Of a DNA stretch of 55,907 nucleotides, positions 1 through 55,907 are shown in pieces. This stretch comes from Promethearchaeota archaeon (lineage in GTDB: Archaea > Asgardarchaeota > Lokiarchaeia > Sigyniarchaeales > SOKP01): assembly GCA_048941265.1 (NCBI GenBank), contig JBHLNT010000010.1:1-55907 (forward strand), in the 5' to 3' direction. The notes under the pieces are model-generated. The model was not told the DNA's origin and did no database searches. It was given only the letters and a program-made list of their open reading frames with translations. The position numbers were made by a program, and so were the translations under genes. Numbering within the stretch: position 1 is the stretch's first letter; the number at the start of each line of letters is the position of its first letter.

Positions 1-251
1 ACTTTTTGAGAGTCAGCATGAACTAATAGCAAAATCTGAGAATAACAGCCGATTCCAATTACTAACGGATATAAATTCGGATCTAACTTTAAATCCTCAA
101 AAACACGAGTGTAAATATGTCCAATTATCCCATATCCGCAACCAGCACAAAATCTTGAAGAATAAGTGTTTAATATGCGGCCAGCATATGAATCCAGAAC
201 ATAAGGATGTTCTGGCTTCTCACTCGGATACATTGGAAGTTCTCCCGACAT
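1..251 (-). CDS. korB: 2-oxoacid:ferredoxin oxidoreductase beta subunit, N-terminal part (runs off the window)
   Basis: Not in the ORF track. Manual translation from ATG at 251, which overlaps the alpha-subunit stop (TAATG): MSGELPMYPSEKPEHPYVLDSYAGRILNTYSSRFCAGCGYGIIGH...VIGIGCYSQ. This contains the beta-subunit CxGCG and GIGC motifs. Substrate not determinable. Confidence 0.9.
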   Translation of the reverse strand, partial: MSGELPMYPSEKPEHPYVLDSYAGRILNTYSSRFCAGCGYGIIGHIYTRVFEDLKLDPNLYPLVIGIGCYSQILLLVHADSQK

Positions 252-1429
252 TATTGTGCCACCTCCCTTATTGCTTTTAAAATATCATCTGGATGATGAA
301 ACACCGCTACTTGAGGAACTTTAATGATAGGAGTTCCAAGTGGAGTTACTCGTTCAACTTGCTCCGCAATAATTCCAGTGTAATTTAATTCGGGAACAAT
401 AATGGCTTTAGCATTTTTTACTACTTCTTTTACTTGTTCATCTGGAAAGGGCCAGACAGTAATTAATCTAAAAGCTCCCACTTTAATTCCCTCTTCACGT
501 GCAATTTCAATTGCTCTATAACTTACTCTTACAGGTAGACCATAAGCAATTATAACGATTTCAGCATCATCTAACTTATATTTTTCAGTGAGACAAATCT
601 TGTCCTTGTTTGTTTTAATTTTATCAACTATAGTCTGTACAAAGCGCATTGGATCAGGTGATAAAATTCCTTCAGGACCGTGGGGAGTATGTAAAAACAT
701 GCCTGGAACATAATTTGTTCCCATTATAGGGGGTTTAGGAATCACATATTCATTTTTGACGGTGTCTAAGTAGGAAAATACCCGAGGGGTAATCTCTTCG
801 GGTGGAGGGACCTCTCGTTTTATTACCTTATTTAATATCTCTTCTTTTGGCGGGATTTCAACTACTTCATGTAAATGTCCTAAATAAGCATCAGATAAAA
901 TAAATACGGGGCAACGATATGTCTCAGCATAATTAAATGCAGTGATTGTTAAATCAAAGAGTTCTTGGCAATTCATTGGAGCTAATGCTATTACTTCAAA
1001 CTCACCATTTCCAGAAAATCGTACAAGTCCTAGATCGTTATGATGAGGATCTGTTACGCTTCCAGTACCAGGACCACAGCGCTGTACATCGCAAAACACA
1101 AAAGGAATCTCGAGATTTGCTGCCATTGAGATAGTTTCTACCATTAATGAAAGTCCTGGTCCAGAAGTTGCAGTCATAGCCTTTGCACCAACCAATGATG
1201 CGCCCATAACTGAATTAATTGATGCTAATTCATCTTCCATTTGCATGCAGACACCCCCAACTTGAGGCAACCTTTTTGCAAGATGTTCAATTACCTCAGT
1301 ACTTGGAGTTATGGGATACCCTCCAAAAAATCTTAAACCAGCGGAGAGAGCTCCCTCGGCCATAGCTTCATTGCCCATCATTAAATGCCTGCCAGGTTTT
1401 AGAAATCTATTACCATTTTCATTATTCAT
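251..1429 (-). CDS. korA: 2-oxoacid:ferredoxin oxidoreductase alpha subunit
   Basis: Motifs GNEA, GYPITPSTE, QMEDE, TATSGPG, DVQRCGPGTG. Start moved to ATG 1429 (MNNENG), preceded by GGAGG; the track start at 1576 overlaps the delta gene. Confidence 0.92.
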   Translation of the reverse strand: MNNENGNRFLKPGRHLMMGNEAMAEGALSAGLRFFGGYPITPSTEVIEHLAKRLPQVGGVCMQMEDELASINSVMGASLVGAKAMTATSGPGLSLMVETISMAANLEIPFVFCDVQRCGPGTGSVTDPHHNDLGLVRFSGNGEFEVIALAPMNCQELFDLTITAFNYAETYRCPVFILSDAYLGHLHEVVEIPPKEEILNKVIKREVPPPEEITPRVFSYLDTVKNEYVIPKPPIMGTNYVPGMFLHTPHGPEGILSPDPMRFVQTIVDKIKTNKDKICLTEKYKLDDAEIVIIAYGLPVRVSYRAIEIAREEGIKVGAFRLITVWPFPDEQVKEVVKNAKAIIVPELNYTGIIAEQVERVTPLGTPIIKVPQVAVFHHPDDILKAIREVAQ

Positions 1430-1442
1430 GTGATTTACCTCC

Positions 1443-1718
1443 TTATGTTTTGGCTTTTCCAGCCGAATTTTCTGCACCTTCTTCAATGATATAAATTGCC
1501 CAGTCCGGACAACCAAGTTCACACCGCCTACACATTGTACAATACTTTTCTTTGCCTTCCTTGACTCTGGGAACATAAGCTATTCGCATATTTAATTCAT
1601 CTCCGATCTCTAATATTCCCGTAGGACACACTGCAACACATATTTCACAGCCACCACATCGATCTTTATTAAAAAATAAGGAAAAATTTTTTTCTTTGTT
1701 TTCGATTAATTTTGGAAT
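1443..1718 (-). CDS. korD: 2-oxoacid:ferredoxin oxidoreductase delta subunit (2x[4Fe-4S] ferredoxin), probable ATT start
   Basis: The frame extends upstream of the track start: IPKLIENKEKNFSLFFNKDRCGGCEICVAVCPTG...CTMCRRCELGCP, giving two complete CxxCxxCxxxCP motifs. An in-frame TAA lies immediately before ATT at 1718, with GGAGTTGA upstream. Confidence 0.85.
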   Translation of the reverse strand: MPKLIENKEKNFSLFFNKDRCGGCEICVAVCPTGILEIGDELNMRIAYVPRVKEGKEKYCTMCRRCELGCPDWAIYIIEEGAENSAGKAKT

Positions 1719-1767
1719 TTATATCAACTCCATTTAAGATTATTTAATATGAATTAATGTTTGACTC

Positions 1768-1780
1768 ATTATAAATTTCG
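1768..1780 (-). promoter_or_regulatory. Archaeal BRE-TATA promoter of the korDAB operon
   Basis: Minus strand reads CGAAA-TTTATAAT, about 50 nt upstream of the korD start. Confidence 0.6.
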
Positions 1781-1837
1781 ATTTAATATAAATTAAGAAT
1801 TTCCATTTAAAATAGAATTAAGAAATAATTAGACTTA

Positions 1838-3019
<1,182 letters not shown>

Positions 3020-3308
3020 AATAATCACTTAACTCATTGGTTATTAACTATAAATTAAATATTGATTTTTGACATTATAAAAGTTACAATATTTAAATAA
3101 TGCTGAAAGCGAAAAACAATTCTCGATAAAAAACATTTTTGTTTTATCTTAAAATATAAAAGTTTTAAGCCAATTTTAAAGGGGAAAGAAATTTTTTTTA
3201 AGAATTTTGATTTTTAAAAAGATTTAAGAATAAATTTATCTTAAAAATAATTATCTTAAAATTTAGTAATTTATGTATTAAATTAAAAGAGTTAAAAAGG
3301 CGAATGAA

Positions 3309-3710
3309 ATGCGAATGCCGGATTTATTAGAAAAAGTCGGTCCATTTATTGTTCTAATTGGCGTAATATTATCATTTTTTCTATTTGTTTTTTTTCTTAT
3401 ATGGAGCTCTGAAATAAGTTCAGGATATTATCTCATTATATCTTTATTCTATTTGACCCTTGGGATACTTGCTGCTATATTTGGGATATTTCTTGATCTT
3501 AAAGGTAAAAAATATGGAAATATCTTGCCCATAATTCTCGGATCATATATGTTATATGTTACCATTAGCAATTTAATTGCTCACGGTCATGTGTCTTTTA
3601 GATGGGGTATGAATATTGAATTTTTTCTAATAACTACACTTCTATGTGTGATAGGAGGTTGTATAATCAATCTGATAATATTTTTTTACAGACGACGAAT
3701 GACAAAATAA
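3309..3710 (+). CDS. Small membrane protein of unknown function, about 4 TM helices
   Basis: Four hydrophobic segments and a basic C-terminal tail (YRRRMTK). Confidence 0.7.
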   Translation: MRMPDLLEKVGPFIVLIGVILSFFLFVFFLIWSSEISSGYYLIISLFYLTLGILAAIFGIFLDLKGKKYGNILPIILGSYMLYVTISNLIAHGHVSFRWGMNIEFFLITTLLCVIGGCIINLIIFFYRRRMTK

Positions 3711-3827
3711 AATAGTAAATATAGCGATAGTTGAGATTTCATTCTATATTTATATTTTTTTATATCCTTTTAAAATTTTAATCAACTGTTGGTATAATAA
3801 AAATTCAAGATTTTTCATATTATAATA

Positions 3828-6797
3828 TTATTTTAGGACTTTTACACCTCTTCTTTCCAAAATTTCTATGGTCTCTGGAATGGTTTTTAATTTATTACGT
3901 CTAATATTTAATCTTTTAAGGGATTCTAAGTTTTCTATTGATTTTGGAAGTGTTGTCAGTTTATTCCTCCATAAATTTAGTGTTTCCAATAATTGAAGTT
4001 CTCCTATTGATTCTGGGAGGGAAGTTAATTGATTATACCCTAAATCTAGATTTTTAAGTAAAATAAGGTTCCCAATTGAATCTGGAAGACTCTCCAATCG
4101 ATTTTCTGCCAGGTAAAGCGTTTGAAGTGCTTGTAGTTTTCCTATAGATTCAGGAAGAGTTAAGAGACCACCCCTATAAAGAGCGATTTCATTAACTTGA
4201 TTGTTTTCAACTGTAAAACTCCTTCTAGTCAAGTCAGAAATATTAGACTTTGAATATTTCAATTTTTTACCTATTAATTTTTCTATATCTTTAAGGATAT
4301 AAATATCATTAGAGACGATATGGGCATCTCTGAAGATAATTATTTTATCTTTCTGAGCTTCTTCAAAAGGAATCCAGAATTGCTTAGTTTCTTCATCCCA
4401 AAACGCAAACTTTTCAAGACTTAATTTAACAATTTCAAAAGGTGCTTTAATTTCTTTCGATAGATCATTGACCGATGCAAGGATTTTTTCTTGAAGAATT
4501 GGCTTAAGAATTGGTATAAGTTCAGTTACTTGTTTTTCAGTTTCCATCTTTGCTACTTTTTCTTCATATTCTCGTGCTATACGAGCCTTAACCTGACCTT
4601 CTACATAAGGTTCCCCTTCTATGGTAATTTTCAATCCTTTATTGATTAAGGTTAGAATACCATCATCAGTTACAAATGAATCATTCGAAAAGTTAATATT
4701 TACTAAATTCGGGAAGTATGTGATTGTATTAGGAACTTTTTCTAAATATATTGAAGATAGATCTAGAGTATCTACAGAACCTTGATTATTTACATCAAAC
4801 TCATTAGAATTAAAGTCTTTGTTTAACTCTTTTTGAAGTTTTTCAAGTACTTCAATTTCACTAACTTTTACTGCTTTTTTTTTAAAAATTACCCTTTTTT
4901 CTTCTGGAACAATAATTTCTTTAGGTTTGGGTTCGATTAAAGTTTGGGGTTTAGTTTCAGGCAAAATTTGAGGCATTGGTTCAGATATGGATTTAATTGG
5001 CTTTTTAGGCAGAAGTCCTGCGAGTTGTGCCATATGTTCCAAGTGGGGTTGGTAAAGTTTATTAAGCATAAAAGTAATCGCGGCTAAACCTTCTTTTTCT
5101 TGAATTAATCCAGCACTTCTTACAAGTCTATAATTCTGCACATCTTTAGAGAGATCATCTAAATCATCTTCGGTTAATTCATTTCCTTTTTCAGCAAATA
5201 ATTTCGTTAACCTAACGATGTAATTTTTTCTTCTCCCGAAAATTCCTAAACGCCCTATTATACTTTTTTCCGGTGGATCCCCTTCTTTTCCTAAGAATAT
5301 ATCTTGAAATTGGATGGGATTGCGTGGATTAGGGAGATATCCATAACTTTTATAATATTCGGAAAATAATCTTAGAAGAATAGGGCGTTTTGCCATATCT
5401 CGTAACTGTTCATCATGAAAAACTTCACGTGAAATTTGATATCTTTTTATAACTTTATTAAATTCATAATCATTGAATATTCCTAGATAAAGAGAAGGGA
5501 TACATGATACACCTCTCATTTGGAAAGTCTCTCCGGCAGAATGTTTAAAGCAAAGCTCATTTATATCTGAATGTAATTCACGAATTTTGTATTCACGGGC
5601 CCAATCAGAATCTCTACAAGTAAGCACAACCGGAATTTCATTCTTAGCTAAATCTGAAATAAAATTCAATGAAGATTTAATATCATCTGGTTTTATCTCA
5701 TCCAATCCGTCAAAAAATAGAATCGGTCTAAGTCCTGATGTAATACTTGCCCTCTTTAGGTTATGAATGGCAGAACTTCCATCTGATGCGTTAAAATATC
5801 CCTGTAATTGTTTCTGTAAATTTGATTTTAAAGGTATGAAAAATGGAACTAAATTTTTAGTCTCTTCAAAATCGAATTCGTTATTCGATAATTTACCGAC
5901 CCAGTAAGCCGAAGTCCATGTTTTACCCATTCCAGCACCTGATAATACAAGGAATATATATTCTGTAGAGAAGGGGGAGGATAAATTTCTTAAAAAATCT
6001 CTAAATGCATTATCAACCTCAATTCGGGGTTCGAATAAGTCGGGATTAAAATTGATGTCAAAACGGCTGCTATAATTAGTACTTGAAAGTTGTGCATTGC
6101 TTAAGACTTTTAAATCTAATTTTGATATAGTTTCACTAGAGAATATACTTTCTACACTCTTTATTAATCCTTTATCGATTCTATTTTCAAATATTATTAG
6201 CCTTTTCAAAATTTCATCGATTTTTTGAGTTTGAGTCTTTATCGAACTTTTTATCTCATTAAATCCGGCTTCCATATCTAAGTGAAATTGATTTATTAAT
6301 TCTTCGTTTTCAGCTTTCCATTCTTCCATAAGATAGGAAATTTGGTCCGGAAATTTTTTTATATACGCTAATGCATCATTAAGTGTATCATTGAGTGGTC
6401 TTAGCAGCGTACCAACAACCATCTCTATCTGTTCTTTAGATGTTTCTGTGGATTCTCTCAATATATCTTTTAATTCATCCTGTAGGAGATCTAATGATAG
6501 TTCTGAAATAGTTTTAGTACAAATAGAATATAAAAGTTCATCGCTAATTTGGATAGGAACAGAGGATTTATTCATTTTATCTTTTAAAAATTGATACAAT
6601 GCAGCACCGGCGGGAGGAAAAAAAATTCCCGATGCCCATCCGACAGCAATCGGAATTATTGTCTTAAAACCTTTTTTCACTATCCCTCGTAGTTTTGTCC
6701 ATCTAGATGGGCTTTCTTGTATAGAGATATAATTTGGATCGCTCATAATACTATTTAAAGTTGTTATAGAATTTATATGTTTTTGTATAATACTCAT
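3828..6797 (-). CDS. NLR-like protein: N-terminal helical region + NACHT-type STAND NTPase + C-terminal leucine-rich repeats
   Basis: Walker A FLVLSGAGMGKT, Walker B ILFFDGLDE, sensor-1 VVLTCR, RPILLRL motif, Pro-rich linker, then LRRs. Confidence 0.85.
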   Translation of the reverse strand: MSIIQKHINSITTLNSIMSDPNYISIQESPSRWTKLRGIVKKGFKTIIPIAVGWASGIFFPPAGAALYQFLKDKMNKSSVPIQISDELLYSICTKTISELSLDLLQDELKDILRESTETSKEQIEMVVGTLLRPLNDTLNDALAYIKKFPDQISYLMEEWKAENEELINQFHLDMEAGFNEIKSSIKTQTQKIDEILKRLIIFENRIDKGLIKSVESIFSSETISKLDLKVLSNAQLSSTNYSSRFDINFNPDLFEPRIEVDNAFRDFLRNLSSPFSTEYIFLVLSGAGMGKTWTSAYWVGKLSNNEFDFEETKNLVPFFIPLKSNLQKQLQGYFNASDGSSAIHNLKRASITSGLRPILFFDGLDEIKPDDIKSSLNFISDLAKNEIPVVLTCRDSDWAREYKIRELHSDINELCFKHSAGETFQMRGVSCIPSLYLGIFNDYEFNKVIKRYQISREVFHDEQLRDMAKRPILLRLFSEYYKSYGYLPNPRNPIQFQDIFLGKEGDPPEKSIIGRLGIFGRRKNYIVRLTKLFAEKGNELTEDDLDDLSKDVQNYRLVRSAGLIQEKEGLAAITFMLNKLYQPHLEHMAQLAGLLPKKPIKSISEPMPQILPETKPQTLIEPKPKEIIVPEEKRVIFKKKAVKVSEIEVLEKLQKELNKDFNSNEFDVNNQGSVDTLDLSSIYLEKVPNTITYFPNLVNINFSNDSFVTDDGILTLINKGLKITIEGEPYVEGQVKARIAREYEEKVAKMETEKQVTELIPILKPILQEKILASVNDLSKEIKAPFEIVKLSLEKFAFWDEETKQFWIPFEEAQKDKIIIFRDAHIVSNDIYILKDIEKLIGKKLKYSKSNISDLTRRSFTVENNQVNEIALYRGGLLTLPESIGKLQALQTLYLAENRLESLPDSIGNLILLKNLDLGYNQLTSLPESIGELQLLETLNLWRNKLTTLPKSIENLESLKRLNIRRNKLKTIPETIEILERRGVKVLK
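3863..4196 (-). repeat. Five tandem 23-aa leucine-rich repeats (coding)
   Basis: ...LLTLPESIG / KLQALQTLYLAENRLESLPDSIG / NLILLKNLDLGYNQLTSLPESIG / ELQLLETLNLWRNKLTTLPKSIE / NLESLKRLNIRRNKLKTIPETIE. Confidence 0.9.
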
Positions 6798-6927
6798 AGT
6801 AATAAACCTTTTTCTTCCGAAACTAAAAATCGAAATAAAAATTTCAAAAAAAATTAAATTTAAACTATGGAAGAACTGGTTTAAAAATTCTTTTGGATAC
6901 TGGTTCTTTTAATCTTCATGTTAGATC

Positions 6928-8562
6928 TTATTCTTTTTCAATCTCTTTTGAATAAGATTTAAGCTCATCCTTCTCTTTATAGAATATAATATTTTTCAGC
7001 CAATTTTTATCATCTTGGTATGGATAATCTTCCCTATAATGAGCTCCTCTGCTTTCAGTTCTTATTAAAGATGCTCTTACAACAAGTTCACTGACCTCAA
7101 TCATATTCAATGTTTCTAATGCCCCTTTTAAATGGCGATAAGTTTTTTCCGGTAATTTTATCTTCTCCTTTTTGAGTTTTATAATTGACTCTAAAGCTAA
7201 ATTGAGATTTTTCTCATTTTTTATAATCCAAGCGTAGTTACTCATTATCTCTTTAATTTTTTCCTTGACTTCGCTATAATTAACTCCATCAGCTCTCTCA
7301 TATATCTCATAAAGTGATTTTTCCTTTTGCTCAATAATTTCATGGGGCAGTTTTTTATGAGATACTGATTTGGCAAATTCAGCCGCGTTCTGTCCAGCAA
7401 TTTTGCCAAAAACTTGAGTGGCCGTTAATGAATTTCCTCCGAGTCTATTTGCTCCATGAACACCACCCACAACTTCTCCCACCGCATAGAGTCCTTTAAT
7501 ATTTGTTTCACATCGCTCGTTTACAATTAAACCCCCCATTTGATGGTGACATCCTGGTGCCCATTCAATCCCTATTTTTGTGGCATCTAATCCTTGCCTA
7601 TCATACGCATGATAAATCTTAGGCATCAAAGATTTTAATAAACTCCACGGTATAGGTGAAATATCCATGATCACACCCCCATGAGACGTACCTCTTCCCG
7701 CCTGTATTTCTTTAAACACGCATATACTAGCTACATCACGAGTAACATCTTCCATTTTTTCTGGCTCATATCTCTCCATGAATCGCTCTTTGAGTCCGTT
7801 ATAAAATTTAGCTCCAAATTTTACGAAACCATCGAAAGGAGGAGCAAGACCCCTAATCGCCTCTGGATATATTACACAAACCATAGCCTGAGTGAATTCC
7901 ATATCCATAAGCTCCGCTCCTACACTCAATCCCATAACATAACCGTCTCCAGTAGCTCCCGGAGGCATCGAAGTGAGCTTAAATATCTGTCCTAAACCCC
8001 CCGTAGCTAAAATAATGGCTTTAGTAGAAAAAACGAAAAATTCACCTGTAATATAGTTGAATCCAATTGCCCCTATAACAGAATTATTGACCCTTAATAA
8101 ATCTGTAATCATAATCTGCTCCCAGATTTTAATCGGGGTTTCTTTTACTTCAGAAACTAATCCTTTCATGAAATTATGATCAACTGTAAGAGCTGCGCGA
8201 GGTTTTGACGTACCGGTAGGATGGCCGATGTAAAGAATACCTTTATTAGTTTTTCTGAATTCTGTACCAAAATTATTTAGATCCTCAAATACGTTTTTTG
8301 ATTCATTCGCCAAAATTCGAGCTAACTTTCTATTATTTAGAAAATAGCCTCCACTAATAATATCTTGATAAAATATCTCGGGATTATCATCCTCTCTTAA
8401 TACTGCAGCCATAGAACCCATTGCTATAGGCGTGGTGCCTGATGGAAATCTTCCTTTTATTACCATTGCTACGTTCACGGGGAATTTAGAAACTTCTATA
8501 GCAGCTCTTGCTGCTGCACCTCCACCACCGATTATTAAAACATCAGTTTTGATAATTGACAT
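6928..8562 (-). CDS. SdhA/FrdA/NadB/TfrA-family FAD-dependent oxidoreductase, divergent active site
   Basis: DVLIIGGGGAA, LATGG, TGDG, HHQMGG, HGANRLGGNSL, RTESRGAHYREDYP. Lacks the covalent-FAD His and the QFHPT His (reads EFTQAMVC). Confidence 0.88.
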   Translation of the reverse strand: MSIIKTDVLIIGGGGAAARAAIEVSKFPVNVAMVIKGRFPSGTTPIAMGSMAAVLREDDNPEIFYQDIISGGYFLNNRKLARILANESKNVFEDLNNFGTEFRKTNKGILYIGHPTGTSKPRAALTVDHNFMKGLVSEVKETPIKIWEQIMITDLLRVNNSVIGAIGFNYITGEFFVFSTKAIILATGGLGQIFKLTSMPPGATGDGYVMGLSVGAELMDMEFTQAMVCVIYPEAIRGLAPPFDGFVKFGAKFYNGLKERFMERYEPEKMEDVTRDVASICVFKEIQAGRGTSHGGVIMDISPIPWSLLKSLMPKIYHAYDRQGLDATKIGIEWAPGCHHQMGGLIVNERCETNIKGLYAVGEVVGGVHGANRLGGNSLTATQVFGKIAGQNAAEFAKSVSHKKLPHEIIEQKEKSLYEIYERADGVNYSEVKEKIKEIMSNYAWIIKNEKNLNLALESIIKLKKEKIKLPEKTYRHLKGALETLNMIEVSELVVRASLIRTESRGAHYREDYPYQDDKNWLKNIIFYKEKDELKSYSKEIEKE

Positions 8563-8601
8563 TTTTTTATTGGTTTTATTTTATTATATCTATTATTTAA
8601 T

Positions 8602-9831
8602 TTAGATCTTCTTATCCCTAGGCCTCATTCCGAAGATAAAACGCGTTATATTATTCGTCTTTACTAATTCGCATAAAAGAACTGTTATTAATAGCGCAGA
8701 GGTGCTAATGACTAAATATTTAACTAAGATATTTGCGTCCATTTGTACAATATAGAATCCGATTATTATAATTACTGTCTCATGCAAAATGTAAAAAGGT
8801 AATGCGATTTCGCTGAGGTGATCTATTAAAGAGGATTGTTTGTTCAGATACGTCCGTCCGTAACCTAAAATAGCAATTAACCAACACCAACTGCAAAGTG
8901 AGAAAAGGCCCCAAAATATGGAATAACCTATAAAAGCACCCACACTAGTTGAGGATCCTGAGGAAGAGTTCGGTGAAGTATTAATACTTATATAAATTAA
9001 TAGAATGAATAACGCTATTATAACACCCAAAGTTAAGGCCATTCTTTTATTGCGAGCAATTGAATGCTCAAAACGGGTATCAAACATAATTAAAAAGCCA
9101 AATATAAAGATTGTAAGAAAAAAAAGGATACTTGCCCAATCATTAAAGAATCCATAACTATCATAAAATATCCCTCGCAAACTAATATTAATTATTATTA
9201 ATGGTATTACTAGTTGGAATATTCTCCTACCTCTCTCAAAATAAGCCCCTAAATGATTAACAATTTGCTTACCCTTTTCTTTTTTGAGGCATAGGAATAA
9301 AGGTAATGCTACTAACGATATAAAAAATAAATACAGGAGAAACCAAAGATGATGCCAGCTAAAATTACCATTTGGATAACTACCCGTAAAAAATTGAGGG
9401 TAAAACTCAATATATGAACCGTTAAAGTTAATTGGGCTCCATCTGGTTTCACACCACCAAGCAAGTCGTTCAAAATAGACTTGAGGGGGAACAACAATTA
9501 AAATTCCAAGGAGAAAGGGTATGAATAACCTTTTAAAACGTTCTTTTAAATATTGCTTATCAGTTCGAAAATGGAGAGAGTAAAACGTGCTCATTCCGGC
9601 TAAAAAGAAAAATAGAGGCATATGCCACATATAAATAAAAAAAACAAATAATGCCATTCCCACACTTAATTCATTATTTTGAATATGAAATCCACTCCAT
9701 ATATTAAAAATCATGGCTGTATGAAAATAAATTAACAATATTACAGCGAATACTCGTATGGCGTCGATATCATTCCGACGTTCGGGTTTGTTTTCAAAAT
9801 AATTTTGAATCTCATTATCATTATTTACCAT
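8602..9831 (-). CDS. Acyltransferase-3 family membrane protein (OpgC/MdoC-like)
   Basis: RRNDIDAIRV, YFHTA, HMPLFF, ERFKRLFIP, HHLWFL, PFYILH; about 10 TM segments. Confidence 0.85.
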   Translation of the reverse strand: MVNNDNEIQNYFENKPERRNDIDAIRVFAVILLIYFHTAMIFNIWSGFHIQNNELSVGMALFVFFIYMWHMPLFFFLAGMSTFYSLHFRTDKQYLKERFKRLFIPFLLGILIVVPPQVYFERLAWWCETRWSPINFNGSYIEFYPQFFTGSYPNGNFSWHHLWFLLYLFFISLVALPLFLCLKKEKGKQIVNHLGAYFERGRRIFQLVIPLIIINISLRGIFYDSYGFFNDWASILFFLTIFIFGFLIMFDTRFEHSIARNKRMALTLGVIIALFILLIYISINTSPNSSSGSSTSVGAFIGYSIFWGLFSLCSWCWLIAILGYGRTYLNKQSSLIDHLSEIALPFYILHETVIIIIGFYIVQMDANILVKYLVISTSALLITVLLCELVKTNNITRFIFGMRPRDKKI

Positions 9832-10096
9832 ATTACACTTCTCTTCTAACTTTTTTTTAAGAAAGATTTTTTTATATTTAAAAAATTTCGAAAACTCCTT
9901 TCATTTTTTATTCTTTTATTATTATTTCTCTATTAAAGTTATAATTGGTCTAAATATTATAATAAATTTTGTAAAATTTTGATTTGAACAACATTTTTAT
10001 AGAAAAGCGAGTAATCTTAAATAAATAACTTATCTATATTCAGAAAAATTAAAAGAATTAATTTTATTTTAAGGATAAATTCTTGGATTATGGTTT

Positions 10097-11800
10097 ATGA
10101 TAACGAAAGTGCATGATATTGTCATAGTTGGAGCAGGACTTGCCGGTCTAAGAGCTGCAGAAGAAAGCAGTAAGACTATGGATGTAGGAATTGTAAGTAA
10201 GGTTTATCCCGTTAGATCTCATACTGTGAGTGCAACGGGAGCAGTTCATATATCACCAGCGCCCGGAGAAGATCCAGAAGAATACATGAGAGAAACCATC
10301 AAAGGAGGAGATTACCTCAATGATCAAGATGCAGTGGAGGTGATGGCACAGGAGGGATTTTCGGAGTTAATCCGTTTGGAGGATATGGGAATTGTGTTCC
10401 ATCGTGCTTTCGAAGGGGAAATATTACGATCTTCACCTGGTGGTATGACAACTCGAACTGCAACCGTAGTCAGTACGGGATGGGCTCAAGAATTAGTTTG
10501 TACACTCCAAGAGCAGTTACTTAAAAAAAGGGTTACTTTCTACAATGAATATTTTGCAACTTCACTTCTGGTAGAGGATGGCATCTGTAGGGGGATAACT
10601 GCTTATGATATCAAAGATGGAGAATTTTATGTAATTAGAGCAAAAGCAGTCATTATGGCTACTGGAGGCTGGGGGCGGGTATATCCGGTAACCAGCAATT
10701 CACATATCTGCACTGGTGATGGTACTGCCATAGCTTTTAGAGCGGGGGCAAAGCTTAAGGATATGGAATTTGTACAATTCCACCCCACTGTCCTATACGG
10801 TTCGGGTATATTAATTTCTGAAACTGCCAGAGTACTAGGAGGTTACCTTCGGAATGCGCAAGGAGAACGATTTATGGGCAAATATGCCCCTCATTTTTGG
10901 GAAATAGCTCCGAGAGATGTGGTAAGTCAAGGGATGCAAAAAGAAATTGATGAGGGAAGGGGTATTGAGGGAAAATATATCGGAATTGATCTTCGTAAAT
11001 TGAGAAAAAGGTGGAGAAGAGCTATGGATGTCCCATTTTTCAAACAGCGTTTTGATGCTTTTGCTGATCTAGCACAAAGTTTTGTTTTTGTAGACATTGA
11101 AAAAGATTTAGTTCCTGTCGTTCCTGGTGAACATTTTACTATGGGCGGGATCAAAACAAATATTTGGGCTGAAACAAATATAAAGGGATTATTTGCGGCA
11201 GGTGAGTGTGCATGTACAGGTGTTCAAGGAGCAAATAGAGAAGGAGCAAATGCATTAACAGAGTGTGTTATTTTTGGTCGACGCGCAGGGATTAGAGCAG
11301 CTGAATATGCAAAAAAAGCTCAATTGCTTAATTATCCTAAAAATCAAGTTGAGAAAGAGCAGAATAAAATTGAGATGCTTTTAAATTCAGAAGGACCTTA
11401 TAAAATAAGCGAATTAAGAAACGAACTCCAAGAAATTATGTGGAAAACTGCTGGTCTTTTTAGAAACCAAGAGGGTTTAGAAATGGGGTTGACTAATGTA
11501 AAAGAATTAAAGCAAAAATTTAAGGAGATAAATGTAGGGGACAAAAGTAAAATCTTTAACACGGCTTTAATCTATGCCTTGGAGCTTGAAAATTTATTAG
11601 ACTTATCAGAATGTATCATTTTAGGAGCATTAAACCGTAAAGAGCATCGTGGAGCGCACTATAGGGAAGATTATCCAGAGAGAGATGATGAAAATTGGTT
11701 GAAACACAGTTTATTTAGATATGATGGAGAAAATACTCCTAAATTATCCTTTGAAAATGTAATTATTAATAACTTTTCTCCGGAACCGAGGGAGTATTGA
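10097..11800 (+). CDS. sdhA: Succinate dehydrogenase/fumarate reductase flavoprotein subunit
   Basis: GAGLAG, RSHT (covalent FAD His), EFVQFHPT, APRDVVS, HFTMGG, GANR, RGAHYREDYP, C-terminal P..REY. Confidence 0.9.
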   Translation: MITKVHDIVIVGAGLAGLRAAEESSKTMDVGIVSKVYPVRSHTVSATGAVHISPAPGEDPEEYMRETIKGGDYLNDQDAVEVMAQEGFSELIRLEDMGIVFHRAFEGEILRSSPGGMTTRTATVVSTGWAQELVCTLQEQLLKKRVTFYNEYFATSLLVEDGICRGITAYDIKDGEFYVIRAKAVIMATGGWGRVYPVTSNSHICTGDGTAIAFRAGAKLKDMEFVQFHPTVLYGSGILISETARVLGGYLRNAQGERFMGKYAPHFWEIAPRDVVSQGMQKEIDEGRGIEGKYIGIDLRKLRKRWRRAMDVPFFKQRFDAFADLAQSFVFVDIEKDLVPVVPGEHFTMGGIKTNIWAETNIKGLFAAGECACTGVQGANREGANALTECVIFGRRAGIRAAEYAKKAQLLNYPKNQVEKEQNKIEMLLNSEGPYKISELRNELQEIMWKTAGLFRNQEGLEMGLTNVKELKQKFKEINVGDKSKIFNTALIYALELENLLDLSECIILGALNRKEHRGAHYREDYPERDDENWLKHSLFRYDGENTPKLSFENVIINNFSPEPREY

Positions 11801-11811
11801 GGTGATGAGCC

Positions 11812-13404
11812 ATGAATGTCAAACTTAACGTATTTCGGTTTGATCCTAGTGTAGATGCGGAACCTCGATATGAAGTTCATGAAATACCCGCAGAAAGAGA
11901 AACCACCGTATTAGATGGTCTTATTTATATCAAGGAAAATTTAAGTTCTACTCTATCATTCCGGAGATCTTGTAGGGAAGGAGCATGTGGTTCATGTGCA
12001 ATGAGAATTAATAAAATATCCTCTTTAGCATGTAAAACTCATATTTTTGATGTATTTAAGAATAATTCTGTTTTAGTGGAACCTTTGGATCATTTTCAAG
12101 TTATAAGGGATTTGGTTGTTGATTTGGAACCCTTTTTTAACGGATTAAGCCATATTCGTCCATGGAGAATTGCAAATCTTTTAGAGGATAATGTAGAAAA
12201 GCCTCGCAAAATAGACATGAATAAATTTTTAAAGACGATGGAGGCAAAATCCTGTATCTTATGCGCTGCATGTTATTCGGATTGTAATGTGATAGATGTA
12301 GACAGAACATTCATAGGACCTGCTTCATTAGTTAAGGTTGCCCGATTTATGTCTGATCCGTGGGATTCCCATGATGGAAGGCTAAGAGAAGCAATAGATC
12401 TGGGTCTTTTTAAATGTCCGATAGACCAAGAATGTGAAATTGCCTGTCCTAAAGGCATTGATATTAGGAGAGGTGTAGTTGAATGGTTAAGATATCAATG
12501 TGCAAAAGATGGTTTAGGTCCTTTGCCTACACACAGACAGTTAGTATTGAATGTAATTAATACTGGCGGAGTTGTACCCATTCAGAACACCCCGGCATTT
12601 GACTTACTTCCAGAATATAATAAGGAATTTGAAGGAGAACCTCAGGCTGAAGTAGTATTATTTACGGGTTGTATAATCAATCGAAGACAGCAGGACACTT
12701 GCAAGGCAATAATTGAGATTTTTCAAAATAATAGAGTAACAGTTCACTTACCAAGAGCACAGACTTGCTGCGGGTCTCCGTTTATGAGGACGGGACAGAG
12801 AGATACGATGAGACCCTTTGTTGAAAGAAATTTTAATCTATTCAATGAGTTCGCGGAAAAAGGAATTAAACATGTCGTGACAAGCTGTTCTGGGTGTAAT
12901 TCTACCTTCCGGTTTGATTATCCCCAATTAGCAAAAGAATATAATATTCCAATGAATTTTGAAATTTATGATATCGGGGAATATATGGCAAAAATTATCA
13001 ACTTAAATACTAACGATTTGAAAGAATCTCCTCTTAAACTTATGTATCATTACCCTTGCCATATTAAGGCGTCCAAATTAGAAGAGGAAATATACATCGA
13101 TTTATTAAACAAAATTCCCGCATTAGAACTTGTAGACGCTCCGAAATCAGGTTTATGCTGTGGAGGAGGTGGAGGTGTGCGATCAGCATATCCTCAACTT
13201 TCGGATGATCTTGCATTGCGAAGAATTGAAATTGCAAAGGAATATGGTGTGACTGGTTTAGTGACTAATTGCCCCTTTTGCGTGATATCTTTTGAGCGGG
13301 TTTTGAAGATGAAAAAGGAGCAAGGAGAAGATATGGGGTTCAACCTTCATGACTTTTATCGACTTTTTGCCGATGCATATAAAAAGAAAAACGAAAATAA
13401 CTAA
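11812..13404 (+). CDS. SdhB/FrdB Fe-S domain fused to HdrB/D-like CCG domains (thiol:fumarate reductase TfrB-like)
   Basis: SCREGACGSC ([2Fe-2S]), CILCAACYSDC, CPIDQECEIACP, then FTGC...CCGSP...TSCSGC and HYPCH...CCGGGGG...TNCPFC. GAGGTGA precedes the start. Confidence 0.88.
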   Translation: MNVKLNVFRFDPSVDAEPRYEVHEIPAERETTVLDGLIYIKENLSSTLSFRRSCREGACGSCAMRINKISSLACKTHIFDVFKNNSVLVEPLDHFQVIRDLVVDLEPFFNGLSHIRPWRIANLLEDNVEKPRKIDMNKFLKTMEAKSCILCAACYSDCNVIDVDRTFIGPASLVKVARFMSDPWDSHDGRLREAIDLGLFKCPIDQECEIACPKGIDIRRGVVEWLRYQCAKDGLGPLPTHRQLVLNVINTGGVVPIQNTPAFDLLPEYNKEFEGEPQAEVVLFTGCIINRRQQDTCKAIIEIFQNNRVTVHLPRAQTCCGSPFMRTGQRDTMRPFVERNFNLFNEFAEKGIKHVVTSCSGCNSTFRFDYPQLAKEYNIPMNFEIYDIGEYMAKIINLNTNDLKESPLKLMYHYPCHIKASKLEEEIYIDLLNKIPALELVDAPKSGLCCGGGGGVRSAYPQLSDDLALRRIEIAKEYGVTGLVTNCPFCVISFERVLKMKKEQGEDMGFNLHDFYRLFADAYKKKNENN

Positions 13405-13485
13405 ATTAATCAGTACAAAATTTCGACTTTTTTTATATTTTTTAATACTTATATAACTTAAATTAAAATTTACAAATGATAAAGA

Positions 13486-14331
13486 ATGGAATATGAAACA
13501 ATAAAGTTTGAATTACAGGAAAATGGAATAGGATTTTTAACATTCACTAGAGCAGATAAAGCAAATGCTATGTCGTTTCAAATGGTGGAGGAACTTCATT
13601 CCATATTTGACGAATTAATGATTAATCTTGATTGTAGGGTCCTTATAATTAAGGCAGAGGGTAAAGTATTTAATGCCGGTCAAGATTTGAATGACGGAAC
13701 AATTTTAAAACAAAAAAAGAAGCCCGAACGGTATAAAAAATTCTATTATTTAGATATTCCTGAAGTTCTTAAAAATTTTATGTATTACCAATGGAGAATA
13801 GCAGATCTTATTGTAAAAATGAGGAAAGTCTCACAGCCTATTATTGCTATGGTCCAGGGTCCAGCAATGGGTGCAGGATTTTCTTTTACTTTAGCTACTG
13901 ATATCCGAATTGCTAGTAAAGAAGCGAAATTCAATGCCGCATATATAAATCTCGGATTAACGGGATCAGATATGGGGAGCAGTTATTTCCTTCCGAGACT
14001 TATTGGTATGTCGAGAGCAGCTGAATTATTGTATACAGGACGATTTTTTGATGCTAATGAGGCTCTAAAAATAGGTTTCATTTTGAAGATTGTTGAGAAA
14101 GAAAAATTGCTTAACTCTGCCCTGGAAATTGCTGAAGAATTACTTTCCAAAAGTCCTTTAGGATTGAGAATGACAAAACAAGCCATAAATTTAACTCTTG
14201 ACTCTCCCAGCTTAGAAACAATGATTCAATTCGAAAATAGGGGTCAAGTATTAAGTGGGAGTTCTGAAGATATTTGGGAAGCTTTTTATGCATATATGGA
14301 AAAGAGAAAGGCAAAATTCCCTTTACGTTAA
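13486..14331 (+). CDS. Enoyl-CoA hydratase/isomerase (crotonase) family protein
   Basis: NAMS, FNAGQDL, QPIIAMVQGPAMGAG, DIRIAS, SDMGSSYFLPRLIG. Confidence 0.9.
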   Translation: MEYETIKFELQENGIGFLTFTRADKANAMSFQMVEELHSIFDELMINLDCRVLIIKAEGKVFNAGQDLNDGTILKQKKKPERYKKFYYLDIPEVLKNFMYYQWRIADLIVKMRKVSQPIIAMVQGPAMGAGFSFTLATDIRIASKEAKFNAAYINLGLTGSDMGSSYFLPRLIGMSRAAELLYTGRFFDANEALKIGFILKIVEKEKLLNSALEIAEELLSKSPLGLRMTKQAINLTLDSPSLETMIQFENRGQVLSGSSEDIWEAFYAYMEKRKAKFPLR

Positions 14332-14371
14332 TTTAAGAATAATTTAAATTTTAAAGAGAGTGAAAAAAAAT

Positions 14372-15703
14372 ATGGAAATTACAAAAAATTTAGCTGAGTT
14401 CGTAGTATCAACAAATTTTGATGATTTGCCAATCGAAGTTGTTAAAGAAGCGAAGTTATGTTTTTTGGATTGGTTAGGAGTAGCTTTAGCGGGGGCTCAT
14501 GATCCCGAACTGAACAGTCTCTTTCAAGTGATTGAGCTCATCGGCGGTAAGGAGCAAGCAACTATTCTAGGAAAAAATGTAAAATCGTCAATATTAAATG
14601 CAACACTCATGAATGGAATGAGTTCTCACCTATATGATTATGATGATACTTCAATAGAATTCCTCGGTCATGCGAGTGTGGCGACGATTCCGTGTATTTT
14701 AGCATTATCTGAATGGATGGGAATAGGCGGTAAAGATTTTTTGGCTGCGTACATAATAGGGTTTGAATTCGGCAGTAGAGTTGCTATAGGAGCTTCTGCT
14801 AATCATACATTAAAGGGTTGGCATCCAACTTCTACAATAGGTCACTTTTCCTCCACAGCCGCGGCGGCAAAACTATTAGGATTGACATTAAATCAAATGG
14901 TTTATGCATTTGGGATAGCAGGCACCCAAGCTGCGGGTATAAAAGCTGTTTTTGGAACTCCCTGCAAACCCTTTCATCCAGGAAAAGCAGGATTTAATGG
15001 ATTATTATCAGCTTTATTGGCTCAAAGAGGATTTACTAGCATAGATAATATTTTAGAAGGTAAAAATTGTTTTTGGGAGATGTATTCTACTAGATCGAAT
15101 CCAAGAGCAGTATTAAAAGATTTAGGAAGTAAATGGAGCATTCTAAATAACAATTACAAATTTCATGCATCATGCCATTATACTCATGCCGGAGTCGAAG
15201 CTGTTCTTGCTATTAAGAAAGATCTCAAAGAATTAACTGAGCATAAGATTGATAAAGTTGAGATATATGTATCACCAATGACACTTGAAAACGCGACCAT
15301 AATGAACCCTAAGACGGGGTTAGAAGGTAAATTTAGTGTTCCATATGTCATTGCAAATACAATTTTAAGAGATGATACGGGAATGGGAGCTTTCACTGAT
15401 GAAAAAGTAAACGATCCTAAAATATTTAAATTGAGAGAAAAAATAAAAGTGATTCCTGATAATAATTTAGCAGGCTTCGCTTCTAAAGTGGTTATATATA
15501 TTGATGGTGAGAGTTATGAGAAAGAAGCTAATCTTTTTACCATGAAATTAACCTATGAGAAAAAAAAGGAAGAACTTTTAAAAAAATTTAAATCTTTGGT
15601 TAGTTTGTACATAAAAAAAGATAAAATTGAAGAACTAATCACGCGTATCGAAAACATGGAGCAAGAAAATAATATGGCAAATTTAATAAATCTTTTAGTA
15701 TAA
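14372..15703 (+). CDS. MmgE/PrpD family protein
   Basis: SHLYDYDD, GHAS, GWHPTST, KPFHPG, YKFHASCHYTH, GKFSVPY. Likely start is ATG 14372 after GAGAGTGA. Confidence 0.9.
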   Translation: MEITKNLAEFVVSTNFDDLPIEVVKEAKLCFLDWLGVALAGAHDPELNSLFQVIELIGGKEQATILGKNVKSSILNATLMNGMSSHLYDYDDTSIEFLGHASVATIPCILALSEWMGIGGKDFLAAYIIGFEFGSRVAIGASANHTLKGWHPTSTIGHFSSTAAAAKLLGLTLNQMVYAFGIAGTQAAGIKAVFGTPCKPFHPGKAGFNGLLSALLAQRGFTSIDNILEGKNCFWEMYSTRSNPRAVLKDLGSKWSILNNNYKFHASCHYTHAGVEAVLAIKKDLKELTEHKIDKVEIYVSPMTLENATIMNPKTGLEGKFSVPYVIANTILRDDTGMGAFTDEKVNDPKIFKLREKIKVIPDNNLAGFASKVVIYIDGESYEKEANLFTMKLTYEKKKEELLKKFKSLVSLYIKKDKIEELITRIENMEQENNMANLINLLV

Positions 15704-15763
15704 CATCATACCAATTTTCTAACAATAATTCTTAATATTTTAAAAAAATAGGTGAAAATTTCT

Positions 15764-17143
15764 ATGAAGAAAAATGAAAAACAATGGTGGGAAAAACCAG
15801 GCTTTTCAATCATGTATCAGATAGAGGCCAGGCCTGGTTGGTTTTGGAATAGAAATTACGATAAATTCAACGCGTCTATGAAGGATAAGGAAGGAAATTT
15901 AAAATTTAACGGCCCTTTCTGTAATATGAAAAAATGGGTTGAATTTTCGAAAAGAATAGGGGTAGATTACCATATTTTGGAAGTTAAATGGCATGATGGA
16001 ATTTGTTATTGGGATACCAAGTATACCAAATGGAAAACGCCGGAAGATTATGTTAAAGTCTTTTCAGAAGAAAGTAAAAAGGCAGGCATTCCATATTTGT
16101 TTTATTATTCCAGCATTTTTGATCATAATCCTGATTTTGATGATATTCAACCCCTTCGCGGTGTAACACCTTCTTTTATAGCAAGGCACGATGAAAATAA
16201 AGAAAATATTGCGAAATATTCAAAGGGTTTCGCAGAACTTATTAGAGATATGTTTAAAGTACAAGTAGAAGAGAGAAAAATCCCCTATACGGCTAAATAT
16301 TTTGATGATGTAGAATTTCATGATTTCACATATAATCCTAAAAAATATGAAGATTATGTCCTAAATCAGTTAAAAGAGCTGATAGATAATTATCATCCCG
16401 ATGGGTTGTGGATGGATTGGTATTGGGGAGCTGACGAGGCTACAACATTTCTAGTTATGGAATTTATGGAGAAAAATTATCCAAATACCATTTTAACTTA
16501 CAATGTAAGTATTGACAGACGACCGAGATATATTCATTATTTATCCGGTGAAGCACACGATGTGAATACTGCATGGAAAAGTGGTAAAAAATATAGAAGA
16601 AAGAAGAAGCCATGGGAATTATGTGGACCAGCTGCTTATGGTTGGGACGTTCCACAGGCCAGACCTGATCCATACGAGATATTTCGGATTGCTGCGATAA
16701 TCATGGCGAGCGGTGGAAAATATTGTTTTGGTCTGCCTTCACAAATGAATGGAGAATTGTATCCCGAACCAGCTGAGAATGTAGAAATGTTCGGAAAATG
16801 GTATAATCTAAGACGGAATTTATTCATTGAAGCAATCCCTATGAAATATAAAGGGGATAAAGTTCCTGGGGTTGAAGTCAAGGAAAAGAACTTTATGTGT
16901 ATTGGATGTTTGTATGAAATTGACAATTTAATTCATATCATTAATTTAAAAGGATTAAAAAAGGAAATATTAATTGAATTTTCAGGAGATGAATGGAATA
17001 ATATTGCTAAAGTAATACTTGAACCTCAGAAAAAAGAGCTAAAATTTTCTAAAAAAGAAAGTGCGACAATATTAAAAATAGAAAAAGAAGATATCGATCT
17101 TGCTGATACCATACTCCGAATTAATATTAATAATTCGAATTAA
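15764..17143 (+). CDS. Glycoside hydrolase family 29 (alpha-L-fucosidase-like), divergent
   Basis: KWHDGICYWDT resembles KHHDGF.LW; also YYS, QLKELIDNYHPDGLWMDW (nucleophile-like Asp) and PWE. ATG 15764 follows AGGTGA. Confidence 0.72.
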   Translation: MKKNEKQWWEKPGFSIMYQIEARPGWFWNRNYDKFNASMKDKEGNLKFNGPFCNMKKWVEFSKRIGVDYHILEVKWHDGICYWDTKYTKWKTPEDYVKVFSEESKKAGIPYLFYYSSIFDHNPDFDDIQPLRGVTPSFIARHDENKENIAKYSKGFAELIRDMFKVQVEERKIPYTAKYFDDVEFHDFTYNPKKYEDYVLNQLKELIDNYHPDGLWMDWYWGADEATTFLVMEFMEKNYPNTILTYNVSIDRRPRYIHYLSGEAHDVNTAWKSGKKYRRKKKPWELCGPAAYGWDVPQARPDPYEIFRIAAIIMASGGKYCFGLPSQMNGELYPEPAENVEMFGKWYNLRRNLFIEAIPMKYKGDKVPGVEVKEKNFMCIGCLYEIDNLIHIINLKGLKKEILIEFSGDEWNNIAKVILEPQKKELKFSKKESATILKIEKEDIDLADTILRININNSN

Positions 17144-17203
17144 TATTAATAAAGAATAATTTTAATCGATTAAAATAAAAAGAGAAAAAGAATCTTATAT
17201 TTT

Positions 17204-17734
17204 TTATTTTTCTTTTAACTCCTCAAGTAATTGTTTTTCAAGTCCACCAACTTTAAGTAAATTCAATAGAATTGGGTGAATTTTTGTACCTTTAATCTTT
17301 TTCCCTGTCTTTAAAACAGTGATTTCAGCATTGGGAATATTAATTTCGATTTCATCACCATTTTCAAATTCCTTAGAAATATCATTAACTTCGAGTATAG
17401 GTAAGGCTCGTGCAAAGGAAGAACGATAAAATATACGAGCAAATGACTCAGCTATAATAGCAGCAATTCCTTTTTCTTGAATTATTGCTGGCGCAGTTTC
17501 TCTACTTGAGCCACATCCAAAATTTCTGCCAGCTACGATAATATCTCCATCTTTGACTTTGGTAGGAAATTCTTTTATGATAGTCTCACAAGTATGATCT
17601 AAAGTTGCTTGTAAATTATCTAAATATTGACTTGGAGACACTGCATCGGTGTCAACATTATCTGGAAAAACCCATACTCGACCTTTTATTATGTCCTTAT
17701 ACTCTTTGATTGCTTTTGTTCCGATTATTGCCAT
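17204..17734 (-). CDS. leuD: 3-isopropylmalate dehydratase/homoaconitase-type small subunit
   Basis: DNVDTD, GRNFGCGSSRE, AESFARIFYR. Actual substrate uncertain. Confidence 0.88.
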   Translation of the reverse strand: MAIIGTKAIKEYKDIIKGRVWVFPDNVDTDAVSPSQYLDNLQATLDHTCETIIKEFPTKVKDGDIIVAGRNFGCGSSRETAPAIIQEKGIAAIIAESFARIFYRSSFARALPILEVNDISKEFENGDEIEINIPNAEITVLKTGKKIKGTKIHPILLNLLKVGGLEKQLLEELKEK

Positions 17735-17745
17735 ATTATCACCTC

Positions 17746-19014
17746 TTAAAAATCCCTCGGGTCTGTTAATTCACCTTTTAATGCGGATGCAGCAACGGTT
17801 GCTGGAGATCCTAAATAAACATATGCAGCAGCACTCCCCATCCTTCCTTGAAAGTTTCTATTTGAACTAGAAATACAAACTTCACTTGGTGCCAAAAGTC
17901 CTCCATGCCCCCCAAAACATGCTCCACAGTTTGGATTAGTAATAATGGCTCCTGCATTTACCAATATTTCTGAAATACCTGTTTTTGCTGCTTTTAACCA
18001 GATTTCTTTAGATGCGGGGGTTATTATCATTCTAACGTCATTATGAATTTTCTTTCCTTCTAAAATTTTTGCTGCAATCTCTAAATCTTCATATCTTCCG
18101 TTTGTACAAGAGCCTAAGAATGCTTGGTTGATTTTAATTCCTAAAACTTCGGAAATAGGCTTAACATTATCCACTGTATGTGGACAAGAGACTTGAGGTT
18201 CTAAATCAGAAACATCCATTTCATACGTTCTCTCATAAGATGCATCTGAATCTGGCTTCACTAATTCAATAGGTTCTTGAGTTCTTTCCTTAATCCAATT
18301 AACAACTTTCTCATCTGGAACTCCAAATGCAAATTTTGCTCCTAATTCGAGAGCAAAATTAGACATCGTCATTCTCGAAGCAATACTTAAATTCTCCATT
18401 GTATCTCCAGTAAATTCTATAGACTTGTAAGTCGCAACTTCCGCAGAAAAATCTCCAGCAATTTTAATGATGATGTCTTTACTCATTACATTATTTTGCA
18501 TTTTACCAGTAATATTGAATTTAATCGTATGAGGTATTCTAAACCATAATTCTCCTTTTACATATGCATAAAAAAGGTCTGTATTACCTACTCCACAACT
18601 AGCGGCATTAAAAGCACCATATGTAGTCGTATGGCTATCACCTCCTATTATTAACATACCTGGTTTGATATACCCTTTTTCAGGAAGAACTTGATGACAG
18701 ATTCCTTCTCTTATATCATAAAAATTCTTAATTTCTTGTTTTTTAACGAATTTTCTAATGAGATCATGAACTGCCGCCCATCGTTCAGAAGGGGGAGGAT
18801 TATAATGATCAAATAGCACTACAATTTTACTAGGATCGAATACTTTTCGCTTTTTTGAGGGTCTAATTTTATTGAAATCTATGACTGTTTTACCTGTTCC
18901 AAAATGGGACATTATTAAATCGATTTTTGCAGTAATGATATCATTTGGTTTAAAATCAGTTCCAGAAAGGGAATGTGATGCCAAGATTTTTTCCGCTATA
19001 GTTTTACCACTCAT
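17746..19014 (-). CDS. leuC: 3-isopropylmalate dehydratase/homoaconitase-type large subunit
   Basis: FDH, GICHQV, GDSHTTTYGA, GSCTNGR, CGACFG, SNRNFQGRMG. Actual substrate uncertain. Confidence 0.9.
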   Translation of the reverse strand: MSGKTIAEKILASHSLSGTDFKPNDIITAKIDLIMSHFGTGKTVIDFNKIRPSKKRKVFDPSKIVVLFDHYNPPPSERWAAVHDLIRKFVKKQEIKNFYDIREGICHQVLPEKGYIKPGMLIIGGDSHTTTYGAFNAASCGVGNTDLFYAYVKGELWFRIPHTIKFNITGKMQNNVMSKDIIIKIAGDFSAEVATYKSIEFTGDTMENLSIASRMTMSNFALELGAKFAFGVPDEKVVNWIKERTQEPIELVKPDSDASYERTYEMDVSDLEPQVSCPHTVDNVKPISEVLGIKINQAFLGSCTNGRYEDLEIAAKILEGKKIHNDVRMIITPASKEIWLKAAKTGISEILVNAGAIITNPNCGACFGGHGGLLAPSEVCISSSNRNFQGRMGSAAAYVYLGSPATVAASALKGELTDPRDF

Positions 19015-19072
19015 TTAATTACCTCATAAATTTAGCTTAATTAAAATAATAAATTATTATTTAAATTTTAAA

Positions 19073-20458
19073 TCACAGCCCTAATTTCTTTAGTTTCTCC
19101 TTATTTGCCGAGACTTTCTCTGGATTAAGATCATAAAGTATTAAGAATACAATCAAGCCTATAACCATTATAAGCATTGGAGCTATTGTAAATTGAATAC
19201 GAAGACCTAATAAAGCCAAATCAGACTGTTCTTTTAACGAGGGATCAAATCCTGTAGCAATATGTATTATCCAGAAGGTAAATGCTTGTATAATTATAGA
19301 TAATCTGACCATAAATGTCCTAATGCCTAAGAATATGCCTTCTTGACGTTTACCCCTATCAATAACTATCTCATCAATGCAATCAGAAAAAACGAGCTGA
19401 TTACCATAATATATAGAGGCAACTCCAAATCCTATAATTCCAACAATTATTACAGCAGACCATAAATCAGTGAAGAAAAATAAAATTGATAATGATATAA
19501 CAGCCCATGTTAAGCCTACTAAAAATAATCCTCGATGTCCAAGTTTATTAGTCAATTTTACCCAAAAGATTATTCCAATTAATTGACCGAAGAGAAGAGC
19601 GATACCAAAGAATATTTCGGCACTTGCCGGTAAGCCTAATATATACGGAACTATATATGGAACAGAAGCCATCATAATTGTAATTAAACAGTGGAATGCG
19701 AGATATGCAATGAGGTATCCTACAAAATTTTTGTGTTTAGCAGCAATTTTCATCGCTTTGAGAAAAGAATCTTGTTTTTTTTTTTCTTCAACAAAAAAAG
19801 CAGCGTTTTTCCTCATTTCTTCATCTTCACGACAACCTGGGATAGTGATAAGGAAGGCTATAAACGAAATTATTGACATTACTAGCATTGCTATTATATA
19901 CGATTGTTTATCTCCATAAGTAATGAATAATGGCGGAAGTAATGTACCTAATGCCGTTGAAAATAACCCAATGGGAGCTCCAACTCCAGCAATCTTTCTA
20001 CGTTCTCTATCCGAGCGAAATTTATCAGGAAAAAGCGCATATGTGTTTGTCATCCATGCTGAATAAAAAGCATCATATAAACATATGGAAGTTAAAAACC
20101 ACGCAAAAAGAAACATTGAGTGCGCAGAAGTATCATCAGCAGGAGGCATAAACACAAATATAATAAAGAAACAATAAGGAATTCCTGATGCAACTATCCA
20201 AGGAAATCTTCTGCCATATTTATTCCAAAAACGATTTGGTTTATCCGATAAAAAACCTAACAAAGGATCATTAACCATGTTCCATAAGCCATATATAATA
20301 TACCCAATTAATATTAGTGTCACATCAAGCCGTATTTCATATTCATAAAATGCAAAAACTCTAGCAGCAAATACAGTGAATAAAAAAGATCGAACGAAAT
20401 AAGTAAATGCAAAACTCTTGTAGATTTTTGGGGAATATTTTAGTTCAGATTCATCCAT
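19073..20458 (-). CDS. MFS glycoside-pentoside-hexuronide (MelB-like) transporter
   Basis: NDPLLGFLSDK, GRRFPW, ERR, DCIDE...RQEG; about 12 TM segments. Confidence 0.88.
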   Translation of the reverse strand: MDESELKYSPKIYKSFAFTYFVRSFLFTVFAARVFAFYEYEIRLDVTLILIGYIIYGLWNMVNDPLLGFLSDKPNRFWNKYGRRFPWIVASGIPYCFFIIFVFMPPADDTSAHSMFLFAWFLTSICLYDAFYSAWMTNTYALFPDKFRSDRERRKIAGVGAPIGLFSTALGTLLPPLFITYGDKQSYIIAMLVMSIISFIAFLITIPGCREDEEMRKNAAFFVEEKKKQDSFLKAMKIAAKHKNFVGYLIAYLAFHCLITIMMASVPYIVPYILGLPASAEIFFGIALLFGQLIGIIFWVKLTNKLGHRGLFLVGLTWAVISLSILFFFTDLWSAVIIVGIIGFGVASIYYGNQLVFSDCIDEIVIDRGKRQEGIFLGIRTFMVRLSIIIQAFTFWIIHIATGFDPSLKEQSDLALLGLRIQFTIAPMLIMVIGLIVFLILYDLNPEKVSANKEKLKKLGL

Positions 20459-20625
20459 CTTTATTCCTTGATAATTTATTGGTTTTTTTTATTTGTTTAT
20501 AGTATTTAGTTAAATCATTATTAGCTATTGAAATTTATATAACTTCTTCAAATACAAACTCTTTATAATTTAAAGCAGAAAAAGTATTAAAAAAATTAAA
20601 AAAAAAAAGGAAATCTTATTTTAAA

Positions 20626-21336
20626 TTATCTTTCTCTTATTAATGTCTTTTTCATCCAGTCGGGCATGATCCAACCAAAATAAAAAGCAATTGAACTTAA
20701 CATCAAGATTATTCGGGTTATAGGATAATCTAAGATTGCGTCTAAAAAGGAACCTATTGCCCAGGCTAAAAATGCCACGAGTAAAAATTTACCTTTTAAT
20801 CTAACTTCTGGATTATCAGATCTTAATGATGTTCGAGAAAATAACATACCAGTAATAAAGATGATAATAATTAATATCACAAAATAGATTATTATGATAT
20901 TCGTCCAGTCTGTATCAACAGGTCCCTGCTTAACTCCAATAAGTTTTGTATTAGTAAGAAGGGCATAAATGATATAACTTTCAAATAATGCTCCGAAGAT
21001 CGTAAATATTATTATAATTAATTTCTGCCTGTTTTTATAAAGCAATTCACTGAATGCAGCCATCCATAATATAAGAAAAAATGGAATAAGACCAATCCCT
21101 ATTAAAAAATAGAGCACATCTGGAATTGGATTACCAGTTATAAGGACAGATAAAAACGAGACAGAAACTGCTATATATGGACATGGAAATCCCATCCATC
21201 CAATTCCTACATAAAGTAAGGTTTTTTGCTTATATTCAAAATATTTCAGCGATATCTTTAAACCGACGAAAAAAACAATGACAACAAAAATAAATCCTGT
21301 AAGACCATTTAAAAATTCATTTGGTGTTAATGTCAA
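20626..21336 (-). CDS. Stand-alone 7-TM membrane protein
   Basis: Seven hydrophobic segments counted by eye. TTG start after GGGGA. No soluble output domain. Confidence 0.75.
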   Translation of the reverse strand: MTLTPNEFLNGLTGFIFVVIVFFVGLKISLKYFEYKQKTLLYVGIGWMGFPCPYIAVSVSFLSVLITGNPIPDVLYFLIGIGLIPFFLILWMAAFSELLYKNRQKLIIIIFTIFGALFESYIIYALLTNTKLIGVKQGPVDTDWTNIIIIYFVILIIIIFITGMLFSRTSLRSDNPEVRLKGKFLLVAFLAWAIGSFLDAILDYPITRIILMLSSIAFYFGWIMPDWMKKTLIRER

Positions 21337-21478
21337 TTTATATCCCCAAATTTTAATTTTACATTTTCAGATACGTATTATAATATAATTGTACTTGAAT
21401 GATTATAAATATTTAACGCAGTAAATTCCAAATAATCATTAATTAAAGACAAGCTTAAATTCAAAGTGGTGTTCTTTT

Positions 21479-22345
21479 CTACTTTATCTCTTCAAATTTC
21501 TTCTCTAGTTCATTATAATATGGCATTCCTAAAAATTCATTGAGTTCGGCGAATGATTGGAGCACCTCCTTGAATTCTCTCTGACGACCTGTTTCTTTTA
21601 GGAGCCGAACATCTTCTCGACATGCTAATATTGCTGCGGCCAAACATACCCCTGGATATATTGCGATCGAATACCCCATATCTTTCAATTCTTCAGCCGC
21701 TAAATTCGGAGTTCTTGGCGCCATATTTATAAGAAGGGGCTTTTTACTGAAGAGTTTTGGGATCTTTCTCATCTGATTTTTCGTTTTTGGAGCTTCCACA
21801 AAAATAATATCTGCTCCTGCTTCAGCGAAGAGATGTGCCCGCTCAATGGCATTTTCTAATCCATGGGTTGCAATAGCATCTGTTCTGGCAATAATTAAAA
21901 AATCCGGGTTTTTCCTGGCTTCTACCGCTGCTTTTAACTTATTTACCATTTCACTTTCATCGATCACTTCCTTACCCAACATGTGACCGCATCTTTTCGG
22001 CCAAACCTGATCCTCAATATGAATTGCGGCAACACCCGCCTTTTCATATTCCTTTACAGTTCGATCCACATTTATAACAGTCCCATACCCCGTATCTGCG
22101 TCTGCGATAAGAGGAACATTAATAGCATTTACAATTCTATTGGCATTTTGAACCATTTCGGTCATAGTCAATAACCCTCTATCAGGTAAGCCGAAATGAA
22201 AAGCAGAGGTTCCAAATCCTGTCATATACACCGAATTAAATCCTTCTGATTCTATTATTCTGGCTGTTAAAGCATCATAAGCACCTGGTGCCATAATAAA
22301 CTCACCATTCTTAATCATATCATTTAATCTCTTTGATTCTTCCAT
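21479..22345 (-). CDS. prpB: Isocitrate lyase/PEP mutase family lyase (2-methylisocitrate/2,3-dimethylmalate lyase-like)
   Basis: PGAYD, DADTGYG, IEDQ..PKRCGH, ARTDA, FVEA. The KRCGH loop is shared by PrpB and related lyases, so the substrate is uncertain. Confidence 0.82.
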   Translation of the reverse strand: MEESKRLNDMIKNGEFIMAPGAYDALTARIIESEGFNSVYMTGFGTSAFHFGLPDRGLLTMTEMVQNANRIVNAINVPLIADADTGYGTVINVDRTVKEYEKAGVAAIHIEDQVWPKRCGHMLGKEVIDESEMVNKLKAAVEARKNPDFLIIARTDAIATHGLENAIERAHLFAEAGADIIFVEAPKTKNQMRKIPKLFSKKPLLINMAPRTPNLAAEELKDMGYSIAIYPGVCLAAAILACREDVRLLKETGRQREFKEVLQSFAELNEFLGMPYYNELEKKFEEIK

Positions 22346-22496
22346 AATTTCACTCTTTTTCTAAAAATAAATTCGTAATTTTTTTAAAAAATTTAAGTAA
22401 TATTCCATGTATTAAGTATATAAAAGTTTAGAATTAAGTTATAATTATTAACTTAAAAATTAAATTAAAAGTAAAACAGAAGAATGGATTGATAAT

Positions 22497-23459
22497 ATGG
22501 CCGATCATGCAATTATTTTTAATCCCGTAGCTGGTGGTGCCGAAAAAGCTAATAAAGATATCGAATTTGCCCGTAAATGTTTAGACGATTTAAATGTTTC
22601 CTACAAGATCTTTGCGACCGAATATGCACAGCATGCGATTGAGTTGGCAAGCCAGTGTGCTAAAGATGGATATCGGGTACTAGCGGCAGGAGGTGATGGA
22701 ACCCACAATGAGGTTCTCCACGGCGTTATAACTTCTAAATCTGGAGCTCTATGCGGATTTATACCCCTTGGATCTGGAAATGATATACCAGGAGCAATTG
22801 GTATAAGACCTGATGTTAAAAGAGCTTGCGAAATCATTGCTGAGGGAAAATCCAGCAAAGCCGATATAGGATTAGCAATCACAGAGGCAGGTGTTGAAAG
22901 GTATTTCTTAGGTATAGGGAGCCAAGGTTTTGATGCCGAAGTCGCCAGGAGGGCTAATTTACCTGGTGCGTCTAAAAATTATAGCGCAATAGTCATGAAA
23001 GCAGTATTTAGCTGGAAAAGTAAGGAAATAAAAGCCATTATGGATGATGATGTTTATGAGGGAATGGCAAACCTGACTGCTGTTGGAAATGGTCCTACTT
23101 ATGGGGGATGGATGTATGTATGCCAAAGAGCCCGAGTAGATGATGGAATCTTTCACATTAGTATCGTCGACATTGGAAAGCTAAAGTTGTTGCTTCAATT
23201 TAAAAGAATGTATAAGGCTAAACTTTTACCACATCCGAATGTATTTGAGTATACAAGTAAAAAAGTGAGGATAGAAATGAAAGATCCCGAAGAACCTAAT
23301 CCGTATCATTGTCAAGTTGATGGTGAGGTCATAGGTAATGTGCCAGTTAACTATGAATGCATAAAGGACGGATATGAATTTATACGACCAGAAATAGATG
23401 AAGTTGCTGAAGCGTTCAAAGAAAAATATGGACACTATTTTTATGAATGTGAGGAATGA
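22497..23459 (+). CDS. Diacylglycerol/lipid kinase family (YegS/BmrU/DgkB-like)
   Basis: NPVAG, AAGGDGT, PLGSGND, GFDAEV, NGPTYGG, QVDGE. Confidence 0.9.
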   Translation: MADHAIIFNPVAGGAEKANKDIEFARKCLDDLNVSYKIFATEYAQHAIELASQCAKDGYRVLAAGGDGTHNEVLHGVITSKSGALCGFIPLGSGNDIPGAIGIRPDVKRACEIIAEGKSSKADIGLAITEAGVERYFLGIGSQGFDAEVARRANLPGASKNYSAIVMKAVFSWKSKEIKAIMDDDVYEGMANLTAVGNGPTYGGWMYVCQRARVDDGIFHISIVDIGKLKLLLQFKRMYKAKLLPHPNVFEYTSKKVRIEMKDPEEPNPYHCQVDGEVIGNVPVNYECIKDGYEFIRPEIDEVAEAFKEKYGHYFYECEE

Positions 23460-23460
23460 T

Positions 23461-23482
23461 CTCTTTTTTTTCCTTTTTTTTT
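23461..23482 (+). terminator. Archaeal U-rich terminator
   Basis: Two long T tracts directly after the lipid-kinase stop codon. Confidence 0.5.
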
Positions 23483-23566
23483 AAGAATATACCTTCTTAG
23501 ATATTAAAGAAATATTTTTAAAAAACTATTATTTATTCTTTACATACTTAAACCTTCATTTAAAAA

Positions 23567-25006
23567 ATGAATGAAATGAATTCAATAAAGAAAGAAATTG
23601 TTCCTTCAATGCAAGAAATGATAGATTTGACTGCCGAAATATTTAATCAAGGTATTCGCCTTCCGGGATATCCAGCAGACTATTGGGCTGAAAATTGGAT
23701 TAAAGAGCAATTTGAGTCTTTGAATCTGCAGAATATCAAATTTGATCCGATCAATGTAAAAAAATGGGAAGCATCTAATGCTAAACTTGAAATTTGGCTG
23801 ATTAATAATCCGACTGAGAGATTTGACATACCTTGTTTTCCTATTCCTTATACTTCACCAACTAATGGTGTTGAAGCTGAACTTAGCATGATTTCTGATG
23901 ATCATGATTTATCAGGAAAGATAGCCGTTTATGAGTTGAATTTAACAAAATTTCCCGTCAAATTGATGGCATCTCTTAGAGGAGCCGATCGATATTATGA
24001 TCCTAAGAATGAATTTGAAACTTTGGAGCAAACTGTTCCATTCGATATAAACTTTCAAAATGTAGTAGAACCCGCGTATGAAAAAAACGCATTAGCACTC
24101 ATAGGAATACTTTCTGGGTACCCTTGTGAATCAGATAAATATTATGTTCCGTATGATGCTGTGGAGAGAAAAATTCCGGGTATTTGGGTTTCTGGAAAAA
24201 ATGGGAAGAAAATTATGGATTTAATGAAAAAAGGCAAAGTAAGTGCAAAACTCTCTTACAATGGAAAGATTTCAGAGGTAATATCTCATAACATTACAGG
24301 AACCTTACCAGGAGGAATGTCTAATGAATGGATAGTAATTGGGACTCACCATGATGGTCCTTGGAATTCAGCAGTAGAAGATGCCTCTGGAATGGCATTA
24401 GTATTGGCACAAGCAAAATATTGGTCGCAGATCCCTGAAGAACAACGTCCATTCAATTTGATGTTTTTAATGAACGGAGCTCATATGGCTGGAGGATTAG
24501 GTCAAGCAGAATTCGTAAAAAGAAATAAGGAATTTTTAAAGAACGTAGTAATAGCCATTCATTTGGAACATGTCGCCCGGGATGTGAAACGTGAAAACGG
24601 AAGAATGATTCCTTTAGATGATCCTACTGTACGGTGGTGGTTTGTAAGTCGAATATTACCACTTGAAGAAATAACAGAAGAAGCAATTATCAAAGAGGAT
24701 TTACAACGCTCGCTTTTCCTTCCTCCGGATGATTTTATTCCAGGCGCGGATGGTCCTCCCACTGATGGGCATAGCTATCAACCTGCAGGAATCCCTTTCA
24801 TCTCATTTTTAACGGCTCCACCTTATCTGTTTGATTCTGAAGATACGATGGATAAAATCCATGAAAAAAGTTTTGTGCCCCTCACACGAGCAGTGATACG
24901 GATTATTAACTCATTAAAAGGCCATACTGCTAAAGGATTACGGGATCAGGTTCTTACAAAGAGGGAAAGACGAAGAATACGAAAAAAACAAATAAAAGAG
25001 AACTGA
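23567..25006 (+). CDS. M28 metallopeptidase-fold protein with PA domain, non-canonical ligand set
   Basis: NITGTLPG, THHDG, AVEDASG, LMNGAHM, HLEH, SEDT. Confidence 0.78.
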   Translation: MNEMNSIKKEIVPSMQEMIDLTAEIFNQGIRLPGYPADYWAENWIKEQFESLNLQNIKFDPINVKKWEASNAKLEIWLINNPTERFDIPCFPIPYTSPTNGVEAELSMISDDHDLSGKIAVYELNLTKFPVKLMASLRGADRYYDPKNEFETLEQTVPFDINFQNVVEPAYEKNALALIGILSGYPCESDKYYVPYDAVERKIPGIWVSGKNGKKIMDLMKKGKVSAKLSYNGKISEVISHNITGTLPGGMSNEWIVIGTHHDGPWNSAVEDASGMALVLAQAKYWSQIPEEQRPFNLMFLMNGAHMAGGLGQAEFVKRNKEFLKNVVIAIHLEHVARDVKRENGRMIPLDDPTVRWWFVSRILPLEEITEEAIIKEDLQRSLFLPPDDFIPGADGPPTDGHSYQPAGIPFISFLTAPPYLFDSEDTMDKIHEKSFVPLTRAVIRIINSLKGHTAKGLRDQVLTKRERRRIRKKQIKEN

Positions 25007-25152
25007 TGATACGTTTCTTTTTTAATACCAAATACTCGAAAAAGCTTGAACTGAAAGAATTTTGAGTAATTTCCTATTTTTTTTGCCCTAATACTTATAT
25101 TTAAATACTCTAAAAATCAATAAAAAATTATAATAATCAAGAGGATAATATT

Positions 25153-26709
25153 ATGGATCAATCTAAAACTAATTCTGAACCCACTACAGAATTTACATTC
25201 GATAGAAAAAAAATAATTGCTAATTTAATGGAATTAATACCAAAAATGAAAGAATTTCGCGAGAAATCTAAAGAGATCATACCTACTCTTAAAAAACCGG
25301 AATTACAAGTATTGGCACCTAATTCAAAAGTAATTGAAAATGATTTAAGAAAGATTTGCAGCGTACCCCATAGAAGGATTGGAACAGAAGAAGCTCATAA
25401 GATAGAAAGTTACCTTGAAACAACATTTAAAGAATTAAGGCTTGAAAATGTGAAAAAAGAAACATTTGAAGTCATCAATTGGGTAGCAACTGATTGGAAT
25501 TTAACAATTGAGGCAAATGATGAAGTTATTGAAATACCGTGTTTTTATGTGTTAAATACTGAATTTACGGATAAAAAAGGGGTTACTGCTCCCTTAATTT
25601 ATGTTGGAACTGGCTCGAAGAAGGATTTCAAAAAAATGGATGTAAATGGAAAAATTGTTGTCGCAGATATAGAATTTCCCACCTTTCCGGTAGGAAGAAT
25701 AATTAAAATGGCCGAACCATATTATGTGTCCGATCCCCAAAATTCATTTGATGAAACTACCGAAATAATTCTTACTTTTGTGCTTTCAAACTTTCTGCCT
25801 CAAACATTAGGTGGAAAACCTAGAGAGGATACAGTATATTGGCGAGCAGTACGTGGAGGGGCATTAGGATTAGTACTTATTCTACGTGACGCTCCAACCA
25901 ATATTAATTCTCATTGGGGTCCTTATGATGGTACTATGAAACCTGTCCCTGCTTTATATGTAGGAAAGTATGATGGCATGAAAGTGAGAGAATTGGCGCA
26001 AGCTGAAAATTCTCGAGGTACTCTCATTCTTACTGGATTTAAAGAAATTAGTAAAGCAAATAATATATGGGGTATACTACCAGGTCAGTCCGAAGAAATG
26101 TATATGCTTTCAACACATACTGATTCAGCGTTCGAGGGAGCATCTGAAGATGGTATTGGCGTAGCTATGGTTCTTGCTCAATTAAGAACATGGTCAAAAA
26201 TCCCAAAAGAGCAAAGACCAAAATCTTTATTATTTGTTTTGACAGCAGGTCATCTTTACGGAGGGATAGGGGCTGAACAATTTGCTAAGAAATACAGAAA
26301 TACATTGTTAAAGAAAGTGATAGTTGATATAAATCTCGAGCATTTATGTGCTAAAGAGGTCGAAGAAGACCCAGAAACTCATAATTATAGGTTTACAAAT
26401 AACCTCGCAATAGGTGCAGTGTTTTTATCTCATGATATAGACTTAGTTGCCCTTACAACAAAAGCCTTTAAGGAACATAAGATTGAACGTATGCTCTTAA
26501 TACCTGAAAACTTCTTTAATACCCCTCCAATAGGCGAGGCAGGCCATTTTACAACCCACAGTGATTTAAAAGTAATCCATTGGATACGAAATCCTTATTA
26601 TCTTCTAACAGCAGAGGATACTTTAGATAAAATTGCTATGGATAAGTTAAACCAGACTGCTCAATGTGTAACTGATTTAATAAATTCCCTGATGCATCTA
26701 CCGAAATAA
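25153..26709 (+). CDS. M28 metallopeptidase-fold protein with PA domain (tandem paralogue)
   Basis: RRIGT, PA-like LIYVGTG...GKIVV, NIWGILPG, THTD, ASEDGIG, LTAGHL, NLEH, AEDT. Confidence 0.78.
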   Translation: MDQSKTNSEPTTEFTFDRKKIIANLMELIPKMKEFREKSKEIIPTLKKPELQVLAPNSKVIENDLRKICSVPHRRIGTEEAHKIESYLETTFKELRLENVKKETFEVINWVATDWNLTIEANDEVIEIPCFYVLNTEFTDKKGVTAPLIYVGTGSKKDFKKMDVNGKIVVADIEFPTFPVGRIIKMAEPYYVSDPQNSFDETTEIILTFVLSNFLPQTLGGKPREDTVYWRAVRGGALGLVLILRDAPTNINSHWGPYDGTMKPVPALYVGKYDGMKVRELAQAENSRGTLILTGFKEISKANNIWGILPGQSEEMYMLSTHTDSAFEGASEDGIGVAMVLAQLRTWSKIPKEQRPKSLLFVLTAGHLYGGIGAEQFAKKYRNTLLKKVIVDINLEHLCAKEVEEDPETHNYRFTNNLAIGAVFLSHDIDLVALTTKAFKEHKIERMLLIPENFFNTPPIGEAGHFTTHSDLKVIHWIRNPYYLLTAEDTLDKIAMDKLNQTAQCVTDLINSLMHLPK

Positions 26710-26817
26710 GATTAACTTTACTATTTTTTTGTCATTAAATTATTGGTTAAATAGTTTTAAATTAGAAATTCATATATTCAAATATATTATGAATAAATTA
26801 ATTGAGATGAATGAATA

Positions 26818-27801
26818 ATTAAAGCTGCCGTGTTTGAAGATATTAAAAAAATCATAGTTAAAGATGATTATCCTGAACCAACATCGGGTCCTGATGATGT
26901 CATTGTAAAGGTTCATTATTGTGGAATATGTGGAAGTGATCTTACCAATTTTAAATATAAAATGTATCAAGTACCTCTTGTAATGGGACATGAATTCTCT
27001 GGAGAGATTGTTAAAATTGGAGAGAACATTATTGATTTTAAAATTGGAGATAGAGTCTGCGGCATTAATGTATCTCTTGATTTAGCTGGAGGAGGTCAAT
27101 TGGATGGATTAGGTATTTTTCGGGATGGCGGATTTGCAGAGTATGTTAAAGTTCCCAAGAAATATTTGTTTAAAATACCGGATAATGTATCTATCAAAGA
27201 AGCGGCGTTAATCGAATCTTTCGCGAATGCTACAAGAGGCGCAAAATTATCTAATATTGGAGAGAATCAAAATATTATGATTCTTGGTGGAGGCAATATT
27301 GGACTTTGTTTTATGAATTACTTACTTGCTGAAAAGAATCCTAATTACATGGTAGTTATTGAACCACATTCGTTTCTAAGAGAAAAAGCTAAAGAAATGG
27401 GGGCAACAGACGCAATTCCACCAAATAAAATTAAAATAAAGAAATTTTTAAAAGAATATGGACCTCCTACTTTCATATTTGACTGTGCTGGTTTTGAGAG
27501 CACGATTAATATGGCTATTGATCTCATAAAAAAAGGAGGTACTATAATTTTAGTTGGTGTCCATAAGGGAACTGTGTCGCTACCTATGTTTTTACTGAAT
27601 TCGAAGGAAGCTTGTCTTAGAGGTATACTCGGACATGATGTAGAAGATATTCATGCCTCTATAAATTTCTTTGCGAAAAGGAAAGTAGATGTAAATAAAC
27701 TCATATCTGAGATTATTCCCTTAGATGATATTCAAAGAGGATTTGAAAAATATCTTGAACCTGGGGAAAGAGAATTTATAAAGATTTTAGTTAAACTGTA
27801 G
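26818..27801 (+). CDS. Zn-dependent medium-chain alcohol/polyol dehydrogenase, probable ATT start
   Basis: CGICGSD, GHE, GGFAEY, GGGNIG. No structural-Zn Cys cluster. The frame upstream of the track GTG reads TGA ATA ATT AAA GCT GCC GTG, giving (M)KAAVFE. Confidence 0.88.
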   Translation: MKAAVFEDIKKIIVKDDYPEPTSGPDDVIVKVHYCGICGSDLTNFKYKMYQVPLVMGHEFSGEIVKIGENIIDFKIGDRVCGINVSLDLAGGGQLDGLGIFRDGGFAEYVKVPKKYLFKIPDNVSIKEAALIESFANATRGAKLSNIGENQNIMILGGGNIGLCFMNYLLAEKNPNYMVVIEPHSFLREKAKEMGATDAIPPNKIKIKKFLKEYGPPTFIFDCAGFESTINMAIDLIKKGGTIILVGVHKGTVSLPMFLLNSKEACLRGILGHDVEDIHASINFFAKRKVDVNKLISEIIPLDDIQRGFEKYLEPGEREFIKILVKL

Positions 27802-27830
27802 GTTTATATCTTAATTATTAATTAAAATAA

Positions 27831-28337
27831 TTATCCCCCGGCTAATGGAGGAAAAATCGAGAGAACATCATCATTATTGAGAACAAAATTTTTATCATAT
27901 CGTGGTAAACCGTTAACTAGCATTATAATTTTCTTATCTTTAGGAATCCTGTATTTTTCTATAATGGAATTTATCGTGCTTCCTTCTGGCATATCCAATG
28001 TAGATTTAGCCGGACCATATTGCTGCAAATCAGCAAATAGTTTAACTGTAACACTAACCGTATTGTCTTTTCTGATTTCAATAAACATTAATGCCATTTT
28101 TCTGGGAAAAATTCCAATCTGATCTCCATCCATAACACTTTTTCCAGCACCGCAATACTTAAAATTAACGAAAATGTGGCTTACTTCATTTTCTTCTATG
28201 GAAAATTTGTTCAGAATATCAAACACAGTATTGATTTCTCCATCTTCTATATTTAAAATGCTGGGGGCTCCATTATTATGACCTTGATTAGGTACTTTTT
28301 CCCTTAAATCACCATATAATTTTACTTTTATTGACAT
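27831..28337 (-). CDS. Tandem double MoaD/ThiS (SAMP/ubiquitin-like beta-grasp) protein
   Basis: Repeat 1 IKVKLYGDL...DGDQIGIFP; repeat 2 VTVKLFADL...NDDVLSIFPPLAGG-stop. Confidence 0.85.
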   Translation of the reverse strand: MSIKVKLYGDLREKVPNQGHNNGAPSILNIEDGEINTVFDILNKFSIEENEVSHIFVNFKYCGAGKSVMDGDQIGIFPRKMALMFIEIRKDNTVSVTVKLFADLQQYGPAKSTLDMPEGSTINSIIEKYRIPKDKKIIMLVNGLPRYDKNFVLNNDDVLSIFPPLAGG

Positions 28338-28477
28338 TCTTTACAAGCGTGTTAAATTTTAATTAATTCTATGCATTCATCAGTGAAAAAAGATATAAAT
28401 ATATCTTTTATGTAATAAAAATTAGTGGGATAATATTCCTTAATTAAATGACAAATAAACTTAGCTAAATTAATAAT

Positions 28478-29632
28478 TTATAATTGAAGCGGGTATTCTC
28501 CATATTTCTTTGTTGCTTCAATCATCCACTTAATGCGTTGTAAAGACATTGCAGGATGCGAATTTGATGGGGAGAGAATATATCCTCCGTCAGGTCCTAA
28601 TTTTTTAATAGCATATTTTACTGCATCCTCTACTTCTTTCTTGGTACCATTCACAAGAATATACGAAGTGTCTATATTTCCGAGCAAACATAATTTATCT
28701 CCAACTTTCTTTTTGACTAAATCTAAATCAACATAAGGTGGTTCAAGACAATGAAGACCATCAAATCCCGCTTCAACGATAAAGTCAAGGAGCGAAGTGA
28801 TATCACCATCAGAATGAAAGATTATTTTACAATCCCAGTCATGAACTGCATCAGTTAATCTCTGCATGTAAGGTAATACATATTGATCAATATATTTAGG
28901 GTTAATTAAAGGACCTTTTCGGAATGCTATATCTGCTCCTTCGAAGAAAATTTTTGCTCCACACTCTTTATATGCTTTATATAATCCTAATACAATTTCT
29001 GTGGTATATTCAAACCGTTCTTTAATTAATTTTGGATCATTTCGTAATGCTCTAGCAAAATTATTCATCCCCATTCCCTGCCAGACGGGAGGAAAAACAG
29101 ATGTAAAATCATCTGTCGCCATGATACATACTAGATTTTGAAATTTTTTCGTTCTCCTTTGAATTCCTTTATAAAATTTACGAGCTTTCCTAAAAATATC
29201 TTTAAAATCTGGTTTAGGAAAATTTTCCCAGTCATTCCTGTTTTTAATGACTCCTTTATAATAATCTGGAAAGATATTACCATCAAGGTTAATAATTTTA
29301 TACCTTCTACCAAAGATATCACTGAACTCTTCTTTACTTTCGAATATTAGGGGAATAAATCCTGCACCACAAGTATCATAACCAATAACTGAGGCTGCTT
29401 CAATCATTTTTGAAAATACATTAACTTCAATTTCAGTGATAATACTATTAACCCTCTCGATCCAATCTTCTGGATATTGTGTTTCTAAATCATCTATGGC
29501 ATCAAAGGCACTTCTCGGCGGCTTTCCCAGCACTTCATCACACAACGGTCCATCTACGGCTAGTGTATGAAGGGGAACTCGATCAACAGGCTCATGATTT
29601 AACGCAGCTGAAACTCTTTCTTTACTATTCAT
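28478..29632 (-). CDS. Uroporphyrinogen decarboxylase / MtaA-CmuA-like family protein
   Basis: MNSKERV..ALNHEPVDRVP, FHSDG, LLGNID, GGYILSPSN. Confidence 0.85.
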   Translation of the reverse strand: MNSKERVSAALNHEPVDRVPLHTLAVDGPLCDEVLGKPPRSAFDAIDDLETQYPEDWIERVNSIITEIEVNVFSKMIEAASVIGYDTCGAGFIPLIFESKEEFSDIFGRRYKIINLDGNIFPDYYKGVIKNRNDWENFPKPDFKDIFRKARKFYKGIQRRTKKFQNLVCIMATDDFTSVFPPVWQGMGMNNFARALRNDPKLIKERFEYTTEIVLGLYKAYKECGAKIFFEGADIAFRKGPLINPKYIDQYVLPYMQRLTDAVHDWDCKIIFHSDGDITSLLDFIVEAGFDGLHCLEPPYVDLDLVKKKVGDKLCLLGNIDTSYILVNGTKKEVEDAVKYAIKKLGPDGGYILSPSNSHPAMSLQRIKWMIEATKKYGEYPLQL

Positions 29633-29751
29633 ATTTAATCAAAATAGAAAAATTAAGGTAATTAATAAAAATTTGTTTTAATGATTTTTGGAACTTATTA
29701 GCTAAAAGAGAGGTGTCTGACATATAATAAAATACTAAAAATCAAAAATAA

Positions 29752-30444
29752 CTAGTTTAATAGAATCCCATCTTCCATGTGGATGATTCTATCAGCACAA
29801 AACTTAAGTCTATCGTCATGTGTAGCAATGAGTATTGTAGTACCTCTTTCCTCCACAATTTTTCTAAAGTATTCACCAATATTTTTTCCGTTTTCAGAAT
29901 CTAGGTTCCCAGTTGGTTCATCTGCAAAAATTAATTTTGGTTCATTAATCAAGGCTCGAGCGATTGCCACTCGCTGACGCTCACCTCCGCTAAGGTTCTT
30001 AGGCTCGTGGTTTAATCTATGTCCCATATTGAGCATTTTCAACATATCTTCACATTTCTTTTTGTATCCATTTTTATTCAATTTTCCAATCTTACACATA
30101 AGTTCGACATTTTGTAATACTGTTAAGGACTTTACTAAATTAAAAGACTGAAATATAAAACCAATTGAATCTCGTCGAGTTTCTGTTAGAATTTCTGGTT
30201 TAGTTTTACTATCATAGATTTTATCTTCAAAATAAATATTACCCTCAGTAGGATGGAGAAGTAAGCCCATGACTGATAAAAGCGTAGTTTTTCCAGCTCC
30301 ACTAGGCCCCATAAGAATTAAAACTTCCCCTTCTTTTAATTCAAAATTAACATCTTTTAGGGCTTTTACTACAGAACCATTTAGCCCATAAAATTTAGAT
30401 ACATTTTCTAAAGTCATAATAGCAGTTTTAGACATCTTTATCAT
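29752..30444 (-). CDS. ABC transporter ATP-binding protein (LolD/MacB-type)
   Basis: GPSGAGKTT, FIFQSFNL, LSGGERQRVAIARAL, ADEPTGNLD, ATHD. Confidence 0.93.
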   Translation of the reverse strand: MIKMSKTAIMTLENVSKFYGLNGSVVKALKDVNFELKEGEVLILMGPSGAGKTTLLSVMGLLLHPTEGNIYFEDKIYDSKTKPEILTETRRDSIGFIFQSFNLVKSLTVLQNVELMCKIGKLNKNGYKKKCEDMLKMLNMGHRLNHEPKNLSGGERQRVAIARALINEPKLIFADEPTGNLDSENGKNIGEYFRKIVEERGTTILIATHDDRLKFCADRIIHMEDGILLN

Positions 30445-30543
30445 ATCTTTTTTATTCTTTAATTAAAAATTGGGATGGGGAAGTATTAAATCATTCAGAG
30501 ACCAATTTTTATCTTCCTACAAATAAAAAAACAATCAATTATG

Positions 30544-30726
30544 TTATATTAAGGTCAAAAGAAAAATAATATAATCATAAAGCCATAGTAAAAACCGTTT
30601 CCTCCGATAATTATTACAACAATCATTCATAAATTTCTTGTCGAGATCGATTTTACAAAATCTCTATTCTGAGAATGACTTGTCTTCATATTTCATTGAA
30701 AATCTACAGTTTTTACAGGATTTCAT
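30544..30726 (-). pseudogene. Small Cys-rich ORF interrupted by an in-frame TAG
   Basis: Manual translation: MKSCKNCRFSMKYEDKSFSE*RFCKIDLDKKFMNDCCNNYRRKRFLLWLYDYIIFLLTLI-stop. TAG at 30664-30666; AGGA upstream of the ATG. Confidence 0.45.
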
Positions 30727-30915
30727 AGATCTTATCCTACAAAAAGTAATTTAATTTGCTAAAGCTTAACAATTATATTATGAAAATTAGAGATTTTAAA
30801 AGTTAGTCTAAATTTATCAAAATTTTATTAATTAATTTAAAATATAAAATTTTAAAATTAATGGGATAAATTATAAAAAGTAATAAATAAATCAAATTAG
30901 CGAGGTTAATAGAGT

Positions 30916-31506
30916 ATGGCAGATTTAAAACTGGAAGTTACGTATTTAGAGAATACAGGACCAGAAAATACCGATAAAGCATTAGAAATTGCGAAGAAAT
31001 ATGCAGATCAACTCAATATTAAAGATATTGTACTTGCGAGTACTACTGGAACTGTTGCCGAGAAAGCTTTAGAGATTTTTAATCCAAATGATTATAATGT
31101 AGTTATCATAACACATTCATATTATTTCGTTAATAGTAGTGTACGACAAGAATTCCCTGAGGATAAGATGGAAACACTAAAACAGAAAGGCCTTAAATTT
31201 CACTGCGGTACTCATGCCATGAGCGGCATTGAGAGAGGATTAAGACTAAAAAAAGAAGCATGGATTTTTGTAGATCTTTTAGCAAAGATGTTAGGGTTTC
31301 AATTTTGTCAGGGAGTGAAAGTGTGTATTGAAATTGCAAGTACTCTTTGCGATGCGGGATTAATTCCGGACCTAGATCGGGATATTATCAGTGTTGGAGG
31401 TACAGGGAGAGGTGCTGATACAGTATGTCTTATAAAACCTGCTCCAACCAGCGAATTTAAGAATCTTAAAGTAAAAGCAATATTAGCAAAACCATTTAAT
31501 TTTTAA
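30916..31506 (+). CDS. Pyruvate-kinase alpha/beta-domain-like protein (DUF1867/MTH1675 type)
   Basis: GPENTD..L..A, IVLASTTG, THAMSGIER, QGVKVCIEI...DAG, GGTGRGADT. Confidence 0.85.
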   Translation: MADLKLEVTYLENTGPENTDKALEIAKKYADQLNIKDIVLASTTGTVAEKALEIFNPNDYNVVIITHSYYFVNSSVRQEFPEDKMETLKQKGLKFHCGTHAMSGIERGLRLKKEAWIFVDLLAKMLGFQFCQGVKVCIEIASTLCDAGLIPDLDRDIISVGGTGRGADTVCLIKPAPTSEFKNLKVKAILAKPFNF

Positions 31507-31556
31507 ATTAGATCTTTAATTCTTTTTTATATTAAATTAAAATTTAAGAAAATATC

Positions 31557-32780
31557 ATGTCAAATCAGGATTATCTAACTGAGATACAGAACATTAGAGA
31601 ATTCTTTTCAGATTTAGTACACTTTACTCCCTTGGAGTTAAATCATACATTTTCTGTAATGTCTAGTAATAAAGTGTACTTAAAACTTGAAAACTTTCAA
31701 AGAACTGGTTCTTTTAAAATCAGGGGAGCTTATAATAAGATTTCAAGATTAACTAATGAACAAAAGAAAGCAGGAGTAATTACGGCCTCAGCTGGTAATC
31801 ATGGTCAAGCAGTTGCTTTAGCGGCTAAAATTTCTAATATCAGATCAATTGTGGTTGTACCTGAAGGAGCACCTATTGTCAAGATTGAAGCTATTAAGAA
31901 TTATAATCCTCTAGGTGAAGTAATTGAGTATGGGCAGACATATGATGAAGCTTATCAAAAAGCGCTTGAGATTAAAAAAGAAAAAAACTGTATTCTTATC
32001 CCTGCTTTTAACGATTTAGATATCATCAAAGGACAAGCTACCATCGGTTATGAGATACTAAAACAACTGCCAGATACTGATTATATTTTCTGTCCGATCG
32101 GAGGTGGAGGATTAATTAGTGGTATTAGCTCATATTGTAAACAAAAGAACAAAAATATCAAAATTATTGGAGTTCAATCTGAAAATGCCCCATCTATGCA
32201 TGAATCCTTTAGGAAAAATAAAATATCATTAATGCAGTTGAAAGAAACTATTTGCGATGGTATTGCCGTTAAACAGCCTGGAGATGTAACCTATGATATG
32301 ATAAAGAAATATATTGATGATATCGTCCTTGTTTCTGATGAAGAAGTTGCAAATACAATTCTACTCTTATTAGAAAGAGCCAAATTATTTGTTGAAGGTG
32401 CTGGAGCAGCTGCATTAGCCGCAATTCTTTATAACAAAATTAAAATTCAAAATAAAAAAGTTGTAGCAGTAATATCGGGAGGCAATTTAACTCCTAATTT
32501 GTTGAATCGAATAATCACAAAAGGACTAATTAAAGGGGGGCGTTTAGTTAAGTTCAAAACGAAAATTCCTGATATCCCTGGAGCCTTAATGAATGTTTTA
32601 AAAATAATTGCAGAAGAAAAAGGTAATATCATCTCAATTACTCATGATAGAGAGCGTTTAGAGCTTGAATATAAAATGACAGAAGTTGTCATTGAACTTG
32701 AAACAAGAGATTTTGAACATATAAATCAAATATTAGCAAATCTAAAAGAACATTATCAAATAGATATTTTAAAATTTTAA
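31557..32780 (+). CDS. ilvA: Threonine ammonia-lyase with C-terminal ACT domain
   Basis: KLENFQRTGSFKIRGA, ASAGNHGQ, GGGGL, ISGGN, ACT domain (PDIPGAL). Confidence 0.93.
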   Translation: MSNQDYLTEIQNIREFFSDLVHFTPLELNHTFSVMSSNKVYLKLENFQRTGSFKIRGAYNKISRLTNEQKKAGVITASAGNHGQAVALAAKISNIRSIVVVPEGAPIVKIEAIKNYNPLGEVIEYGQTYDEAYQKALEIKKEKNCILIPAFNDLDIIKGQATIGYEILKQLPDTDYIFCPIGGGGLISGISSYCKQKNKNIKIIGVQSENAPSMHESFRKNKISLMQLKETICDGIAVKQPGDVTYDMIKKYIDDIVLVSDEEVANTILLLLERAKLFVEGAGAAALAAILYNKIKIQNKKVVAVISGGNLTPNLLNRIITKGLIKGGRLVKFKTKIPDIPGALMNVLKIIAEEKGNIISITHDRERLELEYKMTEVVIELETRDFEHINQILANLKEHYQIDILKF

Positions 32781-32874
32781 AGCTAGTTTATATAAACTAA
32801 AACAAATTAACTTTCTCTTAATTTATTCTCTAATAAATAGAAAAGATTAAGTTAAATAAAACAAAAAGAAAGTC

Positions 32875-33222
32875 ATGGAAGAAGATATAGAAGAACTATT
32901 TCAAAATTGGAATAATTTAAATAAACAAGTCGAAGAATCATTTGGACAGTTTGAATTCTCTTCAGTAAAAGAAGTAAGAGAGAAGCAAAGAAAAATTGAG
33001 GATTCAATTTATGCAACACTTTTAAAAAATGCCTCTGAAGATTTAATGAATATTTTACCCACTGATTGCGGTTCTTTGGAAATCGGATACGATACGGAAA
33101 ATAAAATATTTTACTTTGTAATGCTTGATCCAAAATATGAAGAAAGTGAGGAGATAAAATTATTAGCAATTACGATAGATTCAAACAAAAAAGTGAGTCT
33201 TATTGAAGATTTCAAAGAATAA
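32875..33222 (+). CDS. Hypothetical acidic protein
   Basis: 115-aa ORF co-directional with its neighbours, with protein-like composition. Confidence 0.7.
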   Translation: MEEDIEELFQNWNNLNKQVEESFGQFEFSSVKEVREKQRKIEDSIYATLLKNASEDLMNILPTDCGSLEIGYDTENKIFYFVMLDPKYEESEEIKLLAITIDSNKKVSLIEDFKE

Positions 33223-33260
33223 CCATAATTTTTTTTTAATTATTCGAGGTTAGATCTAGT

Positions 33261-34034
33261 ATGAAAATTGTGTTTCATGAAAGATTTTATGTTTCTAATT
33301 ACTCAATGGACCCTGCGGCTTCTCCGGGGCGTCTGGAAAGTATTATGAAGATTATAAAAAGTAAACCCGAAGATTATGAAATAATTACTCCAGAACCGGC
33401 AACCGAAGAGGATATTTTACGAGCTCATGGAAAAAGGCATTACGAGTACATTAAAAATGAACCTTTATTGTATGAATTGGCAGCTTTAGCTGCGGGCGGT
33501 TCGATATTGGCTGCTGAAGAAGGATTTAAGGGGACTCCAACTTTTGCCGTAATTCGCCCTCCCGGACATCATGCTTCAGCTGACTCTTGTTGGGGTTTCT
33601 GCTTTTTCAATAATATCAGTATAAGTTTGTTAAAACTGTATTCTGAAAAAAACATCAAGTCTGCATTTATTTTGGACTTCGATCTTCATACCGGTGATGG
33701 TAACATCAATATATTGAAAAATAGAAATGATGGTTTTATAGTTAAAATTTTAAACCCTAGTTCTAGTGGTGCTTCGAATTATATAAAAGAGGTGGAAGCT
33801 TATATGCAGAATCTTAAAGATATTGATATTTTTGTAGCGAGTGCAGGATTTGATCAAGGGATCGAAGACTGGGGTCATTTATTACATCCAGAAGATTATA
33901 CAAAACTGGGAAGTTTAATGAAGGAGTATTCAGATAAGTTATGCAATGGCCGGCGTTATGCCCTATTAGAAGGGGGTTATAATCACGATGTATTAGGGAA
34001 AAATGCTGATGCCTTTTGTCAAGGATTTAAATAA
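33261..34034 (+). CDS. Histone deacetylase family (HDAC/AcuC/AphA) Zn-dependent deacetylase
   Basis: RPPGHH, GFCFFNN, DFDLHTGDG, SAGFD, LEGGY. Confidence 0.92.
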   Translation: MKIVFHERFYVSNYSMDPAASPGRLESIMKIIKSKPEDYEIITPEPATEEDILRAHGKRHYEYIKNEPLLYELAALAAGGSILAAEEGFKGTPTFAVIRPPGHHASADSCWGFCFFNNISISLLKLYSEKNIKSAFILDFDLHTGDGNINILKNRNDGFIVKILNPSSSGASNYIKEVEAYMQNLKDIDIFVASAGFDQGIEDWGHLLHPEDYTKLGSLMKEYSDKLCNGRRYALLEGGYNHDVLGKNADAFCQGFK

Positions 34035-34038
34035 ATTT

Positions 34039-34377
34039 TTAAATATTTTTAACTGTATTCAATATTTTTTCCTGAATGATAGCTGGAAACTCATCTAAAG
34101 TTTTTCCTTTATGTTTTTTAAGACAATAACAACAAGATCTCAATTCAGTAATCTTATAATGCTTATATTTATATGGTTTTTTAGGATTGCCTAAGAATAT
34201 TCCACAAAAGATACATTGTTCATACGCTTTAGTATTTTTTGATTTCTCTGAAAGAATTATATATCTAATTAGGGTTCTCCTCTCTTCAGCTCTACGAATC
34301 GCTTTTAAATCAGAGTTAATAAGGCATGATATATTTTCAATATATTTTTCAGGAACTTCCACTTTTACTATTTTCAT
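34039..34377 (-). CDS. Degenerate RHH-like N-terminus + CxxC/CCxC Zn-finger protein (paralogue of the upstream gene)
   Basis: MKIVKVEVPEKYIENI; CIFC...ELRSCCYC...GKTLDEFP. Confidence 0.7.
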   Translation of the reverse strand: MKIVKVEVPEKYIENISCLINSDLKAIRRAEERRTLIRYIILSEKSKNTKAYEQCIFCGIFLGNPKKPYKYKHYKITELRSCCYCLKKHKGKTLDEFPAIIQEKILNTVKNI

Positions 34378-34852
34378 TATTAAATTTTGTATTCTTTTTA
34401 GTTAGTTCTTTATATCTTTCTAATTTCTTTTTAATTTTTCTTGATACCGATTTTGGGAATTCATCTAAAGTTAGACCCTCATATTTTTCAAAACAGGTGC
34501 AACAAAATCTTAATTCATATATATTAAATCCACTAATTTTTTTCGGTTTAGTTTCTGGATGAAGTTTTCTGTCGCAAAGTATGCAATAATTATAGAATTC
34601 TAATTCTCTCTTTTTTTTAAGGTCAACTAATCTTTTAAATTCTATTTTTTGTTGGATTTCCTCCCTCTTTTTACGTTCTACTTGAATATCGGGATAGATC
34701 TTCTCAATTATAGCAAAAAAATACAAATCTTTTTCGAGGCGATCTTCTATTGCTTTTCGTATTAATTCAGATCGAGATCTACCGGTCTTTTCCCCTATTT
34801 CTGTTAGCAATTTTACATAAAAATCAGGCAAATTAATAGTTATATTTCTCAT
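34349..34852 (-). CDS. Ribbon-helix-helix (CopG/MetJ) DNA-binding protein with C-terminal Zn finger
   Basis: MRNITINLPD...SRSELIRKAI; CILC...ELRFCCTC...GLTLDEFP. Confidence 0.8.
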   Translation of the reverse strand: MRNITINLPDFYVKLLTEIGEKTGRSRSELIRKAIEDRLEKDLYFFAIIEKIYPDIQVERKKREEIQQKIEFKRLVDLKKKRELEFYNYCILCDRKLHPETKPKKISGFNIYELRFCCTCFEKYEGLTLDEFPKSVSRKIKKKLERYKELTKKNTKFNNENSKSGSS

Positions 34853-35147
34853 TTTTAACCCTTTTTAGAATCTTATTAATAATATTAATGCAATCTGAAT
34901 TTATAAAGGTTTTGACTACTTAATTACTTAAAAAGTGGATAGAATAGTTTTTAACAAAGATTTAAATGAGATTGAAAAAGTTTAAATGATTTAAGAAGGC
35001 AATCAAAATTTTTTTAGCCATATGATAGTTTTTAATGTTTCCCTTCAAAATTCGAGTAATTTGAGAATTTTAGGATTTAATTATGGCTCTAAAATTTGAG
35101 ATGAAAGAAGTACAAAATAAAAAAAAGAGGTGATTTAAAAAATAAAA

Positions 35148-36470
35148 TCATTTAATTTGAAAAAAGGATTCTTCAAATTCTGGTTTTCCCTTATATTTAG
35201 CCATTAAAAATCCAACACCTGAATCTAAACCTTTAAAAAATGCATTTTGGACTTTTATTCCCGCCTGTTTAAGGGCATCTACTACATCTTCTCTTGCGGG
35301 AGGACAGCCTTGGATTGGGATCAATTCTTTTATGCAAGGGTCATTTTTATTAAGGGTACATTGACATTGCCCAAGTAAAATTGTTTTATTATTACCTTCA
35401 GTTGGTTTCATCCTTTTTCCAGTCAGAATTTCGATCTTGTCATAAGGTTTACCTTTCCATGAATATTTTATTGCTAATAAAATTATGCCGTTTAATCCAG
35501 AGCAATATGTGCACATAGAATTATCATACTTATGGTATTTAAGCCCCTCTACTCCAATTTTCTGAAAAGGAAGCGGCAGATCTCCAGCATCACTGTAAAT
35601 GAAATCCCATTCATGATGTGAGGCCAAACTTTCAATGCTCTCCCCTACAAGTTCAATATCTGATAAATCACCTGGTCTATTCCTTTCTTTTGCAGCAAGT
35701 GCTAAATGAGGTATCTCTGATGGGACAAACCCTAATAGACTGGCACCAACTAAGTCAGCAGAGAGTATATCTTTTGAAGCTACAAGAATATTGCTTCTAT
35801 GAGCCTTTCCATCAATGGCAGGACCACGTTCAAGTGTATAAATTCCATCAATAATAGTTAAAACAGGAGGTAACTTATTAGGAAGGTGAGAGACGTTGTA
35901 ATTCAAGTCATGTACTAGGTCTGGACTATGAAATTTCTTCCGTGAGGCGATACTGATTAAGCCCTTCAGATTTTTAAATGCGATGCTCGCTTTAGCTTGT
36001 GCATGAGTTTTTAGAACCGGAATATCCAGAATATAATCAGCAGCAAGAGCAACAGAACTAAAATTAACTTTAAAATCAAGTCCCATATCTATTTTTTCAA
36101 AGGGGCTCCTAAAAGTATTGATAGCTTTAACCCCATATCTTTCTTTTAGAGTATTATACCCGAGTTTTTCAAACGCATCTGCAGCAGTAAGGTCATCTTT
36201 GGGATCTTCAGTTACTATCCCTTCCCCTATGGTAATATCTTTAATTCCTCGTTCATTAAGAAGAACAACTGCATCCTCTATTACTCGAGATGTAGTAAGT
36301 ACCCCCCATTTTGGAAAATTACTATGTCGGTTCCAGTATACTATATTCGGTTTGATAAATATCTTAGCATCAGTAGGGATATCGTCAAATAATTTGGATT
36401 GGTCGACTACTTTACGAACTGATTCCAATGGTTTTTCATATTTAACAACTGAAACAATAGGTTTATTCAT
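35148..36470 (-). CDS. DUF362-domain Fe-S protein
   Basis: IFIKPN, PVLKTH, KNLKG, IIDGI...EGP-like (ERGP), D.V.A; C-terminal CTYC, GQC, GCPP. Confidence 0.8.
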   Translation of the reverse strand: MNKPIVSVVKYEKPLESVRKVVDQSKLFDDIPTDAKIFIKPNIVYWNRHSNFPKWGVLTTSRVIEDAVVLLNERGIKDITIGEGIVTEDPKDDLTAADAFEKLGYNTLKERYGVKAINTFRSPFEKIDMGLDFKVNFSSVALAADYILDIPVLKTHAQAKASIAFKNLKGLISIASRKKFHSPDLVHDLNYNVSHLPNKLPPVLTIIDGIYTLERGPAIDGKAHRSNILVASKDILSADLVGASLLGFVPSEIPHLALAAKERNRPGDLSDIELVGESIESLASHHEWDFIYSDAGDLPLPFQKIGVEGLKYHKYDNSMCTYCSGLNGIILLAIKYSWKGKPYDKIEILTGKRMKPTEGNNKTILLGQCQCTLNKNDPCIKELIPIQGCPPAREDVVDALKQAGIKVQNAFFKGLDSGVGFLMAKYKGKPEFEESFFQIK

Positions 36471-36660
36471 ATTATCACTTCTTAAACATTATGTAATAAT
36501 TTTCTTCTATTGATATGAATATGAATTGTCTTAAAAATTAAATTATTATTAATAATTTGTATAATGAAAAAAAGTTTAACAATTTTTAATTTAATAATCC
36601 AATAATAAAAAAAAAAATTCTATACTATAATTATGATTTGAAATTAATTCAAAAAAGAAT

Positions 36661-37716
36661 GTGATGAGGGATTTGAGATTTAGTTTCAGTATACCAGTTC
36701 CAACTCCAAGGCTTGAATATATGATCGATGGAACTAAAAAATCCGAGGCCTGTGGATTTTATTCGGTTTTTTATGCTGATCATACAACAATGTTGAATTC
36801 ACCAGGAACCTGCTACGATGCGTTTTCTTTCTTAACAGCTCTCGCTATGGAAACCAAGAAAATAAAATTATGTACGGGTGTTTCCGATTGTCATAGGTTT
36901 AATCCCGCTCTTATGGCTCACAAAGTGGCTACTTTAGATGTTTTTTCAAATGGAAGAGCCATGTTAGGGATAGGGGCAGGAGAAGCTATGAATATAGATT
37001 TATACGGACTTAAAAGAGAGAGATCTTATGCTAAATTAAGCGAATATATCGAATTATTAAGAAAATTTTGGACCAAAAAACGAGTGAACTTTGAGAGTGA
37101 ATTTTGGGGGACAATAAAAAACGGATTTATACAAATTAAACCAATGCAAAAGAGTCCCCCCATTTATGTAGCTGGAAATAGCCCAAAAACACGTAGATTA
37201 GCAGGTGAGTTAGGCGATGGTTGGTATCCTTTCGTAGAGACTCCTTGGACATATAAGGAGAATTATAAAGAGGTAGTGGAAGGCGCTAAAAACGTTGGTC
37301 GGGACCCATCTGAAATCGACTATGTGTACGACTGTTTTGTGGCAATTGACGACGATGATCCCCAAAGAGCAGTCGAAAGATGCGATTTTTTTAAAACCTC
37401 ATATTTAGTAAATCCAACCAAAATTAATCAAGCTTATCCAAATGTTGGTTTACCCGAGGATTTAACAATACATAATATACTTTTGGATGCTCCTGGAGCC
37501 GCTGATTTGTTAAAATGCATTGATCAATTGCCAACAACCATAAATGAAGATCTAAATTGCATTGGAACGACCGACGATGTGATTACAAGTATTGAGAAAT
37601 TTAAAAATTCGGGAACCACCCATCTGGCTTTAATGAACCGCGGTCCTGACGTGGATAGAGTCTATGAGATTTTTCGGAATAAGATTATACCGTATTTTAA
37701 TGAATTAGATAAATAA
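36661..37716 (+). CDS. Luciferase-like (LLM class) flavin/F420-dependent oxidoreductase
   Basis: YADH, ATLDVFSNGRAMLGIGAGE, PPIYVAG, AGELGDGW. Confidence 0.88.
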   Translation: MMRDLRFSFSIPVPTPRLEYMIDGTKKSEACGFYSVFYADHTTMLNSPGTCYDAFSFLTALAMETKKIKLCTGVSDCHRFNPALMAHKVATLDVFSNGRAMLGIGAGEAMNIDLYGLKRERSYAKLSEYIELLRKFWTKKRVNFESEFWGTIKNGFIQIKPMQKSPPIYVAGNSPKTRRLAGELGDGWYPFVETPWTYKENYKEVVEGAKNVGRDPSEIDYVYDCFVAIDDDDPQRAVERCDFFKTSYLVNPTKINQAYPNVGLPEDLTIHNILLDAPGAADLLKCIDQLPTTINEDLNCIGTTDDVITSIEKFKNSGTTHLALMNRGPDVDRVYEIFRNKIIPYFNELDK

Positions 37717-37870
37717 AATACAAGAACTATTTTTTTCAATTTTTTTTTAAAGGATATTCGATGATTTTTAATTGATAAATTAAACTGAATGAAACTATAA
37801 ATATTTTATAAATTAATTATTATCATCAATTGTTACTAAATCAATAAAATAAAAAAGGAAATGATAAAAG

Positions 37871-38938
37871 ATGGTTATAGAAACCAATATTACCAAAATG
37901 TTAGGGATTAAGCATCCCATAATTGCTGCTCCAATGGGGCCATTTTATACGACAAAACTAACAGTTGCCGTCTCCGAGGCGGGTGGGCTCGGAGTTATAA
38001 GTCATGCCTCTGAATTTGAACGCGAAGTCAGTGAGACATTACGTGATACTCAGAGCACACTAAAAGTTATGAAAAGGGATATGGAATACGTGGTTGAGCA
38101 TACTGACAAACCATTTGGATTTAATATAAGGACATCTCGGGTACAAATAGACGCACCATTGTTATGTAAGGAGATCCCGAAATTTATTATGGAAAATCCA
38201 AAATTAAAGGAACAATGTATATATGCAGTTACTAGCGCGGGATCCTCTAAGACACTACCAGAATCAAAATCATTCCAAAAATTAAAGGAAAGTGGTTCCC
38301 AAATAAAGCATTTTCATGTCGCACCCGCTTTATGGCTCGCCGATAAATGTGTAGCTTCAGGAGCAGATGGAGTAGTTATTACGGGAACCGAAGGTGGAGG
38401 ACATCAATCTTATGAAGAAGTCACTTCACTAGTACTTTTACAACAAGTTACGCAAAAATATCCCGATCTCCCAATTGTTGCATGTGGAGGTTTCGCAACT
38501 GGACAAGGATTAGCTTCTGCTTTATCTATGGGAGCAGGAGCAATCGCGATGGGCTCCAGATTCATAGCTTCACAAGAAAGCGAATTTCACCAAACTTATA
38601 AAGATATTGTACCCCCTGCAAGGGCTCAAGACACTTTATTGGCTACAGGCGCCTTTGGTCCCATAAGATTATGGAAAAACAAATATGCTTTCAGTCATCC
38701 TCTTGTAGGATCTAAAGAAGAAAAGATGGCTATGGAAAAACAAACCACCATTCAAGAATTTATAAAGGAATCACAAGCATATCGATTGATTTATGAAGGA
38801 AATACAGAAGATGGGGCTGTACTTCTCGGTCAAAGTATCGGTGTTATAAATAGTATAGAAAAAGTCAGCGATATTATCGAAAAAGTTGTTAGCGATGCCG
38901 AGAAAAGACTTAAAAGCGCGACATCCCAAATTAAATAG
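37871..38938 (+). CDS. Nitronate monooxygenase / FabK-like FMN enoyl reductase family
   Basis: PIIAAPMG, VSEAGGLG, KPFGFN, GTEGGGH, ACGG, MGSRF, GQS. Confidence 0.88.
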   Translation: MVIETNITKMLGIKHPIIAAPMGPFYTTKLTVAVSEAGGLGVISHASEFEREVSETLRDTQSTLKVMKRDMEYVVEHTDKPFGFNIRTSRVQIDAPLLCKEIPKFIMENPKLKEQCIYAVTSAGSSKTLPESKSFQKLKESGSQIKHFHVAPALWLADKCVASGADGVVITGTEGGGHQSYEEVTSLVLLQQVTQKYPDLPIVACGGFATGQGLASALSMGAGAIAMGSRFIASQESEFHQTYKDIVPPARAQDTLLATGAFGPIRLWKNKYAFSHPLVGSKEEKMAMEKQTTIQEFIKESQAYRLIYEGNTEDGAVLLGQSIGVINSIEKVSDIIEKVVSDAEKRLKSATSQIK

Positions 38939-39023
38939 ATATAATCAAATCAATTCATAAAAAAATTATCATTTTTTATTTTTATTTTTTCAATTAATTA
39001 AACTTTTAAAGAAAGAAAAAGGA

Positions 39024-41927
39024 TTAAAAGCTGATACCTTTCCTTCGAGCTATATATTTTACTATTTCGAAGGAAACAATGCAAATTAACGATACTAAAA
39101 AGCAAACTAACCAGTCCAAAGCCGTTAGATACATGAACATAAAATTAATGCCAGCTAAAGCTAAAGATATTTGAACTCCTGGAACATACATCAATGCGAG
39201 AAATATTCCAAATAACAACCCGATTATGATGTACATAAATTTACTGCTATCTTCAATAAAAGCTTTGATCACGGACTTATTTGGGCGCCTGATTTGAAAT
39301 ATAAGAAAACTTTCGCAAAAGAATAGGGTGACCATGAGCATTGTTAAAGCCTTTGCTATTTGCAAATTCATATTAGGTGTCAAATCCTTTGTTTCTGGGC
39401 TATAAAGATACCCGTCATTGAATGAACCGAAGTTATGGTTCTCAGGAAATACAGGATATACCCCTGTTAAAACCATAAAGTATGTTATAACCATGCATAG
39501 GGCGAGTAATCCCCCGAAGCAAAACATTAAGATGATAGTATTTCGGGAAAGAATCTCTTCTGAATCGCGCGGTTTTTCCTTCATTACATCTTCAGAAATT
39601 ATATCAAATGTTAATATTAACCCTGGAAATGCATGAAGGGTAATAGATAGAAATATCCATTGCCAATAGTATTCTTCATCTAAGAAATACGGTAAATCTA
39701 AGATCACAGCTAAAAGAAATTGTACTACTCCCTCAAAAAGATTTATACATATATAGAAAAAGACAACCGCACGGATTTTAGCGAAAATACCCCGCCCTTG
39801 GTGAATCCCCTTTACGATCGAATTAAATGAATCATCAGATATTACCATGTCAGAGGCTTCTTTTGCTACGTCAGTACCCTGAATACCCATTGCTATACCA
39901 GCATCTGCCATATTTAATGCTAGAGCATCATTAACCCCATCTCCGGTCATAGCAACTACTTTTTTTTCTGCCTGGTATCTTTCGATGATCTCCTGTTTAT
40001 GTTGGGGTGAAACCCTTGCAAAAACTTTAATTTGACTAAACTCATCAAAAGTTTTAAAATTCTTTATCTCATTTCCCTCAATTGCGAGATCGTCCTCATC
40101 AGATACAATAGATATCTGTTTTGCAATTGCCTTAGCTGTAGTTGGTGAATCCCCCGTAATCATTACTACTTTAACTCCTGCATTATGGCATTGCTCTACG
40201 GATTCCTTAACTCCCTCTCGGGGAGGATCTAAGATAGTAACAAATCCTATATACACTAAATTCGATTCACATAAGTCTCGGTTATTTTCTAAATCATGAG
40301 GTAGTTCTGTCATTTCTTTATAGCACAAGCTCAATATCCTATAACCTTGTTTAGCAAATAGATCTACATTATGTATGACTTTTTCTTTTAAATCCGGGGT
40401 AAGATCTTTTATAGTGCCATCTTTAGAGAGTATTTTAGAGCATAATGGTAATAGAATTTCACTTGCTCCCTTTGTAAAGGAATAGAATAAGGAGTCTCTC
40501 TTAAATACTTTAGACATTCTTTTAACCGATGAGTCAAACGGAAATTCCCTAATTGGTTCAAAATTTTCTATAATATAATCTCCCATCCCTTTTTGAAATA
40601 GGACCATTAATGCTCCTTCCGTAGGTGAGCCAATCACATTCCAATTATAAACGATTTTTCCATCTGTAGTTATTTCGTTTTTCACAAGAGCAGAATTATT
40701 ATTTAGAAATCCCGTAATTAATAATTGTTTTAATTGAGGATATTCATCAATATGAGAAACTAAAACCACGTTCTTAGGATCATTAATTAGAAAAATATCT
40801 CCTTCAGGGTCATAACCCGTTCCAGAAACTCTAAAAGTGGAACCATCAACCCATACATACTCAATACTCATTTGATTTTTAGTTAAAGTACCCGTTTTAT
40901 CGCTACAAACGACACTAGTTCGTCCTAAACTATCAACTGAAGCTAGATTTCGGATGATAACTCCATGTCGAGCCATCGCTAAAACTCCAGTAATTAAAAC
41001 TACAGTTGTCAACAATGGAATATTAATAGGCATAATATCCATAGCAGAATTCAGACTTTTTACGATATCTAACCTTGTAAATCCGCTTGCCACCCATATT
41101 ATCATTAGTGTAATAAACCAGAAAACTAATACTGCCAATCCTAACCATTTGCCAAAATTATTCATTTTTTTTCTTATAGGAATTTCACTTGTTCCAGCCT
41201 CTTCTAATCCTTGAGAAATTTTTCCAATTTCAGTGTTCCCTCCTGTGCTTACTGTTATTGCTGTACCATTTCCAGTGGTTATGTAAGTTCCATAAAAGAC
41301 CATATTTTTTCGACTTCCAATCGGAATTTCTTGTTCTTTCATAGCCACTCCTTTTTCAAACTTTTTAACAGGTTCACTTTCTCCAGTTAGAGATGCTTCA
41401 TTAACTTCAAGATTTGTGGATTGAATAATTCTTCCATCGGCCGGGATTTTATCTCCCTGACTTAACACCAATACATCTCCTGGTACGACTTTTTTGGTGG
41501 GAATATCTACTTTAGCACCATTTCTTATAACTGTGGTCGCCGGTGCGGATAGCTCCCTCAAGGCTTTCAATTTCTTTGTGGCTCTAAATTGCTGAAAAAT
41601 AGCTATAAAACAATTAATTGCTACAATTCCTAATGTTGAGACTATAAACGTTAAATTTCCTCCTAAACCATAAATTGATGCTAAGAAAATAACTAAAGCT
41701 CCAATTAGGTAAATCACGATAAGCCAATTAAAAAGTGGAGCGAGATAAATTTTGATAAATCCCTTTGAGACCTTAGGAATTTCATTGATTCCATACTTTT
41801 CTAATCGAACTTCCGCATCTTCAATATTTAACCCATCTTTAGGATTGGTTTGAAATTTCTCATAAATATCATTTAATTCCCATGAATAATAACTCTCATC
41901 TATTGGTTCAATTTCCGTGACTGTCAT
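39024..41927 (-). CDS. P-type ATPase, P2A-like scaffold with non-canonical transport site (M4 PINIP)
   Basis: LTGES, CSDKTGTLT, KGASE, DPPR, ITGD, MTGDGVNDA; about 10 TM segments. Confidence 0.92.
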   Translation of the reverse strand: MTVTEIEPIDESYYSWELNDIYEKFQTNPKDGLNIEDAEVRLEKYGINEIPKVSKGFIKIYLAPLFNWLIVIYLIGALVIFLASIYGLGGNLTFIVSTLGIVAINCFIAIFQQFRATKKLKALRELSAPATTVIRNGAKVDIPTKKVVPGDVLVLSQGDKIPADGRIIQSTNLEVNEASLTGESEPVKKFEKGVAMKEQEIPIGSRKNMVFYGTYITTGNGTAITVSTGGNTEIGKISQGLEEAGTSEIPIRKKMNNFGKWLGLAVLVFWFITLMIIWVASGFTRLDIVKSLNSAMDIMPINIPLLTTVVLITGVLAMARHGVIIRNLASVDSLGRTSVVCSDKTGTLTKNQMSIEYVWVDGSTFRVSGTGYDPEGDIFLINDPKNVVLVSHIDEYPQLKQLLITGFLNNNSALVKNEITTDGKIVYNWNVIGSPTEGALMVLFQKGMGDYIIENFEPIREFPFDSSVKRMSKVFKRDSLFYSFTKGASEILLPLCSKILSKDGTIKDLTPDLKEKVIHNVDLFAKQGYRILSLCYKEMTELPHDLENNRDLCESNLVYIGFVTILDPPREGVKESVEQCHNAGVKVVMITGDSPTTAKAIAKQISIVSDEDDLAIEGNEIKNFKTFDEFSQIKVFARVSPQHKQEIIERYQAEKKVVAMTGDGVNDALALNMADAGIAMGIQGTDVAKEASDMVISDDSFNSIVKGIHQGRGIFAKIRAVVFFYICINLFEGVVQFLLAVILDLPYFLDEEYYWQWIFLSITLHAFPGLILTFDIISEDVMKEKPRDSEEILSRNTIILMFCFGGLLALCMVITYFMVLTGVYPVFPENHNFGSFNDGYLYSPETKDLTPNMNLQIAKALTMLMVTLFFCESFLIFQIRRPNKSVIKAFIEDSSKFMYIIIGLLFGIFLALMYVPGVQISLALAGINFMFMYLTALDWLVCFLVSLICIVSFEIVKYIARRKGISF

Positions 41928-42018
41928 TAGAAGTTCTAATAGCTCCTATGATATACTTTTTCTAAAAATTATAATTAATTATAATAAAACTAATAATAAT
42001 AATCATTTTTAATTTATT

Positions 42019-44895
42019 CTAAAAGAATATATTTCTTCTTCGAGCATAATATTTAAAAAATTCAATTCCAAAAATACCTGGTAGGGCGAGTAATATGCAA
42101 ATTAACCAATCTGTAGCCGAAAGGAATAAAAAGTTAATTTGAAAATTAAGCTTTAATTCATCGTTTATTAGACTATTTAATTCATATGAATTACAAATAA
42201 CATATATATGAAATAACATCGTTATTGTGCAAATAATTAATAAAGTATAGGAGAAATCCTCATCTCTTAAGCTTTTAATTAATGACTTATTCGGCCTACG
42301 CATTGTCCAAATAAAGAAAGATTCTTCAATATATAAGGTAGTTATGAACATCGTTCTCGCTTTCATTGCTTCTAACTCTTCATAAGACGTACCTTTTGGA
42401 ATATAACTCAACTTAAAATATTCATTTGTATTCCAACCATTTAACGGGATGATCCCTTTTCGTGTTAACTCAATCGCTAATACAATCCCTATTCCCATTA
42501 AAAATGCCTGTATTAACAATAATACCCACATACTTTTGCTCAATAATTCCTCCTCATTTCTTGGAGGCTCATTCATAATATCTTTAGGTTGTGTATCTAT
42601 GACTAATGCTAATGAAGGAAGGGAGTGTACGATGCCAAAAATATATATATGTTGCCAATTTGAACTGAATAAAACAAAGGGTTCGAATTCGTAACCAAAA
42701 AATATTGTTGCTTCCATAATATTAAGACAAATGAAAAAGAAGATAATTGTTCTAATTTTAGAAAACAAACCCCTTCCTATTTCCACACCCTTTTCTATAG
42801 ATACAAAATTATCGTCAGATATAACCATATCTGCCGTTTCTTTGGCAACATCGGTCCCAGTGATACCCATGGCAATTCCTGCGTTCGCCATTTTTAATGC
42901 CAATGCATCGTTAATTCCATCGCCCGTCATCGCAACAATTTTATTTTCATTCTGATAATTCCTTACAATTATTTCTTTATCAGAAGGTGCAACACGGGCA
43001 AATACAGATACGTTTTTAAAGCCACTATTTGTTAAATCCTTAATTTTATTTCCTTCTACTACAAGATCACCCTCTTTATAAATTCTCATTTGAGAAGCAA
43101 TAGTTTTTGCTGTTGCCGGATGATCTCCGGTAATCATTATCACTTTTATTCCGGCAGCCTGACATTCTTCAACCGATTCCCTTACCCCTAATCGAGGGGG
43201 ATCGATAATTGATACAAAACCTAAGTAAATAAGATCTTCTTCTATTTCTTCTCTAATTGGTTTATCCACTTCTATTATCTTTCTATAAGCAATCGCTAAA
43301 GTCCTATAACCTTGGATCGCACGTCTATAAATTTTATTTGAAATTTCTTTTTTCAGTTTATTATTAAATGGCTTAATTTTCCCGTTAATCTCAATCTGAG
43401 AAGAAATATTTATAATCCTTTCGGGAGCCCCCTTCGCAAAGGCATATATTTCTTTTTCATTTTCGACCGAACTGCATATTGTAGTCATCCTTTTAAATTC
43501 AGAACTAAATGAAAATTCAACTAAGATATTGTATTTATTTTGAATATCATATGGGATATAGCCCGCTTTTTCTGCTAATACTAACAAGGCAGCTTCTGTC
43601 GGTGAACCTATTGCTCTTCTTACTGCCATTTCTTTCATCACACCTACGCTAACTTTTACATCTTCATAGGTGAGTTTGGCATTGTTATTTACAACAATAG
43701 AATCAATGAATTTTTGAAAGGTTGGACTTTCATTTAAATTAATTGCTTGTCCATTCTTTATTATTTCTCCTGGCTCATCATAACCTGCTCCAGTAACGTT
43801 ATATTCTATATTATTTATTTCGAATTTTTCTACTGACATCTCATTTTTCGTAATCGTTCCTGTTTTATCTGAGCATATCACAGAAACCCGTCCAAGAGAT
43901 TCAATAGCTGATAAATTTTTAATTATGACACCATTCTGAGCCATATTAAGGACCCCAGTTATTAAAACTAACGTCGCTAAGAGAGGCAAATTAATAGGTA
44001 CAACATTCATAGCCCTTAATATTGAATTAACGAGCGCGTTGCTGATTTCTTTTTCAACAAATTTGTTTTGTGCAATTAAAATGGAAAATTTATAGGTAAT
44101 TAAAATGATTAAATTTATTATTACTACTGTTCCTAAAATATATCCTAATCGATTCAATTTATGGGTTAAAGGAATATCTTCGATGCTTCCCATTTCATTT
44201 AATTGACTTGATATTTTTCCAATTTCAGTGTTTAAACCTGTGCCGGTTACCAATATTTTAGCCCTTCCAGTATTTACATAAGTGCCCATAAATACCATAT
44301 TATACTGTTCTTGTATTGGTAAATTGTCAGTCTCTTCAATAGTTTGATTATGTTTTACTACAGGTTCACTTTCGCCGGTTAATGGAGCTTCGTCGATGGT
44401 GAGATTGGTATATTCTATTATTCTACCATCAGCAGATACTTTATCCCCTTCTTTCAATATTACTATATCTCCTGGTATTAACTCTCGAGTAGGAATTTCA
44501 AATTCAAATCCATCCCTTAAAACCGCTGTTTTCAAGGCAGCTATCCGCTGTAGCGACTCCAAAGCCTTTTGAGCCCTATACTGTTGACTAATTGCGGTTG
44601 CCGAGTTTATAAGAACAACAGTAAAAGTGATAATTGTTGCCTCTGGTTGCCCTAAAATAATAATTATTACTCCTGTTATCATCAATAACAGGATCAGAAA
44701 ATTAAACAAAGGAGCCAAATAAATTCTCCATAAAGATTTCTTGATCTTTGGAAGTTCATTGTACCCAAATTGTAGATATTTTTCCTCCAATTGTTCAGAT
44801 TTTAAACCATTATTGAAATCAGTATTAAATTCTGAAATTAATTCATTTATGGGTTGATAATAATAGCTCTTCTTTAATTCATGTTCTTGTGTCAT
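42019..44895 (-). CDS. P-type ATPase, P2A-like scaffold with non-canonical transport site (M4 PINLP); tandem paralogue
   Basis: LTGES, CSDKTGTIT, KGAPE, DPPR, ITGD, MTGDGINDA; about 10 TM segments. Confidence 0.92.
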   Translation of the reverse strand: MTQEHELKKSYYYQPINELISEFNTDFNNGLKSEQLEEKYLQFGYNELPKIKKSLWRIYLAPLFNFLILLLMITGVIIIILGQPEATIITFTVVLINSATAISQQYRAQKALESLQRIAALKTAVLRDGFEFEIPTRELIPGDIVILKEGDKVSADGRIIEYTNLTIDEAPLTGESEPVVKHNQTIEETDNLPIQEQYNMVFMGTYVNTGRAKILVTGTGLNTEIGKISSQLNEMGSIEDIPLTHKLNRLGYILGTVVIINLIILITYKFSILIAQNKFVEKEISNALVNSILRAMNVVPINLPLLATLVLITGVLNMAQNGVIIKNLSAIESLGRVSVICSDKTGTITKNEMSVEKFEINNIEYNVTGAGYDEPGEIIKNGQAINLNESPTFQKFIDSIVVNNNAKLTYEDVKVSVGVMKEMAVRRAIGSPTEAALLVLAEKAGYIPYDIQNKYNILVEFSFSSEFKRMTTICSSVENEKEIYAFAKGAPERIINISSQIEINGKIKPFNNKLKKEISNKIYRRAIQGYRTLAIAYRKIIEVDKPIREEIEEDLIYLGFVSIIDPPRLGVRESVEECQAAGIKVIMITGDHPATAKTIASQMRIYKEGDLVVEGNKIKDLTNSGFKNVSVFARVAPSDKEIIVRNYQNENKIVAMTGDGINDALALKMANAGIAMGITGTDVAKETADMVISDDNFVSIEKGVEIGRGLFSKIRTIIFFFICLNIMEATIFFGYEFEPFVLFSSNWQHIYIFGIVHSLPSLALVIDTQPKDIMNEPPRNEEELLSKSMWVLLLIQAFLMGIGIVLAIELTRKGIIPLNGWNTNEYFKLSYIPKGTSYEELEAMKARTMFITTLYIEESFFIWTMRRPNKSLIKSLRDEDFSYTLLIICTITMLFHIYVICNSYELNSLINDELKLNFQINFLFLSATDWLICILLALPGIFGIEFFKYYARRRNIFF

Positions 44896-45024
44896 TGCAA
44901 AAATTTAGAAAAAATATGACTAACTCAAATTATAATTATTTAATGAATTAATGGTTTATAATCATTTATTTTCCATAATTTTTGACTTTTTTATACAAAT
45001 AAATAGTCATTAATGAAAAGAAAT

Positions 45025-45981
45025 TTAGTCCTGTTGCTTAGGAGGCCCCAATATTTCTTTTAATATATGAAATTTTTTTCTTATTGTTGTGCTTGAAAAT
45101 TTTGTAGCCTCCTCAATTAAGCTTTGCGTAAATATCTTATTATTCTCTAAGCATTGCCCCACATAATAAATAAGTCCCGCAGTAAAGGCTTTATAATTTA
45201 GATTTTTTAAATGATTATAAGAAATTTCATTAAGTAATCCATCAGTAATTAATTGCATTTCAACCTGCAATTTATTGTATTCACCTTTACTAGGGATATG
45301 AAGTTTCACTTTCTCATATGGAATATTATGTAAATCCTTTCCAAAAAGTATCTTTATTCTATTTTTAATTTCTTTTTCTATATCGTTAGTAGTTTTAAAC
45401 TTTTTCCACATCTTCTCCGATTTTTTTACTTTCAACATCGCGTTATTTAGCATCTTCTTGTTTATTTTATGTCCTAGTTCATTAGAGATTTCTATAAAAC
45501 GCTCTATTCTAATATTAGTCGTATCTTTTATTTCCATCCATATTACTGCCAAAAATATAATGACCATGTTTTGATAGGACTTTCTGTGATTCCTATTATA
45601 CTTGAGATATCTCTTTTTTATTGCCCCATATTTGGCTGTATCGATGTTAATTCCATAGCTCTTCAAAAATTCTATGGTTTTTCGCTGCTCTGTGAAACTA
45701 GTTTGATAATCGCGGTACCATTTTTCTAGGGTTTGTATTCGATCATATTGTTGCTTAATTAACGGATCTTGCTTGGCTTTTGAATCTCTCACTCTAATAT
45801 TTCGTTCATAATCTAATTGACTTTCTTTATAATGATCATCTATTGGAATGGTATCAACGAAATCAATGTTATCTTCTAATACAATGCCACAATCTTGGCA
45901 TACGAGATATCCAGAATCCCGTTTCACGTTTTTGTGCTCACATTTGGAGACCTCTTGATTTCCGTGGTTAAGATTCGTCAA
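45025..45981 (-). CDS. Highly divergent TFB/TFIIB-like protein
   Basis: Zn ribbon CEH...LVCQDCGIVL; C-terminal cyclin/HTH-like segment AGLIYY...FTQSLIEEATKFSSTTIRK. TTG start. Confidence 0.7.
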   Translation of the reverse strand: MTNLNHGNQEVSKCEHKNVKRDSGYLVCQDCGIVLEDNIDFVDTIPIDDHYKESQLDYERNIRVRDSKAKQDPLIKQQYDRIQTLEKWYRDYQTSFTEQRKTIEFLKSYGINIDTAKYGAIKKRYLKYNRNHRKSYQNMVIIFLAVIWMEIKDTTNIRIERFIEISNELGHKINKKMLNNAMLKVKKSEKMWKKFKTTNDIEKEIKNRIKILFGKDLHNIPYEKVKLHIPSKGEYNKLQVEMQLITDGLLNEISYNHLKNLNYKAFTAGLIYYVGQCLENNKIFTQSLIEEATKFSSTTIRKKFHILKEILGPPKQQD

Positions 45982-46149
45982 TAAAAATTAGCCCGTTGAA
46001 ATTTCAATAAGAATGGATTGATGAATTAAAACATAAATTCATATAAAAATCTTTTATTAAGATTTTATAAAAAGCTTTTTTATTATAAGAAATCAAATAT
46101 AAATATATTAATTTTAATTTAATTTCAAGTTGAAAATGTGATTTAAAAA

Positions 46150-46716
46150 ATGGAATATAAAGCGATCAAGAAGTGGGTAACAGGTTTTGGCTTTATTTTT
46201 ATTATTTGTTCCATAATTGAATTAATTAACACTTTTCTACTTCTTAACACTCAAGTGAAATTTAAAGGAAAAACATATACAGTGCAAGAATTGTTTTTTA
46301 GTTCAGGAAGAATGCCACCTACGACTCCATATATATTTGTCTTCTTAATCTGTTCCATTTGCTGTTTTTTAATTTTTGGATTCTTGCTAATTAATATTGT
46401 ATCGAAAGATATTGATTTTAGGTTAATGGCAAAGTATTTACTTGTTCTTGGAGTTTTAACCTTGCTCTTCTCATATATTAAAATGGGGTATATCACTTAT
46501 ATAGAACGAGGTAGAATGCACCTTAACGGGGATACAATTACATTTGGTTATTTTGTGTGGAAATATAATACTTCAGTTATCGGTCCATACTCCCTTCTTA
46601 TAGTTTGGACGTTTTATACTGCAACTGTGTGTGCCTATTTAATAATTGGCTTAGTATTATCCGGGGGAGGCCTAAGTTGGATATTAGAGCTTGAAAAACA
46701 ACAACCCAAAGATTAG
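46150..46716 (+). CDS. Membrane protein of unknown function, about 4 TM helices
   Basis: Four hydrophobic segments. Confidence 0.72.
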   Translation: MEYKAIKKWVTGFGFIFIICSIIELINTFLLLNTQVKFKGKTYTVQELFFSSGRMPPTTPYIFVFLICSICCFLIFGFLLINIVSKDIDFRLMAKYLLVLGVLTLLFSYIKMGYITYIERGRMHLNGDTITFGYFVWKYNTSVIGPYSLLIVWTFYTATVCAYLIIGLVLSGGGLSWILELEKQQPKD

Positions 46717-46775
46717 AAATCTAAAAAATAAAATTGAATTTATTACAATTTGCTTTTTATTCCCTTCACTCTTTT

Positions 46776-47648
46776 TCATTTTGCATTTAACGTCCAGGTC
46801 TCTCGTGTTTTCTTCCTGCCTTTCAATTCTTCGAGCTTAGACCTAGGAATTTTGGCGAGCATTCTTCTTGAGCTTACTTGGGCGGGGGGGACCTCAATTT
46901 TCTTATAGATCTCAAAACCACAGTTCGCAAAAAAAGCTTTTGCTGATTCAAAACTCTCAAATTTATTTTCCTCTACGTGATGTTTAGATACAAATTCTGT
47001 TCCCTGATCATCAAATATCGTGAGTGCAGATTGCCCATTCTTTTTTATATAAATATCTGCTGTTACCCAATTTCCACCTCGATTACTCAATATCTTATGG
47101 ATTATTGTACATAACTTTTTTTTTTGCTCTTGCTCTAGATAAACTAATAATCCTTCATTAACAATTGCTACAGGACCAGGAGGAAAAAGATCAATGATTT
47201 CAGTAAAAGTATTTTCATCTAATACATTTAAGTCTTGTATGAATAGATTGTCTATAGGATAATTACAATATTTATTGGCTAATTCTTGCACTATTTTTTT
47301 TTTATTTTCTATTAATTGAGGAAGATCAGTATCGATATAATGAATCTCGGGATTTTTACATTGGCTTAGCCCGCGAAAAGAGAAACCCGAAGAAAATTCG
47401 AGAATATTTTTTATCCCTAATTTAGACAGAGCTTCATCTATCGACCAATACCTGGTTTCGAAATGAATACATCTCAATATAAATCTATTTGAGTTTAATT
47501 TTTCTTGAGTAAATTGCGGGGGATTCTCATTCCAAAGTATATCAACAGCCTCTTTTGCAAAAGGAATAGTGGTAAGCGATTTGGTTAATAATAATGATCT
47601 GGCAGAGGGACTGATTGAATCAAATGTGGAGTTAAATGAACTTTTCAT
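46776..47648 (-). CDS. Class I SAM-dependent methyltransferase (leucine carboxyl methyltransferase/TcmP-like)
   Basis: RYWSID, ILEFSSGFSFRG, YIDTDLP, DL, VNEGLLVYL. Confidence 0.78.
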   Translation of the reverse strand: MKSSFNSTFDSISPSARSLLLTKSLTTIPFAKEAVDILWNENPPQFTQEKLNSNRFILRCIHFETRYWSIDEALSKLGIKNILEFSSGFSFRGLSQCKNPEIHYIDTDLPQLIENKKKIVQELANKYCNYPIDNLFIQDLNVLDENTFTEIIDLFPPGPVAIVNEGLLVYLEQEQKKKLCTIIHKILSNRGGNWVTADIYIKKNGQSALTIFDDQGTEFVSKHHVEENKFESFESAKAFFANCGFEIYKKIEVPPAQVSSRRMLAKIPRSKLEELKGRKKTRETWTLNAK

Positions 47649-47750
47649 TATAGGATCAAATAAATAAAATAAGGAATTAGATTAAAATTTGTTTGGCAAA
47701 AATCAAAAAAAAATTCTAAAAAAAAGAGAGAAGTTAAAACTATATAATTC

Positions 47751-47808
47751 AAAAAGTACGCTATGGTACCTTAGCAGGTTCTGCTAATCCTCTCTCTTTA
47801 GAGGATTA
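47751..47808 (-). terminator. Three chained hairpins followed by a U-tract at the 3' end of the coiled-coil gene
   Basis: Minus strand: TAATCCTCT-aaagag-AGAGGATTA, TTAGCAG-aac-CTGCTAA, AAGGTAC-catagc-GTACTTT, ending in a T5 run. Confidence 0.55.
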
Positions 47809-48147
47809 AAGTGCACTCATTTTCTTCAAATCGACCATTTTTTTGGCAATAATATCCTTAATTTGATTAAGAACCGTATTAATTAGCATCAAAGACTCTA
47901 CATTTTTTAGTATCTTGAGATTGTTGACATCGATTTTGTTGATACCTGAATCTAGGTTATCTAAAATTTCATTGATTGAATAGATAAGAAGGGAAATCTG
48001 CTCTTTTTCAGCGTACATCAATTTATGCTGTAAATCAATCCTATCTTGCATTTTTCTATAGGAAGTCTTAAATGCTACCAATGTGTCCTCAGATTTTTTT
48101 AACTTTTCCTTTAACTCCTTTATCTCCTGGTGGAAATTTACCGACAT
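47806..48147 (-). CDS. Small coiled-coil hypothetical protein
   Basis: 113 aa, helical with heptad-like pattern (IKELKEKLKKSEDTL); GAGTGA upstream. Confidence 0.68.
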   Translation of the reverse strand: MSVNFHQEIKELKEKLKKSEDTLVAFKTSYRKMQDRIDLQHKLMYAEKEQISLLIYSINEILDNLDSGINKIDVNNLKILKNVESLMLINTVLNQIKDIIAKKMVDLKKMSAL

Positions 48148-48315
48148 CGTCCTTCTTCACTCACTATCATTCATGCTGAATTATATTAGAAGCTCAAATA
48201 AAAGAATTATTCTAACTTCAAGAACAATTACATATCAATCCCATAATAATTCGAAATTCTAGATAAAAACCCTACTAAAAAATCCTAAGATCTTTTCATA
48301 TGTAGTAAAAGAGCT

Positions 48316-48350
48316 TATATTTAAACTTTAGTCGACATATTTCAATCGAC
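48316..48350 (-). promoter_or_regulatory. TATA box with adjacent inverted-repeat candidate operator
   Basis: Minus-strand TTTAAATATA at 48316-48325; GTCGA-N10-TCGAC at 48331-48350. Confidence 0.4.
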
Positions 48351-48608
48351 GGGTGGCACTATAGTCGGAATTCGATAGCAAATTTAGGCATAGATCAAAT
48401 AAATATAAATATAAAAACAATAATTTTTTCTTTCTAAATTGCGTAGATCACAGCTATTTTGGCTAAACCTTTATATTAACTTTTGTTCTGTTTAGCTTTA
48501 AATCTTAACTATTTAAATTCTGGAATAGTTAAAGAATTATTTAAAAAACAATTTTCAAAATAAAGAGTTAGATAATATTAATCTCCTCAGCTAAATTTGC
48601 GAGGAAAT

Positions 48609-49547
48609 TTACAATTTGCTCTTGATCTGCTTGGCTCTACTTCTAAGTGTGACTTCCGTTATCTTTGCTACATCAGCTACTGCTGATTGGGTTTTGCGCA
48701 ATGAACCGTCTTTAGCTGCGATATAAATACAAGCTGCGGCTAAGCCCTTAGGATCTTTACCAGTACGTTTCAGTCCATTTTTCGAAGCTTGTTTCAGCAT
48801 ATCAATAGCAGTTTTTTGAATATTCATTGGCAAACTGAGCTCATTCCCGAAACGAAAGATCAAACTTTCTGCGGTGATTGGCTGATATTTTAGATTTAGT
48901 TCGGGTAATACTTCTCTTATGATCATAGCTAAACTTCTATGAACAGTTCTCCTTGGAGTTAAAGAAGCTTCACATACCTCATCAAGTAAACGAGGAAAAT
49001 CATGAACTCGTATTGCGGCATATAATGCTCCTGCAATAAATCCATTAATAGATCTTCCCATAGTCAATTTTTTCTTAGCAACAAGAGAGTAAATTTTCCA
49101 AGCACTATCAGAAATATATTCTGGAATACTTAACTTAGAACAGAGCATTTTTAATTTGGGCTTTGCTTCCCAAAAATTTCTCTCGATGCTTGAAATTAAT
49201 GAATTTTGAATCTTAGATAATCGTGAAAAGAGAGCTTGTTCTTTTGCTCCGATTGATTTTCCTTTCGAATCTGTTTTGGTATTTGGTAGCATAGTTCTCG
49301 GTCCAAAATCCCGCCAGCGCGGCTCGGTTCTTTTCCGATTCTGAATCTCCTCAATTGTATAGGCCCTTCTCTCGTTTCCTACAAATTCTTTTTGAAAAAT
49401 CATCCCGCAATTTAAACAAACTCGATTACCATCTCTTAAATGAATTGAGGGTTCCTCACAACAATCAGGATTGTTTTTAGGTAATTCTCCTTCTTCAAGA
49501 ATATTATTCCTATTATTTCTTAAAAATAATCTACGATTAGGTTCCAT
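48609..49547 (-). CDS. tfb: Transcription initiation factor IIB (TFB)
   Basis: Zn ribbon CC...VCLNCG, ERRAY B-reader-like segment, ERN, GRS...ALYAA.R...PR.LDE, GKDPKGLAAACIYIA, TQ..VA.VA.ITEVTLR. Confidence 0.92.
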   Translation of the reverse strand: MEPNRRLFLRNNRNNILEEGELPKNNPDCCEEPSIHLRDGNRVCLNCGMIFQKEFVGNERRAYTIEEIQNRKRTEPRWRDFGPRTMLPNTKTDSKGKSIGAKEQALFSRLSKIQNSLISSIERNFWEAKPKLKMLCSKLSIPEYISDSAWKIYSLVAKKKLTMGRSINGFIAGALYAAIRVHDFPRLLDEVCEASLTPRRTVHRSLAMIIREVLPELNLKYQPITAESLIFRFGNELSLPMNIQKTAIDMLKQASKNGLKRTGKDPKGLAAACIYIAAKDGSLRKTQSAVADVAKITEVTLRSRAKQIKSKL

Positions 49548-50100
49548 CTTTACCCTTTAAATATTATCAATTATAATTTATTTACAATATTGGCCAAATA
49601 CTTTATATATTAGACCTACCACTTTCTACTTAAGTTAGAATATAAGATGCGTATCACATATTTAAATATTATTGTCATGTACAAAAAAAATTGTAAAATT
49701 TTTATTTATTTAGATGTTCGTTTAAGTAATTTGTATAAAACTTTCACATTTTTATTGGAATATTTGAACATTATTTACAATTATTTAATATTACATAAAG
49801 ATTGTTCATATTCTATTTATTTTGCTCAAAATAAGTAATTATCTAAAGGTCTTTTATAATCATTTCCAACAATAATTCAAATTTTTCAATGTTTTAGATA
49901 TTGTTTTTATTTTATTCATACTTAAATCCAGAATTCTAATTATCTTTAATTGGCTGATAAATTGAGGAAAATCTTTTAATCCTTGGTTTTATTCCTTGGT
50001 TTTTCCCTTGTTTCCCATTTTTGACTCAATTTGAAAATTTTTACTTTTATCTAAACGTTAATGAATGTTTAAAAAAAAGTTTAAAATAATAATGATCTTA

Positions 50101-50571
50101 TTATTCCTTCTTCTTTCTACGTTTAATTCTTTCTAATAATTCTACAATAGATCCAAACTCTTTCTCTGAATCCATATAAGTAAACCTAGTACTAAATACA
50201 ACACCTGATTGTAAAATATTTATTCCTTTCTTTTCAAATTCTTTAATATATGAATCGGTATCTTCAACGTAAATAGCAATGTGATGAAGTCCTTCTCTAC
50301 CTTGATCTAAAAATTCCTTATAACAACATTTTCCGTCAATCCATTTAATTAATTCAATTTGAGTATTTCCTAAACGACTGAAAGCCAATTGGATTGAAAT
50401 CTTAGACTCTTCCCCACGGAATTGGACGGTATTAGTCGCTTTTTCTCCGAATATAAATTTTGAGAATCCAAATAGGTCTTCCATTAATTCAGCCTGTTTT
50501 TCTATATCTTTAAAAACAAAACCTAATTGGTCAACCCTTAATGATTCAAAATTAATTTTAAAATCACTCAT
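50101..50571 (-). CDS. VOC/glyoxalase family protein (methylmalonyl-CoA epimerase-like)
   Basis: DQLGFVFKDIE, QIELI, EFLDQGREGLHHIA, VELLE. Confidence 0.85.
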   Translation of the reverse strand: MSDFKINFESLRVDQLGFVFKDIEKQAELMEDLFGFSKFIFGEKATNTVQFRGEESKISIQLAFSRLGNTQIELIKWIDGKCCYKEFLDQGREGLHHIAIYVEDTDSYIKEFEKKGINILQSGVVFSTRFTYMDSEKEFGSIVELLERIKRRKKKE

Positions 50572-50968
50572 CTATTTCACCATGATCTTTTATTGAATTT
50601 AGTAATTAAGAGTTATTTTGTTAAACTTATAATTATATTCAAATCGTAATGATAACGACTTATTTAACTATCTCATCGAGTTCGAAAGAAAGAAAAATGA
50701 GATTGATAATATTAATAACGAGAAATCTGAAGTGACTCATCTGGATTTTACTTAAATAATATTATTTCTTCTACTAATTGGTGTGATTATACTACTTGTT
50801 AATAAAATCTTGATGATTTTGTCAAAAATGGATCTATTTCTCAATACATAAAATTTTTCAGAGTCTTTAACTCAGAATTTAATCTATTTTTTATTACCCC
50901 AATTATTAATAATTTTGAAAGATTTTTGGTTTTAAATAGAAAAATCAAACTAATTTGAGGAAATCAAG

Positions 50969-51484
50969 ATGGATTTCTATGAGGTTGTGAGAAAAAGAAG
51001 AAGTTTCCGTGTTTATAAATCTGATATGCCAGAAAAAGAAAAAATTGAAAGAATTTTAGGCGCAGCGAGGTTGGCTCCAACATGGGCGAATATGCAGGGA
51101 GTTCATTATATAATAGTTCAAGATTCAGAAAAAGTACAAGCAGTTTGGAAGGCAGTGGGACAAAGAAGGAAATTTGCAGAAGCCCCTATGTTTATAGTGG
51201 GGATTATAAAAGAGAAAGGCTCAGGTATGAATTCAAATGGTGAAAAATATTATGGAGTAGATTTTGGTATTTGTTTTGAGCATTTAATCTTAGCTGCTAC
51301 TGCTGAAGGATTGGCTACTTGTTGGATAGGCTTTTTTAATGAGAATAAAATCAAAGATATCCTTGGAGTTCCAGAGGAGTATCGAGTCTTGGGACTTACA
51401 CCTTTAGGGTATTCTACAAAGGAGAAGGAGAACGTTTCTGATCGAAAACCATTGAGCAAAATAGTTCACTGGGAAAAGTTTTAG
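50969..51484 (+). CDS. Nitroreductase family protein
   Basis: RRSFRVY, AARLAPTWANMQ, LILAATAEGLATCWIG, PLGY, RKPL. Confidence 0.92.
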   Translation: MDFYEVVRKRRSFRVYKSDMPEKEKIERILGAARLAPTWANMQGVHYIIVQDSEKVQAVWKAVGQRRKFAEAPMFIVGIIKEKGSGMNSNGEKYYGVDFGICFEHLILAATAEGLATCWIGFFNENKIKDILGVPEEYRVLGLTPLGYSTKEKENVSDRKPLSKIVHWEKF

Positions 51485-51740
51485 CCAAATTTTTTTATTT
51501 TTTATAGTTACTAAGGAAGAAAAACAGAAATTAAAGAGATATTTTTCTTTTTTATACACTTATGTAAGAAAACATAAAAATTGTTATAAAAAATTTCTAG
51601 TTTTGTACATTTTATGTAAAAAAATGTGCATAAAAATTGCAGATAAGGAATATCTTTTACGATATACTTAAATATATATCTAGCACAGTTATCAATAATA
51701 ATTAAAATTTTTATCTAATAATAATAACTTTCAAAAGAAT

Positions 51741-54700
51741 TTGGCGAAAAAAGTGGTCAATTTTAATAAAAAGCAAAAGATTGCTTTCACATTAATTTCC
51801 ATTATCTTATTTTCTGGTTATGCGCCATTGCTAGCAGATTATCTAAATAGATTTAATCAACCAAATGACGACATGGAAAATGGATTTGATCCAAACTTAG
51901 CGTATTATTTATATGAAAATAATGTCGTTAGCAAGTACAAATTTAATGCTGAAGGAGAATGTTTTATAATTGTAGAAATTGAAGACATAAATTTTACGTA
52001 TTTTATACTGGATGGCCAGATTTACTATGTGAGTTATGGGTTAAATATTATTCCTATTAACTTTGCTAATCCTAATGAGTCCCATAAAATTCTTATCGAT
52101 CCCTCTACTCTTGAATATTTCAAATCATTGACAGTGGAACCGCTTTTTTTAGCGACGGGTACGTTAGAAACTTCAAGAGATCTAGATTCAGTAATCAATT
52201 TTCAAGCGGGAGGGCCAATATCAATTTTAATTCGGCCAACGTTTGCTTATAATTGGTTATATGTAGAACTGAAAAATGCAAGTGGCGAGAGTACGCTTCT
52301 TAAGAGAATTCATGATACTGCAGATTATCCCGAAATTGATCCTTTATTTTATTGCTTATTTATTGAACGAGGTACTTATATTCGTTATGATATCAACCTC
52401 GAGCCTGGGGCAAACAAATTAATATTGCGAGGAGATGGTCAGCTGGAATATAAAATTCTCGTCAATTACGATTGGGATAAAGATTATCTGAATGACGTAG
52501 ACGAGGTGCAACAAACTGATATGTATCAAGCGTTCGATTTGAATCCTACCATTCCCGACATTTGGGGCTTTTTTGAGAAATCAGACGAGACCGTGTTTTA
52601 TACCAGTATTGAAGAAGAGGATTTTACAGAGGGCTTTTTCAGTTTTTATATACCAGAAACATATACTAACAATAAGTTAAAAATAGAGGTAAATAGCGGA
52701 GAATATAAAGATTTTGTAGTCGATGATGATTACTCCTTTCTGGAAGGAGAGGTGCTCATCTCTGACCGTACTTCTCCACCTGATTCGGTATTATATGGAG
52801 ATTTAGAAGCAGGGTGGCATTATGTAAGTTATAAACATAAAGCCAATTATACCTCTGAAATTAAGTTTCTCATCAATAATGTTCCAATTAAAGTATTAAC
52901 TTTTTCGGAATTAAAAGATACAGATGGAGATGGACTTAAAGATCAGCAAGAACTTACCAATGGTTTAGATCCTTCTACAACTGATACTGATGATGATGGT
53001 ATTCCCGACAATCTAGACGCCTCCCCTTTGGCTAAAATCGAATTAGATCCCCAAAATATCTATGAAGTTGTTATTCCCACGGATCTAAATGATGATACCA
53101 TAATTGACTTACAAATTAAAAAGCCAATTAATGACTATTCTACGAATGGCAATCCTAGAATGTGGAGAGAGACTTATAATGTCTCAATTTATCCCGTTCT
53201 TCGAATGTTTGGTAATAGATTTGAAGTTCCATTTGGAAATAGTAACGATAGAAGACCAATAAATAGGCAACAACTCTCTGATCTTTATGGAAAGGATATA
53301 AAACTTCTTTTTAATTCAGATCCCAGTTATAGCGTATGGGGATTAGGAGATTCCCTTCCTACACAAGATCCTGATGATTGGGATAGCGAGGTTCATTTTA
53401 TTTTCCCAAAACCCGCAATGGAGAGTATTTCGTATAGTATAAGAATTCCCCATGGTCACAGTTCGAAGGTTGATGGGCGTTTGCATTTACGATTTGATCT
53501 TATTTGGGTGGTTACGCGTTATGATAGTATAACACATCAAACTTCCGTCTTGCATTATTACGATTTCGAAGAACCCATTATCGTTCAAACGATGACCAAG
53601 CGCGAAGTATCAAATGTCGAATACCTCTTAGGAAATCCTGATTGTTTTATTGAAAATCAAATTCTCTGGACACTCACTCAAAATCCGACATTGGGAACTC
53701 CTGAAGAATTTGGCGTTTCTGATGATATCGTAGGGCGCGGGAATGTGAATTCTTTCGATTTAGGCTACCACACAGCGCAGGATAGAATGAATACTCCGCT
53801 CAAAGCAAATGAAACGGAAGTACTCTATCTGGCAGGTTCGTATCAAAATTATGATATTCTCAATAAGATTCATTTGAAAACACTCTCTGATCCAGACTTC
53901 GCTACTACTCATCAAGGAGATTTTGAAGTGCACTTTAGTTCTTATGCAGTATCCAATCTGTATGAAGACCAAGATTATAACATTGGAGATTCTGAGATTC
54001 AAGGTGAGAATAAACTCCTTTATCAAATTTATCACCATGAAATTTCTGAAAACAATGATGTACAGAGAGCAAGTATCATGGGTATTCCAATTGCCATGGA
54101 ATTGTGTGCGAACTCGAAAGTGCTAAAAATATCAAACGCTCAAGGATTTAACGTTCCTCTCGACCAGATACCATGGGACGATTCACAATTAGGTCCTAGA
54201 ATAACGCTCCAACATCTTACCTATATAGAGCAAGATATTCAAAATCCAGGTGTCCCCAAAATAAATTTCGAACAAGGAGTTGATATCTGTAAAGAATTTC
54301 TTGATAATCGGATTGATGAGGTAGAGCATTCGAATTTCTTTTTTACTTCTCAGCCTGACATGCCGGCAGAATCATTCCACTCCTTTATTAATGAGTACTG
54401 GACTCAACTTAATTCGATCGAGAATAGTATGGGTTTACTTTCTGATCTTGTTTCTACTACATCATTTACCAGTTTAAAGGAGAGTATCACTTTGATCATA
54501 AATAAGATTGACAATTTTAAACAACATTCCTTTTCAGAATTGAGTAATTATAATGAGTTCTTTCAATTTACTCAGATCTTAGAACGAGATACATCGGAAT
54601 TATTAGCGTCATTCACAGAACTCGAAAATCAGCATTCGGTTTCATTAGATTTTGCCGAAATGTTTCTCGGATTAACCATGAATTGTGCTGAAGAAATTAC

Positions 54701-55907
54701 CGTAATTAGCGAATATTATGATGAAAAATTAGTAACCAAACTGGAAATTCTCGAAAAAAATCAGGGTACCGAAGACGAAATAGTAAAGTTAAAAGCAAAG
54801 ATAAAAAGTGTACGGCTCTATTTATTTTGTACAGGAGTAATCTGCGCTGCATTGGGGGTTCTAATGATAATTAGTGGTATCCAAGAATTAATACAATTAG
54901 CCGCCGGACAAGGAGAATTAAGTGATTTTGAATACGCAATGAGATTGGCTAAAGCAATAGGGATCACTGTCGCCGGTACGCTTTTAGCCGTCGAATCACT
55001 TTTATTAATCGCTTCCAGCCTCAAAGCAGCCTGGGCAAGTACCCTGTCAAAGGCAATTACATGTCTTGGAGTGTTGGCTTTAGTTGTATCGGCTGTACTA
55101 TTTCTCCTCGACTCTATTGAATTTTTTAAAGCATTATATGCAGGGGAGGTCGGTGCTGCTGAAATTGCTAATTTTGTTATGAGTGCTCTTTCTCTTGCTT
55201 CCACTGCAATGATTGTTGCAGGAGGAGCACTTTTAGGAGCCGGGATCGTGCTAGGATTATCCGTTGCTCTTGGCTTTTTTCTAGTGTGGCTAATAGACCA
55301 TCTTTGTAATGATCCACATATAAGTATTGTCGATGATTTAACTCAAGTGTATTTTCCCTCACAAACAAACACAAATATGAGGAGAAACGGTGGACTAGAA
55401 GTGGGAGATTATGTAGATTTTAGATTGGTTGTTGATAACGATGGAAAAAACCCTTTTTATATGAGGGGTAAATTTATGGTGTTTGCTGACGACTGGGAAG
55501 GAACTAATGAAGGGTGGAAAGGCGAATGGGAAGGCATTAATTGGTATACTGGTTCTGGTCGTAATTATGATGAGAGATTTACCTCTCAAATCACGGATGC
55601 AACTCCAGAACTTCAATTTCGATTAGAATTCCAAGCTGATTACCGAGAATATAGTTTTTGGGATGATATTTTTGGAGATGGGTGGTCTCGAGTTGAGGCT
55701 GTCAGGCAAACTGTCGAGCAATCATTAAAGGTACACGTGCTAGAAAGTAGTATTTCCTCGTTCTATAGTCACACAGATAGTTACTTTTCTTATGCGTCTC
55801 TCTTACACCAATTTACTAGTGCCCTTGAAGAATATAGATATAAAGATGCGTATGATTTTACACGAGAGACGCAATCACGTGTAGAAAATAGTAGGAAACT
55901 CACCTTA
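51741..55907 (+). CDS. Very large secreted/surface protein (>1389 aa, runs off the window) with Ca-binding TSP3-like repeats and an internal hydrophobic helical bundle
   Basis: Absent from the ORF track because it has no stop in the window. I translated it by hand with no stop from TTG 51741 (alternative GTG 51753) to 55907. N-terminal signal/anchor KKQKIAFTLISIILFSGYAPLLA; repeat DTDGDGLKDQQELTNGLDPSTTDTDDDGIPDNLD at 52917-53018. Confidence 0.88.
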   Translation, partial: MAKKVVNFNKKQKIAFTLISIILFSGYAPLLADYLNRFNQPNDDMENGFDPNLAYYLYENNVVSKYKFNAEGECFIIVEIEDINFTYFILDGQIYYVSYGLNIIPINFANPNESHKILIDPSTLEYFKSLTVEPLFLATGTLETSRDLDSVINFQAGGPISILIRPTFAYNWLYVELKNASGESTLLKRIHDTADYPEIDPLFYCLFIERGTYIRYDINLEPGANKLILRGDGQLEYKILVNYDWDKDYLNDVDEVQQTDMYQAFDLNPTIPDIWGFFEKSDETVFYTSIEEEDFTEGFFSFYIPETYTNNKLKIEVNSGEYKDFVVDDDYSFLEGEVLISDRTSPPDSVLYGDLEAGWHYVSYKHKANYTSEIKFLINNVPIKVLTFSELKDTDGDGLKDQQELTNGLDPSTTDTDDDGIPDNLDASPLAKIELDPQNIYEVVIPTDLNDDTIIDLQIKKPINDYSTNGNPRMWRETYNVSIYPVLRMFGNRFEVPFGNSNDRRPINRQQLSDLYGKDIKLLFNSDPSYSVWGLGDSLPTQDPDDWDSEVHFIFPKPAMESISYSIRIPHGHSSKVDGRLHLRFDLIWVVTRYDSITHQTSVLHYYDFEEPIIVQTMTKREVSNVEYLLGNPDCFIENQILWTLTQNPTLGTPEEFGVSDDIVGRGNVNSFDLGYHTAQDRMNTPLKANETEVLYLAGSYQNYDILNKIHLKTLSDPDFATTHQGDFEVHFSSYAVSNLYEDQDYNIGDSEIQGENKLLYQIYHHEISENNDVQRASIMGIPIAMELCANSKVLKISNAQGFNVPLDQIPWDDSQLGPRITLQHLTYIEQDIQNPGVPKINFEQGVDICKEFLDNRIDEVEHSNFFFTSQPDMPAESFHSFINEYWTQLNSIENSMGLLSDLVSTTSFTSLKESITLIINKIDNFKQHSFSELSNYNEFFQFTQILERDTSELLASFTELENQHSVSLDFAEMFLGLTMNCAEEITVISEYYDEKLVTKLEILEKNQGTEDEIVKLKAKIKSVRLYLFCTGVICAALGVLMIISGIQELIQLAAGQGELSDFEYAMRLAKAIGITVAGTLLAVESLLLIASSLKAAWASTLSKAITCLGVLALVVSAVLFLLDSIEFFKALYAGEVGAAEIANFVMSALSLASTAMIVAGGALLGAGIVLGLSVALGFFLVWLIDHLCNDPHISIVDDLTQVYFPSQTNTNMRRNGGLEVGDYVDFRLVVDNDGKNPFYMRGKFMVFADDWEGTNEGWKGEWEGINWYTGSGRNYDERFTSQITDATPELQFRLEFQADYREYSFWDDIFGDGWSRVEAVRQTVEQSLKVHVLESSISSFYSHTDSYFSYASLLHQFTSALEEYRYKDAYDFTRETQSRVENSRKLTL

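Follow-up and report, generated by a model that had tools for sequence, protein, structure and literature searches.

The window analysed here is a 55,907-nucleotide stretch of contig JBHLNT010000010.1 (assembly GCA_048941265.1) from a lokiarchaeial Promethearchaeota archaeon. Two tandem genes on its minus strand, designated A and B, encode P-type ATPases of the PxNxP/His clade defined below, and a small membrane protein is encoded at higher coordinates:

39024-41927, minus strand: gene A (P0001), P-type ATPase of the PxNxP/His clade, A-type sub-clade, 967 aa (ORF and translation).
41928-42018, minus strand: spacer of 91 bases, gene B upstream and gene A downstream on the same strand (ORF coordinates).
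42019-44895, minus strand: gene B (P0002), paralogue of gene A, B-type sub-clade, 958 aa (ORF and translation).
46150-46716: 188-aa membrane protein, four TM helices predicted by eye, no Pfam match.

Both pump genes translate as uninterrupted reading frames, and Pfam assigns to both proteins the E1-E2_ATPase, Cation_ATPase_N/C and Hydrolase domains of the P2 architecture. The two copies in the window are old paralogues and share 41% identity over their full length. Their catalytic and transport-site motifs, with the transport columns in SERCA numbering (E309, N768, E771, N796, D800 and E908), are located as follows:

41376-41387, minus strand: gene A, TGES (motif recomputed from the translation).
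41016-41030, minus strand: gene A, M4 PINIP, residues 300-304, Ile301 in the E309 column and Asn302 in the G310 column (motif and LMCA1 alignment).
40887-40901, minus strand: gene A, DKTGT (motif).
39927-39944, minus strand: gene A, GDGVND (motif).
39732-39746, minus strand: gene A, M5 INLFE, Asn729 and Glu732 equivalent to N768 and E771 (motif and alignment).
39624-39647, minus strand: gene A, M6 SITLHAFP, His765 in the D800 column and Ser761 in the N796 column (motif and alignments).
39309-39329, minus strand: gene A, M8 TLFFCES, Glu872 equivalent to E908 (motif and alignment).
44368-44379, minus strand: gene B, TGES (motif).
43984-43998, minus strand: gene B, M4 PINLP (motif).
43855-43869, minus strand: gene B, DKTGT (motif).
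42907-42924, minus strand: gene B, GDGIND (motif).
42712-42726, minus strand: gene B, M5 LNIME (motif).
42616-42639, minus strand: gene B, M6 FGIVHSLP with His757 (motif).
42319-42339, minus strand: gene B, M8 TLYIEES with the conserved Glu (motif).

The catalytic set of TGES, DKTGT and GDGxND is complete in both proteins, the translations confirming the P2-type cytoplasmic motifs claimed by the first-pass annotation, and genes A and B are predicted to encode intact ATP-driven membrane pumps. In the P domain the motif is GDGVNDALAL and lacks the Pro of GDGVNDAPAL, and M5 of genes A and B (FFYICINLFEGVVQ and FFFICLNIMEATIF) contains neither Lys nor Arg. At the Ca2+ ligand columns (M4 Glu, M6 Asn and M6 Asp) the two genes carry Ile, Ser/Gly and His. 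Column equivalence to solved pumps was taken from HMMER alignments. Against Listeria LMCA1, the M4 Ile aligns with the Glu of PEAL and the M6 His with the Asp of NDSLP; against Na,K-ATPase and SPCA1, M5 N..E falls on N..E, the His on the Asp of DLGTD/IIMDG and M8 Glu872 on the M8 acidic residue. These alignments agree with the replacement of D800 by His that had been read in both copies from SITLHAFP and FGIVHSLP; PINIP and PINLP do stand in place of PEGLP, and the M5 N..E and M8 Glu described as kept are found in INLFE, LNIME, TLFFCES and TLYIEES.

Genes A and B are P2-bodied pumps. Both score above the cut-off of the P-type superfamily model TIGR01494 (292.7 bits for A and 274.8 for B; cut-off 62.3), and their best NCBIfam models are of the P2A and P2D classes, at 431-463 bits and all below cut-off: 431.5 and 436.8 bits for SERCA-type P2A (TIGR01116, cut-off 703.4), 463.3 and 441.0 for PMR1-type P2A (TIGR01522, 798.3), and 432.4 and 374.1 for P2D (TIGR01523, 645.05). 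The models for P3A (TIGR01647; 324.7 and 319.8 bits, cut-off 615.5), P5 (TIGR01657; 230.7 and 226.3 bits, cut-off 618.25, with canonical paralogues at 205-249) and P4 pumps (TIGR01652; 90.9 and 104.2 bits, cut-off 431.25) are not reached either. With TIGR01652, three canonical P2A-like paralogues from the same genome score 105.2, 108.1 and 87.3 bits, and no locus in the genome lies above the cut-off. The best phmmer matches in the PDB are LMCA1, SPCA1, Na,K-ATPase and SERCA, and the source records name the proteins 'Ca2+-transporting ATPase', the automatic label that had been foreseen. The AF2 model of gene A (pLDDT 87.3, pTM 0.82) has P2 pumps as all of its best 50 Foldseek matches, and VIA, run on Foldseek's best 1000, gives a best 50 (Z 29-34) composed of P2A/B/C pumps, PfATP4 and the P3A pump Pma1. 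As the P2 and P3A rows are tied within ~1-3 Z units, the fold does not separate those two classes.

Conservation was counted over 62 family sequences, reaching down to ~33% identity, and compared with 46 canonical sequences. The M5 Glu (E732) is invariant in the family and the M5 Asn (N729) is present in 58 of 62, whilst the D800 column of M6 holds His (H765) in 61 of 62 family sequences vs Asp in 44 of 46 canonical ones. The M8 column is almost uniformly Glu (E872, 60/62) vs a canonical mixture of 27 Gln and 18 Glu among 46, and position 302 is Asn in 47, Ser in 14 and Met in one of the 62 vs Gly in 41 of 46. The E309-equivalent column varies among I, L, V, F and W, the M4 Glu being absent from all 62, and the M6 column at the N796 position holds S, A or G. 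The entry path is altered too, with P64 where canonical pumps have Q and Q113 where they have E, so that a Glu of M2 becomes Gln in the entry funnel. Among close homologues (69-90% identity), 120 of 122 carry P[IL]N[IL]P together with M5 N..E and M6 His, the other two being truncated sequences, and no internal stops are reported among the matches listed from 301 genomes. The motif is thus conserved among orthologues, and the argument made earlier against decay, from the same changes occurring in two copies, extends to the wider family; the shared changes point to selection and not to chance or decay.

The PxNxP/His clade is defined here by M4 P-[ILVFW]-[NS]-[ILF]-[PVI], M5 N..E, M6 His, M8 Glu and monophyly. 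Genes A and B possess all four motifs and fall inside a clade with SH-aLRT support of 100, which contains 32 of 32 family rows under LG+G4 and 40 of 40 under LG+C20 PMSF (SH-aLRT 100 in each), gene B occupying a sub-clade apart from that of gene A in both trees. The clade is separate from the rows labelled SERCA-type, PMR1-type and P2D; for the eukaryotic P2B/C/D, P4 and P5 classes, which the trees do not include, placement was judged by HMM scores. Of the 301 genomes sampled from the window's phylum, 219 (73%) carry the family, as do 77 of 90 of its good-quality genomes, a wide presence that fits a housekeeping ion function. A basal PWSFP/His sub-clade in Thermoplasmatota (16/301 genomes) indicates that the clade is not confined to Asgard archaea. 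The conserved, uncharacterised subfamily suspected from the two genes is thereby borne out, and it is apparently an undescribed archaeal branch of the calcium/sodium-pump class: in the literature covered, which lay outside subscription journals, no published description was found, motif search included. An ESM Atlas look-up of P0153 returned generic cation-ATPase clusters only, and the available portion of a 2023 review (PMC10654040) makes no mention of Asgard.

Among known pumps, the P2A enzymes LMCA1, SPCA1/PMR1 and SERCA are the best sequence and fold matches, sharing the ten-helix P2 architecture, the Cation_ATPase_N/C domains, TGES, DKTGT, GDGxND and M5 N..E. However, the family replaces PEGLP in M4 by P-[ILVFW]-[NS]-[ILF]-P and N..(T)D in M6 by [SAG]..xH, has fixed the M8 Glu, scores 431-463 bits where the equivalog cut-offs are 703 and 798, and forms its separate clade at SH-aLRT 100. 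The P3A pumps AHA2 and Pma1 resemble the family in the hydrophobic Ile/Val at the E309 position, in having one small-cation site with few acidic residues and in the presence of Pma1 structures among the tied best fold matches (Z 30-31), but they carry an M6 Asp (LNDLP) and an M5 Arg, whereas the family has His and M5 N..E, and their four C-terminal helices are unlike those of the family. The same genome encodes three bona fide P3A H+-ATPases, with M4 PVALP/PIALP and TIGR01647 scores of 712-970 bits. With the ENA-type P2D pumps the family shares the P2 body, TIGR01523 being among the top three models for P0001, and the P2D-labelled P0226 (721 bits with TIGR01523) also lacks Asp at the aligned M6 column, reading Ser (...VSSPPP); P0226 nevertheless keeps the M4 Glu (PEAL) and lies in a different tree clade. 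P4 flippases (ATP8A/Drs2) have a conserved M5 Lys. In common with genes A and B they have Pro-Ile where M4 is unwound and have lost canonical cation site II, but both window proteins have TGES where P4 pumps have DGET, have no Lys in M5 and share with PISL only the Pro-Ile. According to the accessible text of PMC4937031, the P4 motifs are DGET in the A domain and PISL in M4, with Ile at the E309 position, and P3-ATPases also have Ile or Val there.

From these observations, it is considered likely that the PxNxP/His clade is a distinct archaeal group of P2-type ATPases in which a single rebuilt pocket carries a small inorganic cation, though not Ca2+. Judged by its residues, Ca2+ site II is gone, the M4 Glu having become a bulky hydrophobic residue (I/L/V/F/W) and the M6 Asn having become S, A or G, in line with the loss of this site proposed previously. 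The site-I set of M5 Asn, M5 Glu and M8 Glu is kept and tightened, with a near-invariant His in place of the central M6 Asp and a conserved Asn/Ser gained in M4. The cargo would be bound, in the standard E1-E1P-E2P-E2 cycle, by a His/Glu/Glu/Asn pocket whose geometry is deduced from alignment alone, and the His may be a ligand or an intrinsic protonatable group. The preferred cargo would be H+ or another monovalent cation, although this cannot be separated here from a transition metal. The preference follows from the fewer negative charges in the site and entry funnel, where the M2 Glu has become Gln, and from two precedents, namely the P3A H+ pumps with Ile/Val in M4 and P0226 with Ser at the D800 column. 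Monovalent ions other than H+ are made less attractive by the His, an unusual ligand for Na+ or K+, and a further H+ pump would be redundant in a genome already equipped with three P3A H+-ATPases. A divalent transition metal of the Mn2+/Fe2+/Zn2+ class would be a close second, since His and two carboxylates form a typical ligand set for such metals; no metal-binding N-terminal domain was found in the pumps.

An alternative to a small cation is that these proteins are lipid flippases, or transporters of amphipathic or organic substrates, that arose independently of the eukaryotic P4 pumps, the hydrophobic M4 residue forming a gate along an M1/M2/M4/M6 groove and His, Glu and Asn handling the polar head group. 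The first-pass annotation had put forward such a convergent flippase, or a P2A-to-P4 intermediate, and the resemblance of M4 P-I-N-[IL]-P to PISL with Ile at the E309 position (PMC4937031, accessible text), the loss of site II, the absence of Pro from GDGVNDALAL and a genomic context that points to no ion all speak for it. However, the P4 HMM scores of 91 and 104 bits lie inside the 87-108 range of the three canonical P2A-like paralogues, and the Ile is not specific to P4 pumps, as P3A H+ pumps share a hydrophobic residue there. TGES in place of DGET and the lack of an M5 Lys, features already entered against a true P4 assignment, hold in both proteins. The E309-equivalent residue varies among I/L/V/F/W, which fits a plug better than a conserved gate, whilst the two buried glutamates and the His hardly vary, as would be expected if the substrate were small and charged. 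Conserved neighbours with a role in lipid metabolism are lacking, and the AF2 model matches P2 and P3 pumps, with no P4 flippase among the best 50 listed by Foldseek or by VIA on Foldseek's best 1000. PF03381 (CDC50) has no match in the window's genome (91% complete), and none in 14 control genomes either, a comparison that includes no positive control. Genes A and B are probably not lipid flippases, and the flippase reading as a whole is unlikely. Weighing against a cation-only reading, a hydrophobic M4 residue, site-II loss and loss of the GDGVNDAPAL Pro also occur in P4 and P5 pumps. There is accordingly a slim chance that these are the first prokaryotic P-type ATPases with a non-ionic cargo, such as an archaeal membrane lipid or another amphipathic molecule; they would then have evolved from a P2 scaffold, separately from the P4 flippases of eukaryotes, in those archaea that are the nearest relatives of eukaryotes. 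The finding gives no support for an Asgard origin of P4 flippases.

It is very unlikely that the proteins still pump Ca2+ (or Mg2+), as annotated, by means of the retained site-I residues. Ca2+-ATPases are their best database matches and the M5 Asn, M5 Glu and M8 Glu are retained, but 61 of 62 sequences have His in place of the Asp that the two SERCA sites share, none has the M4 Glu, and the scores are ~300 bits below those of typical P2A relatives. Furthermore, one-site Ca2+ pumps use site II and not site I, as stated in the accessible part of PMC4937031, and Ca2+ could be served in this genome by canonical PEGL/N..E/N..TD paralogues and a PEELP pump.

Genomic context was sampled at 21 loci, comprising the window and 20 further loci, drawn from 19 other genomes of its phylum, with Pfam run on recurrent neighbours. 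These include subtilase, PanB, UFM1-ligase-like, GNAT, Lon-like, M29 peptidase, molybdopterin-binding domain and presenilin-like proteins, among others, but no neighbour cluster occurs in more than 5 of the 21 loci, and the conserved surroundings of the pumps include neither a metal regulator nor an antiporter, nor any other gene that would hint at the cargo. With no neighbour conserved across family-level groups, context gives no functional hint. The 188-aa membrane protein is not CDC50-like, its conservation is limited to the group to which the window belongs, and its gene does not lie next to the pumps. That the tandem pair is an obligate A/B heteromer, or that one copy is a non-pumping regulator, perhaps with the 188-aa protein as a subunit, is scarcely credible. 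In its favour, gene A neighbours gene B in the window and in three of four other loci sampled from its family-level group (two genes intervening in the fourth), and the 188-aa four-TM gene holds its place in four of these five loci. However, the catalytic motifs are all present in either copy, some genomes of that group (G109, G077) have A and B on different contigs, and most genomes outside the window's order have one copy, so that a heterodimer is not required. Furthermore, a TFIIB-like gene lies between the pumps and the 188-aa gene, which lacks a Pfam match and does not occur in any of the 16 loci sampled from other groups.

What defines a P-type ATPase subfamily is the chemistry of its transport site. 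The PxNxP/His clade would add a new type of site, with a clade-wide invariant His where every characterised P2 pump compared here has Asp, except one P2D-labelled relative, and it is found in 73% of the sampled genomes of the phylum closest to eukaryotes. On a more modest reading than that of a non-ionic cargo, it would represent a P2 subfamily with a His-centred single site and a cargo class new to P2, such as Fe2+/Mn2+/Zn2+ or H+ moved by a His-Glu relay. The accessible text of a study of the Asgard transportome (PMC7997004) mentions only one such entry, a 'putative Ca2+ ATPase' (TC 3.A.3.2.21) present in each of the five Asgard proteomes, and takes its orthologues as evidence that Ca2+ signalling is important in Asgard archaea. 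If those orthologues belong to the PxNxP/His family, that evidence would come in part from pumps unlikely to bind Ca2+. The family also offers a clear and testable case of the passage from a two-site pump to a one-site pump, in which the site put to use is the opposite of the one used by PMCA, SPCA and LMCA1.

The two pump genes lie in tandem, 91 bases apart, and encode proteins that are 41% identical over their full length. On recomputation, the M4 motifs lie exactly at the positions given in the first-pass annotation, and its M6 motifs are present in both proteins. The features concerned, in window coordinates, are as follows.

39024-41927, minus strand: gene A, uninterrupted open reading frame of 967 aa (protein P0001)
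39624-39647: M6 motif SITLHAFP of gene A
39927-39956: P-domain hinge GDGVNDALAL
41016-41030: M4 motif PINIP of gene A
42019-44895, minus strand: gene B, uninterrupted open reading frame of 958 aa (protein P0002)
42616-42639: M6 motif FGIVHSLP of gene B
42907-42936: P-domain hinge GDGINDALAL
43984-43998: M4 motif PINLP of gene B
45025-45981, minus strand: 318-aa protein matching the TFIIB zinc ribbon only weakly, adjoining gene B
48609-49547, minus strand: regular TFIIB, two genes beyond the TFIIB-like gene

Both proteins show the Pfam domain set typical of P2-type pumps (Cation_ATPase_N, E1-E2_ATPase, Cation_ATPase, Hydrolase and Cation_ATPase_C) and, as had been noted, retain the cytoplasmic motifs TGES, DKTGT and GDGxND, the M5 N..E pattern (INLFE in gene A, LNIME in gene B) and an M8 Glu. 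A confident AF2 model of P0001 (pLDDT 87.3, pTM 0.82) resembles P2 pumps in the E2/E2P state (SERCA2b 7w7u, TM 0.77); against SPCA1 (8iwt) it gives Z 34.0 and an rmsd of 4.8 over 869 residues, with P2B, P2C, PfATP4 and P3A Pma1 structures tied a few Z units lower.

The transport site is where these pumps depart from their relatives. HMMER alignments to solved pumps place the Ile opposite the Glu of PEAL, and the His opposite the Asp of NDSLP, in Listeria LMCA1; against Na,K-ATPase and SPCA1 the N..E pairs coincide, the His again meets the M6 Asp and Glu872 meets the M8 acidic residue. The M4 Glu is E309 in SERCA numbering; SERCA site II comprises this Glu and the M6 Asn and Asp, and site I the M5 Asn and Glu and the M8 Glu, plus the Asp. 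Sixty-two sequences of the family (P2-bodied pumps with a hydrophobic M4 residue at the E309 position and an M6 His) were compared, in P0001 numbering, with 46 canonical P2A-like relatives. The E309 position is I, L, V, F or W across the family and the Glu of PEGL-type motifs in canonical pumps; residue 302 of M4 is N in 47 and S in 14 family members, as against G in 41 canonical ones. M6 His765 is present in 61/62, where 44/46 canonical pumps have Asp. M5 Asn729 (58/62 versus 43/46) and Glu732 (62/62 versus 43/46) are common to both sets, and M8 Glu872 is kept in 60/62, compared with 18 Glu and 27 Gln among the canonical 46. On the cytoplasmic entry side the family has Pro for an M1 Gln and Gln for an M2 Glu. 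Further, the Pro of GDGVNDAPAL, found in 44/46 canonical relatives, is replaced by Leu in 90% of 50 family rows (alignment A1) and by Ala in the Thermoplasmatota sub-clade. In SERCA terms, Ca2+ site II is destroyed throughout the family, as had been suspected for the two window proteins, whereas site I is retained, more strictly constrained than in ordinary prokaryotic relatives and with its own Asp changed to His. This is the opposite choice to that of Ca2+ pumps with a single site, for example PMCA and SPCA, which, according to PMC4937031, use site II.

These changes define a single lineage. The M4 P[IL]N[IL]P, M5 N..E and M6 His pattern is kept in 120 of 122 proteins (the 120 best database relatives and the two window proteins), the two misses being truncated entries; the relatives are 69-90% identical, and all with an organism name are Asgard MAGs. 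Among the 150 best rows of an exhaustive HMMER search against 1.84 billion cluster representatives, 45 carry the pattern, or as much of it as row length allows, counted in aligned columns, and below ~540 bits the rows turn abruptly to PEGLP / N..E / N..TD. For two maximum-likelihood trees, both quick searches without bootstraps, the P3A pumps of this genome served as the root. The first (69 rows, LG+G4) left out representatives below 840 or above 1100 aa and two-thirds of the canonical rows; the second (68 rows, LG+C20+F+G4 PMSF) retained alternate PEGLP rows and was enlarged with named rows from Asgard archaea and Thermoplasmatota and with labelled P2A and P2D rows. All family rows form one clade in each (32/32 and 40/40, SH-aLRT 100 in both; stem 0.43 in the second), set apart from NCBIfam-labelled SERCA-type, PMR1-type and P2D rows. 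The family is a conserved clade rather than a product of chance or decay, and the earlier argument that shared changes speak against decay holds. In both trees gene A and gene B belong to separate starred sub-clades and are thus old paralogues. Four proteins 70-75% identical to gene A (P0016, P0081, P0088 and P0110) come from MAGs assigned to Thor-, Hermod-, Heimdall- and Hodarchaeota; in the second tree they group closely with the window protein, so that either the bins are loosely labelled or genes have recently passed between Asgard classes.

A survey with P0001 as query, sampling 301 genomes from the phylum of the window, gave matches (E <= 1e-150) in 219 of them. Matches occur in 77 of the 90 genomes with a completeness of 90% or more, and in 63 of 68 belonging to the window's family-level group, most with two copies. 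The cut at 1e-150 is nearly specific to the family, since canonical paralogues in the window's genome get no further than ~1e-137. Members also occur outside Asgard archaea, in Thermoplasmatota. P0162, representing a basal sub-clade (M4 PWSFP, M6 F/Y-STH, GDGMNDAAAL), has 24 relatives at >= 56% identity, and 8/8 with an organism name are Thermoplasmatota; in the species-genome collection, every one of the 13 loci at 59-100% identity sits on a contig titled Thermoplasmatota or Thermoplasmatales, the remaining 58 being <= 38% identical. A P0162-type pump (E <= 1e-170) occurs in 16/301 Thermoplasmatota genomes, three of the 16 added deliberately to the sample. Thus almost all of one phylum carries the family, which is scattered in the other, a pattern that old vertical descent or gene transfer could have produced.

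Neighbours in the window include a luciferase-like oxidoreductase, a nitronate-monooxygenase-like protein, DUF362, the TFIIB-like zinc-ribbon protein, a 188-aa four-helix membrane protein and TFIIB; an open reading frame of at least 1389 aa (51741-55907, plus strand) runs off the window end. In the four window-group loci with the 4-TM gene, pump A and pump B are followed in constant order by the TFIIB-like gene, the 4-TM gene and TFIIB. Among 21 loci no neighbour cluster occurs in more than five, and none across family-level groups. At three loci of another group (L017:10865-12850, plus strand, and equivalents in L018 and L019) a subtilase and a 661-aa protein matching the E3 UFM1-ligase domain (PF09743, E 1.5e-10), a eukaryote-type family, flank the pump, and in genome G213 a presenilin-family protein (PF01080, 70.8 bits; L015:11250-12623, plus strand) lies directly downstream of the pump.

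P0001 and P0002 score below the cut-off on every specific NCBIfam pump model.

Scores on NCBIfam pump models, in bits (P0001 / P0002; cut-off)
PMR1-type, TIGR01522: 463 / 441; 798
SERCA-type, TIGR01116: 431 / 437; 703
P2D, TIGR01523: 432 / 374; 645
P3A, TIGR01647: 325 / 320; 615
P5, TIGR01657: 231 / 226; 618
P4 flippase, TIGR01652: 91 / 104; 431

Transport of a lipid or other organic cargo, suggested by the likeness of PINIP to P4 motifs, is unlikely. Control pumps of the same genome score 105 and 108 (two PEGL pumps, contig C334) and 87 bits (a PEELP pump, C201) on the P4 model, so the pair has no extra flippase likeness. The genome's P3A H+-ATPases read PVALP or PIALP in M4, so proton pumps of this organism, too, are hydrophobic at the E309 position; P3-ATPases carry Ile or Val at the Ile position of P4 PISL, according to the available text of PMC4937031. 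The I/L/V/F/W variation looks like cavity filling rather than a specific conserved gate, TGES is kept, M5 lacks Lys in both proteins, and a search without a positive control found no CDC50 match in the genome. Of the proposal of a P2A-to-P4 intermediate or convergent flippase, the P2 body stands; the flippase reading is poorly supported.

The C334 pumps (34124-36955 and 37222-40041, each ~957 aa, with PEGLV, M5 NFDE and M6 N.ATDG; ~600 bits on P2A models, under cut-offs) are a second tandem pair, so P2-pump duplication in tandem has occurred twice in this genome. Its three P3A genes lie at C17:4385-6271, C40:5745-7793 and C40:10608-12494, two of them close together on one contig; the two scored gave 970 and 712 bits (cut-off 615). 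Elsewhere in the phylum, a canonical P2A-like paralogue (G259:C1:1994276-1997011) carries a single in-frame TGA.

The apparatus of the P-type catalytic cycle is intact, and the His/Glu/Glu/Asn(+Asn/Ser) constellation is conserved and predicted to be buried, in a pocket whose geometry is inferred from alignment. One small cation would bind in this constellation and be moved by the usual alternating-access cycle. The cargo is probably a small inorganic cation other than Ca2+; continued transport of Ca2+ or Mg2+ is very improbable. The A-B tandem occurs at four of five loci of the window's group (two genes separate the copies at the fifth) and a single family pump at 16/16 loci of other groups; an obligate A/B heteromer, or a regulator, is scarcely credible. 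Within the non-Ca2+ cation reading, we lean slightly towards H+ or a monovalent ion ahead of a transition metal. The former is favoured by the lower negative charge of the site and entry funnel, the hydrophobic M4 residue of P3A pumps as a precedent, the P2D-labelled P0226, a relative that also lacks Asp at the aligned M6 column, and a housekeeping-like distribution that fits an ion function. A His with two carboxylates and amides is a classic Mn/Fe/Zn-type ligand set and His is a poor ligand for Na+ or K+, both of which favour a transition metal.

No description of this clade was found in the available text of the literature searched, where the Asgard transportome paper (PMC7997004) lists only a 'putative Ca2+ ATPase'; as the first-pass annotation had supposed, the subfamily is apparently uncharacterised. 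The family is a real, large and mis-annotated subfamily with new site chemistry.
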